The translations under genes and the position numbers were made by a program. 64,000 nucleotides of DNA, from contig CM059449.1 in the NCBI GenBank assembly GCA_030390025.1, forward strand, positions 34,472,001-34,536,000. The letters run 5' to 3'. Shown one piece after another: positions 1 to 64,000 of this stretch. A model generated the notes under the pieces. The model did not search any database. It was not told the origin of the DNA and worked only from the letters and a program-made list of their open reading frames with translations. The DNA comes from Squalus acanthias (Eukaryota). Positions within the stretch are counted from its first letter, which is position 1. Each line of letters starts with the position of its first letter.

Positions 1-460
1 TGAGATATCCCTTACCCTGGCACCATACCCTTCGTGATTCTCGTTCTTGGCTGCAGAGGGCGCGATCTATCCCCCTAATTCTAGAGTCCCTATCACTACC
101 ACATTTCTATTTTGTTCTTACTCCCCTTGGACAGCTTTCTGAGCCACGGTGCCTTGGTCTGCATTGTGGCTTTCCTCCCTGCAGTCTTTCTCCTTGTCCT
201 CACAGGTAGTGAGTGCTTCGTACCTGTTGGACAGGACCAGTTACTTTGGGACCACCTTGCCAAACACTCCAACTCCCCGCTACCCAGCTCCCGAGCAGTC
301 ACACCCTTCCCTTGATGAACCTATGCTTTCCTCTGGATTGTGACTGCATTCTGGATAAAACTGTCCAGAAATTGCTCCCTCTCCCTTATGTGTCGGAGTT
401 TCTTCAACTCGCACTCCAGCTCAATGACTCTGAGGCGGAGAGATTTTAGAAGGAGATATC
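1..460 (-). mobile_element. Degenerate CR1-group LINE ORF1 fragment
   Basis: Minus-strand translation LRLRVIELECELKKLRHIREREQFLDSFIQNAVT resembles the ORF1 coiled-coil region of the CR1 copy at 53376-53594/52978-53442. Confidence 0.6.
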
Positions 461-530
461 TCCTGCAGAGGATTCCCGAAAGTTGCAAACTGAGGTCGAT
501 GATCCCATTCAGGGCGACGATTTCAGGTAT

Positions 531-1921
531 TGAGTGCAAAAGACAAGGCTGAAGCTTTTGCAACCTCTTCAGCCAGATGTGCCGAGAGGTTGATCCTTAT
601 TGGGCAACTCGTGCGGTCCCCACCATCACAGAACCCAGTTTTCAATCAATTCGATTCACTCCATGTGATATCAAGAAACTGCTGAGTGCACTGGATACAG
701 CAGAGGGTATGGGCCCTGAGAACATCCTGGCTATCCTTCTGAAGACTTGTGCTCCAGAAGTAGCTGCGCCTCTAGCCAAGCTGTTCCAGTACAGCTACAA
801 CACTCGCATCTATCCGACAATATGGAAAACTGCTCAGGCTTGTCCTGTCCACAAAAAGCAGGACAAATCCAATCCGACCAATTATTGCCCCGTCAGTCTA
901 CTCTCAATCATCAGCAAAGTGATGGAAGGTGTCATCGACAGTGCTATCAAGCGGCACTTACTCACTAATAGCATGCTCACTGATGCTCAGTTTGGGTTCC
1001 GCCAAGACCACTCGGCTGCCGACCTCATTACAGCTTTGGGCCAAACATGGACAAAGGAGCTGAATTCCAGAGGTGATGTGAGAGTAACTGCCCTTCACAT
1101 CAAGGCAGCATTTAACCAAGTGTGCCATGAAGAAGCCCTAGTAAAACTGAAGTAAATGGGAATCGGGGGGGGGGAAATTCTCCACTGGCTGGAGTCATAC
1201 CTAGCTCAAAGTAAGATGGTTGTGGTGATTGAATGTCAATCATCACAGCCCCAGGACATCACTGCAGGTGTTCCTCAGGGCAGTGTCTTAGGCTCAACCA
1301 TCTTCAGCTGCTTCATCAACGAACATCCCTCCAACATAAGGTCAGAAATGGGGATGTTCGCATATGATTGCACTGTGTTCAGTGCCATTCACAGCTTCTC
1401 AGATAATGATGCAGTCCATGCCCGCACGCAACGAGACCTGGACGACGTTCAGGCTTGGGCTGATAAGTGGCAGGTAACATTCGCGCCACAGAAGTGCCAG
1501 GCAATGACTATCTCAAACACGCGAGAGTCTAAACACCGCCCCTTGACATTCAATGTCATTACCATCGCCAATCCCCCACCATCAACAACCTGGAGGTCAC
1601 CATTGACCAGAAACCTAACTGGACCAGCCACATAAATACTGTGGCAACAAGAGCAGGTCAGAGGCTGGGTATTCTGCTGCGACTGTCTCACCTCCTGACT
1701 CCCCAAAGGCTTTCTACCATCTACAAGGCTTAACTAAGGACTGTGATGGAATACTCTCCACTTGCCCGAATGAGTGCAGCTCCAACATCACTGAAGAAGC
1801 TCTACACCATCCAGGACAAAGCAGCCCGCTTGATTGGCACCCCATCCACCACCTTAAAGGTCCACTCCCTCCACCACCGGCGAACCGTGGCTGCAGTGTG
1901 TACCATCTACAAGATGCACTG
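531..1921 (+). mobile_element. Non-LTR retrotransposon (CR1-group LINE, family B) reverse-transcriptase region, truncated and with stops
   Basis: ORFs 577-1155 and 1156-1635 carry RT motifs (NYCPVSLLSIISKVME, QFGFR, GVPQGSVLG, FAYD for FADD). Confidence 0.9.
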
Positions 1922-4212
1922 AAAGTCCAAATACACCACATCCACTGGTTCTCCCTTATCTATTCTACCAGTTACATCCTCAAAAAATTCCAGCAGATTA
2001 GTCAAGCATGATTTACCTTTTGTACATCCATGTTGACTTTGTCCGATCCTGTCACTGTTTTCCAAGTGCTCTGCTATTACATCTTTTATAATGGACTCTA
2101 GCATTTTCTGCACTGCCGATGTCAGGCTTACCTGTCTATAAATCCCGATTTTCTCTCTACCACCTTTTTTAAATAGTGGGGTTACATTAGCTACCCTCCA
2201 ATCCTTGGGAACTGTTCCAGAGTCTATAGAACTTTGGAAGATGACCAGCAATGCATCTACTATTTCTAAGGCCACTTCCTTAAGTACCCTAGGATGTAGA
2301 TTATCAGGCCCTGGGGATTTATTGGCCTTCAATCCCGTCAATTTCCCTAACACCATTTCCCTACAAACACTGATTTCATTCAATTCCTCACTGTCATTCG
2401 ACCCTATGTTCCCGGACATCTCAGGGAGGTTATTTGTGTCCTCCTTTGTGAAGACAGAACCAAAGTATGTATTTAATTTGTCCGCCATTTCTTTGTTCCC
2501 CATTATAAATTCCCCTGATTCTGACTGCAAGGGACGTAGGCTTGACTTCACCAATCTTTTTCTCTTCACATATCTATAGAAGCTTTTACAGTCAGTTTTT
2601 ATATTCCCTGAAAGCTTACTCTCATACTCTATTTTCCCCCGCTTAATTAATCCCTTTGTCCTCCTTTGCTGAATCCTAAACTGCTCCCAATCCTCAGGTT
2701 TGCTGATTTTTCTGGCCAATTGAGATGCCCTCTCCTTGGATCTTACGCTATCCCTAATTTCCATTGCTAGCCACGGTTGAGTCAACTTTTTTTTTTATTT
2801 TTATGCCAAACAGTGATGAACAAATTATGTAGTTCTTCCATGCAATCTTTAATTGTTTGTCATTGCCTATCCACCATCAACGCTTTAAGTAACATTCCCC
2901 AATCCATCCTAACCAACTCACGCCTCATAACATCGCAGTTTCCTTTATTTAAATTCAGGACCCTCGTCTCGGAGTCAACTACTTCAATCTCCATCTTAAT
3001 GAAGAATTCTATCATATTATGATTGCTCCTCCCCAAGGGGCCTCGAACAACAAGATTGCTAATTAATCCTTTCTCATTACATAATACCCAGTCTAAGATG
3101 GCCTGATCTCTAGTTGGTTCCTCGACATATTGGTCCAAGAAACCATCCCGTATACACTCTAGGAATTCCTCCTCCACAGTATTGTTACTAATTTGGTTAG
3201 CCCAATCTATATGTAGATTAAAGTCACCTAAGATAACTGCTGTGCCCTTATTGCACGCATCTCTAATTTCCCATTTAATTCCATCCCCAACCTCAGCATT
3301 ACTGTTTGGGGGTCTGTATACAAATCCCACTAACGTTTTCTGCCCCTTGGAATTTCTCAGCTCTACCCATACAGATTCCACATCATCAGAGCTAATATCC
3401 TTCCTTACTATTGTGTTAATCTCCTCTTTAACCAGCAATGCTACCCCACCTCCTTTTCCTTTTTGTCTGTCCTTCCTGAATATTGAATACCCCTGGATGT
3501 TGAATTCCCAGCCTTGGTCACCCTGGAGCCATGTCTCCGTAATCCCAATTATATCATATCCGTTTACATCTATTTGCGCAGCTAATTCATCCATCTTATT
3601 ACGAATGCTCCTCGCATTAAGACACAAAGTTTTCAGGCTTGTTTTTTTAACACTTTTATTCCTTTTAGAATTATTATTTACTGTGGCCCTGTTTGATTTA
3701 CACCCTTGATTTCTCTGCCTTCCACTTTTGCTTTTCTCCTTCCTGTCTTTTGCTTCTATCCTTGCTTCCCTTTCCTCTGTTTCCCTGCACAGTTTCCCAA
3801 ACCCCTGCCATTTTAGTTTAAACCCTCCCCAACACCACTAGCAAACGCTCCCCCTAGGACTTCGGTCCCGGTCCTGCCCAGGTGCAAACCGTCCAGTTTG
3901 TACTGGTCCCGCCTCCCCCAGAACCGGTTCCAATGCCACAGGAATTTGAATCGCTCCCCCTTTCACCATTCCTCTTGCCACGTATTCATCTGAAATATCC
4001 TTCTATTTCTAATCTGACTAGCAAGTGGCACCGGTAGCAATCCTGAGATTACCACCTTTGAGGTCCTATTTTTTAATTTACCTCCTAACTCCCTATATTC
4101 AGCTTTTAGGATCTCATCCCGTTTTGTAGCTATATCGTTGGTACCTATATGCACCACGACACCTGGCTGTTCACCCTCCCCCTCCAGAATGCCCTGCAGC
4201 CGCTCCGAGATC
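1919..4212 (-). mobile_element. CR1 LINE: end of ORF1 esterase, APE endonuclease and N-terminal RT, 3'-truncated
   Basis: 3963-4295 VVVHIGTND (SGNH esterase); 2860-3627 NARS, ITETWL, YRPP, GDFN, LD (APE endonuclease); 1907-2785 KSPGPD, SQHGCTKGKSCLTNLLEFFE, VYLDFQ (RT). Confidence 0.95.
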
Positions 4213-4214
4213 TG

Positions 4215-5998
4215 ACCAAGTGCCATAATAACATCATTAATTGCCTGTCTGAAAGAGGCAAGAAAGTCAACTTTCTTCACATGAAGTGTACACATCTCTT
4301 ACCTCAACCCTTCAACCTGTTGCATCTGAGCATCTATGTCATTCCGTTGCGTTGAACGTCTTGCTGCTTCTCCCACCTGCTCTGCTGTATCAGGTTGGTG
4401 TCTGGCTGTCGAACAACAGTCATCTGTGCCTGGTACAGAGCTAGAGCGGCCAGGAGATGGAAAGGTGCTCTGCAGCCACCCAGGGTACATACCCCACCCT
4501 TCCACTAGCTGACGCAGCAAAAATTCCTTCTCCTCCTCCACCTCACTTACTGACCCCACTGCATCTGTAACCCGTTCCCCAATGCCCTCTGCACCCGCAG
4601 ACTCAACGCACTGTTCATCCCGTGTGTGAGAAGGAAGCTGTACACCTGTGGGAAGGAAACAATAAACATTTACAAAGGTGAAGCACGATCTGCCACATCA
4701 CAGAAGCTGATATTCAAGGCACACCTAACAGTTTTAAGCATAAAGTTGGACAGGCCAGCTCACCTTTCCTTACCCCAATGTCTGATTGGGCACCAGGCAC
4801 TGAACTGCCACGACTGATTCCAAGCAATTGCGTGACAATTTCCTCTTGCTCCTATAACTCCCTCAGACTGACAACACCACCGCGTGTCAGGGCACGCCCT
4901 CTGGCGTTGTTAACAATTTTACTCTAAAATGTAAACAGAATAAAATGGTAACTTCAGTTTTTCCCGCACCGACCACCCACCTGCCTTTGAGACAGGACCA
5001 CATGCTGCTTTGGAGACAGGGTTGTTTTTCACTATTTGAAATTTCAGAACTCAAAGCTGTAGAGTAAAGAATGGATGACCGGGAGCTAACCCCAGATCCA
5101 TAAAATTTTATGACAAGCTCTGATGCCTGGATAATGAAGTCACTTTAGAACACCCGTGCATATAAGATATTTTTTCAAAATAGTTCAGTTAAATTTAAAC
5201 AAGTATTGCAATTGACATTTCTAATAACTCTACAAACCTTGGCAGATCGCATCAAATCATTATTTTTTTTGCGGCATTGTTCCGCTGTCCATGGAATGCC
5301 GCTGACAGCCTGGGCAACTTCTGTCCAAGCTGTCATCTGTCCTTTGCACGGCGCTCTGGAGTTATCATTCCCAATGTTTCGCCTCAACCTCATTGAGGAG
5401 TGTGCTGAATTCATCACCAGTGAAATTCTGAGCTCTCTTGATCATGCGAATTGTGCTTGGTCCTTCCATTTCAATTTGCTGATGAATTAAAATTAATGAA
5501 AATGTTTTCAGGGCATTTCAAACTCTTTAAATTGCTTGAATTCTGTTTAAAACTATTTAAAACTATATAAGATTCTTCAAATCCATGTAAAAAGTCTTTA
5601 AAAGTTTTTAAAGTTTACAAAAGTTTTAAAAACCCTATAAAGAAAGAACTTACCATTGAGATTCACAGCTGCGTTCAGTGTTGAACGCCTCTGAAGAGTT
5701 CAAGAATTCGGGGGCGTGGCCTATGCAAATATAAATATAGATCGCTCTTGTGGGCGGGTCTACCCTCCGATCGAAACACGAGGCTGCGCGCACGCTGCGC
5801 TCCTGGGCAGCGTGACGTCATACGCTGCCCAGGATTCCTCCTCCAGAAAGCGAAAATCTCCGTGGGCGCAGTGACTTCAGGTCGGTACGAATCTTTTTTG
5901 CTGATCGGGGGTTTCCGTCCGCGGGAAGCCTCCGAGCGGAAAATACGGACCAGACTGTACAAACACTCGCACCCGCTGCATAAGGGAGCTTCCGCCCC
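4215..5998 (-). mobile_element. PIF/Harbinger-type DNA transposon remnant with a spliced Myb/SANT-like gene
   Basis: ORF 5175-5417 WTEVAQAVSGIPWTAEQCRKKNNDLMRSAK|GT is a Myb/SANT-like helix-turn-helix ending at a donor. Further exon-like pieces at ~4775-4925 and ~4299-4650; ATG|GTAAG at ~5650-5656; GGGGCGGAAG-type end at ~5998. Same layout as the element at 33791-37045. Confidence 0.65.
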
Positions 5999-6314
5999 AG
6001 GACCCGCAGTGACCCCACCATGAACTGTCTCCAGAAATCCATTTGCTCTTTGCTCTCCAACCCCGAGGAGCAAAGAACAGCTAGAGGTGCGTGTCAGGAC
6101 AGCAGAAATATCAGCAACACGAGTTTTACACATTGTAGAGCATTTTCTGCAATATTAAAATGCATTGCATTTTTTAAAATCTTGGACGAACTGTTCCTCA
6201 ACAATCTGTATAAACCTAATTATAACCCAGGGGCAGATTTGCTCTCTGCATTGTGCACAATGATATCCCAACCCACTCTTAAGTGCGGCTTTACTATTTC
6301 ATTAGGGTGAATTT

Positions 6315-7110
6315 TCCTCTCAGTTGGTCAATTATCTATTTCAATACAGATAAAAATGAGGTGGTACATTTTGGTAGGAGGAATAAGGAGGGCACATACT
6401 CCTTGGAAAATAAGTGTGTAACTGGGGTAGAGCAGCAAAGTGATCTAGGAATACATGCACACAAATTATTAAATGCAGCAACACTGTTTAATAAGACCAT
6501 AAAATGCAAACAAAGCACTGGGGTTAATTTCTAGATAAATACCATTCAAAAGCAGGGAAGTTATGTTAAACTTTTATTGAACCTTGCTTAGACCACATTT
6601 AGAGTATTGTGCACAATTCTGGTCTGCATATTATAAACAATGAAATAGATGCTTTGGAGAAAGAATTGTTTGCAAGGATGTCACTTGACTGAGAGGTTAT
6701 AACTATCAGGAAAAAATGAACAGGCTGGGGGTCTATTCTCTAGAAATCTTTCAGATTATGAAGGAGTTCGATAGAGTAGACTTAGAGATAATGTTTCTAC
6801 TTGTGGGGAGTCCAAATCTAGGCTGCACAAATATAAGATAATCACTAATAAATCAAACAAGAAATTCAGGAGAAGCTTCTTTACTCAGAGAGCGGTGAGA
6901 ATGTGGAACTCGCTATCACGTGGAGTGGTTAGGGCGAATAGCATAGACATATTTAAGGTGAAGCTACTTAAGTACATGAGGGAGAAAGGAATAGAAGGAT
7001 ATGTTAATAGGGTGAGATGAAGCAAATAGAGCGGGAGGAGGCTGGTGTGGAGCATAAACACTGGCAGGGGCCAGATGGGCCGAATGGCCTGTTTCTGTGC
7101 TGTAAACACG
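6315..7110 (+). mobile_element. CR1 LINE 3' fragment (old)
   Basis: EVVHFGRRN, CR1-type C-terminal region and 3' tail (gggccgaatggcctgtttctgtgctgta). Confidence 0.85.
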
Positions 7111-7841
7111 ATGTAATGCACCACGTGAAGTAAAGTGTTCGGTGTTGTAGTTCGTGACGGGCCCAAAGCGTATAATCCAAGAAACCTAACTATCAGCTAA
7201 TTTTTCATTTTCATGGATTTATTTTCTTATTGCTAACCAGAATGATTTCAAATAAACAACAACTTTATATCTCCAGGTCTGTTTCTCACTATCACCGAAT
7301 TGAAATGTGCGGTTTCGAGAATGTTTCTATTGTTTTGGGGTGGGGATGAACTATTTGTTCTCTCCTATACCGGAGGCAGTGACTCACGGTGGAGTGCACA
7401 GGAACCAACTGACATCGGATAGAACACCTTTCAGTCTGGGTTTCATGGGGGAGCCCAGACACTGAGTCTTGGTTTGCTGGTAAAGTTCCTCCCCCGCACG
7501 GGGGTCTCACTGGCCATTTATGATGTGACTGGAAGGAATCTTCATACTTGTTTTGAACAAGGAATTCCGTCCTTACCTCCTGGCCTGGCACGGTGCCCAA
7601 ACCAGCAGGTTTAAAGATTAAAACACAGGCGGGGGCGGGAGGAGGGGGAAACGTGTTAGATATACCTGTGGACATTTGAGCTTTCCCGTGAATGAAGTAC
7701 CCCTTTAAATAATATTAAATCCACCTTCCGTAATTGGTACAATGCAGCCAAGTTAACAACAAACTTTAATAATGACATCTTTCCCATAAAATCGGCGTTC
7801 AAACATTGATATAAATCAGGGGTTATATAAACCGAACAAAA

Positions 7842-9105
7842 TTATTAGAGTTTTTTGAGGATGTAACTAGCAGGGTAGATAAAGGGGAACCAGTGGATGT
7901 AGTATATTTGAATTTCCAGAAGGCATTCGATAAGGTGCCAAATAAAAGATTATTACACCAGATTCAGGCTCATGGGGTTGGAGGTAATATAGTAGCATGG
8001 ATAGAGGATTGGTTAACAGACAGAGAACAGAGAATAGGGATAAACGGATCTTTTTTCAGGTTGGCAGGCTGGAACTAGTGGGGTGCTGCAGGGATCAGTG
8101 TTGGAGCCTCAGCTATTTACAATCTATATTAATGACGTAGATCAACAGACCGAGTGTAATGTATCCAAGTTTGCTGATGATACAAAGCTAGGTGGGACAG
8201 TAAGCTATGAGGAGAACACAAAGTGTCTGCAAAGGCACATAGATAGACTATGTGAGTGGGCAGTAAGGTGGCAGATGAAGTATAATGTAGGGAAATGTGA
8301 GGTAGGAAGAATAGAAAAACAGAATACTTTTTAAATGGTGAGAAACTTTCAAATATTGATGTTCAGAGATATTTGGGTGTTCTCGTGCAAGAAACACAGA
8401 AAGCTATCATGTAGGTACAGCAAGCAATAAGGAAGGCAAATAGCATGTTGTACTTTATTGCAAGGGGTTTGGAGTTTAAGAGTAAGGAAGTATTGCTACA
8501 ATTGTACAGGGCATGGTGAAACCACACCTCGAGTACTGTGCACAGTTTTGGACTCCTTATCTAAGGAAGGATATACTTGCCTTGGAGGCGGTGCAACGAA
8601 TGTTCACTAGATTGATTCCTGGAATGAGAGGGCTGTCCTATGACGAGAGATTTTTTCGAATGGGCCTATACTCTCTGTAGTTTAGAAGAGTGAGAGGTGA
8701 TCTCATTGAAACATTCAAGATTCTGAATGGGATTGACAGGGTAGATTGAGCGGTTGTTTCCCCTGGCTGGAGTGTCTAGAACAAGGGGGCATAGTCTCAG
8801 GATAAGGAGTCGGCCATATAAGACTGAGATGAGGAAGAATTTCTTCACTCAGAGGGTTGTGAATCTTTGGAATTCTCTGCCCCAGAGGGATGTGGATGCT
8901 GAGTCTTTGAGTCTATTCAAGGCTATGCTAGATAGATTTTTTGGACTTTAGGTAAATCAAGGGATATGGAGATCGCCCGGAAAGTGGAGCTGAGGTCGGT
9001 GATCAGCTATGTTCTTAGTGAACGGTGGAGCAGGCTCGGGGCGGGGGGGCGGGGGGGGGGGAGGGGGGATATGTCCTACTTCTGCTCTTATGTTCTTATG
9101 TTTTT
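7842..9105 (+). mobile_element. CR1 LINE RT and 3' end, 5'-truncated
   Basis: ORFs 7893-8078 (YLNFQKAFDKVP), 8083-8334 (QGSVL, FADDTKL), 8754-8951 (FFTQRVVNLWNSLP); ttcttatg tail repeats near 9087-9100. Confidence 0.95.
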
Positions 9106-11291
9106 AAAATATCGCATCTGTTGAGTACCGTTATCGGGTCCCAGAAACTTTTCAAACAGTGCCTTTTTTAATGTACATATCTGCGCTCCTACAATTCTGG
9201 CCTGTTGTGCATTCCCGATACAGGAATGGCGGATCCGAATAACTTCCCAATGCAACGTTCCAATTTACTGGATGCGCTGGAGTTTCCAAGTATTCTATTT
9301 TAACAAATCTGAGTCTGAAAATACCGAAAGAAAGCGGACGAAAGTGAATTCACCATTTAGAATAGCATTGTCATTTCCTAGTTGGAGCTAAAGTCCCTCT
9401 GTATACACAATAGATGTAATGAGAGCTGGGCACGGAATGGTCGATGCCGTGATCCGACTGTGTAAGATGTTGTGGATGCATTAAGCAATGTGCTCTGTGC
9501 TACATTTGTTGTCGCTTGCGGTTTATGTGCAGTGACTTTCTGCTAACACTGTTAGACTCTGACTGACATAAAACGAAACTTTGCGGCTTTAGCATCTGCC
9601 GAACTGGACAGACACCCACGTCCCTTCAACAAAGCTGTTTCCGTTACGTGCTGCACAGTTCCGCATGTTCAGTGTTCCAACCGTGAGAAGACAGCTAGAG
9701 ATCATTGAAACCTTTGCAATTTGCTGCATAACAGCAAAACAAACCATGAACAAACAAACTGCAGCGAATATGTAATGTCCAATATTCCATATCCCAGGAC
9801 TTGTGCTGAAAAGAAGGCACATTTCCCGTCTGCCTTCATTCCGCGGATCCACACCATGACTAGACCCCGCCAGTGTAGTAACTGCTGTGGAGAACCTCTG
9901 CTATACAAGTTAAAGGGCACAGTTCCATGTACCAGTATTATTCATTCAACAGTATTCGCATTCAATAATCAGCACCGAAACCTTACCAGGTACGAAAATT
10001 CTAGGTCCAGTACAAGTGCTCTAACTTTACCAGTGCAGAGACAACTAGGCTACTTCTGGCGGTGGACATTGAAGTCCCCACTCAGCGTACATTCTGTGTC
10101 CGTGCTTCCCTGAGCCTTTCCTCCAACCTGCCTTCAATATGGAGCAGTACTAAATCCTCAGTTAAGGGAGAGTGGGCTGTTTTGGTAGCTGGGCTCCAGC
10201 AGCAACTTTCCTTAGTCTTGCTTGACCGAAAGCCATGAGATATTTGTGATAGAGTATTTGTGCGTGAGGAATGGCGTGGTCTGGTTGAGAAAGATTGGAA
10301 ACTCTCACTGGGGGACACAGGTTCAACACAAAACTGGAAGAATGTGCGATTTCATATCAGTGTGTTATGGGGTCACACCGCCCCACACGGTGATTTCAGA
10401 TCAGTGTGTTACGGCCACTTTCAAAAGTGCAGAATAGCAGTTTAAAGGAAGTCAGATGACACAGATCGAGGTTAATGGCTTGGGAGTTGAAAACTAATAT
10501 TAGGAGCAACTTTTCTCAAGGATGATGAAAGCTACGATAAATTCTTCAGTAGGAAAGCACGAATGGTAATCATTGGCGGTGTTCCCAATGCAGTTCGTAT
10601 CTACTCGGAAAGTCCTGTCCACGGAGGGATGAGTTGCAATGTGCCCAATGGCTTTTTCTTCTACAGTAAATGTCACCCTATATTTTACCACAATAAATAT
10701 TTGGCACTGGTCCTCCAGGTTTCTTCAATATTAGTTTAGGAAACATCATTGAGGAAAAACCTGGTAAAATATAAAGAAAAATATTCCCCGCTCACTGAAC
10801 GCTACAGGTGTATGCTGGGATATTAGGCCTAGTTAACAATCCCAGATTGAACCGTCACCATTCAACTCAAAGTCCAAGCTTCTGAAAGAGGAGGAGGCCT
10901 TTGAGGAAGACATTAAAAGATGCAAAAGACAATTTATTGAATAGAATTAATTATTCTATTGTAAAATATAATAGCTGACGTTTTAAAATGTAATCTCTTA
11001 TTGTGGACAATAGAATGTTCAGATAACCGCGATTGAAAAAAAACACAAAATATGTTTGAGTGTTTGGTTGGATCTGGTTTAAAAAGATCAACCCTGGATG
11101 GATGGATGGAGGGGCTGACGGGCGGACTTCCATATTTTAGGTGTCATTTTATCTTCTCAGGAAAGATGTATTAATTTTAACTAAATAAATATTTCTGTTG
11201 TCAGAATATAAGTTTAGACTATTGCATAAATTGCTCAGTGAACTGGTGTTTGTAACACTTGATGTTATTTCAATATGTTATGGTGTTCTAG

Positions 11292-11551
11292 ATTCTCACT
11301 CTTTGATGAATCACTACACACTGGACCATGGGATTTCTGATCTTCCGGACTATTGTATAATGGAGGTTGTGGATGGCTGTGAGATAAACTATTGTGACAG
11401 CAATATGTACATAACGGTTCCAAGGAAGCAGTGGATGGTGAATTCCTATTACACCAGTTACTGTGAGGAACTCATAATTACTGCAGCCAGTTTCCACGGA
11501 ATCAGAAAGGGCAACTTTCCAGAACGTTACAGCAGATGAACCTCAGTTCAA
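11292..11551 (+). pseudogene. Orphan MHC class I alpha1 pseudo-exon (paralogue of the gene at 16646)
   Basis: TTCTAG acceptor and A|GTAAGT donor. Translation (D)SHSLMNHYTLDHG...DGCEINY...ITVPRKQWM...FHGI matches the intact alpha1 at 43 of the first 74 residues (hand count). It is 260 nt versus 261 nt, so a 1-nt loss gives a TGA at 11537-11539. W60 is replaced by C and Y7 by N. Confidence 0.9.
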
Positions 11552-11726
11552 GTAAGTTGATGAGTAAAAAAAATCCCCCTGGATCCACCTGCTGAAGCGC
11601 AGAGCACGAGAGCACGCAATGCTAGTTGAATTCTATTATTTACTGTTGCCTATTCATTCAGCTGTACCAGAGAACTATGAAAGCAGTATTCTGTAAATAT
11701 TTTAGCAATATTCCAGAACAAGTAAG

Positions 11727-12050
11727 GGGGAGAATACAGTAGCCTAGTGACGATAGTACTGGATGTGTATCCCAAAGGTGTTGAGTCCAAATTCCAATAT
11801 GGGAAGTTGAAAAATTAAAATCAATGAATCTGATAATTTGTGGGCTATCAACAAGAAAAATGACCATGGAAGCTGGTGGATTATCATAAAACCGAACTGA
11901 TTCACTAATGTCTTACAGAGACGGAAAACTGACACTCTCTTTCTGGTCTGGCTTACAAGTGATTCTATCCCACCCAACATAGTTGGCTCTTAATGCAGTC
12001 AAGGCTGAAGGGATGGGCAATAAATGATGGCTTGCCAGAGTCGCTCAGTA
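11727..12050 (+). mobile_element. Putative tRNA-derived SINE whose 3' tail is shared with LINE family B
   Basis: A/B-box-like head (tagcctagtg...gagtccaaattcc). Tail gggatgggcaataaatgatggcttgccag matches the reverse complement of the LINE 3' end at ~37560-37591. Confidence 0.65.
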
Positions 12051-12124
12051 ACGCCACTTAAATTAAATGTTTTCCAGTCACTTCACCATCAACTGTTTTG
12101 CGCTGGGCCCGAGACAAATTTCCC

Positions 12125-13380
12125 CCTGGAGAATATAATATAAATTAGTCAGCATGAATTTGTAAAAGGAAGGCCATGTTTAACCAACCTTATTGAATAA
12201 GTTGAAGAATTAATGGAAAGAATAAACAAAGGCAATGCAGTAGGTGTGATCTACATGGACATTCAAAAGGCCTTCCTTAAGGTGCTCGATAAGAATCTCA
12301 TGGCAAAGGTCAGAGCCTATGGAGTCAGAGGTCAGATATTAGAATGAATTGAAAAATGGTTAGAATACAGAACATGGGGGTGGGTGGTAAGGGAAATTTC
12401 CCAGACTGACGGCAAGTGGGAAGTGCTGTCTCGCAGGGATCTGTGATGGGACCACTGTTGTCCACCAGAAACATCAATGATTTGGACTCAGAATGTCGAT
12501 GTATGGGGGATGATTTTGAATTTGGTGATCAGCCATCCGTTATACATTTCTTGGGAGATGTTTTCCCACCTGGTGTGGAAATTTGCACATGATAACAATT
12601 GGGGTGTCCAGCCAATAATGTGGAGGACTGCAATAAAATACAAGAAGACACAAGCAGGCTTGCAGAGTGGGCAAATACATGACAAATGAAATGCAATATA
12701 GCGAAGTGTGAGGTGGATCATTTTGGTAGGAGGAATAAGGTGGTCACCTATTCCTTGGAAGGTAAGAAACTAAATGTGGTAGAGGCGCAAACAGATCTGG
12801 AAACACAGATGCACAAATCCTTAGAAGTAGCAACGGAAGCTGATAACACCACAACAAGTGCAAACAAAGTATTGGGGTTCATTTTTAGCAGAACAGAACA
12901 TAAAACTGCGAGGTAATGTTACATTTATACAGAGCCTTGGTTAGACCAGACTTGGGGTACTGTGGGCTGTTCTGGTCGCCATGCTACAAAAAGGACATTG
13001 AAGCACTGGGGAACATACAGAATATACTTGCAAGGATGTTATCAGAATTAAGAGGACACAACTATCAGGAAAGATTGGACTGGGCTGGATCTGGTTTCTT
13101 GTAGACACTTACAGATTAAGTAAATAATTTCGGAGTCATTTCCTGATACACAGAGTGCTGAGAATGTGGAACTCGCTGCCACGTGGAATGGTTGAAGCAG
13201 AGAGCATTGTTATTTTTAAGAATGGGCTTGATGCATACCTGAGGGAGGAGTGAATATAGGGATATATAGGAGCAGGTTTTGAAGCAGTAATTAGATTAGG
13301 ATAACACCCCTGTGGAGTATAAAGACCAGCTAGACCAGTGAGGCGAATGGCCTGTTCCTATGTTAAAGATTCTAACATGT
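12125..13380 (+). mobile_element. Old CR1 LINE RT/3' fragment
   Basis: ORFs 12686-12916 (KCEVDHFGRRN) and 12916-13104 (LYRALVRPDLGYC); CR1 3' tail near 13345-13365. Confidence 0.85.
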
Positions 13381-14799
13381 AATTCCATGTAATCGGTTGA
13401 GACAACACGGATGTAGAAGCTTGGTGGATTCACGGCAGAGCACTAGGTATCGGAGGAGTAATTGGATTCACTTTGATCTCAAATTTGGTTGTGTACGAAT
13501 ATACAATAACAGAGAAATAAAGAAATAATTTCACAGATTAAAGTGATCATGAAATTATTGTTGTGTTCTCAGGGAACTGGGACGTTCCACAGAATCTTGA
13601 ATTGAGGAAGTTCTACAAATGGAATGCTAATTCTTTCAGAGGAAGTGAAGCTACAAGAGGAAGAGCCTCCAGGCGTGAATCATTCTAGGAGCCCGCAGTA
13701 ACATATGAGTCACAAAACCCAGGGCTCGGAATTGAAAAATGATATTGTAAAATGCTGATGTCTTAATAACGGACTAGTAAATGGATTAAATGGCAATTTC
13801 ACCCACGGGACCATGAGAGTCTTTGGGAAAGTGGAAACGTGGGAAAGTTAGATAAGTTAGTGGGACAGTCTAATTTAAAAAAGACTTAAACAGTTGCTGG
13901 GAGAAATGTATTTCTACGTCTTTCCCTGGTTTGGTTTTTACACTTTCTCTCTGAAATTCTCCTTTCATTCTGTGACCTCGCCCTCCTCTAGGGGAGGTGG
14001 TACCTGATGCTGAGACAGAGTTCTGCGGGTGCCTGCGACCTCTCCTATTTCTCTGATGTGACAAATTTTCAGGTGCGAGCCCATAGAATGAGAGTAAGCA
14101 GGACATTCCACTGTGAGTGGCAGTGCTGCGCAGCACAGACCGATCCAACATAGGTGCCCAAGGATCTTCCAGCGGCTGGTCACTCAGTATCGAACAACAA
14201 TGTGTACCTGGGATCTGCCAGCCCATAACACGGGGGCTAATTCTAATCCCACATCCCACCAGGTCGCAGCCTTGGATGAAATTATAACCTCAACACAGAT
14301 CAGAGGGACACATCGACTCTTTGTTGGAGACGGAAAATACCAACAAAGCAACATTTTGTAATTTCCCACCTTGAAGCAATACTGTGCGTATTCACAACAA
14401 CATGTTGCAACTTGTTGCACTAACCACCCATCAAGGGTAGAGTTCTGTTCCCAAACCGTGAAAATGCAACCAAGAAACCAGTGCTACGAATATCACTGTT
14501 GATCTTGCCTGGCATTGAACACAAGGTGACCAAGGGTCAGATTCCCGTCTTTACCGCCTGGATATTAAGCCTCACGTGGGCGGAGCACAGAGTAATACCA
14601 GTTGGAGAGGCTCCCAGACTATTTGCAGAACCCGCCTGATTTCCCTTCTATTGAACATCTAGCACTGAGTGCATTATTCCAGGTGGGTTCGAGGTTTCGG
14701 GAAAACTGGACCAAGGCGCCCAGACATCATTCATCTCCATATATCGTTAATTCATGCGTTCTCTCCTTACTGAAAGAAACCTTTCGTTTTATATAATTC

Positions 14800-15797
14800 A
14801 TAGTTATAGAAACATAGAAGATAGGAGCAGGAGTAGGCCATTCGGCCCCTCGAGCCTGCTCCGCCATTCGATGAGATCATGGCTGATCATCCAAACTCAG
14901 TACCCTGTACCTGCCTTCTCCCCATATCCCTTGTTACCTTTGGCATTAAAAAATATATCTAACTCATTCTTGAATATATTTAATGACTTGGCCTCAACTA
15001 CCTTCTGTGGTAGAGAATTCCACAGGTTCACCACTCTCTGGGTGAAGAAATACTTCCTCATTTCTGTCCTAAATGGCTTACCCCTTATCCTTAGATTATG
15101 ACCCCTGGTTCTAGACTCTCCGACCACCGGGAACATTCTTCCTGCATCTAGTTTGTCCAGACCTGTCAGAATTTTATATGTTTCGATGAGATCCCCTCTC
15201 ATTCTTCTATACTTCAGCGAGCATAAGCCCAATCGACTCAATCTCTCCTCATATGTCATTCCTGCCATCCCAGGTATCAGCCTTGTGAATCTTCGCTGAA
15301 CTCCTTCCATGGCAAGAACATCCTTCCTCAGATAAGGCGAACAAAACTGCACACAGTACTCAAGGTGTTGTCTCACCAAGCCCAACTGCAGCAGGACATC
15401 CCTGTTCCTATACTCAAACCATTTCGCTATGAAGGCCAACATACCATTTGCCTTCTTCACCACCTGCTGCACCTGCATGCTTACCTTCAGCGACTGGTGC
15501 ACAAGGACACCCAGGTCTCGTTGCACTTCCCCTTCTCCCAATCTATTGTTATTCAGATAATAGTCTGCCTTTCTGTTTTTGACACCAAAGTGGATAACCT
15601 CGCATTTATCCACGTTATATTGCATCTGCCACGCTTCTGCCCATTCACCCAACCTGTCCAAATCATCCTGGAGTTTCTCGGTATCCTCCTCGCAGCACAC
15701 ACGCCCACCCAGCTTTGTGTCATCTGGAAAATTGGAGATATTACATTTAGTTCCCTTATCTAGATCATTAATGTATATTGTGAATAGCTGGGGTCCA
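14800..15797 (-). mobile_element. CR1 LINE 3' region
   Basis: ORF 14897-15700 (KCEVIHFG, LEYCVQF, RGDLIETYKIL, FFTQRVVNLWNSLP) plus 3' UTR. Confidence 0.95.
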
Positions 15798-16062
15798 AGG
15801 AAGATTTAGGGTAATTTAGGAATTGGACAACTTGAGATGGTTGGAGCATTGGGTGTTTTCCTAGAATAATTCAATCCCCATTTGAAAGTCACTACATTCG
15901 GTCCTTATTTTTACTCAGTACTTTGACTTTATATTTTACAGTTTACAGTTTGGCTTTACATCGAGGAAGCACAAAATAAAGTCAGTTCACGTGTAAAGTA
16001 TGCTTGAATTTTTTTAATAAAACATTAGCCCACTCGCCGCTGCTGTAACGACAGCCGCAGTT

Positions 16063-16250
16063 TGGGGCAATTTTATCCTAAGTGGCTGGGCGGGATCCCA
16101 CGGGGCGGGTGGAACATTCCATTCCCGCTCCCGCGCAATATTACTCTCCACTGACTTCAATGGAGATTAAAATTGGGCGCGGTGTAAAACCAGCGTTGCC
16201 CCCGATCCCATTAGTTGTTCGGCCGGGCGGGTTAGGTTAAAAGTGCCCCA
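16063..16250. mobile_element. Short palindromic MITE (Harbinger-type); representative of a family with many copies in the window
   Basis: TIRs tggggcaattttatccta / taggttaaaagtgcccca and central tccactgacttcaatgga. Similar ~150-190 bp elements at ~17555, 19900, 21310, 21493, 22505, 22965, 24775, 25625, 27050, 30194, 31150, 33500, 41440 and 46130. Confidence 0.75.
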
Positions 16251-16439
16251 CGGGGTCAGGAAGGGTTTAATTGCCGTGATATGAACTTCGGTGGTTCACT
16301 GTATTGAGGTTCAAGAGGCTGAATAGTTTATGACTCGAATCTCTGCGTCAACGAAGGCGTGTCCCGCTAGATTCAGGCAATATCTTAATTGTTATCAACA
16401 TAACCCCCGGAGCGCTGTTTTAAACATATTTCTAACCGC

Positions 16440-16645
16440 CCGCCGTGTGTTGTCCATGACCACATGGCGCAGGCCTTGGACTGAGAGTCAGTTTCGGTGC
16501 TGCTCACGGTTCAGGGACAGCCCTGAACAATCAGTGACTGCGATTGGACGGTGAGCTCCCACACTGCCCACTTGTGAGTGAAGCTGAGCTCGGTTTCATT
16601 CAAGGCGCTCAGTCTTGTTCTGTCACTGGGAGAGACGGCGGGCGG
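16440..16645 (+). promoter_or_regulatory. Putative MHC class I proximal promoter in a CpG-rich region
   Basis: RFX/X-box-like GTTGTCCATGACCAC 16449-16463, inverted CCAAT (ATTGG) 16543-16547, partial ISRE-like CAGTTTCGGT 16489-16498 and GGTTTCATTC 16592-16601. Spacing is not the canonical SXY spacing. Confidence 0.45.
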
Positions 16646-16715
16646 ATGGACGGACGGGTCGGCATGTTTCTGTCACTTGTACTGAGTTTCTCCCGCCTAC
16701 AAGCGGCCCTGTCTG
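16646..16715 (+). CDS. MHC class I exon 1, signal peptide MDGRVGMFLSLVLSFSRLQAALS
   Basis: In-frame ATGs at 16646 and 16664, hydrophobic core, A-L-S cleavage site, phase-1 donor G|GTGAGT. Not in the ORF track. Confidence 0.85.
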
Positions 16716-19700
16716 GTGAGTAGCCGGTTCCCGCTGCATCATTGAATGTCTCCAGGCTCACCCTCTGAACTTAGACCTTAACCGGCAGGCCTGTCGCTCA
16801 CATCAGGTGTATCACACAGGGAAACTAGACAGTGTGTGCGGAAGTGAAGCGATGAAGCGGGATTGGAATCTCCATCCTGCTTCTCAGGCTCGCTTCTCCC
16901 TCTGCTTGGATTAGATGATGTCCATTACTGTCCGGACAGCCTGACATTACAGCTCAGTTACTATGACAGCTTGTATGTTCTCTCTGATAAGCAGGAGGGA
17001 GACGGACAGTGTGTTCCCGCTAAGCGGCTTGCGGGTACGGAAGTGTCAGTATAACTGCGAGCCCAATCCCGACCTGACCCCTGAGTGACCAAGAGCCCAG
17101 CGGCTAGACTCCTGCAGGAAAGCAGCTCAGTCGGTTCGGGTTCACACCTGTTTCAGTGTAACTCCAGCCGGCGGGAAGCTGCATTTTAAAAGCTTCTTTC
17201 TACCTCCTGGGAACTTGGAAAACCTTTTAAAACTCCCAATGAACCGGACAAAACATTAAAAATACAGAGGGAGGGGTTCACTTTTATCACAGGGGGAAAC
17301 GGGTTCCAGCGACCCGGGAACCTCTTTTACACTTTCCGACTCGCTTTAGAATGAAGCTTTGAGGCGGTCCGTGCAGGTTCGGGTGAAGATTGAGCTCCCA
17401 GAGTTAACCTCTCTGTCTCTTTCACACTGACCTGCTGCATATTTGCAACATTTGCTGTTTGTAGCGGATTCCCACCATGTGCGGTTCCATTCGGGCTCAT
17501 GTTGACTCTGTGCGATGGTGTAAAGAGGGCGAGAGCGAGTCTGAAGCCCTTTTTCCATCTTTCAACCCGTTCCCCCTTCTATTGAGTTCAATGGCAGTAA
17601 AAATCTGGAGAGCTGTAAAAGGAGCTGCCGACTGGCTATCGCCCGTTTTACTATCGCACAAAGTCAAGATCGAGCCCACTGACTGTTGGAATTGATCGGC
17701 GCCTGCTGCTCACAGCCTGGAGCTGTTCGGGGTAAACACCAGAGGCAGCTTTCGGCACCTGTTACAGCTGCTGTGGAAGAAAGAGAGAAAGAAAGAAATG
17801 CATTTCTACAGCGCCTTTCACCACCTCAGGACATCAGGTGGAAGCCGGTTTAACAGTAACTTTGAAAAAGGAATCGGACAAATACTTAAAGGGAAAACAA
17901 AAATACAGGGCTATGGAGAAAAAAGAGGTAGTGGGAATCATTGGCTTGTTCTACCAAAGAGCCGACACAGGCACAATGGGCCGAATGGGCTCCTTCTGTG
18001 CTGTCTCATTCCATGATTGGATGGAGTTAAATTACAGATCAGCCATGACCTAATTGAATGGCAGTAAAAGGCTCGAGGGGCTGAATGGCCTCCTCCTGTT
18101 CCTAAATTAATGTTGGTGATATTGGAGGTGAAATGCTTACCATATTGGTGTAACATTGCTTTGCCTGTTAACTTAATGGTGCAGCCTGTTTAAAACAAGT
18201 GGGATATTCGCTGTGTTACAACAGTGGACAATAACATGTCTTACTAATATTGCCAACAGTAATTTTAGGCAGAACATGTACAGCGGTACAGCGAGTAATA
18301 AGAGTCAATCAACAAGTGTATTTGTTGCTTGGTATGAAATTCCTCTTTTCACTATTTTAGCAGAGCCTCAATCTGTTCACAGCAGATAGATTTACACCAC
18401 CTCTGAAAGGGAGGAGGGTTGAATTTTCAGATTGTATAGCTTGTAAACTTTCTATCACCCAGCAGAAACATTGAAAGTGACCAGCCTGTGATTGGCCTTT
18501 CCTTGACCTTAACAAGGCGAGGCTGTATTTGTCAGTGAGGTTTGCACCTCTTCTGAGAAGGTGCAAACACAGGATTGGAGATTGCTACTGCTTTTAACAG
18601 CCAGCTCTATAATCGCTACCGATCAGGTTCAGTGGGAAATATTCTCGCCGGTGCTTTCAATTTGTGTCCCAGTCTTCCTCCAGTTTCAAGTCTTTGTCAT
18701 TCACCAGTGTGGTCTTTTCTAATCCAATTCCGCCCGCAGTTCCTAATGCTGGGAGTAGAGCCAGAGATTCCCTCCCCAGTGACGGGAGGTGATTTATTTC
18801 CCATTGGATAGAATGAGTTTCACTGAACGAGATAAGCAGAATAATGTGGGAGGGGTTCGGACAACGACAAAACCTTCCCGTTTCGCTGTGCAGGATTTTA
18901 ACTGAGTGACTCCCTGAAACATGTTCCTGTTTGCTTTACTAAGCCTTTACTTTTCTCAAAGGGTGGTTCCTGGTAAGTCAAATGACAGGAATTGTGCGGC
19001 TATATTCATTATTGCACGACATGACCGCCATCGAGAACAAAGTATTTGACCCCGGTTTAGTCCGGGTTACACTGACTGCCCCGTGTTTCGTCTGGGATAC
19101 AATGACTGCCCCGGTGTTTAGTCCGGGATACACCGACTGTCTCGGACATTGCGGATGCCCTGGGGGAGCTCCTGTGTTAGTTGAAACGGTGAGGTGACGA
19201 TAGGGCCTCGTGTGGCGTTGGACGCTTAAGAAAGGTGCTGGAGAGTTACTGCAGGACTGAAGTAATGTCCCCCAATCATAGATGGGGATTTGTGCGGTGA
19301 TTCAGACCGACGTGTTGGCAACGTTGGTTGGACTCATTCCAGGAGCTTTCATCACATGACCTCCAGCCCAGTCAACCCGTATTTTGTCCCCAGCTCCAAT
19401 AATATTATAATTGTGATTGTTGTGTTATTGTTGTTATCTTTCTCTCTAGTTTCTTGCAGCGGTGTCCAGGAGATTAATATTTAATTCCTGGAGACTGCGG
19501 GATAGTTCTGGAGGGTTGGTAAATATATGCTCCGCCCGTCAGATAGATTAAGTTGGTGGAGACAGTATAATTTTCGTGATTAGGCTTAATTTACATGAAA
19601 TGAGCGCCAAGACCTTTTGATTTAAAGGCAGCCTGCAGTCCCTTAAATGGCCGCTGCACTTTTCAAGGGTGGTTAATGGAGAGCGACTTACTGGAGCAGC

Positions 19701-22700
19701 AGGTTTCGTGACATGATCAGGTGTCCTCCGATTCTCTGGGCAACGGTGGAAGCGCTTGTAGGGCAAGTTAGCACGGGTATTGAGGATCTCGTCTCCTCTA
19801 ATAGGTAACGATAGGCCCGGCAAAATAGTCAGCTGTAATGGCGAGAGGTGGATGAGCAAGCCAATGGCAACAACATTGGGTATAAAGTGCATGGTACCCG
19901 AAAGCGGCTGATGGAGATCGACAGCCTGTTTTGGTCTATCGCCCAATTTTATTTTCCAATGACTTCAATCGAATAGAAATTCAGGCGGCGGGCAAAGCTG
20001 CCTGCTGATTCGCTATCGCCCATTCCGCGCTGCCGCCCAAGACAAATTTATATTCCATTTTCCCAAGGATCTGTCTGCATTGCAGGAAGAAACGTAATGA
20101 CCTCACCAGGACTGACAAGGTCAGACTCGGCTTCACATCTCTCTTACTGTCTGCACAGCCTCGCACCGCCTGAAGTTTGCCGCTGCACTTCTAATCCTTT
20201 CCTCCCCATTCCCATGGCTCTCCTCCAATCACAACTGACCCTTCACTACATTCCAGAGTGAAATTACCAGAAGCCCATTAACAGTTCAAAATGTTCAGCA
20301 GCCAGTACAAGCATTTTTAATGGATTAAGTAGTGAAATTCCACAAAATAATAGAAGAAAAATATCTCCCAAATATTACAAAATTTTATTTGAGACCAACT
20401 GAGGATTCCTTTAATATCTGCCTCCCGATTGGTTCCACATTGTGGGCAGGATCAGGAACTAGTGGGAACAATGTGGGCAGAGAGGGAAATATTACTGAGG
20501 GCCCTGAAAACGTCCTTTAACCCCAATTTGCATATATTCAAGCTGCTTTTTCCCCTCTTTTGCTCAGTAAATCTAAGGCCAATTTTAATGTCGCTACAAG
20601 CAGCGGGCTGGGAGCAGATCACTGCGCACACACCAGGGATGGATTCTGCACGGCTTAGTACCATAATTCTGGGTGCACTTCCTCACTAATTCACCAAAGA
20701 ATCCCCAGGTCAGACGTGGGACTAAAATCTTAAAGTTACGATTTACAAATGAGCTGAGCTGATGTAAATTATTTCAACCATCACATTTTTCATTTATTTC
20801 GAAAATGGGAATATTCTTGTAATTGGATAAGATTTAATATTAAGGCTCATTTTGCCTTCTCTGCAATGGTTTAACACGGGAGCGATGGCAAAATATCCAG
20901 TGTTCTCGCATTTTTCTGAATAAATTATTTTGTCCCTATTTGTTTAGCATTTCTGATATTTGTAGGGAAATGATTTTTTTAAATTATGTCCTAGAGTCTC
21001 ACTCTCTGTTATATTACTACACCCTGAACCATGGGAGTGCTGATCTGCCGGAGTACAGTTTTATGGGGCTTTTGGATGGCTGTGAGATAGACTATTACGA
21101 CAAAAATATGAAAATAACTGTTCCAAGACAGCAATGGATGGCAGAAGCATTTGAGAAGAGTTACTGGGACGAATACACAATAACTCAAGCTGGATTCCAC
21201 GGAATCATCAAGGGACAGGTTGATAGATGGTTGCAGCAGAACAACCAAACATCAAGTGAGTGTATTCGTTTGAATGAATGCAGCGAACGACAGGGGTCAT
21301 TTAAACTTGGGGGATAGTGTAACATGAGTGATATCAAACCGCCTGATATACACCCGCCTGATTTTCCCTTCCATTGACTTCAACAGAAAGGAACATTAGG
21401 CGAGGTGTATAATGGGCAACTAATTGAATATCACCCATTTTACACCCTCTCTGGAATGTAACATTAACCCCAATGAATGATGTTGGTGATACTGGGGGTG
21501 AAATTCAGTGTTGGTGGGTGTACAATGGGCAGTAGCAGCGAGGCCGCCCTTTATAAATGCTGCCTGATTTTCCTTTACATTCACTTCACAGTAAAATGGG
21601 CCTTGGTCTATAACAGGCGGCTTTTCCGCTGCCACCCGTTCAGCAACCCTGCTGAAGTTGAATTTCACTTTCAGCCAGATAAAATCCGGGCGCCTGTGAT
21701 TCAGCTTTTGTTTTACACCTCGATCGCAAAAGAAAATGAGATGTGGTGGAAAACGGGCGAAATATGGGCGCCTGTGAATCAGCTGTCGTTTTACACCTTA
21801 ATCGATTTTCTGAAAATCGGACATGATGTACTCTTTTGGTGCACACTATGAACAAATAAAGTGTAACTTAAAAAAACCATTAAAGGAAACCAAACAACTT
21901 AAATTAAAATGTTGTTACTGGTGGTGAAGATGCACTCCAGTCCCTGTGGTGCCCACCGGTCGTGGAAGATCACGAATGTGCTGGCGGACACCGTGGGCTC
22001 CATCTCCAGGGCCACCCGGGCGCGAACGTGGCCGCGGAAGAAAGGCAGGAAGTCGGGCCGAACGACCCCTTCGACCGCCCGCCGCCTTGACCAGTTGATG
22101 GCCACTTTGGCCAGGTCCAGGAGCAGTCCTACGAGGAGGTCCCCAGATCTGCCCGCTCCCCTCCGCACCGGGTGACCAAAGATCAGGAGCGTGGGACTGA
22201 AGTGCAGCCTAAAATCGAGGAGCAGCTTCTTCAGATAATGGAAGAGGGACCGCAACCTCTCACATTCGATATATACCTGGAACACGGACTCCTCCAGGCT
22301 CGGAGATGGTGTAAAGTGGGCGGCCGATTCAGCATTGGTCATATTTCACCTGGTGATAACAGGTAAAAATCCGCCCCTCTCCACCACCACTAGTTTTTAT
22401 TGAATGACATTTGTATTATTACATTTAAGTTATGATATTTGTAATATTATATTTATTTAATTATTTTGCTGGTATTTTACATGTAACTAATCATATTATG
22501 TTTATTGGGGTAATTTTTTACTCTTCAGCCAAAAAGAAAAATGGCCAATATTGGACCGACCGCCCGTTCTAAACCTCGCTCAGATTCCCTTTCAATTGGG
22601 CGAGGTTTATAATAGGCCACTGACCCGATATTTTTCGCTTTACACTATGACCACAATTTAAAATTAACCTCCCATTCATGGTAATATTACTTTTAATGAA

Positions 22701-25700
22701 TGATATTAGTAACACATTTATTGAATGACATTGGAAATAACACATTTATAGAATCACCTTGGCAATATTGTGTTTATTGAATTATACTGGCAATATTGAA
22801 TTGAAGGATTATTATTCATATCATTGCATTTGCTCAGTGATATTGGTAAGCACATATTTGATATTTAATGTAGATGTGTAAGTTTGAGGTTCCAATGCCG
22901 TCTTATATCCCGCAGGTGGCTTATCAGAAAAGCATAATGCACTGGCCGCAGTTTTCTATTCATTAGGAGTAAATTTTATAGTTGGGCAATAGTGTAAAAT
23001 GAGCGATATCGAAATGACTAGCCAATATACTCCCTGTCTGATTTGCGGGGTGCAAAATGGGCGGACGATCAAATATCGCCCATTTTACACTCTCAGCCAA
23101 AGTCAAAATTACTCCCATAGAGTCAAGTCCATTGGAACAAGGTTGGAGGACAGGGAATGTTAGCCTATGCTGTGCAAACATAACTCAGTCCCCAATTTAA
23201 AGTCATACATTCTGACATGTATTGTGACAGCATTGGCAAATATTCTGGTATGTTATTTATAGTTAAGTAACAACATTGCTGGAAAATTGTGAAGGTGAGA
23301 AGTAGAGTTGGTTTATACACGGGAGTTTTCCAGAAGTATAGGCTGAAGAGTTGGGCAACAAAAAACTGAGGCATTACAGCGCCACCACTGGAGCGAGGGT
23401 GCAATTGCAACATGCTGACTTTACATCGGCAACTCCCATTTCAAATGTTGACATATAGAATCATAAAATAATACAGCACAGAAAGAGGCCATTCAGCCCA
23501 TCGTGCCTGTGCCGGGTCTTTGAAAGCTATACAATTAGATCCACTCCCCTGCCCTTTCCCCAAAGCCCTGCAACGTTTCCCCTTCAAGTATTTATATCCA
23601 ATTCCCTTTTGAAAGTCACTATTGAATCTGCTTCCAACACGCTCTCAGGTAATGCATTCCAGATCACAACAACTCACGCATACAAGAAATCCTCATATCA
23701 CCTCTGGTACTTTTTCCAATTACCTTAAAGCTGTGTCCTCTGGTTACCGACCTCTCCCCATATTCACTCTATCCAACTCCTTCATGATTTTGAACATGAA
23801 TTCAGAGGAATTGATAATGGGATTAAAATGTGACAAAAGGAAGTAAGAACATAAGAACTTAAGAACATCAGAAATAGGAGCAGGAACAGTCCATTCGGCC
23901 CCTCGAGCCTGCTCTGCCATTTAATGAGATCATGGCTGATCCGATTTTGGCCTCAACTCCACTTTCCTACCCGCTCCCTATAACCCTTGACAGTTGCTCA
24001 AAAATTTGTCTATCTCAGCCTTGAATATATTCAATGACTCAGCTTCCACAGCTCTCTGAGGTAAAGAATTTCAAAGATTCACGACCCTATGAGAGAAGAA
24101 ATTCCTCCTCATCTCCGTCTTAAATCGGCGACCCCTTATTCTGACACTGTGCCCCCTCCTTCTAGACTCCCCCACGAGGGGAAACATCCTCTCAGCATCA
24201 ACCCTGTCCAACCCCCTGAAAATCTTTTATGTTACAATAAGATCACCTGATATTCTTTTAAACTCCAATGAATACAGGCCGAACTAGCTCAACCTTTCCT
24301 CATAAGACAACCCTTCCATCCCAGGAATCAACCTAGCGAACCTTCTCTGAACTGCCTCCAATGGAAGTATATCCCTCCTTAAATAAGGGGACCAAAACTA
24401 TATGCAGTAGGTTGTGTGGTCAGGTAGTACATACCATTTCTAATATAATATAGCTAGATTTATAGTTAAATACCAACATTTATTCAATTTGGGAAGCAGA
24501 GAAGTAGAATTGGTTGGAGCATCGCAGTTTCTCTGGGAAATGCAAAGCTAAATCCGACAGTGCCACCACCGGTGGGAGGGTGTAATTACATGATGACCAG
24601 CCGACGGTGGCAGCTTCCTTATAAAGGTGGACATAGGAATTTATAAAGGGAATTCTTAACACAAATGTAATTGAAATATGACAACAGGAAGTATGCTTTT
24701 GTGGACAGGAATTACACACAGATGTAAGAGTTTTAAATTTTCTACTCAATTTCCTGTTGTGTTGCATATGTGAGGTGTAATTCTAACTTTTGGTGACAGT
24801 GTAAAATGAGTGATATTGGATCGGCCACCCATTACACACTCCACCCAATCTTCCCTTCCATTGCGGCCATGGTGAATTGACAGCCCATTTTACATCTTTG
24901 AAAGTTAATAGAAGAACAATGGGTGGAGTGTAAAACAGATGCTGATTCGCTATGAGTCCATTTCGCACTACTGGCAAAGACCAATTTCACCTCGTCTGTA
25001 TTTTGCTCAACGGGTCATTGAGTATAACATCAGGGAATTGATGTTGACTTACAGAAGACATTGGTTAGGACACTGTTGGGGGTTTTCATGCAGTTCTAAG
25101 CACCTAATATAGCCGGAATATTACAGCAGACAGCTGCCGTTTAACTTTGGTGTCAATTGTTCTCTTTCTGTGCTGTAAATTCTATGTCCCTGTGTGATGA
25201 ACCTTGTTTTAGATACTAAACGCCATTTCTATCTGGAAAGAGTGACTAAAATATAACTGAAATTCTCAGATTTGGTGTGAATAGATGAGATAATTATGTA
25301 GCTATTGATCGATTCAATTTCTGTTCTAGGTACTCACTACCTTCAAGGACTGTTTGGCTGTGAGCTGAATGATGCCAATCCTAGTGTAGGGATTTTGAAG
25401 TTTGCTTATGATGGAAGATACGCATTTAGTTTTGATAAAGACAAATTGGTTTGGACTGTACATGATCCAGTAGCTCAGACCTTCAAAGTGAAATGGGATA
25501 AGGAAACAAAGATGAACCTTTATTTCAAGAGCTTGTTAGAAAAGGACTGTGTGGATTTATGGAGGACATACTATTCACTTGGAAACGCATCACTAACCAG
25601 AAAAGGTAAGTTCAGAACAACTTGGGGGTAAATTTAAAATTATGGCGATAGTGTAGAACTGGCGATATTGGATCAGCTTCCGTTACACACTCTCCCCATT

Positions 25701-28700
25701 CTCCTTTAACAGGCGGCTGATCCGATATCACTTGTTTTACATTAGTGGCAAAAGTTAAGATGACTTCATTCATTCTATTGTGAAATGTGCGACTTTTATT
25801 GAAGTTGAAAATAACTGTCGTTCTATCATGTAGTTTCCCCTGAGGTCTCAGTTATTGCCAGGGCTGCTGATCGTTGGTTTCTCCACTGCATTGTGACTGG
25901 ATTTTACCCGCAGCCCATCAGCGTTACCTGGTTGAAGAATGGAGAAGATGCCCCTGAGACCAAATCTACTGGGTTATTGCCCAATGAAGATGGGACGTAT
26001 CAACTGACGACAACCCTTGAATTTGATCCGTATGATGGGAAACAATACTCCTGTCATATTGAGCACAGCAGCTTGCCGGGTGGGAAAACAGTCTCCTGGG
26101 GTAAGGACATGAGCAGCGATACTGAACAATCCATCAATAATAGCAACAATCACCCACACCTGTCTTGCTCTTTCTCTCTTTTTCTTTACACATCAGACAG
26201 CACTTTGGTTATCTCTGTACTTCAGGTTGTCTGTGACTGTTCCTCATTCGTTCTCTCTCTTTTAGTCCATTTCTGTTATCTTCTGACTCTTCCATAATCT
26301 GCACCCACCCCTCCGTGTGTGCTTCTCACACACTTGCTTTCTCTCTATATCTTTCCCATTGCTTCTTGCTGTCTATCTCCACTCTGTACCCACACCCCAC
26401 ACACACCGCACGGTCTCAGAGTTAGATAACAAATGAATCTCTGTACACAGTCTATCTGGGTTAGAGAATGGATTAATCTGCATTCACCACCCACTCGCAG
26501 ACATCAGACTCTTTATTTGCCCGACTTGCTGTTGCTTCACTCTTTGTTTCTGCTTTCTCATTGTTGTTCCCTTTCACTGTGGTGATGGATCTGCTCGGTT
26601 TCTGAGCTGGAACTTTTGCTCGGTGCTGAGCTATTTCACTCTCAGCCTCAGTGTGTTTTTGCTTCTCTTGTGTCTTTGTTGAGGTGGGGAATGAGGTGAC
26701 GGGTCACTTTGGGATATGAGAGGAGGAGTGGGGAAGTGTTGTGAGGAAAGGTCATTAAAATGTAGTGCAGTGGGGGGAGGGGTGATAAAATAATGCGGCC
26801 TGGCGGCAAGGGTGGGTCTGAGGCTGGGCTCCTGAGGCGGGGATGGGCCGAAGTCCACTGGGAGCTGCAGGCAGGGAAGGTGGGGGCGGTGGGCTTTGCC
26901 CAGAAAGCAAGAATCTGCAGCAAGAATGAAGGTTGGGACAGGCGGGGCGGGTGGTGGACCCCAGGAATCAGCCTAGAAATTGCTGTTGGTGATTACCAGG
27001 GTCACCAAATGTCTCCAGGGGAACCTCCTGCTATTGGTTTAGACACAGCGGGGTAGATTTCCAACCTGCCGCCCGGGTGTAAAACCGGAGTTGCCTCCAA
27101 TGGGAATGAAAAGCGGGCAGTTTGTGTGACAGGCGGCTGATCCACAGCAGAAGGCTCACACCAGAGCGGCGCGGTGAACATCTACCACAAATTGTTTAAT
27201 AGATAACGGTGCTGCTCATTCAGGTCTCTCCATGGAAAGGTGCCTCCCTCAGGGGAACAGGTAGGATGATCCTTATGACCTGGAAATGTATTTCTGATCG
27301 GTTACTGCGCTGATCCTCTGCTGAGGGCAAGTTCCAGATGTTGCGGCCCAACCTGTGCAGGTCCCAGTTGTTTATAACAATCCCTTGAATTAGAAAATCG
27401 GTTCATTAAAGTCAGTTTTATAAGCTGCATATACACAGCTTCATATAATCAGATCTGTNNNNNNNNNNNNNNNNNNNNNNNNNNNNNNNNNNNNNNNNNN
27501 NNNNNNNNNNNNNNNNNNNNNNNNNNNNNNNNNNNNNNNNNNNNNNNNNNNNNNNNNNNNNNNNNNNNNNNNNNNNNNNNNNNNNNNNNNNNNNNNNNNN
27601 NNNNNNNNNNNNNNNNNNNNNNNNNNNNNNNNNNNNNNNNNNNNNNNNNNNNNNNNNNNNNNNNNNNNNNNNNNNNNNNNNNNNNNNNNNNNNNNNNNNN
27701 NNNNNNNNNNNNNNNNNNNNNNNNNNNNNNNNNNNNNNNNNNNNNNNNNNNNNNNNNNNNNNNNNNCGCTCNNNNNNNNNNNNNNNNNNNNNNNNNNNNN
27801 NNNNNNNNNNNNNNNNNNNNNNNNNNNNNNNNNNNNNNNNNNNNNNNNNNNNNNNNNNNNNNNNNNNNNNNNNNNNNNNNNNNNNNNNNNNNNNNNNNNN
27901 NNNNNNNNNNNNNNNTATCTCTCTATATATTTCTCTCTCGATTTCGATCTGAATATTTTGAAAATGTTGAGTGTGGTCAAGTTTCCAAAGCTGCTGCTCC
28001 ATTCCAACAACATTAGGTGACAGATTGAAAATGATAGGGTTCCGCCTATTGTTGAACGATACCAGAAAGCTGCCTTTGCAGTATATTGAGAGCTCGAATT
28101 AAAGAAACGGAGTCTGTATGCAGTTACAGAATCGGACCACTGAGTGTCACTGTGGAGCATTCAGGGTTTTGGAGACAGCAGTCATGTTGCTATCGTTAAG
28201 TAAAAGAAGGTAAACATTTAACTATCTGAATTAAATGTAAACTTTTATGTAGATAATTTGCTTATTTACAATTCTCATGAGCGGAAGTCTTGCACCTTGA
28301 GCTCCCTCTCATCACACGGAGCTGTGGGGACGGTCAGAAGCTCGATCCCCCAGCCCTGGGAGCTGGCACAGTGGCATCATCAATTCAACTGCCATTACTT
28401 ACCCCTCATATTGCCCCTTTCACCAGTCCCGCAGACACAGGCCTCTGCTAGTTTCCTACATGGCTCCCCTTACACAGCGATCCATGGGGGGTTGCAGGAG
28501 AGGGGACAGCTGGTTTTCCCTCTGCCTCGCTGGGCACCACGACCACAACCCTTTTCCATTGTCCTCCCAGCTGCACATTCCTATCGCTGGCCCAGCCCCG
28601 ATCAGTCTAGAAACCATGCTTCACTCTTCACAGCCATTGCTCCTCCCCCCACCTACCCTGACACCTTTACAGCCTGACCGCCTCTCGTTGACTATAACCT

Positions 28701-30667
28701 GTGTTTATTCACAAAAAGTGAACTTTGTGGTTTTAAAGAAACCTGGCTCCACCTTAGTGAAATAATACATTGTGCATTATATGGTGTGAGGATACTGTCC
28801 ATAGAAAACAGCGCATCATCCTACTTACCATGAGCAGGGCCATAGGTTTCCACTGATTATATATAAAACTGTCAATCCGCACATATAATTATACAAACCT
28901 TGCTAATATTTTTCAGATGGAAAAGTAGAGAAAGAGAAGCATGTGGGGCTGATTGTCGTGTGTGTACTGCTGTCGCTGGCTTTCGTTATAGTAGTTTTAA
29001 TCTATATGTGGAGGAGAAAACGAAGAGGTAAGTCGAGAGAATATGCTGCAGTCTTGTTTGTAAAAGTATGACACAGCGGCTTTACAGAAAATCTTTTGGC
29101 CGGCCCCAAGATTATATTTTGAATTTTAAATATCTGTTATAAAGAAAAAAAAAGAAAATCTTGCATTTATATCGCGCGCCTTTCACGACCTCAGGACGTC
29201 CCAAAGCGCTTTACAACCAATGAAGTGCTTTCCTTATAAGTGTAGTCACTGTTGTAATGTAGGAAACGCGGCAGCCAAGTTGCGCACAGGGATCTTTTAC
29301 ATCCACCTGAGAGGGCAGATTGGGTCTCGATTTAACGTCCCATCTAAAGACAGCACCTCCGACAGTGCAGCTCTCCATCAGCACCGCACTGGTGTGTCAG
29401 TCTAGATTTTACTGCTCACGTCTCTGGAGTGGGATTAAATTGGTTAATTTGTTAACTTCTGTAAGAACAACTGGAATTTTATCGAGGGAAAGTTACTAAT
29501 GGAACTCTAAGTTTAATCACACGAGGTACAGAACATAACAGCCAAGAAGTAAATATGAGACTCTATAAAACCTTAAAACCGGAGTTAGAACACTGTGTGC
29601 AGTATAGAATTTCACGCGATAGGGGGGATATTGAGCTTCAGAGAAGCTACAAGGTGGATTCACTCGGAAGCTGCCCGATAGAAGGAAACACAAATACAAG
29701 GAAAGACTTGGAAAATGCGCATTTTTATTAGAAAAATGCATATTACGGGTGATATAATACAAGTGTTTAAAATGATGGAAGGATGGCACAGGGTAGATAG
29801 AAGCATACTGTTTCCAGTAGTTGAGGGTCAAGAATGAGGGGTTATAGATACTAGGTTAAATGTTAGAGATTTAGAACAGAGGGCAGGAAACGATTCTTTT
29901 CACAGTGCGTTGTGAGGCTGTGGAATCCACTTCTAGTGATAGATGTTGAGGCAGAAACTATCTCAACATTTAAGATTAGATTGAGAAGGTGGACAAAGGG
30001 AAATGGGGTTGATGGGATATGAGAACAGGATGGGTAAATGTGATTAGTAATATTTACTGTTGTGTAGAGTAAATGCCAATACGCATTGGTTCGGCCAAAG
30101 GATCTCTTTCCATGTTGTAGCTTCTACTTTATTCGATATGCATGTGCCCCAAGTGTAGTGAAATTAAAATCCAGTTCTTTATGCACAAATTTAGGGGGTG
30201 AAATTGGGCGATAACACAAAATAGCCACTAGTGAATCGGCTGCCATTTCATTGAAGGCAATAGAAAAGCCCATGTGGTAGGTGTGTAACTGGCTGGTGAT
30301 TCGCTATCGCCATTTGGCGCCATCGCCTGAGCCCAATTTCACCTCATTAAGTTTTGTAACAGGTGGCCCACACATGAAAACTTTCCCCATGGTAACACCA
30401 TCAGCATCAACATGAATTTATGTTTGATTGATATGTTAAGACGGAAGCATACGTGCTAATAACCTTTATTACCAATACCATCGTATTATTACAAGCGTTC
30501 TCTCTGAACATGTGTCTTTTCAGAACAAGGCAGACATTTCAAATACTTCCTTAAGCAGCACCACCAACTCCTGCAAATCAAAAAAAAACAGGTTTAAGAA
30601 AGGAGGTCAGCATCACAGTCCATGGAAAGGCTCATTTCCTCTGGAACGTTTTAAAGGCGAACCTTAA
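16646..30667 (+). CDS. Non-classical MHC class I heavy chain, spliced gene of 6-7 coding exons (~385 aa with the micro-exon, ~352 aa without)
   Basis: All introns are GT-AG and phase-compatible (phase 1 between domains). No stops or frameshifts in leader-alpha1-alpha2-alpha3-TM. Canonical class I motifs present. Confidence 0.93.
20995..21255 (+). CDS. MHC class I exon 2, alpha1 domain
   Basis: 261 nt, CCTAG acceptor, A|GTGAGT donor. ESHSLLYYYT...PEYSFMGLLDGCEIDYYD...PRQQWM...YWD...NQT (N86 sequon). Confidence 0.95.
21830..22305 (-). mobile_element. Tx1/L1-clade non-LTR retrotransposon 3' fragment in MHC intron 2
   Basis: GC-rich ORF 21899-22342 ESVFQVYIECERL...LLIFG...LLLDLAKVAI...RW resembles the C-terminus of Tx1-type ORF2. 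Confidence 0.65.
23455..24410 (-). mobile_element. Two CR1 3'-end fragments in tandem
   Basis: catagaatcata and aagaacataagaac tails followed by reverse-complemented CR1 3' UTR and RT C-terminus. Confidence 0.85.
25330..25605 (+). CDS. MHC class I exon 3, alpha2 domain
   Basis: 276 nt (the canonical alpha2 exon length). THYLQGLFGC(101)...AYDG...W...KW...C(164)...Y. TTCTAG acceptor, G|GTAAGT donor. Confidence 0.96.
25834..26100 (+). CDS. MHC class I exon 4, alpha3 Ig C1 domain
   Basis: 267 nt. PEVSV...LHCIVTGFYP...VTW...LLPNEDGTYQ...YSCHIEHSSL...W. TGTAG acceptor, G|GTAAGG donor. Confidence 0.97.
27459..27915. other. N run (gap or masked low-complexity sequence) in MHC intron 4, with a 5-base island cgctc at 27767-27771
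   Basis: Seen directly; the right flank is TC/TA-rich. Confidence 0.99.
28917..29027 (+). CDS. MHC class I exon 5, connecting peptide and transmembrane helix
   Basis: 111 nt, TTTTCAG acceptor, G|GTAAGT donor. DGKVEKEKHVGLIVVCVLLSLAFVIVVLIYMWRRKRR. Not in the ORF track. Confidence 0.93.
29155..29435 (-). mobile_element. Deu-domain SINE (SacSINE1/AmnSINE1-like), internally deleted
   Basis: Tail cttgcatttatat...cctcaggacgtcccaaagcgcttt and Deu core gatcttttacatccacctgagagggcaga...cacctccgacagtgcag. Recognised from memory of the family. Short pieces also at ~17790 and ~49612. Confidence 0.75.
29520..30125 (+). mobile_element. Old CR1 LINE 3' fragment in MHC intron 5
   Basis: Degenerate LYKTL..PELEHCVQ and ttcacagtgcgttgtgaggctgtggaat motifs. 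Confidence 0.75.
30194..30346. mobile_element. Harbinger-type MITE with TTA target-site duplication, just upstream of the candidate micro-exon
   Basis: TTA|GGGGGTGAAATTGGGC ... GCCCAATTTCACCTCA|TTA. Confidence 0.85.
30363..30391 (+). CDS. Candidate MHC class I cytoplasmic micro-exon (29 nt, GGPHMKTFPM)
   Basis: TTTTGTAACAG acceptor, ATG|GTAACA donor. Converts phase 1 to phase 0 and opens the Ser/Thr-rich frame of the last exon. Confidence 0.55.
30524..30667 (+). CDS. MHC class I terminal cytoplasmic exon (two usable reading frames)
   Basis: Strong acceptor GTCTTTTCAG. Phase 0: NKADISNTSLSSTTNSCKSKKNRFKKGGQHHSPWKGSFPLERFKGEP* (stop 30665-30667). Phase 1: EQGRHFKYFLKQHHQLLQIKKKQV* (stop 30595-30597). 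Confidence 0.7.
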   Translation, partial: NKADISNTSLSSTTNSCKSKKNRFKKGGQHHSPWKGSFPLERFKGEP

Positions 30668-31365
30668 CGCCTAGTGGTGAATGAAAGGGGGCTGACAGGA
30701 CACAGATCCACATTAATTGTCTCAGTGACAATGCAAGTTTAATAACCTTCCTGATTCAGTATTGTAGCGAGTACTTTATCTTCCGACAGGCCACATTCAC
30801 ACTGCAGCCTGAGGATCCCTGAGGGATGGTTTGGCTTAACGCCAGATGTTTTAGTGTAAATCCAGACTCAGGACCCCACCTGACTACCAGGTGAAGTCGA
30901 GGGAGACTGCCTCCTCCAGAATATCCCTTCGCACCAAATCTAATGTTGTGATGTAAATGGTTTCCGAGTGGCATTAAGATAGAAGGTGGAAATATACTCA
31001 GAAGATCAAAAAGCAGACTGGAACTCCCAGGTGTTAAACACCTTCCGTCAGATTTCATTTCCCGGAGAGCCCCATTAAGGCAAATATTGTCCGTCCCTAC
31101 TGTGGTCATTGCACCTTCATAGGTGCAGGACAAGGTGGAGAGTCATTGGGTGTCATTTTCAGATTAGGAGATAGTGTAAAACAGGCGTCATCGGATCAGC
31201 GACCCGTTACACAACTCTCCCAACTTTCCTTCCCATTGATCTCAAGGAAAGGACAATCGGGAGAGGTGTATAACAGATACCCGACCCGATATCGTCCATT
31301 TTACATTAACGCCAACAATTAAAATGACCTCCATTGGGGTATAAATTTGTCTTGCGCAGTAGTTC

Positions 31366-31521
31366 AAATGGGGAGAGAGTGACCTGGCAGCAAAATGGGA
31401 GAGAGCCACTTGGTAGCAAATTGAGCGATAGCGACTTGGCAGCAAAACGGGAGAGAGCGACTTGGCAACTAAATGGGAGAGAGCAACTTGGAGGCAAATT
31501 GGGCGACAGCGACTTGGCAGC
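31366..31521. repeat. 26-bp minisatellite, ~6 copies
   Basis: Unit approximately aaatgggagagagcgacttggcagca. Confidence 0.85.
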
Positions 31522-31897
31522 CGGGCAGTCCGGAGGGCAAACAGGTCTCTCCGGTTTCATCGCCTGTGGAACTGACTGGAACCTGCACAACATTAACGGA
31601 ACGATAAGGCTACCGGCCTCCAGGCGAAGGTAGTGAGAATCGACCGCTCTTTAGGCCCGCTACTCCTGTGCACTAAACTAACTGCCTCTGAGCTACCTAT
31701 AAGGGGAAGAACCATGAAAAGAGAATGAACAAGTCACTTCATTCTCTGTACTGTGCTCTGCACCTTCATCTCGGGATTATCTAACATATGGATTTCACTC
31801 CCTAGATTACAACTTTGTTTAACCAGAACCTGAGAGGGTCAAACGCGAGTCTTGCATTGGATCCAAGAACACACTGAAATAATCATCGTGCATCCTA

Positions 31898-32850
31898 GGA
31901 ACATATGAACATAGGAATTGGAGGAGGCCATTTAGCCCCTGGAGCCTGCTCCGCCATTCAATGAGTTCCTGGCTGATCTGTGACCTAACTCCATATACCC
32001 ACCTTTGACCCATATCTCTTAATACCTGTGGTTAACAGAAAGCTATCAAGCTACGATTTAATATTAACAATTACTCTTGCATCAATTGCCGTTTGCGGCA
32101 CAGTGTTCCAAACTTCTACCAGCCTTTGTGTGTAGAAGTGTTTACTAATTTCACTGCTGAAAGATCTGGCTCTATTTTTTAGACTATGCCCCCTAGTCCT
32201 AGAATTCCCAACCAGTGGAAATAGTTTTTCTCTATATACCCTATCTGTATCACTTAATACCTTGAAAAATTCGATCAGATCATCTCTTAACCTTCTAAAT
32301 TCTAGGGAATACAAACCTAATTTGTGTAATCTCTCCTCGTAACTTAACCGTTGAAGTCCGGGTATCATTCTGGTAAACCTATACTGCACTCCCTGCAAGG
32401 CTAATAAGTGGTTCCTAAGGTGTGTGGCCCAGAACTGCTCACAATACTCCAGGTGTGGTCTAACTAGGGTTTTGTATAGCTGCAGCATAACTTCTACCCC
32501 TTGTATTTTAGCCCTCTAGGTATAAAGGCCAGCAGCCCATTAGCCTTTTAGATTATTGTCTGTAACTGTTGATGACATTTTAATGATCTACGTACCTGGA
32601 CGCCAAAGTCTCTTTGGACCTCCACTGTTTGTAGCATTCACTATTTAGAAAGTACCCTGATCTACCCTTTTTAGGTCAAAAGTGAATGACCTCACATTTA
32701 CCTACAATAAAATCCATTTGCCACAGTTTTGCCCGTTCACTTAATCTGTCGATATCCCTTTGTAATTTTATGCTTCCATCTACAATGCATACAATTTCAC
32801 CTATTTTTGTGTCGTCGGCAAATTTGGATATATGTCTTTCTATGTATTCA
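31898..32850 (-). mobile_element. CR1 LINE RT C-terminus and 3' end
   Basis: ORFs 32676-32861 (FADDTKIG) and 32051-32488 (LYKTLVRPHLEYC). Confidence 0.95.
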
Positions 32851-34069
32851 TCTAAGTGCAATTGCTTTATTACTGAAACAACTCAATTTGCATAAACATT
32901 TCACCCCTGACTTATATTTCAGTCACTTTATCAAAATATTACTAACTTGTTTAACATTGAAGGAACATTGTCAAATCTCATCTACAATTGCGCAAACTGG
33001 CTCTTTAGACATTACATAAAGGCGGCACGGAATAAAGGCACACCAGGGATTTAAAAACATGTTTTGTTATTATTTATACCTTCCTAATTAGTACAATTCA
33101 CTCCAACATTGGCCTCAGGTAGATACATTTCCACTTGTGAGTAGAAACAGTGCCTGCAAACACTGTTCAATTACTGGAAACACAGCCGAGACCCATCCTG
33201 TCCACACACTCACATTTCACCAGCAGCATCGCCAACACAGTGGTTCGGAGCAAATCCCGAGGCCACTTCTCCCGCTGTAAGTGAAGGGAGCGAAGCCAGT
33301 GTAATACTCTGCTGCTAACCCTGTGGTTACAATGGGAATGAGAATAAGACGGTTTCTATCACCGGTGGACAATCTGCAACATCGGTTTCAGGCCCCATGG
33401 CAAGATGAAAATCTTCGCCAGAGTCAAGTTGAAAGTTACAATATCACACAACTAAAAAGGGATTTAGGAAACCTTTTGCAGGGAACTCTCTACTTAGGCG
33501 TGGAGCAAAATGGGGAGAATTGGATCGCCTGTTGTCTATAAACGCCATTGACCTCGCTCCCGCCAGAGGTGAAAATTCTATCGACCGGGGGTGAAATTCA
33601 CCTTCAGCAGCGGCGCAAAACAGGCGGCAGCAGGTCGGCCGCTCATTACACACCCTCCCGACTTTCCTCTCCATTAAACTATACCGAAAATAACATCGTG
33701 TTGGGCGAATAACAGGCGGCTGATCGGCTGCTGCCCGTGTTGAATAATTAAGATGGAAGCGAGTTTGAATTCTTTGTATTCAGATCTGGTGGGCTGGATT
33801 TTGATTCAGGGGCGGGCTGGTGCCGTGTAATCCGCATTTCGTGTTAGCCAACCGAATCTCAATCGATGTGGGATGTTGATGCGATTTTAACATAATAGGC
33901 CAATTGAGTTCCAAGGTGTGGGAACCCATGGCCAGTGAGTTTTTCCAGTCTGAAAGTCGCTTGCGATGACGTCTTCATTGCTGCAGCATGTAACGTCTGC
34001 AACAAGCCTTGCTTCCTCTGCAGACTGCCAAGCTTCTGCCTTTGCATGTTAGAGGCACCTGCAGGATGA

Positions 34070-36037
34070 ATGGCCAGCCAGAGACGTCGGTCTGCACCTC
34101 GATTTGATGACGTCGCCCTGCAAGCTTTAATTGAGGGAGCCAGAGCTAATAAGGAGGTGCTGTCCCCTTCTTCAGGGAGGAAGAAGCCTTCCCATCAAAC
34201 AAGGCTGTGTGGATCCAGGTGGCAGAGGAGGTCAGCTCATTGTCCATAACCCGCAGAACCTGGCTTCAGTGCAGGAAGAGGTTTCATGACCTGCTGCGCA
34301 CTGGAAAAGTGAGTATGAATTTCCCATCACCATCATTCTGATCCCCATTGCCTCTCCTTTCCAGCATTCAGCTTTGACAACCTCTTCCTCCACATCCCAC
34401 TTGACACTGACATCACTGCACCCTTACCCATTCCCTCTCTCTGTATGGTCACATTCACCGAACTATTCGACTATGCAGCCCTCACACTCCCTATCGCTGT
34501 GTTGCGATGAGAACAACTTACAACACACAGGGAGGGCCCATGATCTTGCCACCTCACTCCGAATTTGTCTCCTTCTAACCATCAATGATATAGATTCTCT
34601 ACACTCACTCCTTCATTCTCACTCAAACTCCACTTGTCTCCCTCATTGCAGGAAAATAAAGCTCACAATAAGAGGGAAAGAGCGAGGACAGGAGGAGAGC
34701 CACCCTCAGTAGCCCAGCTCATCCCCTGGGTGGAGGCGGTCCTGGAGATCATGGGAGTGGAGGAGCATGCGCAAGTGGGGGACGGACAGACGGGTGCATC
34801 AGAGCAAGCTGGTGACAGAATAGTTCATCAACTGTCTCATTGACATTTCATGAGTCACTGATAAGGATTCTGATGCTCCATTAGACTGACTTCTGATCAT
34901 CTGCAATATGCAATATGCAATGTGCATGTAACCTTGGACTCACATGTCTGACACTTTCCTTTACTCCCCCCCAGGACAATCGCGAGCACCCATCCCCACC
35001 ATCCAGGAGGAAGAGCATGAGCCTCACGACTCCTGAGAGCTGCAACCTCTGAGGTCACCGCGTCAGCAGAATTCAGCGCACCCAGCACCAGCGCAGACAC
35101 TCACACCTCGGAGGGAACATCGCGAGATAGAGTAGTGTTGTCACCTGGTGTATCACAGCTCACAAGTGAGCATCAGCAGATAGTGGAGACAGGGACAGCA
35201 GTGGAGATTTCTAGTCGGAGGGTGCAGGACTCTCCTAGCTCGGCTCAGCTGCTTGTCGACCCTCTGCCTCTGGGTCCATCCATAAGATCAGCGGTGCTGG
35301 AACTCCAGGAACAGATGCAGGAGTCTCTGGCAGATTTTGTCTCCAGGGTCGCTTCGAGTGTGGAGCGAATGGAGGAGTCCATAGCTAACATGAGCAGAGA
35401 TTTTGTGGAGTCATTGGCGCATGAACGCATCACCACGGAAAGGATGGCAACCTCAGTGGAAAGAATGGCTACAGTAGAGGAGAGGATGGCTACGGCTATG
35501 GAGGAGATAAGTCGCCAGAGTGCAGAAAACATGGTCATTGTTCAGAATATACTGGCATCTCTTGAGGAGCGATGGTCATCTATTGAACACAGAAACCAGA
35601 CCTACATGGAAATCCTTCTGAGTAGGACTTCCAATGCAGATACGGGTCCCCATGGCCCCTCTGATGTGCAGCAAGGTGCTCTCAATCTACTTGCCAGCGC
35701 TGAGGTGGGGCTGACCCATGAGAGGGATGTTGGTGGCAGACAACAAGGAAGCGGGGGCTCCTCTCCAAGCGTTCAAACGACCAAGCCACTGCAAAACTCT
35801 CGGTCAGAGCCCCACCAGAGTCCTCACCCAACTGAGATCGGCGTCTCAACCCCTGCACGGCCGCAGGAGCAGCAGACTGTTGCCGAGCCCTCACAGGCTC
35901 GCAACCCCAGAGGACGCCCGCCAAAGGTGTCGAGGCAGGAGCAGCAAGAAAGTGACCAGGGGGCCTTCACATCTGCTGAAGCCACAGGGGAAGCAGCACG
36001 TAGGAGCACGCGTGAAATAAAAATAATGCACAAGTAG
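34070..36037 (+). pseudogene. Harbinger Myb/SANT-like DNA-binding protein gene, 3 exons (34070-34308, 34652-34811, 34975-36037), frameshifted
   Basis: MASQRRRSAPRFDDVALQALIE.../WIQVAEEV...RTWLQCRKRFHDLLRTGK|GTGAGT; exon 2 ENKAHNKRERARTGG; exon 3 includes the 300-aa ORF 35135-36037 with a coiled coil. Frameshift near 34203 and a broken frame early in exon 3. Confidence 0.8.
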
Positions 36038-36289
36038 TCACAAGGGTAGTTACTTGGGTGTAATGTTGTGTTTAATCTTGAAATGCCAGCACTTACTTGG
36101 TGTGATTAAAAATTCTGCTGCAAAACTGCTGAAGCTGTGGCGTCTCTCCTTTCGCAAATGGGACTTCCACATTGAGGGCTTGGGATGACTTGCAATTGTC
36201 AGTATGGTGGTCAGAGTGATAGGAATCCGCAGGTTCCTGGCCATTGTCGATGGCCTGATAAGAAGGTGCGAGGCAAAAGTGTTTGATTG

Positions 36290-36517
36290 TGCAGGCTAAG
36301 CACATCTGGTCAAGTGCGTCCCTTGCATCTCAGGCAGCAATGTGGTCGCGCGCTGGCGCCTTCTGGCCTGTGCAGCTTCAGGTGGGTGAGGAGCAGCTTG
36401 GCACGCCTGTTGATGCTGCTGCTGCTGGTGGTGCTGTTGTTCATGGTTCTGCTGCTGCCACGGCTAGTCTTCGTCCGAATCTGATGTCCAGGAGGAAAGG
36501 AAATAAATGGTTCCCAT
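36290..36517 (-). pseudogene. Remnant of the Harbinger transposase gene: Gln-rich N-terminus fused to the extreme C-terminus
   Basis: MGTIYFLSSWTSDSDED*PWQQQNHEQQHHQQQQ...RRRQRA runs directly into AA*DARDAL-like sequence. No DDE core is visible. Confidence 0.5.
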
Positions 36518-37056
36518 GCTTATGGTATATGCCACAGTTGAGGAAGCGCTCAGTCAAGGTGGCGAGCGGGGTTTCCCAGGAGGTCACACTGGAGATGGGT
36601 GTCAGGCTCCAAACTTCCACGGCTGTGGTTATGCCAGATAAAAGTTCCCCCAGACCTCAGACAACAAAGTCCTGCCAACTGCAAATGATGGCTGATAACA
36701 TCTCCTATTTCATGGTTGAGCTGCAGCTGATAGTCAGCAATCCAAATGTGCTACCGCCAGGTTTCACATTCGTGTTCAGCACAGGCGTGCTTCACGTGGA
36801 AAAATATTTAAAATCACAAAGCCCTTTCAAAATGGCATTAAAGAGGCAATTTAGTGCTTGTTAAGGGCCTTATCGGCCTATCCCACCTCTTGGAGGCGGG
36901 ACGGAATCGGGACCAGCAGACACGATGTAATGAAAATTGCGTGAAGGCCGGTGGAGGCGGGCTTGTGCCCGCCCACCAGTTTTCGCAATTTAAACCCCCC
37001 ACACGCCTCCAAACCCGCCTCCACGGGTCAATGAAAATTCTGCGCAGACTTTTCAA

Positions 37057-38362
37057 TTATTTCCCTAACCTAATAATTAGAGACAAGGGATAATTAAACA
37101 GATTCTTGAACTCCTCTCTGAATTTAGTCTGGGACACTGCATAAATAATGGTATTTGTGCAGAAACTCAAACGTTGCAGCATATATCCAGTTTGTTCCAT
37201 AATACTGAAAGGAATACTGTACTGTAATCTGTGTGCAAATATTGAATAACAATAATTTACACATATATATATTGAATAAAACTTACCATCCATAACAGGA
37301 TAAAACTGCTAGATTTGGTCAGCAGTAAAACGATGGATTTCCTTCGTTTGTCCATTTCTGGCTCACTGTCGCTGCTCCGGAGACCCCTCCTGATTCTACT
37401 TGTCAGTAGAATTTGCCTGATGATCAGACCATTGAATATCAGAATCAAAAGAAAATGAATTAAATGCATTAAAACTATGTCAAGCCATAAGAATGTGACC
37501 CATACAGGTAGAGTATAGAGGTTTGATTTTTTTAAATCGTGTTATGGAATGTGGGCGTCGCTGGCAAGGCCAGCATTTATTGCCCATCCCTAATTGCCCT
37601 GGAGAAGGTGGTGTTGAGACGCATTCTTGAACCGCTACGATCCGTGTGGTGAAGAAACTCCCACAGTGCTGTTAGGGAGGGAGTTCCAGGATTTTGACCC
37701 AGCGACGATGAAGGATCGGAGATATACTTCTAAGTCAGGATGGTGAGTGACTTGGAGGGGAACGTAGAGGTGGTGGTGTTCCCACCCGCCTGCTGCCCTT
37801 GTCCTTCCAGGTGGAAGAGGTCGCGGGTTTGGGAGGTGCTGCCGAAGAAGCCTTAGCGAGTTGCTGCAGTGCATCTTATAAATGGTACACACTGCAGCCA
37901 CGGTACGCCGGTGGTGGAGGGAGTGAATGTTTAAGGTGGTTCACAGAACCACGGTATATTGTCAATTATTGCGCGTGATTGTAAACTAAAGTACATTAGG
38001 ACATTTTTCAAAATGCATAGCCCCCATATCGTTGCTACAACCTCTGTCGCAGTTTTTCCGGTGTAATATTGGGTTCTTATTCTTTGGCAACAAATGGCGA
38101 CAAATCGATCAAAGCTGAAAGCGACAGTTAACCAGACAGCACATTCAGGAGAAGAAAAAATCAGGAAGAAATTCAGACTGCAGTCCGGAGTGTGCTTCAG
38201 GAATGATTTCGAGAAATAACTTGCTTTCATCTCATACAGGACCTCGCCAAATATCAGGACCAGTAAGTAGATCGTCTGCTGCCATGGCCACCAGATAAAT
38301 AGTGATGCATTTGGAGAGGCCGCACTTTCCACGGGATAGAATCGCAATTGTCACCAAGTTGG
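37057..38362 (-). pseudogene. GPR139/GPR142-like class A GPCR, exon 2 (TM1-TM7), disrupted
   Basis: TTGCAG acceptor then ANLVTIAILSRGKCGLSKCITIYLVAMA; VWLTVAFSFDRFVAIC (DRY-like); PWFC; RRKSIVLL; CTNTIIYAVSQTKFREE. Frameshifts near 38270 and 37290 plus a LINE insertion. Confidence 0.9.
37527..37939 (-). mobile_element. 3' end of LINE family B inserted into the GPCR coding exon
   Basis: Matches 1850-1921 (ccaccaccggcg..ccgtggctgcagtgtgtaccat); SWNSLPNS motif; A-rich tail at ~37527-37533; interrupts the GPCR right after PWFC. Confidence 0.9.
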
Positions 38363-39239
38363 CTGCAAGTGCGAGAATGGATAAATAAATCACGATTATG
38401 GACATCAAAAGCAATCCGATCAAAAAAAAGTGTAATAATTAATGCTGATTTTCCCTTCACTCAAATCATTCACTCTCTTTGCCACCTAGACGTGGGAATC
38501 CTGAGGATGCCGAACTATTTATCCAACCACGCCACATCCTTTGTTGCCTGTGTAGCCTCAAAGGAAAATATTGGCTCCAACATTGCGATCGGTGGCGTAG
38601 CTCGGAGTACAAACTTACCTTGTGGTAGGCCCAGAACGGAAACTTGCTTTCGGCGCAGCAGAGCTGTGCGCAGCGTATGACATCACAAAGGGCAGGTGAG
38701 CAACGTGCAGCCTGTGCGTAAGGGAAGATACGCCCACAAAACGTGTAAAGACTAAGCCACGCCCACATAAACTGCTTTCTGCCTCTTCCATTGAAATTAC
38801 ATCTTAAAAACTTTTAGAAACTTTTCTTTTACTTAAAATGTCACTTGGACTTGTTTCGTTTATCAGCATTTTGCTGTATTTCTTCATCCAAACTCACAAT
38901 TTAGTAGTCGCTATTTATACAGCTTCCTGTTCTGATACTCAGTAAAGATCTAACACTGGTATAAGTAATGTTGTTGAACTTCAGATAGAGATTCCCAGCC
39001 ATATATTCAATGTTAACTTTCAGGCTTAAAATATATTATTCAGACCTCATTTAGACTGTGAATAGATAAATCAATGTTCTTGTTATCGATGCATTATATT
39101 GCTTGTTATGTTGTTCATGTTTTAGCTGAAAGGACAGAATTGTCACTGAAATCTGATAGATGTTCACTTTATTTCAATTTCATTTTCACTTTCCAATTAA
39201 TTAAAATTAAACTCGACCGACAATATATACACACATATA

Positions 39240-40629
39240 TCGGGCCGTATTTTCCGACACCCACGGGTGCGAACTAAAACCCGGCACTTGCGATGTGTCA
39301 AGAATCAGATTTTCCGCGTCCTGGGGAGATGGGACTCTGCAGGTGGAGAGTCGCGCTATTTGCCCAACTTCCACCCGCTGAAAGGCCGTGGAATTCTTAC
39401 GCCTGGTATAAGCATAAGAGTTTCAAAAAATAGAAAAATAAAATGTTATCGCTCACTTATACATTAAAAACCTTGTCCAATAAGGTAAGTTTATTTTTAG
39501 CCCCGTTAAAACATATAATTTCTTTAAAAAAAAATCAATTTTTGTGTAAAATATTTAATTATATGGCATTTTATTTAATTTTATATAAGTATTTTAAAAA
39601 ATTTATTTCCCGCGTTCGTGTATTTTTTAAGTCATCCCCATTCATACTTATGACAGTTCAGTACGTACCGAACTGTTAGAAGTATGAATGGGGATTCCCT
39701 TCTTTCATTGGTTGGGATGGCCCAGATGATCCCAGGGGCGCTTTCGAACCGCATGAGCCCCTGGGATACGTTGGCTTCTTCGCATCTCTACCAGGAGAGG
39801 CCCAGGATCACAAGTCTCCGTACCTCCTGGACATCCAGGTAAATGCGTAGAAAAGTTGATGATCGGTGCATCCCGCGCGAAGCCTCCGATCGCAAATTCA
39901 GGCCCGACGTCTTTTAAGATGTAAAACAGACTCCTGTGCCTGCTTTCACTAACCAGAATATTTTCAGATGTAATTGCTGGGCAGTTGGTGGGCAGTAACC
40001 GGAGGTCCCGATACTTCCGCTTTTGGGCCTCTCCTCTACGAAATGCGCAGTGGCCCAGGTATCCCTGGGGCGCATGCGGTTCGTTAGCGTCTCTGGGATC
40101 ACGAGGGCCATGGCGAACCAATGAAAGAAGAGAATCCCCCATCATATTTTTGATAGGTTTCTCCGCCGAGATCTGTCAAAGGTATGAATGGGGATCACCT
40201 TAAAAAACAGAATAAACATTAAATGCATTTTTTTTAAATCACATATTTAAAATTAGGTAAAGTTACATTAAATTACATTTTTGGAAAAAAATAATGAAAG
40301 TTTTCTACTGGCCTAAAAATAAACTTAACTTTTTTAAATTATTTTTAACTTAAAAATGAATGATTTTTTTTATTGTTTTACTTTATTAAACTCTTTCGCT
40401 GGTAAAAGCAGGTCTTCTGCAGGCGTAAGATGTTTAAAGGTTTTCAGTGGGCGGAGGTTCTGCAGAAAGCGGATCTCTCTACCCGCAGAGGCCCTTCTCC
40501 AGGCCAGGCGCAGGATCTCCAAGAGAATTCTTAACAGATCGGAAGTGCCGGTTTTCAGCGCATGCGCTTCGCATGCCTGAACCGGCACTTGCCAGGCCCC
40601 TACGGGTGTGGGGTCGGAAAATACGGCCC
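39240..40629. mobile_element. Two ~660-bp non-autonomous DNA elements in inverted orientation (39240-39906 and ~39975-40629)
   Basis: Outer ends gggccgtattttccgac / gtcggaaaatacggccc. GC-rich ends and AT-rich core; inner halves are reverse complements of each other. Confidence 0.75.
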
Positions 40630-42758
40630 TTTGAAACTTCTCGCAGTGTGGTATCCTGGTGCTGACGCTTATCAGTTAAGTTTCTGAGTGGGACGTTGTT
40701 CTGGTCTAATATGATATCAAAATATTTCAAACTGGATTGTAGGGCATCTACACATAGCCCGAGAATCATTCCGCTCCACACCTCGGCAGCGGGATTCATG
40801 AAATGTACCAGATTTGCGCTCTATTAAATATTGTACATTGTAATTAGTAGAAAGGTAGGTATTCCGATATGACTTGTATAATCACTTTAATCAATTTTCA
40901 GCAGTTGGTTCTCTTGCAATGCTGCTGCCAAATCTAAAAACAACCTGGGGCGATTGTTAAAAGAACCAGTGATGAGACACGGATTGCTGGCGCTGCATCG
41001 GCGGTGCACAGGGAGTATATTACACACATATACAGCTTCCGAGTTTGCCGCAGTGTAATGGCCCACACTGGGGAGTCATCGGCAAACTGTTTTTTCTCAT
41101 CTACCCTGAAAAGAATAAAAACTGCGAGCGCGGCATTACCCGTTCACGGTGGGATTCTAACACTTGGTCGAGGCACAAGGGTTCGGGTTTGACTTTCGGC
41201 GCTAGTGTAAAAGGAATTATATCGGATGAGCCGCACGTTATACACTCCTCCCTAAGCTTAATTTCATTGAGGCCAAAGATAAACTGACCCCAGGAAGCTG
41301 GATTTTATTCTGAATTGGAGTCCCTTTTGTGCTAAAGACTCGGTAAAATGGAGCAGTAATGGGCTCCGCCTCTACTACCTCCTGTGAGGCAGCTGATAGT
41401 CTTTAAATAGTGAAAGCGCGGGTGGAAACCCCGCGCATTGTGCGGTAGCTTTAACTTTGGACCGCAGTGTAAATTGAGCGATATGGGATTCACCGCCCAT
41501 TATACGCCAAGCCTGATTTCCCTTTCCATTCAAGTGATGGAAGTGAAAATAGGGCAGGACCTAAAATTAGCGGACAGTTCGATATCACCCATTTTACATT
41601 ATCAAACAAAGTTAACAGGACTCCCATTATCCGCAACAATTGCCCCAAACGCGATCCTTCTTGTCACCAGCACCATATAAGGGAGATATTACTTGCAGAC
41701 TGGTTCCCTGAGGCCATCCCACATTGAGCAGGCCGTTATGATTGCTACAGCTGTAGTTTGCTGTTACTTTTACCGCCTGTTGATTTTAGCTCCTTTGCTC
41801 ATGTTGAACCAAGCCTGTAATGAAGTTTGGAACTGATTGGTCGAGGCGGAACCGAAACTGAGCATGGGTGAGCAGGTTATTGGTGAGTAAGTGCTGCTTG
41901 TTAGCACTTTTGATGAAACTTTCCATCACTTTGCTGATGATTGAGAGTAGACTGAATGGGCGGTAATTGGCCGCATTGGATTGCCCTGCTTTTAGTGGAT
42001 AGAACATACCCGGGCAGTTTTCCACATTGTCGGGTACATGCCAGTGATGTAGCTGCACTGGAACTGCTCGGCTAGAGGCACGGCTAGTTCCAGAGCATAG
42101 CAGGATAGCGAGATGTTGTCGGGGCCCATAGCCTTTGCTGTATTCAGTACGCTCAGCTGCTTATTGATATCACGTGGAGTGAATCGAATTGGCTGAAGAC
42201 TGTCTTCTTTGAAGGTGCGGATATCAATAGGAGACCGAGATGAATCTTCCACTCGACAATTCTGGCTGAAGATGGTTGCAAACGCTTCAGCCTTGTCTTT
42301 TGCACTCACGTCTTCAAAAGACAGGATTGAATACTAAGTGTTGATTAAGATTATTACAGTATTACACGATACATTGCAATCATTGAGGATGGGGAACTTC
42401 TGGGAAGCTCCTCTCCCATTATTTGTTTAATTGCCCACCACCATTCACGACTGGATGTGACAGGACTGCAGAGCTTTCATCTGTTCCGTTGATTGTGGGA
42501 TCGGTTAGCCCTGTGTATAGCCCGCTGCTTCCGCTGTTTAGCATGCATGTAGTCTGTGTTGCAACTGCCACAATTTGGCATCTCATTTTTAGGTACGCCT
42601 AGTGCTGCTCCTGGCATGCTCTTCTGCACACTTCATTGAAGCAGGGTTGGTCTCCTGGCTTGATGATAATTGTAGAGTGAAATATATACATGCCCATGAG
42701 GTTACAAAAATGAGAAGTCGCACAACACCAGGTTATAGTCCAACAGATTTATTTAAAA

Positions 42759-42796
42759 TTACAAGCTTTCGGAGCTGTCGCCCCTTCCTCAGGTAA
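42759..42796 (-). ncRNA. Minimal type-I hammerhead ribozyme motif (intact core)
   Basis: UUAC-CUGAGGA-A-GGGGC-GACA-GCUCC-GAAA-GCUU-GUAA: core, stem II, palindromic AGCU in place of stem III, 4-bp stem I. Confidence 0.75.
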
Positions 42797-43406
42797 AGTT
42801 ACAATGAGTGAATCTACAATATTTCACAGTATATAAACACAGAAACTGCAGAGATACAATCTTTCAGGGAAGGTGCCCTTACATCAAAGACACACCAAAA
42901 GCACAGCCAAGACAATGAGATGTGTCACAGGGGGTCCAACTTGTCAAATCCTGCTGTCTGCAGTTTTTTTTTGTTTGTTTTTTTTGCGTTTTTTTTTTAA
43001 ACTGGAAAGACAGACAACGATGTCGAGTCACGTTCTGCGGGTTAGCGTTCTCCAAGGCGGCCTTCGAGACACACGACAACGCAACATCATCGAGCAGAAA
43101 CTGATAGCCAAGTTCTGCACCCATGAGGACGGCCTCAATAGGGGTATCGGGTTCATGTCACGCTACAGTACGCGGCTCGACATCGTTGTCTGCCTTTCCA
43201 GTTTAAAAAAAAAACACAAAAAAACAAACCCCAAAAAAACTGCAGACAGCAGGATTTGACACGTTAGACAACCTGTGACACATCTCATTGTCTTGGCTGT
43301 GCTCTTGGTGTGTCTTTGATGTAAGGACACCTTCCCTGAAAGATTGTATCTCTGCAGTTTCTGTGTTTATATACTGTGAAATATTGTAGATTCACTCATT
43401 GTAGCT

Positions 43407-43445
43407 TTACCTCAGGAAGGGGGCGACAGCTCCGAAAGCTTGTAA
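43407..43445 (+). ncRNA. Hammerhead ribozyme motif with mutated core (CUCAGGA)
   Basis: Mirror copy of 42759-42796 in which CUGA is CUCA and stem II has an extra G. Confidence 0.6.
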
Positions 43446-44390
43446 TTTTAAATAAATCTGTTGGACTATAACCTGGTGTTGTGCGACTTCTCATTTTTGT
43501 CCACCCCAGTCTAACGCCGGCATCTCCGCATGATGAGGTTACAGATTGAGGTGGAATACAATTCTGGTGCTGCAGATGGCCCACAGCGCCTCATGGATGC
43601 ACAGTTTTGAGCTGCTAGAACTGTTCTGAATCTATCCTATTTAACACGTTGGCAGTGCCACACAACACGATGGAGGGTGTCCTCAGTGTGAAGAGGGGAC
43701 TTCGACTCCACAATGATTGTGCGGTGGTCACCACTACCAATATTGTCATGAACAGATGCATCTGTGACAGGTAGATTGGTGAGGACGAGGTCAAGTGGGT
43801 TTTTCCCTCGTGTTGGTTCTCTCACCACCTGTCACAGGCCCAGCCTGGCAGTTATGGCCTTCAGGACTCGGCCAGCTCGGTCAGTAGTGGTGACACTGAG
43901 TCACTCTTGGTGATTGGCATTGAATTCCTTCACCCAAAGTACATTCTGTGTAACTGCTAGCCTCAGTGCTTCTTCCAAGTGATTTTCAACATGGAGGAGT
44001 ACTGATACATCAGGTGAGGGAGGGCGGGAGCTAATAATCAGCAGGAGCTTTCCTTGGCCATGATCGACCTGAAGCCATCCGACTTTGTAACAGTGAATCT
44101 CTTGAATTCAACAACGTGGGAAGTTGACGGACTTCAGAGTTTATGAGGCATTGTTTTATTGTCTTTATATACTTGTCCCTTCAAATAAAAGATGCTTTAA
44201 TATTCCCCAGTCATCATCGAGTGTCAAGTCATGTGCATTAACATTCCAACCAGGCTGTCCTCTTCAACACACAACTGCTTACTTTTCTGCTTAATTAATT
44301 TTCAAACACGGTCTCGGACAAAGACAAAGCAAATCCCATCAAGCTTATATGATGTATAATTTTACACAGACTGATGATCTGCACAGTTAA

Positions 44391-45156
44391 GGGCCCAAAA
44401 ATTCGGCCGTTCCCGGGTGAGTACACAGTCCGTGCTCACCCGTATTCATTCCCGAAGTGCCGGTTTCCTGCATGCATTGCTCATGCGCGGGAAACCGGAA
44501 CTTCCGGTAAGGTGAAGTGGGCGGTTCCTAGGTGAACTGCGTGCGCACTAGAGGCTGCGCGCACGCAGCACACTTAGATTTTTTTTCCGGTTTCAACGGG
44601 AGGGTCAGTATTGAAGATTCCATGCTAATAAAAAGGAGGCGTAAGACCCCTTTTGAACAAGGTAAGTAGTTAATTAAGTATAATTTTAATTTTTTTTCAA
44701 CAGGTTTATCTTTTTTAGATACTTTAAAGAAAGGTAAGTTTATTTTTATAAATTTTAAAAAGTATTTTAATTTTTTCAAAAATTAAAATTTTTGTTTAAA
44801 GTGGTTAATTTATTTAACTATAGTTATTTTATAAATGTGATGGTTTTTAAAAAAAAAATATTTGAAGTTTAGCTGTTCTTTTGGGGCCGATTTCAATTCA
44901 CAGATTTGACAGGTCTCCTGTCAAATCTATGAATGAAAGATGGTCTGCTGCCATTGGCTCTCCATGGCCCACGTGATTCCAGGGGTCGCATCGCACTAAC
45001 TGCGGCCCTGGAACACGCAAGCACTGCGCACCGGCTCTTGGGAGAGGCCCAGGACCCGAAGTTCCTGTGGGCCCAAAACACAACAGCATGCGTGGTGAGA
45101 AAGAGCGCGCGCGATCCTTACCCCCGCGGCAAGCCGGCCACGCGAATTTCTAGGCC
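44391..45156 (+). mobile_element. ~770-bp non-autonomous DNA element (Harbinger-like ends); left copy of an inverted pair
   Basis: taa|gggcccaaaaattcgg ... gaatttctaggcc. Reverse complement of 47081-47865 over most of its length. Confidence 0.8.
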
Positions 45157-45392
45157 AATGTCATCACTACTATGAGAATAATCGAATTGTCTTAAAGAAA
45201 TTTCATGATCATGTACGAACGTATGACGAAAATGTTTTCTTCAATCCTTCCTCTATCAACGGGCAAAATCATTGCAAAATATCCCTGCTCAGTAGCAGTG
45301 AATATGACTTGCCTCAATCTGTTTGTTCAAATGAATGTAACTAACGCTAAACATTATGTAATGCTCATGTGTCACTTGAGGTTTCTCTCAGG

Positions 45393-45400
45393 TATAAATA
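45393..45400 (+). promoter_or_regulatory. TATA box upstream of GPCR exon 1
   Basis: TATAAATA about 75 nt before the ATG at 45471. Confidence 0.55.
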
Positions 45401-45470
45401 AGAACTTATTTTGAAAGCAGAAGTTCTGCGAGTCCACAACACTAACAGACAACGTCGCTTCTCTCCGAAT

Positions 45471-45540
45471 ATGGGACAGCTGGTGATCATACAGATAGAG
45501 AACATTTACTATCCTATTCTTGCAATAGTTGGTATTCCTG
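45471..45540 (+). pseudogene. GPR139-like GPCR exon 1 (N-terminus and start of TM1), opposite strand to exon 2
   Basis: MGQLVIIQIENIYYPILAIVGIP then G|GTAAGC. The phase-1 donor completes G+CC=Ala of exon 2 to give VGIPANL (TM1 GxxxN motif). Not in the ORF track. Confidence 0.85.
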
Positions 45541-47080
45541 GTAAGCCGCTTATCATCAGTTAATGCTAATTTTTAACAGTGCTTCACTGTGTTACTGTTC
45601 CTGCTGTCGGTGTAATGATATTATTTGTTTGCTTTGATGTGTTTTATTTGCAGACAATAATTACCGGCATCAAAAAAATCACTCAAAATGGCTTCAAGTT
45701 TCTGGCATATTGTTAATGTACCAACCGGAGTGGAAGCTCTTTACTCTGACTATTTAAATTTATCAATTTAGTGAAGAATCCTTGGCCTTGACAGACAGTC
45801 TTGCAGTTCTGTATCTGGTACAAGTATTAGTATCGGATCGAGTAGCCATACCAGCAATTCTTAAAAGGATTCACGGGGGCTGCTAAAGAAAAGGCAAAGG
45901 AGTTTTTAAATATATATTTGTGAATCCAGGAGAAATATAAGAGATCCTCCCGCACACACAAAAACACTCTGGCGCAATATTGGCGTATTGTCGCCTCACC
46001 GGGATTGATTCCCGCCCGTTGCCAGATTGATTCCCCGCGCTTCCCAACCGGGAGCAGCTCCGGGCGCCCTTCTGGCGCATTCAGCTGGCCAGCAGCGTGT
46101 GAACAATGCTGAAAGCCGAGCCTCAGGCGCTGAAATTGGTCTTCCTCAGCAGCGCGAGACGGAGTCGGAGCGAATGGGTCGCTCATTTTACACCCAGTCT
46201 GATGTCCGTTTACATTGAGGTCAATGGAAAGGGAAATCGGGCGCATTGTAAAGCAGACTGCCTGTGAGCTATGAGCTCATTTCAGGCGACTGGCGAAGAC
46301 CAATTTTACCCCTGAATCTGGCATGTCTTACGTGGAGAACACATTTTGGGTGCAACTCGAATTTTCCGGTGCATTTATACTATAACTATAGACTATAGTG
46401 TAGATTATGGTCTTTACCACCTGGACATTTTGAATCACTTTGGTGGAGCGCAGAGCGGTGCAGAGGAAGTCAATGGAAATGTAATTTGTGCAAAATGGTC
46501 CGCCAATTCACTATCGCCAGTTTTATACCACCATCGAAGACCAATTTACGTCCATGGTCACTAATTTTCTGATTAGGGACTGGAGCAACCAATTTTACAC
46601 TGCAACTTACTATGGAAATCCGTGGGTGTATGTGTTGTTGCCAGGCGAGGTCATTGATCGTGGCAACTACTCAGTAATTGCCTTTATAGTGAAACCCGAA
46701 GCGCTTGATTCATTCTGAAACTGTGCGATATATTATGTTGCTTTAAGCTAGAGTCAGTTCGTGTTCTGAGGCCGCAAAGCAAAATGAGACAAGTGTTACT
46801 AAAGCACGTCCAGCTACGGCTGCGCTGTTGTAATTCTAAATCCAAGTGCTGATTTCCCCGGTAACCATGGGATAGATTTGAACTGATACATCCGGGGTGT
46901 TGTGCATCGCCTGGATCAAGTACAAAAATCCAAATCCTCCGCAGAGGAGAGTCTTCCATTAAAAAAACAGCGGATTGTCCTCCATTATTGTTAATGGCAG
47001 TAATTCGGGCAGGTTCTGTTAACACCTGCGGTCATAGCTGACAGATTTTCCTTTCTACATCCAGGGGTAGAAGTGCGCTA

Positions 47081-47865
47081 TTGGCCCAGAAATTAAACAC
47101 GGAGCGTTCCTGCGGGGGTAAGGTTTCCCCGCGATATCTCACTGCGCGCCTACCTTTTCCCTCCGGGCCCACACAATCTTTAGTTTCAAGGCTGCAGCTC
47201 TGCAGTGCTTGCGACCCAAAGACGCAGTTAGTTCGTGCGAGCTCTGGGATCACGTGATTCAGTTAGAGCCAATGGCAGCACACCATCTTTCATTCATAGT
47301 TTTGACAGGAGAACTGTCAAAGCTATGAATACAACTTACCCCCAAAAGAACAGCTAAACGTCAATTAAATTTAAAAAAAACACCATCACATTAATAAAAT
47401 AACTATAGTTAAATAAATTAACCACTTTAAACAAAAATTAAAATTTTTGAAAAAATGTAAAATCTTTTTAAAAGTTATAAAATTAAACTTACCTTTCTTT
47501 AAAGTCTCTAAAAAAGATAAACCTGTTGAAAAAATTTAAAATAATACTTTATTAACTACTTACCTTGTTAAAAGAGGGTCTTACGCCTCCTTTCTTTATG
47601 TGTAAAATCTTCCATGCTTACCTGCGCGTTCAAAGCACTAAGTGCACTGCGTGCGCGCAGCCTGTAGCGCACACGCGGTTCACTTAGGAACCGCCCCCTT
47701 TTGAGTTCATGAAGTGCCGGTTTCCCACGCATGCGCAGTGCATGCTGGAAACCGGCAATTGGAGACCTAAAACGCGAGAGTACACAGTGCGTACTCTCGC
47801 GTATTAGGTCTAATTTTCGTATCATACTCACCGTCTGTGTATTTGTCGGTCAAGTTCACGGCCCC
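47081..47865 (-). mobile_element. Right, inverted copy of the element at 44391-45156
   Basis: For example aactatagttaaataaattaaccactttaaacaaaaatt at 47401-47439 is the exact reverse complement of ~44787-44825. Confidence 0.8.
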
Positions 47866-48899
47866 AAATGTTAGCATTCAACCTCCTTCCTTCGATGATT
47901 CACAACAACACATTTTGCCTCAGCACGAGACACTTGATGATAGGTTATACAGAACAGACTTTATTGAGAAACAGCTCAGTGATCAGCCTAACAATGTACA
48001 GAGAGAGCCGCTTTTCGGTTTATGTATCTTTTGAGCTCTCTGAAGAACTGCAGAAAAACATGCTCCTTTATAAACCATTTTTTCCTGTATCAATGGTACA
48101 CGTCATAGAAAGACCTCATGACTTATCTTCTCCTAAATCATTTGAAGACAATCTATTCATGTAAACATTTGTAGTTGTTTACTCCAAAACTACTTTCCTC
48201 AAACAAGACTTCCTGACCTCAAACTTCTTAATCTTGCTTAAGAACAGGCTTTGTTAACTGTTATCTTAAAATACTAGAGCTAATGGATATCACTGTTTTT
48301 GTTTATTACCTTAGTCCCTAAAGTTAAACTTTAATCACTCACAGCTGACGTCATTTCTGTCACTTATTTGTTTAAACAGCGCTTTTCTTATCGGAAGACA
48401 AATTCTGCATTCCACTCACGATACTTCAAAGCCATCCTGTTTATCTTGAAAGAAATGTTGCTCCAAGATACAAAGAAGCTCTACTTTAACCGTTAACTCG
48501 CCAATATATTCAAGATACATCTCTCCAGGATGTCCAACATTCGTAATAATTTTGTAAAACAAATATATTTTTTTACTTCCACCGTGCCCAGCTTTGGAGA
48601 CTTCACTTTTCATTATTTATTGTCCATCATATTATTTGTCTGCGTAGTTCCTTCAGTGGCAGTATGTTCAGAGATGGATGGCTGATGCCTTGCAGCAGGA
48701 ACCCCCTGGAACAGAAATTGCAATTGCCTCATGGCAGCTCTGAAACATGAGAGTTCAGCTGGTGGTTGCATCCCCAAGGACAAAGCAAGGTCTGGAAAGT
48801 GGGGACATGGATGGAGTAGGTTTGGAAAAAGTAGATAAAAAATGTGAGGAAGACGGTGACCATGGTCAAGGTGTTACATTAAAAACCTGTGAAATTAAT

Positions 48900-49560
48900 A
48901 TCGGACATGAAATTGCGTTGGAGGCATCCCGCGGGTGAATAACTCTGAACCTAAAGTAAAATCCATACTTACTTAATGGCCCCGGACCGACAAAGACTCG
49001 CACTTCTGGGCCTGCAGGGATTCGGCTGCATAAAGGCCCACATATCCCAGGGGTGCATGCGGGTCTCAAGCGTGCCTGGTATCACGTGGGCTGGCCCAAC
49101 CAATCAATATCTGGAAATTCTATTTACATTCCGAATCGCCATAAGCATAATAGGAATCACATAAAAGATACATTTTCACGCAACCTAAATAAAACTACAT
49201 CATCACGTTTAAAATTAATTGAAATACAATTAAACATTTGAAACAAAAAATACATTTTTAGAAAAATAAATTTAAACATTTTTAAAGGGGGCAAAATTAA
49301 CCTAAAATAACTTTAAAGGTTTTTGAATGTTTAAATAATTATAAAAAATTTATTTTAATATTTATTTAAACCCTTATGCTTGTAAAAGAAAACCTTACGC
49401 TTGCTTTTAATAGGCATTAGAATTCCGTCGGCATTTGCTGGGCAGTATTTGGGCAAATAGCCTCTGTGCCAGGGAATGTCCCTTTATTCCGGATTTGTAC
49501 GATCTGTCAGGCTGAAACTTGTCAGTTCTAAAATTTAGGGTTTTCACGCATGCGCATCGC
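48900..49560. mobile_element. Further diverged member of the ~700-bp non-autonomous element family
   Basis: Same GC-end/AT-core layout with gggatcacgtg-like, ccttacgc and gcatgcgca motifs. Confidence 0.6.
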
Positions 49561-50668
49561 TAACAGGTTGAAGGCAGTGTCCCGGAAAGCAGATTTTAAC
49601 ATGATGGAAATAACTTGCATTTATATAGCACCTTTCTCGAACCTGTGACAGAATTTAGGATGGATCCAGGAACCACTCCCCTTTTCAGGCCCCTCCCGGA
49701 CTGAAATTCCGCTTGAGATAAGCTCCAGCCCAGCAATTTTGGGCACTTAAAGTCTGCTTCAAAGGCAAGAGTGCCACCGACTGGGCCAAGATGGCCCTCT
49801 CGAGTAAGACTGGTGCCATTGTGCCACTTGGTTGCTGTGGTCCAAACTCGGAAACGTCTCTCTCCTGAAGCAAAGGAATCAGGGGGAAATACAAATGAAT
49901 GTTGGAGCTGGGAACTGAGTTTCAGCTGTTAGTGAGACACTCCCACCTCTGAATGTTAATGCACTGAAACTTACTTAAAAAAGGAGGCTGAACCATTGAG
50001 TAGTTTTATTGGTGTACACGAGTCAGTTTCTTAGTAAATTAGTTAATTTTTTAACTGTAGAAACTTTTTTAACCTGCCGACTGGGGCCTGAGCGTCTGAG
50101 AAAAGCTCAATTCGACGATTCTCCTCGAACGGACGCAATGGTCGGAAACTCGCCGTGCTCATTATTTCCATCTGGGGGCGTGTCCAGCTTTGTGGGCGGG
50201 GCCGGCTTCGGGAAAAATGACTTCCAAGCCAGCGTTAAAGATCGTGGAAATTTGGTTTACGCTGACGTAACTCACACTTGATTATCCACGAGCTTTTGCA
50301 CTGGTTCAGCTAAGTTCCCCAGGATTGCACTGATAAAACAAGCAGAAACTGTACTCCTTTAAAATCAACTTAGTGGCTCTTTTAGCTAATAAGAAATTTC
50401 AGGCATAACTCTTGGATTTATAAACAAAAGAGTGATTTATTACATAGCAGAAAATACCGCATTAGAATTAAATAATATCCAAAATTGATGCAGGATTTAG
50501 AATTGTTTTAACAACAATAAGAACTCCCGAAATGGGTTCCCTTATCTGAAAACAAAGGCCTGACCCAGAATAAGATCTTAATGAAAGTTTTACCTCCACA
50601 CATTGTTGGCTCAGGCGTGCGGAGGCCCTCAAAATATCTCGCTGCCCCCTGGTTGTGGTGTAGCACCT

Positions 50669-51135
50669 GGTCTGGAGACAGGTTATGGAGATCTTCAGCT
50701 CGTCTGTGGCGAGGTTATGTAGATCTTTAGCTGTTCTGGAACCAGGTTGTAGAGATCTTCAGCTGGTCTGCGGCCAGGTTACCGTAGATTTTCAGCTGTT
50801 CTGGAGCCAGGTTATGAAGATCTTCAACTGTTCTGGAGCCAGGTTATGGAGATCTTCAGCTGGTCTGGAGCCAGGTTATGGAGATCTTCAGCTGGTCTGG
50901 AGCCAGGTTATGGAGATCTTCAGCTGGTCTGGAGCCAGGTTATGGAAATCTTCAGCTGGTCTGGAGCCAGGTTATGGAGATCTGCAGCTGTTCTGGAGCC
51001 AGGTTATGGAGATCTTCAACTGTTCTGGTGCTAGGTTATAGAGATCTTCAACTTGTCTGGAGCTAGCTTTTGTCGATCTTCAGCTTGTCTGTGGCCATGT
51101 TATGTAGATTTTCAGCTGTTCTGGAGCCAGAATAT
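50669..51135. repeat. 32-bp minisatellite, ~14-15 copies
   Basis: Unit GGTCTGGAGCCAGGTTATGGAGATCTTCAGCT; homogeneous centre and diverged edges; no spacers. Confidence 0.95.
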
Positions 51136-52189
51136 GCAAGTTTCTATCGTGCGCTTTTCTTCTCTTATTACAACCACGATGTGTAACTCAGCGACCCGTT
51201 GTTGCTTGAGCCTATCCGGCACCAAATTTGCCCATTTATATAAAACTGCTGTAAATTTTATGTATTTATACTCTTCTAGCCCCTGTGTGCGTGCGAACAG
51301 TGCAATGTGACTCCGGGATCCCGCTACTCCGGTTTACAGATGGTGACCAGAACTTCTGGAATTTGTAACACGGACCCCGGATTCATAATGAGCAGCAGGG
51401 CCTCTCACGGTGGAATGACCAGGAGTGAAGAGTTCCAGATTGGACAGGTGGTGCGAGCGGCCAGGAGCTCACGTTGGAACCTCATCAACCTGCACAGTAA
51501 CACACGTCCCAGTCCGTGATCACAGCCCAAGAGCTCAGCGCAAGGAACACTTACAATTCTCCAGCCCAACACTCTAACCCCACCATTCATTGCCAGGCCC
51601 CTTTCCCAGTGCTGTTTCCTGCTGTGAGATGTGCAATGGACACATTTTCTCCGTACTCTGACACATCAGTTTAGCAACCTATGTTTCGAAATGAAGCGGA
51701 TTAAGAGGAGGAACATTTTTATCCTGATCGCACAATCCAGGATACAACAAAGGAGAGTTTTTCCGTGAATGTGCCAGTGAAACTGTAGAGATTGTACATA
51801 TCATCAGCATTGTGAAAGGTTACCTGCCCTCCCTCTTATTCCAAGTAAAATGCGATAGTCCTGGGATTCACACTCGGGGTCAGTAGCACTAATTGGCTTT
51901 CAGCAGCTCTATATTCATTCCCATTTATTGGATGCGCAATCCTGTATCGCAGTTCAGGCCCAATGTTTAACTCTCCTTTCCTGTTGGATGACGCTCTGCC
52001 ACACCCAAAGTTCACCCAGTCTTAACCCTGAACTCCACCGACCAGTATTATTTCCCTGATCTGAATCCCTGTGACCCCTGGACACAGACAGCAGCATTGA
52101 ATCCTTCCAGGTTATCAGGAAGCTGTAATTCTCTCTCACCGAGTCTCACATTGGTCCGGTCCTCATCTCTACCCAAACCGCTTCTATAT

Positions 52190-54515
52190 CCTAATTTCCT
52201 GAACTTAGGCCATCCCTCTCTATTGTGCTAATACCATCATTAATTAACAGAGCCAGCCCTCCACCTTTTCCTAGCTTCCTGTCCTTCCTAAAAGTCATGT
52301 ACCCTTCAATATTCAGGTCCCAATCTAAGTCATCCAGCAGCCATGTTTCTCTAATGGCTATCAGATGGTTCTTATTTATTTCTATTTCTATTTCCACTAT
52401 CAGTTCAGCTGTTTTGTTTTGAATGCTACGTGCATTCAGATGCAGAGCCTTTATTTTTGTCCTTTTATTATTTTTGTAACCTCCGCTCTTATCTGTTGAT
52501 TTCCTCTTCGATTTGTACTCTCTATCCCTTCCTGTCACGGTCTGTTTATCATTTTGCATATTAATACCTTTCTCTCTTGCCTTCTCCCTGCACATTGATT
52601 TACCACATCTTCCCAAATTTGATCCCTTTCCCCCACTATTTAATTGATACCCCCCCCCCCCTCTACCACCCTAGCTATATGATTCGCCAGAGCACTGGTC
52701 CCAGCATGGTTCAGGTAAAGACCGTCCCAACGATAGAGATCCCACTTTCCCCAGTACTGGTGCCTGTGCCCCAGCAATCGAAACCCATTTCTCCCACACC
52801 AGTCTTTGAGCCACGCATTCATCTCACTAATTTTATTTACCCTATGCCAATTTGCTCGTGGCTCAGTTAATAATGAAGACAATATTAGCCTTGAGGTTCT
52901 GCTTTTTAATTTAGCCCCTAGCTGCACATACACTCTCAGCAGAACCTCTTTCCTAGTTCTACCTATGTCGTTGGTACCTACGTGGACCACGACCACTGGC
53001 TCCTCCCCCTCCCACTGCAATTCCTCTCCAGTCCAGAGCAGATTTCCAGAACCCTGGCACTGGGCAGGCCACTTAGCCGTCTGGACTCTCGCTCTTGGCG
53101 ACAGAGAACTGTATCAATCCCCCTGACTATGCTGTCCCCTATTACCACTACATTCCTATTTACACCCCCCGCTTGAATGGCTTCCTGTATCAAGGTGTCA
53201 TGGTCAGTTTGCTCATCCACCCTGCAGCCACCGCTTTCATCCATACAGGCCGCAAGAACTTCAAACCTGTTGGCCAATTGCAAAGGCTGAGGCTCCTCCA
53301 CCTCCTGGGTCCCCATACCTGCCTCACTCGCAGTCACATCCTCCTGTCCCTGACCACTGACCAAATCAGAAGACCCTATCCTAAGGGGTGTGACTGCCTC
53401 CTGGAATATAGTGTCCAGGTAACTTTCCCCCTCCCGTTGCATCGCAGAGTCTGCAGCTCGGCCTCCAGCTCATCAACTCTGAGCCGAAGCTCCTCAAGCC
53501 GCAGACACTTACCACAGACGTGTTCGTCCTGGATCACACTGGCGTCCAGGAGCTCCCACATCCTGCAGTCGCAACACATCACCTGCCCTGTCATCCTTAT
53601 TGTGTCTTAATTTATTTATTTGTATTAATTATTAATACATCCTACTACACCCAATAAGATATATTACTGCTAGTAAACTTTATTAATACTAATGAAACTT
53701 TACAATTACTAATACATGTTCTGGGCTTTAAAAGATTAGATAAGTGAGCAAAATACTCACCAACCAATCACTGACCCTTTTCCCTGTGATGTCACCTTCT
53801 ATTTTTCTCCGAATGCGTTTGGGGGGTTTCACAGAGCCGAATTCCCGCTGGTTCTCTATTCTCTCCCTTGCAGCTTTTTAACTCCTGCTCTCCTGGAGGC
53901 TGACAAAGATAGAAAAAGAAGAAAGGAGCACCTCCCTCCCCTCGTCGCCGAACTCCATTAATCCCCAAACTCATCGGTTTACATACTGTTCCATACTGCA
54001 CTCTAGCCTCCCTTATTTATACTGCTGAGATTTAGAGGAGTAACCTCTCTGGCAGTTACAGAACCAGATTAGACCAGTTAATTAATTATCTGATCTCACC
54101 TGCTTTCCAGCACAGATCTTGCTTAATCCTGCCCAAGCCGGGAAGAAACTTAAAACTTGAAACAGTAAATCTAATTTAAATGCTAATTGCAAGCACGCAA
54201 GACTAGATTTTATTTAAAAAAAAAGAGATTAACCCTTAAGATTCACTCCCTCACTCACCAAACTCTCAGGTTTACACTCTGTTCCAAGCTGCACTCTGGG
54301 ACAAACTGCACTCTGGTCTCCTTTATTTCTACTCCTGAGATTTAGATGAGTGAGCACTCTGGTAGTTACAGAACCAGATTAGACCAGTTAATTAATTTAC
54401 TAATCTCACCTGCTCTCCAGCACAGAGCTTGCTTAGCCCTGCCCAAGCCTTGTAGAAACTTGAAACTGTAAATTTACGTTAAATGCTAATAGCAAGCACG
54501 CAAGACTAGATTTTA
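52190..54515 (-). mobile_element. 5' portion of a CR1 LINE: 5' UTR with tandem monomers, ORF1 (zinc finger, coiled coil, esterase) and start of the endonuclease
   Basis: 53376-53594 CCDCRMWE...HVCGKC; 52978-53442 GDSIVRG; 52640-53020 VHVGTND, DGLYLN; 52191-52616 LNARSI, ETWL. Confidence 0.92.
53964..54515. repeat. Tandem duplication of a ~255-bp unit (53964-54215 and 54258-54515)
   Basis: Shared blocks agttacagaaccagattagaccagttaattaatt and gcaagcacgcaagactagattttat. Confidence 0.9.
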
Positions 54516-54517
54516 TA

Positions 54518-55880
54518 AATAGGAGCAGGAGTCTGCCATTCGGACCTTCAAACCTGTTCCGCCATTCAATAAGATCATGGCTGATCTGATCTTGGCCTCA
54601 ACTCCACTTTCCTGCCCGCTCCACATAACCCTTGATTACCCTGATTTTCAAAAATCTGTCTATCTCCGCAATGAATATAGTCAATGACTCAGCCTCCACT
54701 GCTGTCTGGGGTAGAGAATTCCAAAGACTCACGACCCTCCGAGAGAAGACATTCCTCCTCATCTCCGTTTGAAATGGGCGACCCTTTATTCTGAAACCAA
54801 GACTGCTAGTTCTAGATTCCCCCACGAGGGGGAAACATCCTCCATGCATCTACCCTGTCAAGAACCCTAAGGATCTTATATGTTTCAATAAGATCACCTC
54901 TCATTCTTCTAAACTTCAATGAGTATAGGCCCAACCTGCTCAACTTTTCCTCTAAGACAACCCCTTCAACTCAGGAATCAACCTAGTGAAACTTCTCCGA
55001 ACTGCTTCCAATGCAAATATATCCTTCCTTAAATCAGGAGACCAAAACAGTACGCAGTACTCCAGATGTGGTCTCACTACCGCCCTGTACAGTTGTAACA
55101 AGACTTCTCTACTTTTATACTCCATCCCCCTTGCAATAAACGCCAATGTTCCATTTGCCTTCCGAATTTCTTGCTGTACCTGCATGCTAACGTTTTGTAT
55201 TTCATGTACGAGGACACCCAGATCCCTCTGTACCGCAGCATTATGTAGTCTCTCTCCATTTAAATAATATTTTGCTCTTTTATTCTTCCGATCAAAGTGG
55301 ATAACCTCACATTTTTCCACATTATAGTCCATCTGCAAAATTTGTGCCCAATCACTTAACCTATTTATATCCCTTTGCAGACTCTTTGTGTACTCCTTAC
55401 AAGTTTCTTTCCTATCTCGCTTTGTATCGTCAGCAAATTTGACAAGAGTACACTCGGTCCCTTCATCCAAGTCATTAATATAGATTGTAAATAGTTGAGG
55501 CCCCAACAGTGATCCCTGTGGCACCCCACTAGTTACAGTTTGCCAACCTGAAAATGACACATTTATTCCGACTCTCTGTTTTCTGTCAGTTAACCAATCC
55601 TCTATCCAGTCTAATATATTACCCCTAACACCGTGAGCTCTTATCTTGTGCAGTAAGCTTTTATGCGGCACCTTATCGAATGCCTTCTGGAAATCCTATT
55701 ACACTACATCTACTGGTTCCCCTTTATCCACCCTGCTCGTTACATCCTCAAAGAACTCTAGTAAATTTGTCAAAAACGTTTTCCCTTGCATAAAACCATG
55801 TTGACTCTGCTTGATTGTATTTGGATTTTCTAAATGTCCTGACATTACTTTCTTAATAATGGACTCCAGCATTTTCCCAT
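54518..55880 (-). mobile_element. CR1 LINE RT and 3' end
   Basis: ORFs 55699-55914, 54952-55671 (GVPQGSLLGP, FADDTK) and 54598-54849. Confidence 0.95.
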
Positions 55881-56390
55881 ATCTGATATCTGTGTTATTG
55901 GGCTTGGCAACCAATCCATAATTTCTGTATCAGTAAATAGTGCAGACTGGATATAAAGTACAGTTAGATATATTCCTGGACTCAGGTATGTACAGTAAAC
56001 AGGTATTACAGATTTGTTAAAGTTTGCAGTTATATATATTCCTGGACTCTAGTGTGTACAGTGAACAGATATTACAGGGGTCGCAGTCTGATCGCTGTCC
56101 AGTGAGTCCTGGGTCAGAGAGGAACACAACCAGCCAGGGGTCCCAGTCTGATCACTGCCCAGTGAACCCTACTTGAATTGCGAGTGTCTGGATGTCAAAT
56201 AAAATGATGTTCTGATGACCTCATGCTTGAATCGCTCAATCTGAGGCCCCACATAAAGAATGGCCCCTTGAGTGAGGCCCCAGAGCTGCTGCCCCAGTGA
56301 TCTGTACCCAGCAACAGGCAGCACCTTCAGGAGAGGGGGAAGAGAGCAGGACACTACAGAAAGTGGACACAAAGCTGTGGAGTTTCATAC

Positions 56391-58216
56391 CTGAAGAGAT
56401 GATCTGTTTAATTTCTTTCCACACTGTGTAGAGTAACGGGCCTGGAAACACTGTGTATTTCAGACTTGCAGACACCAGGATCTCTCCATCCTCAGCTCTC
56501 TCTGCCCCTTCACCTTTCTCACCTTTCTCTCAATCTTTTCAGTTCTTGCAGGACAGATAATCAGAAACATTTTAATAAATATACGGAACTGTTTAGATTG
56601 AGTTTTAATGAAGTGTAATCAATGCTTTTAGTAAAATGTGAAGGGATCTGGGTGGAGTTTTCACTGACAGGCTCCAGTGATGCGATACCACGTCAGCTAC
56701 CCCCTAATACAATCTATAGGGTTTCCTCTGCTGCTGAAGACTGTGAAGGTTCACTGATCAGTTCCTTTTATTTCTGGTCTGTATTTCCCAGTAATTCAGA
56801 GCTTGTCTCTGGTCTGTGCTGATCTGAGCTGGGAGGAGTGGTGTTACACCTAAACTCAGCATCCTCTCGATATGGAGACAACGACCTATGTACCAGCTCC
56901 TGGACACTTCCAGGCATCTCTGTGGCAACATTAACCTCTGTACACATCAGACGAGAAGAGGATTAGGCTTATTGTGATGCCCAGACATTCAAATAGCTCC
57001 CTATGGCTCACTGTTTGAGCAGAGCATTGGTTGCACACATGGGACTGCACCCCTACAAGTCACTGTTCTCAGAGCTAGCACCCATGGTACTGTAGCCTCA
57101 AATGTCACCAGCCTGATACTAATTTAAGGACAGGAGGGAAGGGGAGAAAACTGAGAGGCGACAAACTTGAACCTGAGCAAAGACTTTTGAACCTAGAGGA
57201 GATATTCGGATGGTGAGTCGATTGATGATATATTGCTAGATGCTAGTATGCACTGGTTGGCTTGCAATAACAGTGTAAGGGTTAGAGTGATAGGACAAGG
57301 ACAAGATCAATATCTCTCACTCAATTAGTCTCTCAGAACCAGGTGCCGGTAAACACAGAGGGATCTCAAGCAGCAATGGTCTGTAACCCTGGTAACATCT
57401 GTAAGCACAGCTCTGAGTTATTCTGCCGACAGCACATCACAGTCAAACTCGGGGTAACCAAAGTCTGTGCACCTCTATTTAAAGATATTGGTTGAGTTGT
57501 CAGTGTCAGTGAAGTGTTTAGTTTCAGCGAAGAATGGAGTGTACTCTCAGCTCTTTACTAACATTGATAACATGAAGGGGACCAGCAAGAGGTGTAAAAA
57601 GTTGTCTTCACTCTCGATCAAGTGAAACTGCGGCCAATGTGAGGTCCTAACAGTGTGGGACAGTCTGCTCGACACTCAGAGCTCAATCCTGACTGATCCC
57701 TGTTTGTCCTCAGTTATACTGCACATTGTGCATTGTTGTGATGGGGTTTGAGCCCTATTATAAAGGGCTGTTTACACTTACACCAACAGCTTGGGGATTG
57801 GGTTATAAAGGGTCACCTTGAGAAAAGAGATACTGTCTTGCTGCTCGATGTCTACACAAAGGTTCGGTATGTTCTCCTCAAGTGACGTCAGTTCCTCTTC
57901 AATTCTTTCCAAGTTCCTTTCCATTGGTGGCAGACATTCCTCCTTTTGTCTCTTCAGCTTGTCGATTAAATGTTTCTCTTTGTCTTCAAGATATCAATGG
58001 CTTTTGGCAATTTGTGCGGCAATGTCTTGCTCCAGGGAAGCTGTGAGCTCCTAAGATGGTGAGAGATTAATGGGTTGTTAAAGGGTGGCAGTGCTTAAAG
58101 GTAACAGTAGTAATAATCACATCCAGTTCTGAAATCTTCCCCTCCTGCTGCCGTTTTAATTCACTGTTACTTTTCTTTTACTCCTCCATGGAATCCAAGG
58201 CCGATTTCACCTGGTC
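56391..58216 (-). pseudogene. TRIM (RING-B-box-coiled-coil-B30.2 type) pseudogene, central exons only
   Basis: 96-nt exon 58121-58216 (DQVKSALDSMEE*KK..., acceptor CG); 234-nt exon 57817-58050 (ELTASLEQDI...H*YLE...DSISFLK); 23-nt exon 56523-56545 (ELKRLRE); linker exon to 56391 (FPGPLLYTVWKEIKQII). The 96/231-234/23 exon-size pattern is typical of class IV TRIM genes. In-frame stops present. Confidence 0.85.
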
Positions 58217-59057
58217 CGAAAAATTGATCTCCCCATAACCCATTGCAATGCCTGCTGTTTATTCTCAAACTGTAATGACAGCTTTTCAGGCCTTTAACCA
58301 GACACTAGTGTTTATATTGTGTTTTACATTACTTATGTTGGTTCCGCAATCATTGAAAACTCCTAGAGAAACAGTTCCTGTGGGAATTCCAGTGTCCAAT
58401 GTGCAAACTTGCTGCCGGGACTCTGAGCATGCCACTTAGTGGTCCTATAGTAGGACTTCCAACTTTGTTCTAAACGGTGACCTGACACGGCTTTATGTTA
58501 AAGCAGCACATGGTGCTGATTATCTTATTCCCCGCAATTCACTCAAAATGCTTTCTGAAAAAATGTTGAGCTGCAATTTTACCCTCAGTAACTAAAATTT
58601 CTAATTTCCAAAATTAGGTTTTATGGAAACTGAAAATAAAATATAATTCACAAAAACATAAATATATGTATCCTATGTGTCTTCAAATGCCTTCATTAAA
58701 GTTTTCATTTGAAGGCCGCAGCCTCTCTCAAAAGCCTATTCTTGGATTTTATATTTTTGCCTGATTTCACAGCGAGCATCAATACCGTTCAATCAGGTAA
58801 ATGGATGGAATATTTTTTGTAATTCTAGCCATTTCTACTAAGCTGTGTTTGATTTTTCAAAATGATATGAAGAATAGCGAGAGGGCACATTTCAAAAGCT
58901 TTAAGCTGAAGCTTATATTGAGTAGAAGAGAGAGAGAGAGAGAGAACTACAGAGAGAATCCCTGAGATTCCTGAGCACTAGAGGGAAATTGCTGTCTTCC
59001 ATAGGGTGAGGGGACACTGGGAATATCGGGAATGGTGTGAGAAGCCGCCAGGAATAT

Positions 59058-59411
59058 GATTCCCATATAGTTATTCAACTTAAATATTGTAATAAAACTG
59101 ATTATCATATAGTTATGAAAAGTAAATATTATAATGAAACTGATTCCCATATAGTTATTTAATTTAAATATTATAATGACACTGATTTCCAAATAGTTAA
59201 TTCATGTAAATATTTTACATTATATAAAAATAGGGAATAAAGTTCATTACAGTATTTAAATTAAATAAATATAAGGAATCAATTTCATTGTACTATTTAA
59301 TTTAAATAACTAAATGGGAATCAGTTTCATTACACAATGTACATTAAATAACTAAATGGGATTCAGTTTCATTACAATATTTAAGTTAAATATCTATGAA
59401 GAATCAGTTTC
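59058..59411. repeat. AT-rich foldback: 42-bp tandem units arranged as an inverted array
   Basis: Unit gattcccatatagttatttaatttaaatattataatgaaact occurs ~3.5 times forward, then ~4.5 times reversed. Centre ATGTAAA-TAT-TTTACAT at 59204-59220. Confidence 0.85.
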
Positions 59412-60356
59412 ACCAATTTGTGGTCCTGATGATGGTGAACTGCCAGCGTTCGCCATCTTTCTGCCTTTGAAATTGACCGCAAATTCGAGATTTTTTCATG
59501 TGAAAATCCTGAAATTGTGGTTTGTATTTCACTCCTCCGCCATAGGCCTGGGGGAATTATAACTTTAAAATGGAGGACAATGAATAAGTGGACAATTCTA
59601 AAAAACGTCCGATTTTCTCTTTCATTGAAGACAATGATAGAGAAATCAGCTGCTACGCATAATTGGAACTCAATTCTAGACCATCCATTTAACACTAACG
59701 TCCAATGTTAACTTAGCTCTTACTCCGGGAAAAGCCCATGATTCAGCAACTGTTACTTCTTATTCCCACATTCTTGCATCATAGTGGCAATGATAAAATA
59801 ATTAATAAGATCCAATGGAGTGATTGTACCAGCTGAGCATCTGTTCCCATTCAAAATTGGTAAAAACAAATACGTCATTAATTGTAATCTATCCCTCCCA
59901 GAGGCGAACTGAGGCGAAAGGATCTGCCGGCCATTCACACCCCATGTAAGTAAAATTGAGTGTGGTGTAAAACTGGTGGTCGATCGATCCATCAGTTTAC
60001 AGCCTGGCGGGTTGTGTATATTACATACAACATACAGCAGAGAAACACGCCATCCAGCCCAACTAATCTGTGCTGGTGTTTGTACTCCACATGAGTTGTT
60101 CCCATTCTATCTATCTCATCTCAGTATTTCAGCATATTCCTTTTTCTCCCATGCAATCTTCTAGTTTCCTTTTGAAAGCATCATAGGTACTTGCCTCAAC
60201 CACTTCCTGTGGTAGCGAGTTCCACATTATAAGATCATCACGTTCTCCAAATAAAAGGTGTTGCTATGGGAGCCCACATGGGTCCTAGCTATAATAAAAA
60301 CAGAAACTGCTGCAAATACTCATCAGATCAGACAACATCTGTAGAGAGAGAAACAG

Positions 60357-60393
60357 TGTTAACGTTTCAGGTCGATGACCCTTCGTCAGAACT
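60357..60393 (-). ncRNA. Minimal type-I hammerhead ribozyme motif, pLTR copy 1
   Basis: GUU-CUGACGA-A-GGGUC-AUC-GACCU-GAAA-CGUU-AAC. Confidence 0.75.
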
Positions 60394-60630
60394 GGAAAAA
60401 GTTAGAGATGTAATCATTTTTTAAGGAAGTGTAGGGGCAGGGAAAGTGGGAAGTGAAGTAACGAACAAAAGGGAAGGTCTGTGATAGGATGGAAGGCAGG
60501 AGGGATTAAAAGCCAAATGGGACCTAGCTATTACAAAAAGAAAATACTGCAGATGCTGGAAATCTGAAATAAAAACAGAAAATGCTGGAGACAGTCAGCA
60601 GGTCAGGCAGCATCTTGAAGAGAGAAACAG

Positions 60631-60667
60631 AGTTAACGTTTCAGGTCGATGACCTTTCGTCAGAACT
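60631..60667 (-). ncRNA. Minimal type-I hammerhead ribozyme motif, pLTR copy 2
   Basis: AGUU-CUGACGA-A-AGGUC-AUC-GACCU-GAAA-CGUU-AACU: 5-bp stem II, palindromic ACGU, 4-bp stem I. Confidence 0.8.
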
Positions 60668-60926
60668 GGAAAAAAGTAGGAAATGGAACAGATTTAGCGG
60701 CTGGGAAATGGGGGAGGGGATGAAAGAACAAAAGGGAAGGTCTGTGATAGGATAAAAGGCAGGAGAATTAAAGAGACATTAGGAGATATTCAAGGCAAAA
60801 TGAGATGGTAATGGGACAGGTTAAGAAACAAAGGATGGCTCCAGATGAAGTGTGAGTTGCGCTGGCAGAATGAAAGACAGCTGTCATGTGGGAGAGAAGA
60901 ACAAAAGGCACGAACAAAAAGTGTGG

Positions 60927-60970
<44 letters not shown>

Positions 60971-61714
60971 AGGGGGGAGGTTATGATCTGAAACGGCTGA
61001 ACTCTATGTTGAGTCCAGAGTCCAGAGTCCAAAGTGCCTAATCGAAAGATGAGGTGCTGTTCCTCGAGCTTACGCTGAGCTTCCGTGGAACAATGCAAGA
61101 GGCCATGGATGGTGAGGTCTGAGTCTGAATGGAGCGGAGAATTAAAGCGGCAGGCGACCGGAAGCTCGGGGTCCCCCTTACAGACTGAACGGAGGTGTTC
61201 CATAAACGGTCTCCCAATCTGCGTTTGGTCTCCCCAATGTAGAGGAGACCACATTGTGAGCAGCGAATACAGTATACTAAATTGCAAGAAGCACAAGTAA
61301 ATCGCTGTTTCACCTGGAAGGGGTGTTTGGGGCCCTGGACAGTGGGAAGGGAGGAGGTAAAAGGGCATGTGTTGCATCTCCTGTGCTTGCAAGGGAAGGT
61401 GCCGGGCGAAGGGGAAGGGGTGCTGGGGGTGATAGAGAAGTGAACTAGGGTGTCACGGAGGGAGCGGTCACGACGGAAAGCTGAAAGGGGAGGTGAGGGG
61501 AACATGCGTTTGTTGGAGGGATCAAGCTGGAGGTGGCGGAAATGGTGGAGGATGATCCGTTGAATGTGGAGGCTGGTGGAGTAAAGGTGAGTACAAGGGG
61601 AACTCTATTGTTATTCCGGGAGGGTGGGGCAGGGGTGACGGCAGAAGTGTGGGAGATAGAACCGACACAGTCGAGGGCCGTGTCAACCACTGTAGAGGGG
61701 AATCCTCAGTTGAG

Positions 61715-63831
61715 GTTTCCATAATTCCAGTCACGAAAACAACCTTCGACCATCACCCTCTGCCTCCCGCCACTGAGCCAATTTTGGATCCAATGTGCCA
61801 AGATGCCCTGCATCCCATGGGCTCTTACCTTCTTGACCAGTCTCCAATGCGAAACTTTGTCAAAAGCCTTACTGAAGTCCATGTAGATCACATCAACTGC
61901 ACTACCCTCATCCACACACCGAGTCACCCCCTCGAAAAATGCAATCAAATTGGTCAGACATGATCTCCCCCTGACAAAGCCATGCTGACTATTCTTGATT
62001 AATCCTTGCCTCTCCAAGTGGAGACTAATTCTGTCCCTCAGAACTTTTTCGAATCATTTCCCTACCACTGATGTTAGGCTCACTGGCCTGTAATTCCCTG
62101 GGTTATCCCGACTACACTTCTTGAATAATGGTACTACGTTAGCTGTTCTCCAGTCCTCTGGCACCTCCCCTGTGGCCAGAAAGGTTTTGAAAATTTTTGT
62201 CTCCTCCCTTGCCTCACACAGCAGCCTGGGATACATCTCTTCTGGGCCTGGGGATTTATCCACTTTTAAAACCGCTAGTACCTCCTCCCTCTCAATACTA
62301 ATTTGTTCAAGTATATCACAATCCCCCTGCCTGATTTCTAAGCCTACATCGTCCTTCTCCAAGGTGAACACAGATGCAAAATAGTCATTTAAAACCTCTC
62401 CTACATCTTCTGGCTCTACACACAGATTGCCACTTTGGTCCCTAATGGGCTCTACTCTTTCCCTGGTTATCCTCTTGCCCTTAATATACTTATAAAACAC
62501 CTTGGGATTTGCCTTTAGTTTGCCCGCCAGTGTTTTTTCATGCCCCCTCTTCGCTCTCCTAATTTCTTTTTTATGTACCCCCCTGCACTTTCTATACTCC
62601 TCTGGGGCTTCTACTCTTTTTAGTTCTTTGTAACTGCCAAAAGCCTCCCTTGTTTTCCTAATCCATTCTCGTATATCCCTTGACATCTAGGGATCCCTGG
62701 GCTTGTTGGTCCCACCTTGACCTTTACGGGAACATGTTGGCGTTGTACTCTCTCTATTTCTTTTCTGAAAGACTCCCAATGCTCTGAAGTGGATTTTGCT
62801 ACAAGTAGCTGATCCCAGTCCACTTTGGCCAGATCCTGCCTTACCATATTAAAATCGGCCTTCCCCCAATTGAGAAGCTTTATTTCCGGTCCATCTTTGT
62901 CCTTTTCCATCACTACCTTAAATCTCACTGAATTATGGTCCCTGTCACCAAAATGCTCTCCTACTAACACTTCTACCACTTGCCCGGCTATATTCCTAGA
63001 ATTAGGTCCAGTACCACCCCCTCTCTTGTCGAACTTTCTACATGCTGGCTCAAATTGCTCTCCTGGATGCACTTCAAGAATTCCTCAGCCTCTAAGCCTT
63101 TCACACTCTGACTATCCCAGTTAATATTGGGGAAGTTGAAATCCCCTACTATTATTACCCTATTATTTCTACACTTCTCTGAAATTTGCCGACATATCTG
63201 TTCCTCTATCTCCCCCTGACTGTTTGCTTGCCCCCTTTTTGTTTTTAAGTTCTACCCATATGGCCTCATTAGGGGAACCTGCTAAGATATCATCCCTCCT
63301 TACAGCAGTAATTGACTCCTTGATTAATACTGCGACACCCCCTCCTCTTTTACACCCCCCTCTGTCTCGCCTGAAGATTCTATACCCCGGAATATTGAGC
63401 TGCCAGTCCTGCCCCTCCCTCAACCATGTCTCTGTGATAGCAACAATATCATACTCCCATGTGTTCATCAACACCTTCAATTCATCTTCCTTACTCGCAA
63501 GACTCCTTGCATTAAAATAAATGCCATCCAGCCTTGCCATACTCCCTTGTGCCGTTACATATTTGCTCTTCCTTCCTGGCTGACTTGTATTTTCCTCTAT
63601 ATTTGGCTGTGCATCACCCCCTACTATTGCTCCTCTCCGTATCCCCCCTCCCCCCCCCAAACAGTACTAGCAAACCTCCCCGCAAGGATGTTGGTCCCGT
63701 TCCGGTTCAGGTGCAACCCGTCTGACTTGTACAGGTCCCACCTTCCCCAGAAGCAGACCCAATGATCCAGGAAACTAAAGCCCTCCCTCCTGCACCAACT
63801 CTTTAGCCACGCATTCATCTGCTCTATCCTC
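61715..63831 (-). mobile_element. CR1 LINE (end of ORF1, endonuclease, RT), 3'-truncated and frameshifted
   Basis: ORFs 63624-63818 (DGLHLN), 63169-63660 (NARS, ITETWL), 62054-62686 (KSPGP, NYRPVSLTSVVGK) and 61706-62017 (SQHGF, YMDFSKAFDKV). Confidence 0.95.
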
Positions 63832-64000
63832 CATGTGGGAGATTGTGGAGAGCATCGCGATCCCGAGCAGCCACATCTGCAGTAAGTGTCTGCATCGAGG
63901 AACTTCGGCCCAGAATTATTGAGCTGGAGTACGAGCTGCAGACATTGCGATGCATCAGGGAGGGGAAAAGTTACCTGGACACTTTGTTCCAGGAGGCAGT
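63832..64000 (+). mobile_element. CR1 ORF1 N-terminal fragment in opposite orientation, running off the window
   Basis: MWEIVESIAIPSSHICSKCL/EELRPRIIELEYELQTLRCIREGKSYLDTLFQEA parallels 53594-53390. Confidence 0.85.

What the first reader, a model, noticed from the sequence alone, without database searches (positions are those of the whole stretch)
16646..30667. Intact, divergent non-classical MHC class I gene with a hydrophobic binding groove
Seen in sequence: a complete open, phase-consistent class I gene. By manual alignment to HLA-A2 numbering it keeps Y7, Y59, K146, W147, Y171, C101/C164, Q96 and the N86 sequon. It replaces R/Y84 with Q, F/Y123 with A, T143 with F, Y159 with L, W167 with L and D122 with Y. 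Groove-facing positions are mostly aromatic or aliphatic (Y9, F24, L95, G97, F99, L114, F116, F143, F156, L159). Established: loss of the peptide-terminus anchors marks non-classical class I, and hydrophobic grooves are typical of lipid binders such as CD1. Inference: this molecule presents non-peptide or hydrophobic ligands and may belong to a poorly described or new chondrichthyan lineage. I cannot assign it to UBA/UCA/UDA/UEA/UFA by eye.
Basis: partly seen in the sequence, partly recalled or inferred. Interest (0 to 1): 0.85.

Follow-up and report, generated by a model that had tools for sequence, protein, structure and literature searches.

The report
Shark UGA non-classical class I gene
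This is an intact, transcribed shark gene of the already named UGA lineage of non-classical MHC class I molecules, which are thought to present lipids as CD1 does in mammals, so it is a new species copy of a known kind.

Summary

**Gene model.** The model has six exons on the + strand. They are 16646-16715, 20995-21255, 25330-25605, 25834-26100, 28917-29027 and 31806-31822. All junctions are GT/AG and phase 1, giving 333 codons plus a stop.

**Assembly gap.** The N gap lies inside intron 4. Contigs from four runs (RNA by guess) cover exon 5 and the terminal exon. Three show the exact 29027>31806 joint. One carries the last ten letters of exon 4 directly before exon 5.

The exon ending at 30667 has no spliced support. 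The true tail is RRKRR-DYNFV-stop, a YxxPhi sorting motif.

**Lineage.** Each ectodomain exon matches PDB 9CH4 at E 1e-43 to 1e-45, about 76% identity and no gaps. 9CH4 is titled "shark nonclassical MHC class I, UGA" and was released 2026-03-18. Orthologues occur in 14 elasmobranch species. Per-domain trees place the window inside that clade.

**Function.** A 2025 review says UFA and UGA are CD1-like and bind lipids.

**Other notes from the scan.** Unchecked notes describe further non-classical class I genes about 1.06 Mb downstream on the same piece.

The parts
16646..16715 (+). Exon 1 coding part: start codon and signal peptide (MDGRVGMFLSLVLSFSRLQAALS, plus the first base of the next codon). 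The 5' UTR is not mapped.
   Evidence: The sequence is, and the GT donor at 16716 is. It is 88% identical over 17 aa to the leaders of two Pristiophorus orthologues.
20995..21255 (+). Exon 2, alpha1 domain (261 nt).
   Evidence: Pfam MHC_I gives E 1.2e-6. PDB 9CH4_A residues 2-87 match at E 2.4e-43 without gaps. AG and GT sites and phase 1 are.
25330..25605 (+). Exon 3, alpha2 domain (276 nt).
   Evidence: Pfam MHC_I gives E 2.9e-15. 9CH4_A residues 89-179 match at E 1.1e-44 without gaps.
25834..26100 (+). Exon 4, alpha3 Ig C1-set domain (267 nt).
   Evidence: Pfam C1-set gives E 1.4e-20. 9CH4_A residues 182-268 match at E 1.2e-43.
27459..27915 (.). Assembly gap: two N runs with five letters between them. 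It lies inside intron 4 and no exon borders it.
   Evidence: The N runs are and the exon coordinates. In orthologous proteins alpha3 and the TM segment are contiguous. The loose end AGTCTCCTGG lies before place 28916 in run X5.
28917..29027 (+). Exon 5: connecting peptide, transmembrane helix and basic stop-transfer (111 nt).
   Evidence: A hydropathy scan found it and the sequence is. It is 82% identical over 34 aa to Pristiophorus P0002. Contigs of all four runs cover it. Runs X2 and X3 carry an in-frame 3-nt deletion at 28989.
31806..31822 (+). Exon 6 coding part: it completes the D codon, then YNFV and the TAA stop (31820-31822). The 3' UTR continues to at least about 31997.
   Evidence: A phase-1 scan found it and the sequence is. 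The joint 29027>31806 with GT..AG ends is seen in X2, X3 and X5. X1 shows a one-letter variant of the same joint. Eleven of 20 orthologue models carry YxxPhi at this place.
30524..30667 (+). It is not part of the gene model supported here.
   Evidence: Depth is near zero. The only contig here is X1 record 4 at 30478-30571, which crosses the proposed acceptor unspliced. In phase 1 the exon stops after 24 codons.
11291..11550 (+). Orphan UGA-like alpha1 pseudo-exon, 5.1 kb upstream of the start codon. It keeps its AG and GT sites but has a frameshift near its 3' end and a stop in the main frame.
   Evidence: tblastn gives 58% identity over 74 aa plus a second piece in another frame. Its best matches are UGA orthologues at 57-43% identity. 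No other related exons lie upstream.

Best explanation
**What it is.** The locus is the UGA gene of this shark. Judging by its nearest relatives, the shark is a squalomorph-like species. UGA is a conserved, low-copy, non-classical MHC class I heavy chain.

**Shown here.**
- The six-exon gene is intact (333 codons).
- Its transcripts are spliced as modelled at introns 4 and 5.
- It is orthologous to the crystallised shark UGA.

**Inferred mechanism.**
- The heavy chain pairs with beta2-microglobulin.
- Its groove has lost three of the eight peptide-terminus anchors (84 Q, 143 F, 159 L). It is lined by lineage-invariant aromatic and aliphatic residues.
- It therefore holds lipid-type ligands rather than peptides.
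- The 10-residue cytoplasmic tail ends in D-Y-N-F-V-COOH. This YxxPhi signal lies close to the membrane, as in CD1 and lysosomal membrane proteins. It would recruit AP-2/AP-3 adaptors and carry the molecule through endosomes and lysosomes for lipid loading.
- The loaded molecule is then shown to T cells, possibly innate-like ones.
For: **Gene model.** Splice sites and phases are.

**Domains.** Pfam assignments are.

**Identity to 9CH4.**
- E-values are 2.4e-43, 1.1e-44 and 1.2e-43 for the three ectodomain exons, collinear and gap-free.
- My own count on those alignments gives 65 of 86, 69 of 91 and 66 of 87 identical residues.
- The entry title 'Crystal structure of shark nonclassical MHC CLASS I, UGA' is given.

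**Distinct clade.**
- The alpha2 search of 1.84 billion representatives returned three relatives at 87, 85 and 73% identity. Nothing else exceeded 45%.
- The search with P0002 returned 18 orthologue and paralogue proteins. One more species appears.
- Per-domain trees place the window inside that clade. SH-aLRT is 99 for alpha2, 97 for alpha3 and 85 for alpha1, rising to 96 for alpha1 when one skate paralogue is included.

**Groove conservation.** Residues are conserved in gap-free family alignments.

**Transcripts.**
- Exon 5 and the terminal exon are covered in 4 of 4 runs from two studies.
- Most of introns 4 and 5 shows no depth, apart from repeat-derived peaks.
- The GT..AG joint 29027>31806 is in 3 runs, plus a variant in the fourth.
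- The end of exon 4 is found as a loose end before exon 5.

**Tail motif.** It is present in 11 of 20 orthologue models.

**Literature.**
- PMC12562908 (passages) says UFA and UGA are CD1-like, MHC-linked and single or low copy, and that crystal structure and mass spectrometry suggest lipids.
- PMC10751288 (passages) describes UFA as CD1-like.
- PMC2194227 (passages) describes the YXXphi motifs of CD1d tails and AP-3.
Against: - Lipid binding by UGA is known to me only from a review that cites a personal communication. No primary paper was found.
- No ligand, groove volume or trafficking was measured here.
- The runs are only guessed to be RNA and are coded.
- The listed support for the exon 4-exon 5 joint is ten letters in two records of one run.
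Their junctions rest on protein collinearity.
- Structural neighbours after 9CH4 are classical chicken class I, YF1*7.1 and MR1. No CD1 chain is in the top 50. No CD1 chain is among the alpha1 or alpha2 sequence hits.
- Five of the eight peptide anchors are kept, so a peptide-containing or lipopeptide ligand is not excluded.
- Nine of 20 orthologue models lack the tail motif. These are alternative isoforms, truncated models or read-through models.
Confidence: 0.85

Rival explanations
1. It is a UGA orthologue, but the groove holds something other than lipids. Candidates are a small metabolite as in MR1, a lipopeptide as in chicken YF1*7.1, a restricted peptide set, or nothing at all. In the last case the molecule would act as a receptor ligand or chaperone.
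For: - MR1 chains are the best non-fish, non-bird matches of alpha1 (E 2.5e-6) and are among the best of alpha2 (E 4.1e-13). Zinc-alpha2-glycoprotein also matches alpha2 at about 5e-12.
- NCBI's automatic names call several orthologues 'MR1-like'.
- YF1*7.1 entries that present acylated amino acids or peptides score Z 25.6-26.0.
- Y7, Y59, K146, W147 and Y171 are kept.
Against: - The review states that crystal structure and mass spectrometry of UFA and UGA suggest lipids like those of human CD1d.
- Positions 143, 159 and 167 are hydrophobic throughout the lineage.
- The tail motif fits endosomal loading.
Confidence: 0.15
2. The model is an assembly chimera. Under this reading the gap in intron 4 joins two different UGA-like copies, so exons 1-4 and exons 5-6 are not one gene.
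For: - The gap length and continuity are unknown.
- A UGA-like alpha1 pseudo-exon upstream shows that duplication took place here.
- Relatives have up to three copies.
- Only ten loose letters are listed for the exon 4-exon 5 joint.
Against: - The ten letters are exactly the end of exon 4.
- A 343-letter contig of X2 holds exon 5 and the terminal exon, plus 90 further letters on the exon 4 side that do not lie on the stretch that was laid (record 9).
- Phase is kept across the gap.
- Identity to Pristiophorus is similar on both sides: 87-92% for exons 2-4 and 81-82% for the short TM exon.
- The same runs hold 0.50-0.66 of the words of exons 3-4.
Confidence: 0.04
3. It is a decaying or non-functional copy. 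Under this reading it is transcribed but makes no working protein.
For: - A pseudo-exon lies next door.
- The neighbouring GPCR is in pieces.
- LINE debris surrounds the gene.
Against: - All six exons are open with canonical splice sites.
- The window's end branches in the trees are short, at 0.018 to 0.047.
- Invariant family residues are kept.
- Spliced contigs come from two studies.
Confidence: 0.03

Closest known systems
Shark UGA heavy chain, PDB 9CH4 ('Crystal structure of shark nonclassical MHC CLASS I, UGA', released 2026-03-18)
   Same: - All three ectodomain exons align to it end to end without gaps, at E 1e-43 to 1e-45 and about 76% identity.
- The lineage-specific groove residues are the same: L95, G97, F99, L114, F116, F143, L159 and L167, using recalled HLA-A2 numbering.
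- The NQT sequon and the unpaired Cys in alpha1 are also shared.
   Different: - It comes from another species. Its alpha1 is most like the orectolobiform orthologues.
- There are 21 or 22 substitutions per domain, for example position 24 is F here and I there.
- The crystal construct ends at alpha3, so the TM segment and tail cannot be compared.
CD1 (lipid-presenting class I-like molecules of tetrapods)
   Same: - It resembles CD1 in how it probably works. Peptide-terminus anchors are lost and groove residues are hydrophobic.
- It has a short tail with a membrane-proximal YxxPhi motif, as described for CD1d and CD1b (PMC2194227).
- The literature calls it 'CD1-like'.
   Different: - There is no specific sequence kinship. 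No CD1 chain is among the 56 alpha1 hits at E up to 1, nor in the 60 alpha2 hits shown of 503.
- The Pfam MHC_I_3 hit scores 18.1 bits against a cut-off of 35.
- No CD1 chain is in the top 50 fold matches of the orthologue model.
- Orthology to CD1 is not shown.
Chicken YF1*7.1 (PDB 3P73, 9EB2-9EB6)
   Same: It is a non-classical class I molecule with the ordinary class I backbone that presents acylated ligands. Z is 25.6-26.0 over 263-272 residues against the orthologue model.
   Different: It is 31-32% identical and belongs to a bird-specific lineage. No relation beyond the class I family is shown.
MR1
   Same: It is among the best sequence matches outside fish and birds. Automatic annotation names several orthologues 'MR1-like'.
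   Different: About 33-34% identity in the fold alignments. MR1's ligand-binding residues were not examined here.
Classical shark class I, UAA (PDB 6LUP)
   Same: It shares the domain plan and exon phases, and Y7 and Y59.
   Different: - Alpha1 matches only at E 5.3e-12.
- The Pristiophorus orthologue is 36% identical to it.
- UAA keeps R at position 84 where the window has Q. The alpha2 anchors were mapped against Anolis class I 7CPO, not against UAA.

Membership tests
Elasmobranch UGA lineage (non-classical MHC-Ib) | Close, collinear sequence match to the named UGA heavy chain (PDB 9CH4) over alpha1, alpha2 and alpha3 | tested here: met
   E-values are 2.4e-43, 1.1e-44 and 1.2e-43, with no gaps and about 76% identity in each exon.
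Elasmobranch UGA lineage (non-classical MHC-Ib) | Falls inside the clade of UGA-type orthologues, apart from other class I sequences | tested here: met
   The family of 20 rows forms one side of a branch, with SH-aLRT 99 (alpha2, 163 rows), 97 (alpha3, 101 rows) and 85 (alpha1, 54 rows). The background rows carry no UAA, UBA, UDA, UEA or UFA labels.
Elasmobranch UGA lineage (non-classical MHC-Ib) | Single or low copy number | tested here: inconclusive
   The window holds one intact gene and one alpha1 pseudo-exon. The rest of the genome was not searched. Unchecked scan notes report other non-classical class I genes 1.06-1.07 Mb away.
Elasmobranch UGA lineage (non-classical MHC-Ib) | Linkage to the MHC | not tested
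   The only evidence is an unchecked scan note of an MHC class III region 20.96 Mb before the window on the same piece. No MHC marker gene is in the window.
Elasmobranch UGA lineage (non-classical MHC-Ib) | Binds lipids | not testable with these tools
   This is stated for UFA and UGA in a review as a personal communication. It needs protein work.
Classical MHC class Ia (UAA) | The eight conserved residues that hold the peptide termini (7, 59, 84, 143, 146, 147, 159, 171) | tested here: not met
   Five of the eight are kept. Position 84 is Q, 143 is F and 159 is L. This was read from the alignments, with recalled numbering.
Classical MHC class Ia (UAA) | High polymorphism in alpha1 and alpha2 | not tested
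   Only the stretch right of the gap was laid on reads. It showed one in-frame 3-nt TM variant.
CD1 | Specific sequence similarity of alpha1-alpha2 to CD1 | tested here: not met
   No CD1 chain is among the alpha1 or alpha2 PDB hits listed. MHC_I_3 scores 18.1 bits against a cut-off of 35. That this Pfam model is the CD1-type one is recalled, not from a call.
CD1 | Tyrosine-based YxxPhi sorting motif in a short cytoplasmic tail | tested here: met
   The tail is RRKRR-DYNFV-stop and is joined to exon 5 in spliced contigs. The motif is present in 11 of 20 orthologue models. This is a resemblance in function, not evidence of membership.
CD1 | Deep hydrophobic pockets that bury alkyl chains | not testable with these tools
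   No coordinates could be analysed. Only residue identities at groove positions were read.

The most novel reading that the evidence does not exclude
UGA and the GPR139-like receptor genes beside it may form a conserved functional unit, not a chance neighbourhood.

- The pairing is seen in this shark (receptor exons at 37066-38411 on the - strand and 45414-45557 on the + strand).
- It is also seen in the little skate. There RefSeq models even splice the UGA TM exon onto the receptor (P0152, P0183 with PF00001 plus PF00129).
- An unchecked scan note reports class I genes nested in a GPR139-like cluster 1.06 Mb away.

If this is real, UGA-type molecules could escort or partner chemoreceptor-like GPCRs. 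That would resemble what is recalled for mouse M10 class Ib molecules and V2R receptors.
Probability: 0.05. Interest if true: 0.7.

Novelty: new member of a known kind. Interest (0 to 1): 0.3.

Why it matters
- **A further UGA sequence.** UGA and UFA are the candidates for the oldest lipid-presenting MHC molecules. This locus adds a full, transcript-supported gene model from a shark that is not among the annotated species found here. Its nearest relatives are Pristiophorus, Heterodontus and Heptranchias.
- **Strong conservation.** Alpha1 and alpha2 align without gaps between sharks and rays.
- **A testable tail signal.** A separate 17-base terminal coding exon supplies a YxxPhi tail, and that exon is spliced directly to the TM exon. 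This gives a direct handle on whether endolysosomal lipid loading predates the split of cartilaginous and bony vertebrates.
- **What it is not.** It does not open a new lineage.

Tried and rejected
I rejected the micro-exon plus 30524-30667. In phase 1 that exon stops early. It has no spliced contig, while the joint 29027>31806 is seen in three runs plus a variant in a fourth.
- **A micro-exon after the acceptor at 30403-30404.** I tried to place one by eye. In phase 1 it runs into a stop. I did not pursue it further.
- **A second class I gene in the window.** Only the alpha1 pseudo-exon at 11291-11550 was found.
- **Context genes.** Ten long ORFs gave only reverse transcriptase or endonuclease domains (4 of 10) or nothing (6 of 10).
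- **The skate paralogue P0032 as the counterpart of PDB 8GM8.** This was rejected. Its best solved match is 9CH4 (2.9e-60), and 8GM8 reaches only 2.8e-32. What 8GM8 is remains unknown to me. It is the second-best alpha1 match, at 3e-12 over 62 residues.
- **UCA as an alias.** This rests only on recall of a dogfish gene. No Squalus protein appeared among the 18 relatives, so I do not equate them. The two J Immunol papers that define UDA and UEA are not held.
- **The primary UGA paper.** Searches for '9CH4', '8GM8', UFA/UGA/CD1/shark terms and related phrases found only the 2025 review and the 2023 MBE paper. It may exist outside the library. Supplements were closed and not asked for.
- **Trees.**
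  - I left out 12 skate isoforms or fragments: P0003, P0151-P0153, P0155, P0158-P0163 and P0183.
  - I also left out rows whose match covered under 80 query residues (alpha2) or under 65 (alpha1, alpha3).
  - The trees used the quick method on 86-91 columns.
Full report
**Observation**

The region holds a class I gene on the + strand.
- Reading the DNA gives a leader exon from the ATG at 16646 to 16715. Alpha1 is 20995-21255, alpha2 is 25330-25605 and alpha3 is 25834-26100.
- A hydropathy scan found the connecting-peptide/transmembrane exon at 28917-29027.
- Every exon has an AG acceptor and a GT donor and is entered in phase 1.
- Pfam assigns MHC_I to alpha1 (E 1.2e-6, 28.7 bits, only just above the 28.3 cut-off). 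It assigns MHC_I to alpha2 (E 2.9e-15) and C1-set to alpha3 (E 1.4e-20).
- tblastn with the exons found no second copy in the window, except an alpha1-like piece at about 11.3 kb.

**The assembly gap**

- The N runs are 27459-27766 and 27772-27915.
- They lie inside intron 4, more than 1 kb from either exon, so no reading frame crosses them.
- In the orthologous proteins the alpha3 and TM segments are contiguous. In P0002, for example, they are residues 198-285 and 286-318. No exon is therefore expected in the gap.
I then laid the part to the right of the gap.
- In that call run X5 shows, before place 28916, the loose letters AGTCTCCTGG. These are exactly the last letters of exon 4.
- A 343-letter contig of X2 holds exon 5 joined to the terminal exon. 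It also has 90 more letters on the exon 4 side that do not lie on the laid stretch.
- This supports one transcription unit across the gap, but the listed evidence is thin.

**The 3' end**

- In phase 1 the acceptor at 30523/30524 reads 24 codons and stops.
- Orthologue proteins end, straight after the basic stop-transfer, in [D/E/A/G]-Y-N-x-[V/I] in sharks and D/A-Y-[Q/E]-x-I plus ten residues in rays.
- A phase-1 scan for such an exon found AG|AT TAC AAC TTT GTT TAA at 31806-31822, behind a pyrimidine-rich tract.
- Laid contigs settle the matter.
  - The joint 29027>31806 (listed as 29025>31804 with cut +2, ends GT..AG, skipping 2778) occurs in X2, X3 and X5.
  - X1 has a variant of it: 29024>31804 with one letter between.
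  - All four runs cover exon 5 and 31804 onward.
  - Bins 30116-31715 have next to no depth.
- The coding sequence is therefore 1002 nt, which is 333 codons plus a stop. This matches orthologue lengths of 330-334.
- Caveats: the runs are only guessed to be RNA, they are contigs, and they come from two studies under two coded organism names.

**What it is**

- Each ectodomain exon finds the same solved chain far above everything else. That chain is 9CH4_A, residues 2-87, 89-179 and 182-268, at E 2.4e-43, 1.1e-44 and 1.2e-43, without gaps.
- By my count on those alignments the exons are 65 of 86, 69 of 91 and 66 of 87 identical to it.
- The next hits lie 30 orders of magnitude lower. They are 8GM8, shark UAA 6LUP, fish and bird class I, and MR1.
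- The sequence search names the chain only as 'Ig-like domain-containing protein'. To read the entry title I folded the closest natural full-length relative instead of the window's spliced model.
  - That relative is Pristiophorus P0002, folded with a 48-sequence alignment. Its mean pLDDT was 90.2.
  - I searched the PDB with that model.
  - The top match is 9CH4, 'Crystal structure of shark nonclassical MHC CLASS I, UGA', released 2026-03-18. Z is 28.0, rmsd 2.0 and 267 residues are aligned.

**The lineage**

- The alpha2 exon searched against 1.84 billion representatives gave 448 proteins at E up to 0.001. Only three were close (87, 85 and 73% identity), and nothing else exceeded 45%.
- Those three are from Pristiophorus japonicus and Leucoraja erinacea.
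- A word-based search with P0002 gave 18 proteins, from 13 species. They are:
  - Pristiophorus (3 proteins)
  - Heterodontus
  - Heptranchias
  - Chiloscyllium
  - Stegostoma
  - Cetorhinus
  - Scyliorhinus
  - Mustelus
  - Rhinoraja
  - Pristis (3 proteins)
  - Leucoraja (2 proteins)
  - Hemitrygon
  - Mobula
- Amblyraja appears, which makes 14 species. All carry automatic names such as 'F10 alpha chain-like' or 'MR1-like'.
- Per-exon identities to the window run from 87-92% (Pristiophorus) down to 54-70% (divergent Pristis paralogues).
- Alpha1 and alpha2 align across all of them with a single one-residue gap in one paralogue.
- Per-domain trees place the window inside the clade. They use the quick method on short alignments, and their background rows are unlabelled.
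  - SH-aLRT is 99 for alpha2, 97 for alpha3 and 85 for alpha1.
  - Alpha1 support rises to 96 when one skate paralogue is included.
- In the alpha2 tree the sister group has support 95. It consists of that skate paralogue plus three Callorhinchus proteins.

**Residues**

- On the printed alignments to 6LUP and 7CPO, the window keeps Y7, Y59, K146, W147, Y171, the alpha2 disulphide pair and the NQT sequon.
The HLA-A2 numbering is recalled.
- The family alignment shows that the GFHGI[I/V]KGQ helix segment, F or L at 116, F/L/M at 143 and L at 159 are near-invariant. The 167 place is L in 17 of the 19 orthologue rows. They are lineage characters rather than species oddities.
- I did not verify on coordinates which of these residues face the groove.

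**Mechanism**

- *Shown:* the gene is intact, it has spliced transcripts, and it is orthologous to the crystallised UGA.
- *From the literature (passages only):*
[quoted passage not shown] It lies in a class Ib cluster with UDA and UEA (PMC10751288).
  - UFA and UGA are CD1-like, MHC-linked and single or low copy. [quoted passage not shown]
- *Inferred here:* the tail RRKRR-DYNFV-COOH is a YxxPhi signal of the kind that links CD1d and CD1b to adaptor complexes and lysosomal loading (PMC2194227). I therefore expect endolysosomal lipid loading and display to T cells.

**Points against the 'CD1-like' label**

- By sequence and backbone the molecule is an ordinary class I relative.
- No CD1 chain is among the alpha1 or alpha2 hits shown.
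- No CD1 chain is in the top 50 fold matches, which are chicken BF2, YF1*7.1, duck class I, MR1 and shark UAA.
- 'Works like CD1' is plausible. 'Is a CD1' is not supported.

**Novelty**

- The lineage is named and has a public structure, so this is a new member of a known kind.
- No primary paper was found in the library.
- Supplements were closed. Two key J Immunol papers are not held.
- I therefore cannot say whether the tail exon or the receptor synteny is already described.

**Surroundings**

- A UGA-like alpha1 pseudo-exon with a frameshift lies at 11291-11550.
- LINE fragments flank the gene.
- A GPR139-like receptor lies downstream in pieces. Its main exon is on the - strand at 37066-38411. 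An exon-1-like piece is on the + strand at 45414-45557.
- The same neighbour exists in the little skate. There RefSeq isoforms join the class I TM exon to the receptor.
- Unchecked scan notes mention further non-classical class I genes in a GPR139-like cluster 1.06-1.07 Mb downstream. They also mention an MHC class III region 20.96 Mb upstream on the same piece.

Noticed in passing
window 11291-11550 (+): An orphan UGA-like alpha1 pseudo-exon lies 5.1 kb upstream of the gene's start codon. Its AG and GT sites are kept. It is 58% identical to the live alpha1, has a frameshift near its 3' end, and has lost the conserved YW. No other exons of that copy are in the window.
   Followed up: partly
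window 37066-38411 (-) and 45414-45557 (+): Pieces of a GPR139-like receptor lie downstream of UGA. The main exon is split into overlapping pieces, which suggests frameshifts or an insertion. A piece matching the skate receptor's first coding exon lies on the other strand. The little skate has the same neighbour, and RefSeq isoforms there fuse the class I TM exon to the receptor.
   Followed up: partly
window 28989-28991: Contigs of X2 and X3 carry an in-frame 3-nt deletion in the TM exon that removes one Val. X1 and X5 do not. It sits at a TAGTAG repeat. The variant is present under both coded organism names, which suggests one species or shared polymorphism.
   Followed up: no
window 29116-29515 and 31916-32515: Contig depth is very high here, from thousands to about 60,000, with many loose ends. 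These are interspersed repeats, in intron 5 and in or after the 3' UTR, that are transcribed from many loci.
   Followed up: no
window 577-3627 and 54955-55671: LINE fragments are present. Three ORFs carry reverse transcriptase and one carries an endonuclease domain.
   Followed up: no
proteins P0032, P0141, P0136, P0132 (not in the window): In the alpha2 tree the UGA clade has a sister group with support 95. It consists of a skate paralogue plus three Callorhinchus milii class I proteins. The skate paralogue sits on the same 127 kb contig as a second skate UGA copy (P0157). This hints that the wider lineage predates the split between elasmobranchs and holocephalans.
   Followed up: partly
PDB 8GM8 (not in the window): This is the second-best solved match of alpha1 (E 3e-12 over 62 residues). 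Its chain is named only 'MHC class I protein', and I could not obtain its title. It could be another shark class Ib structure.
   Followed up: partly
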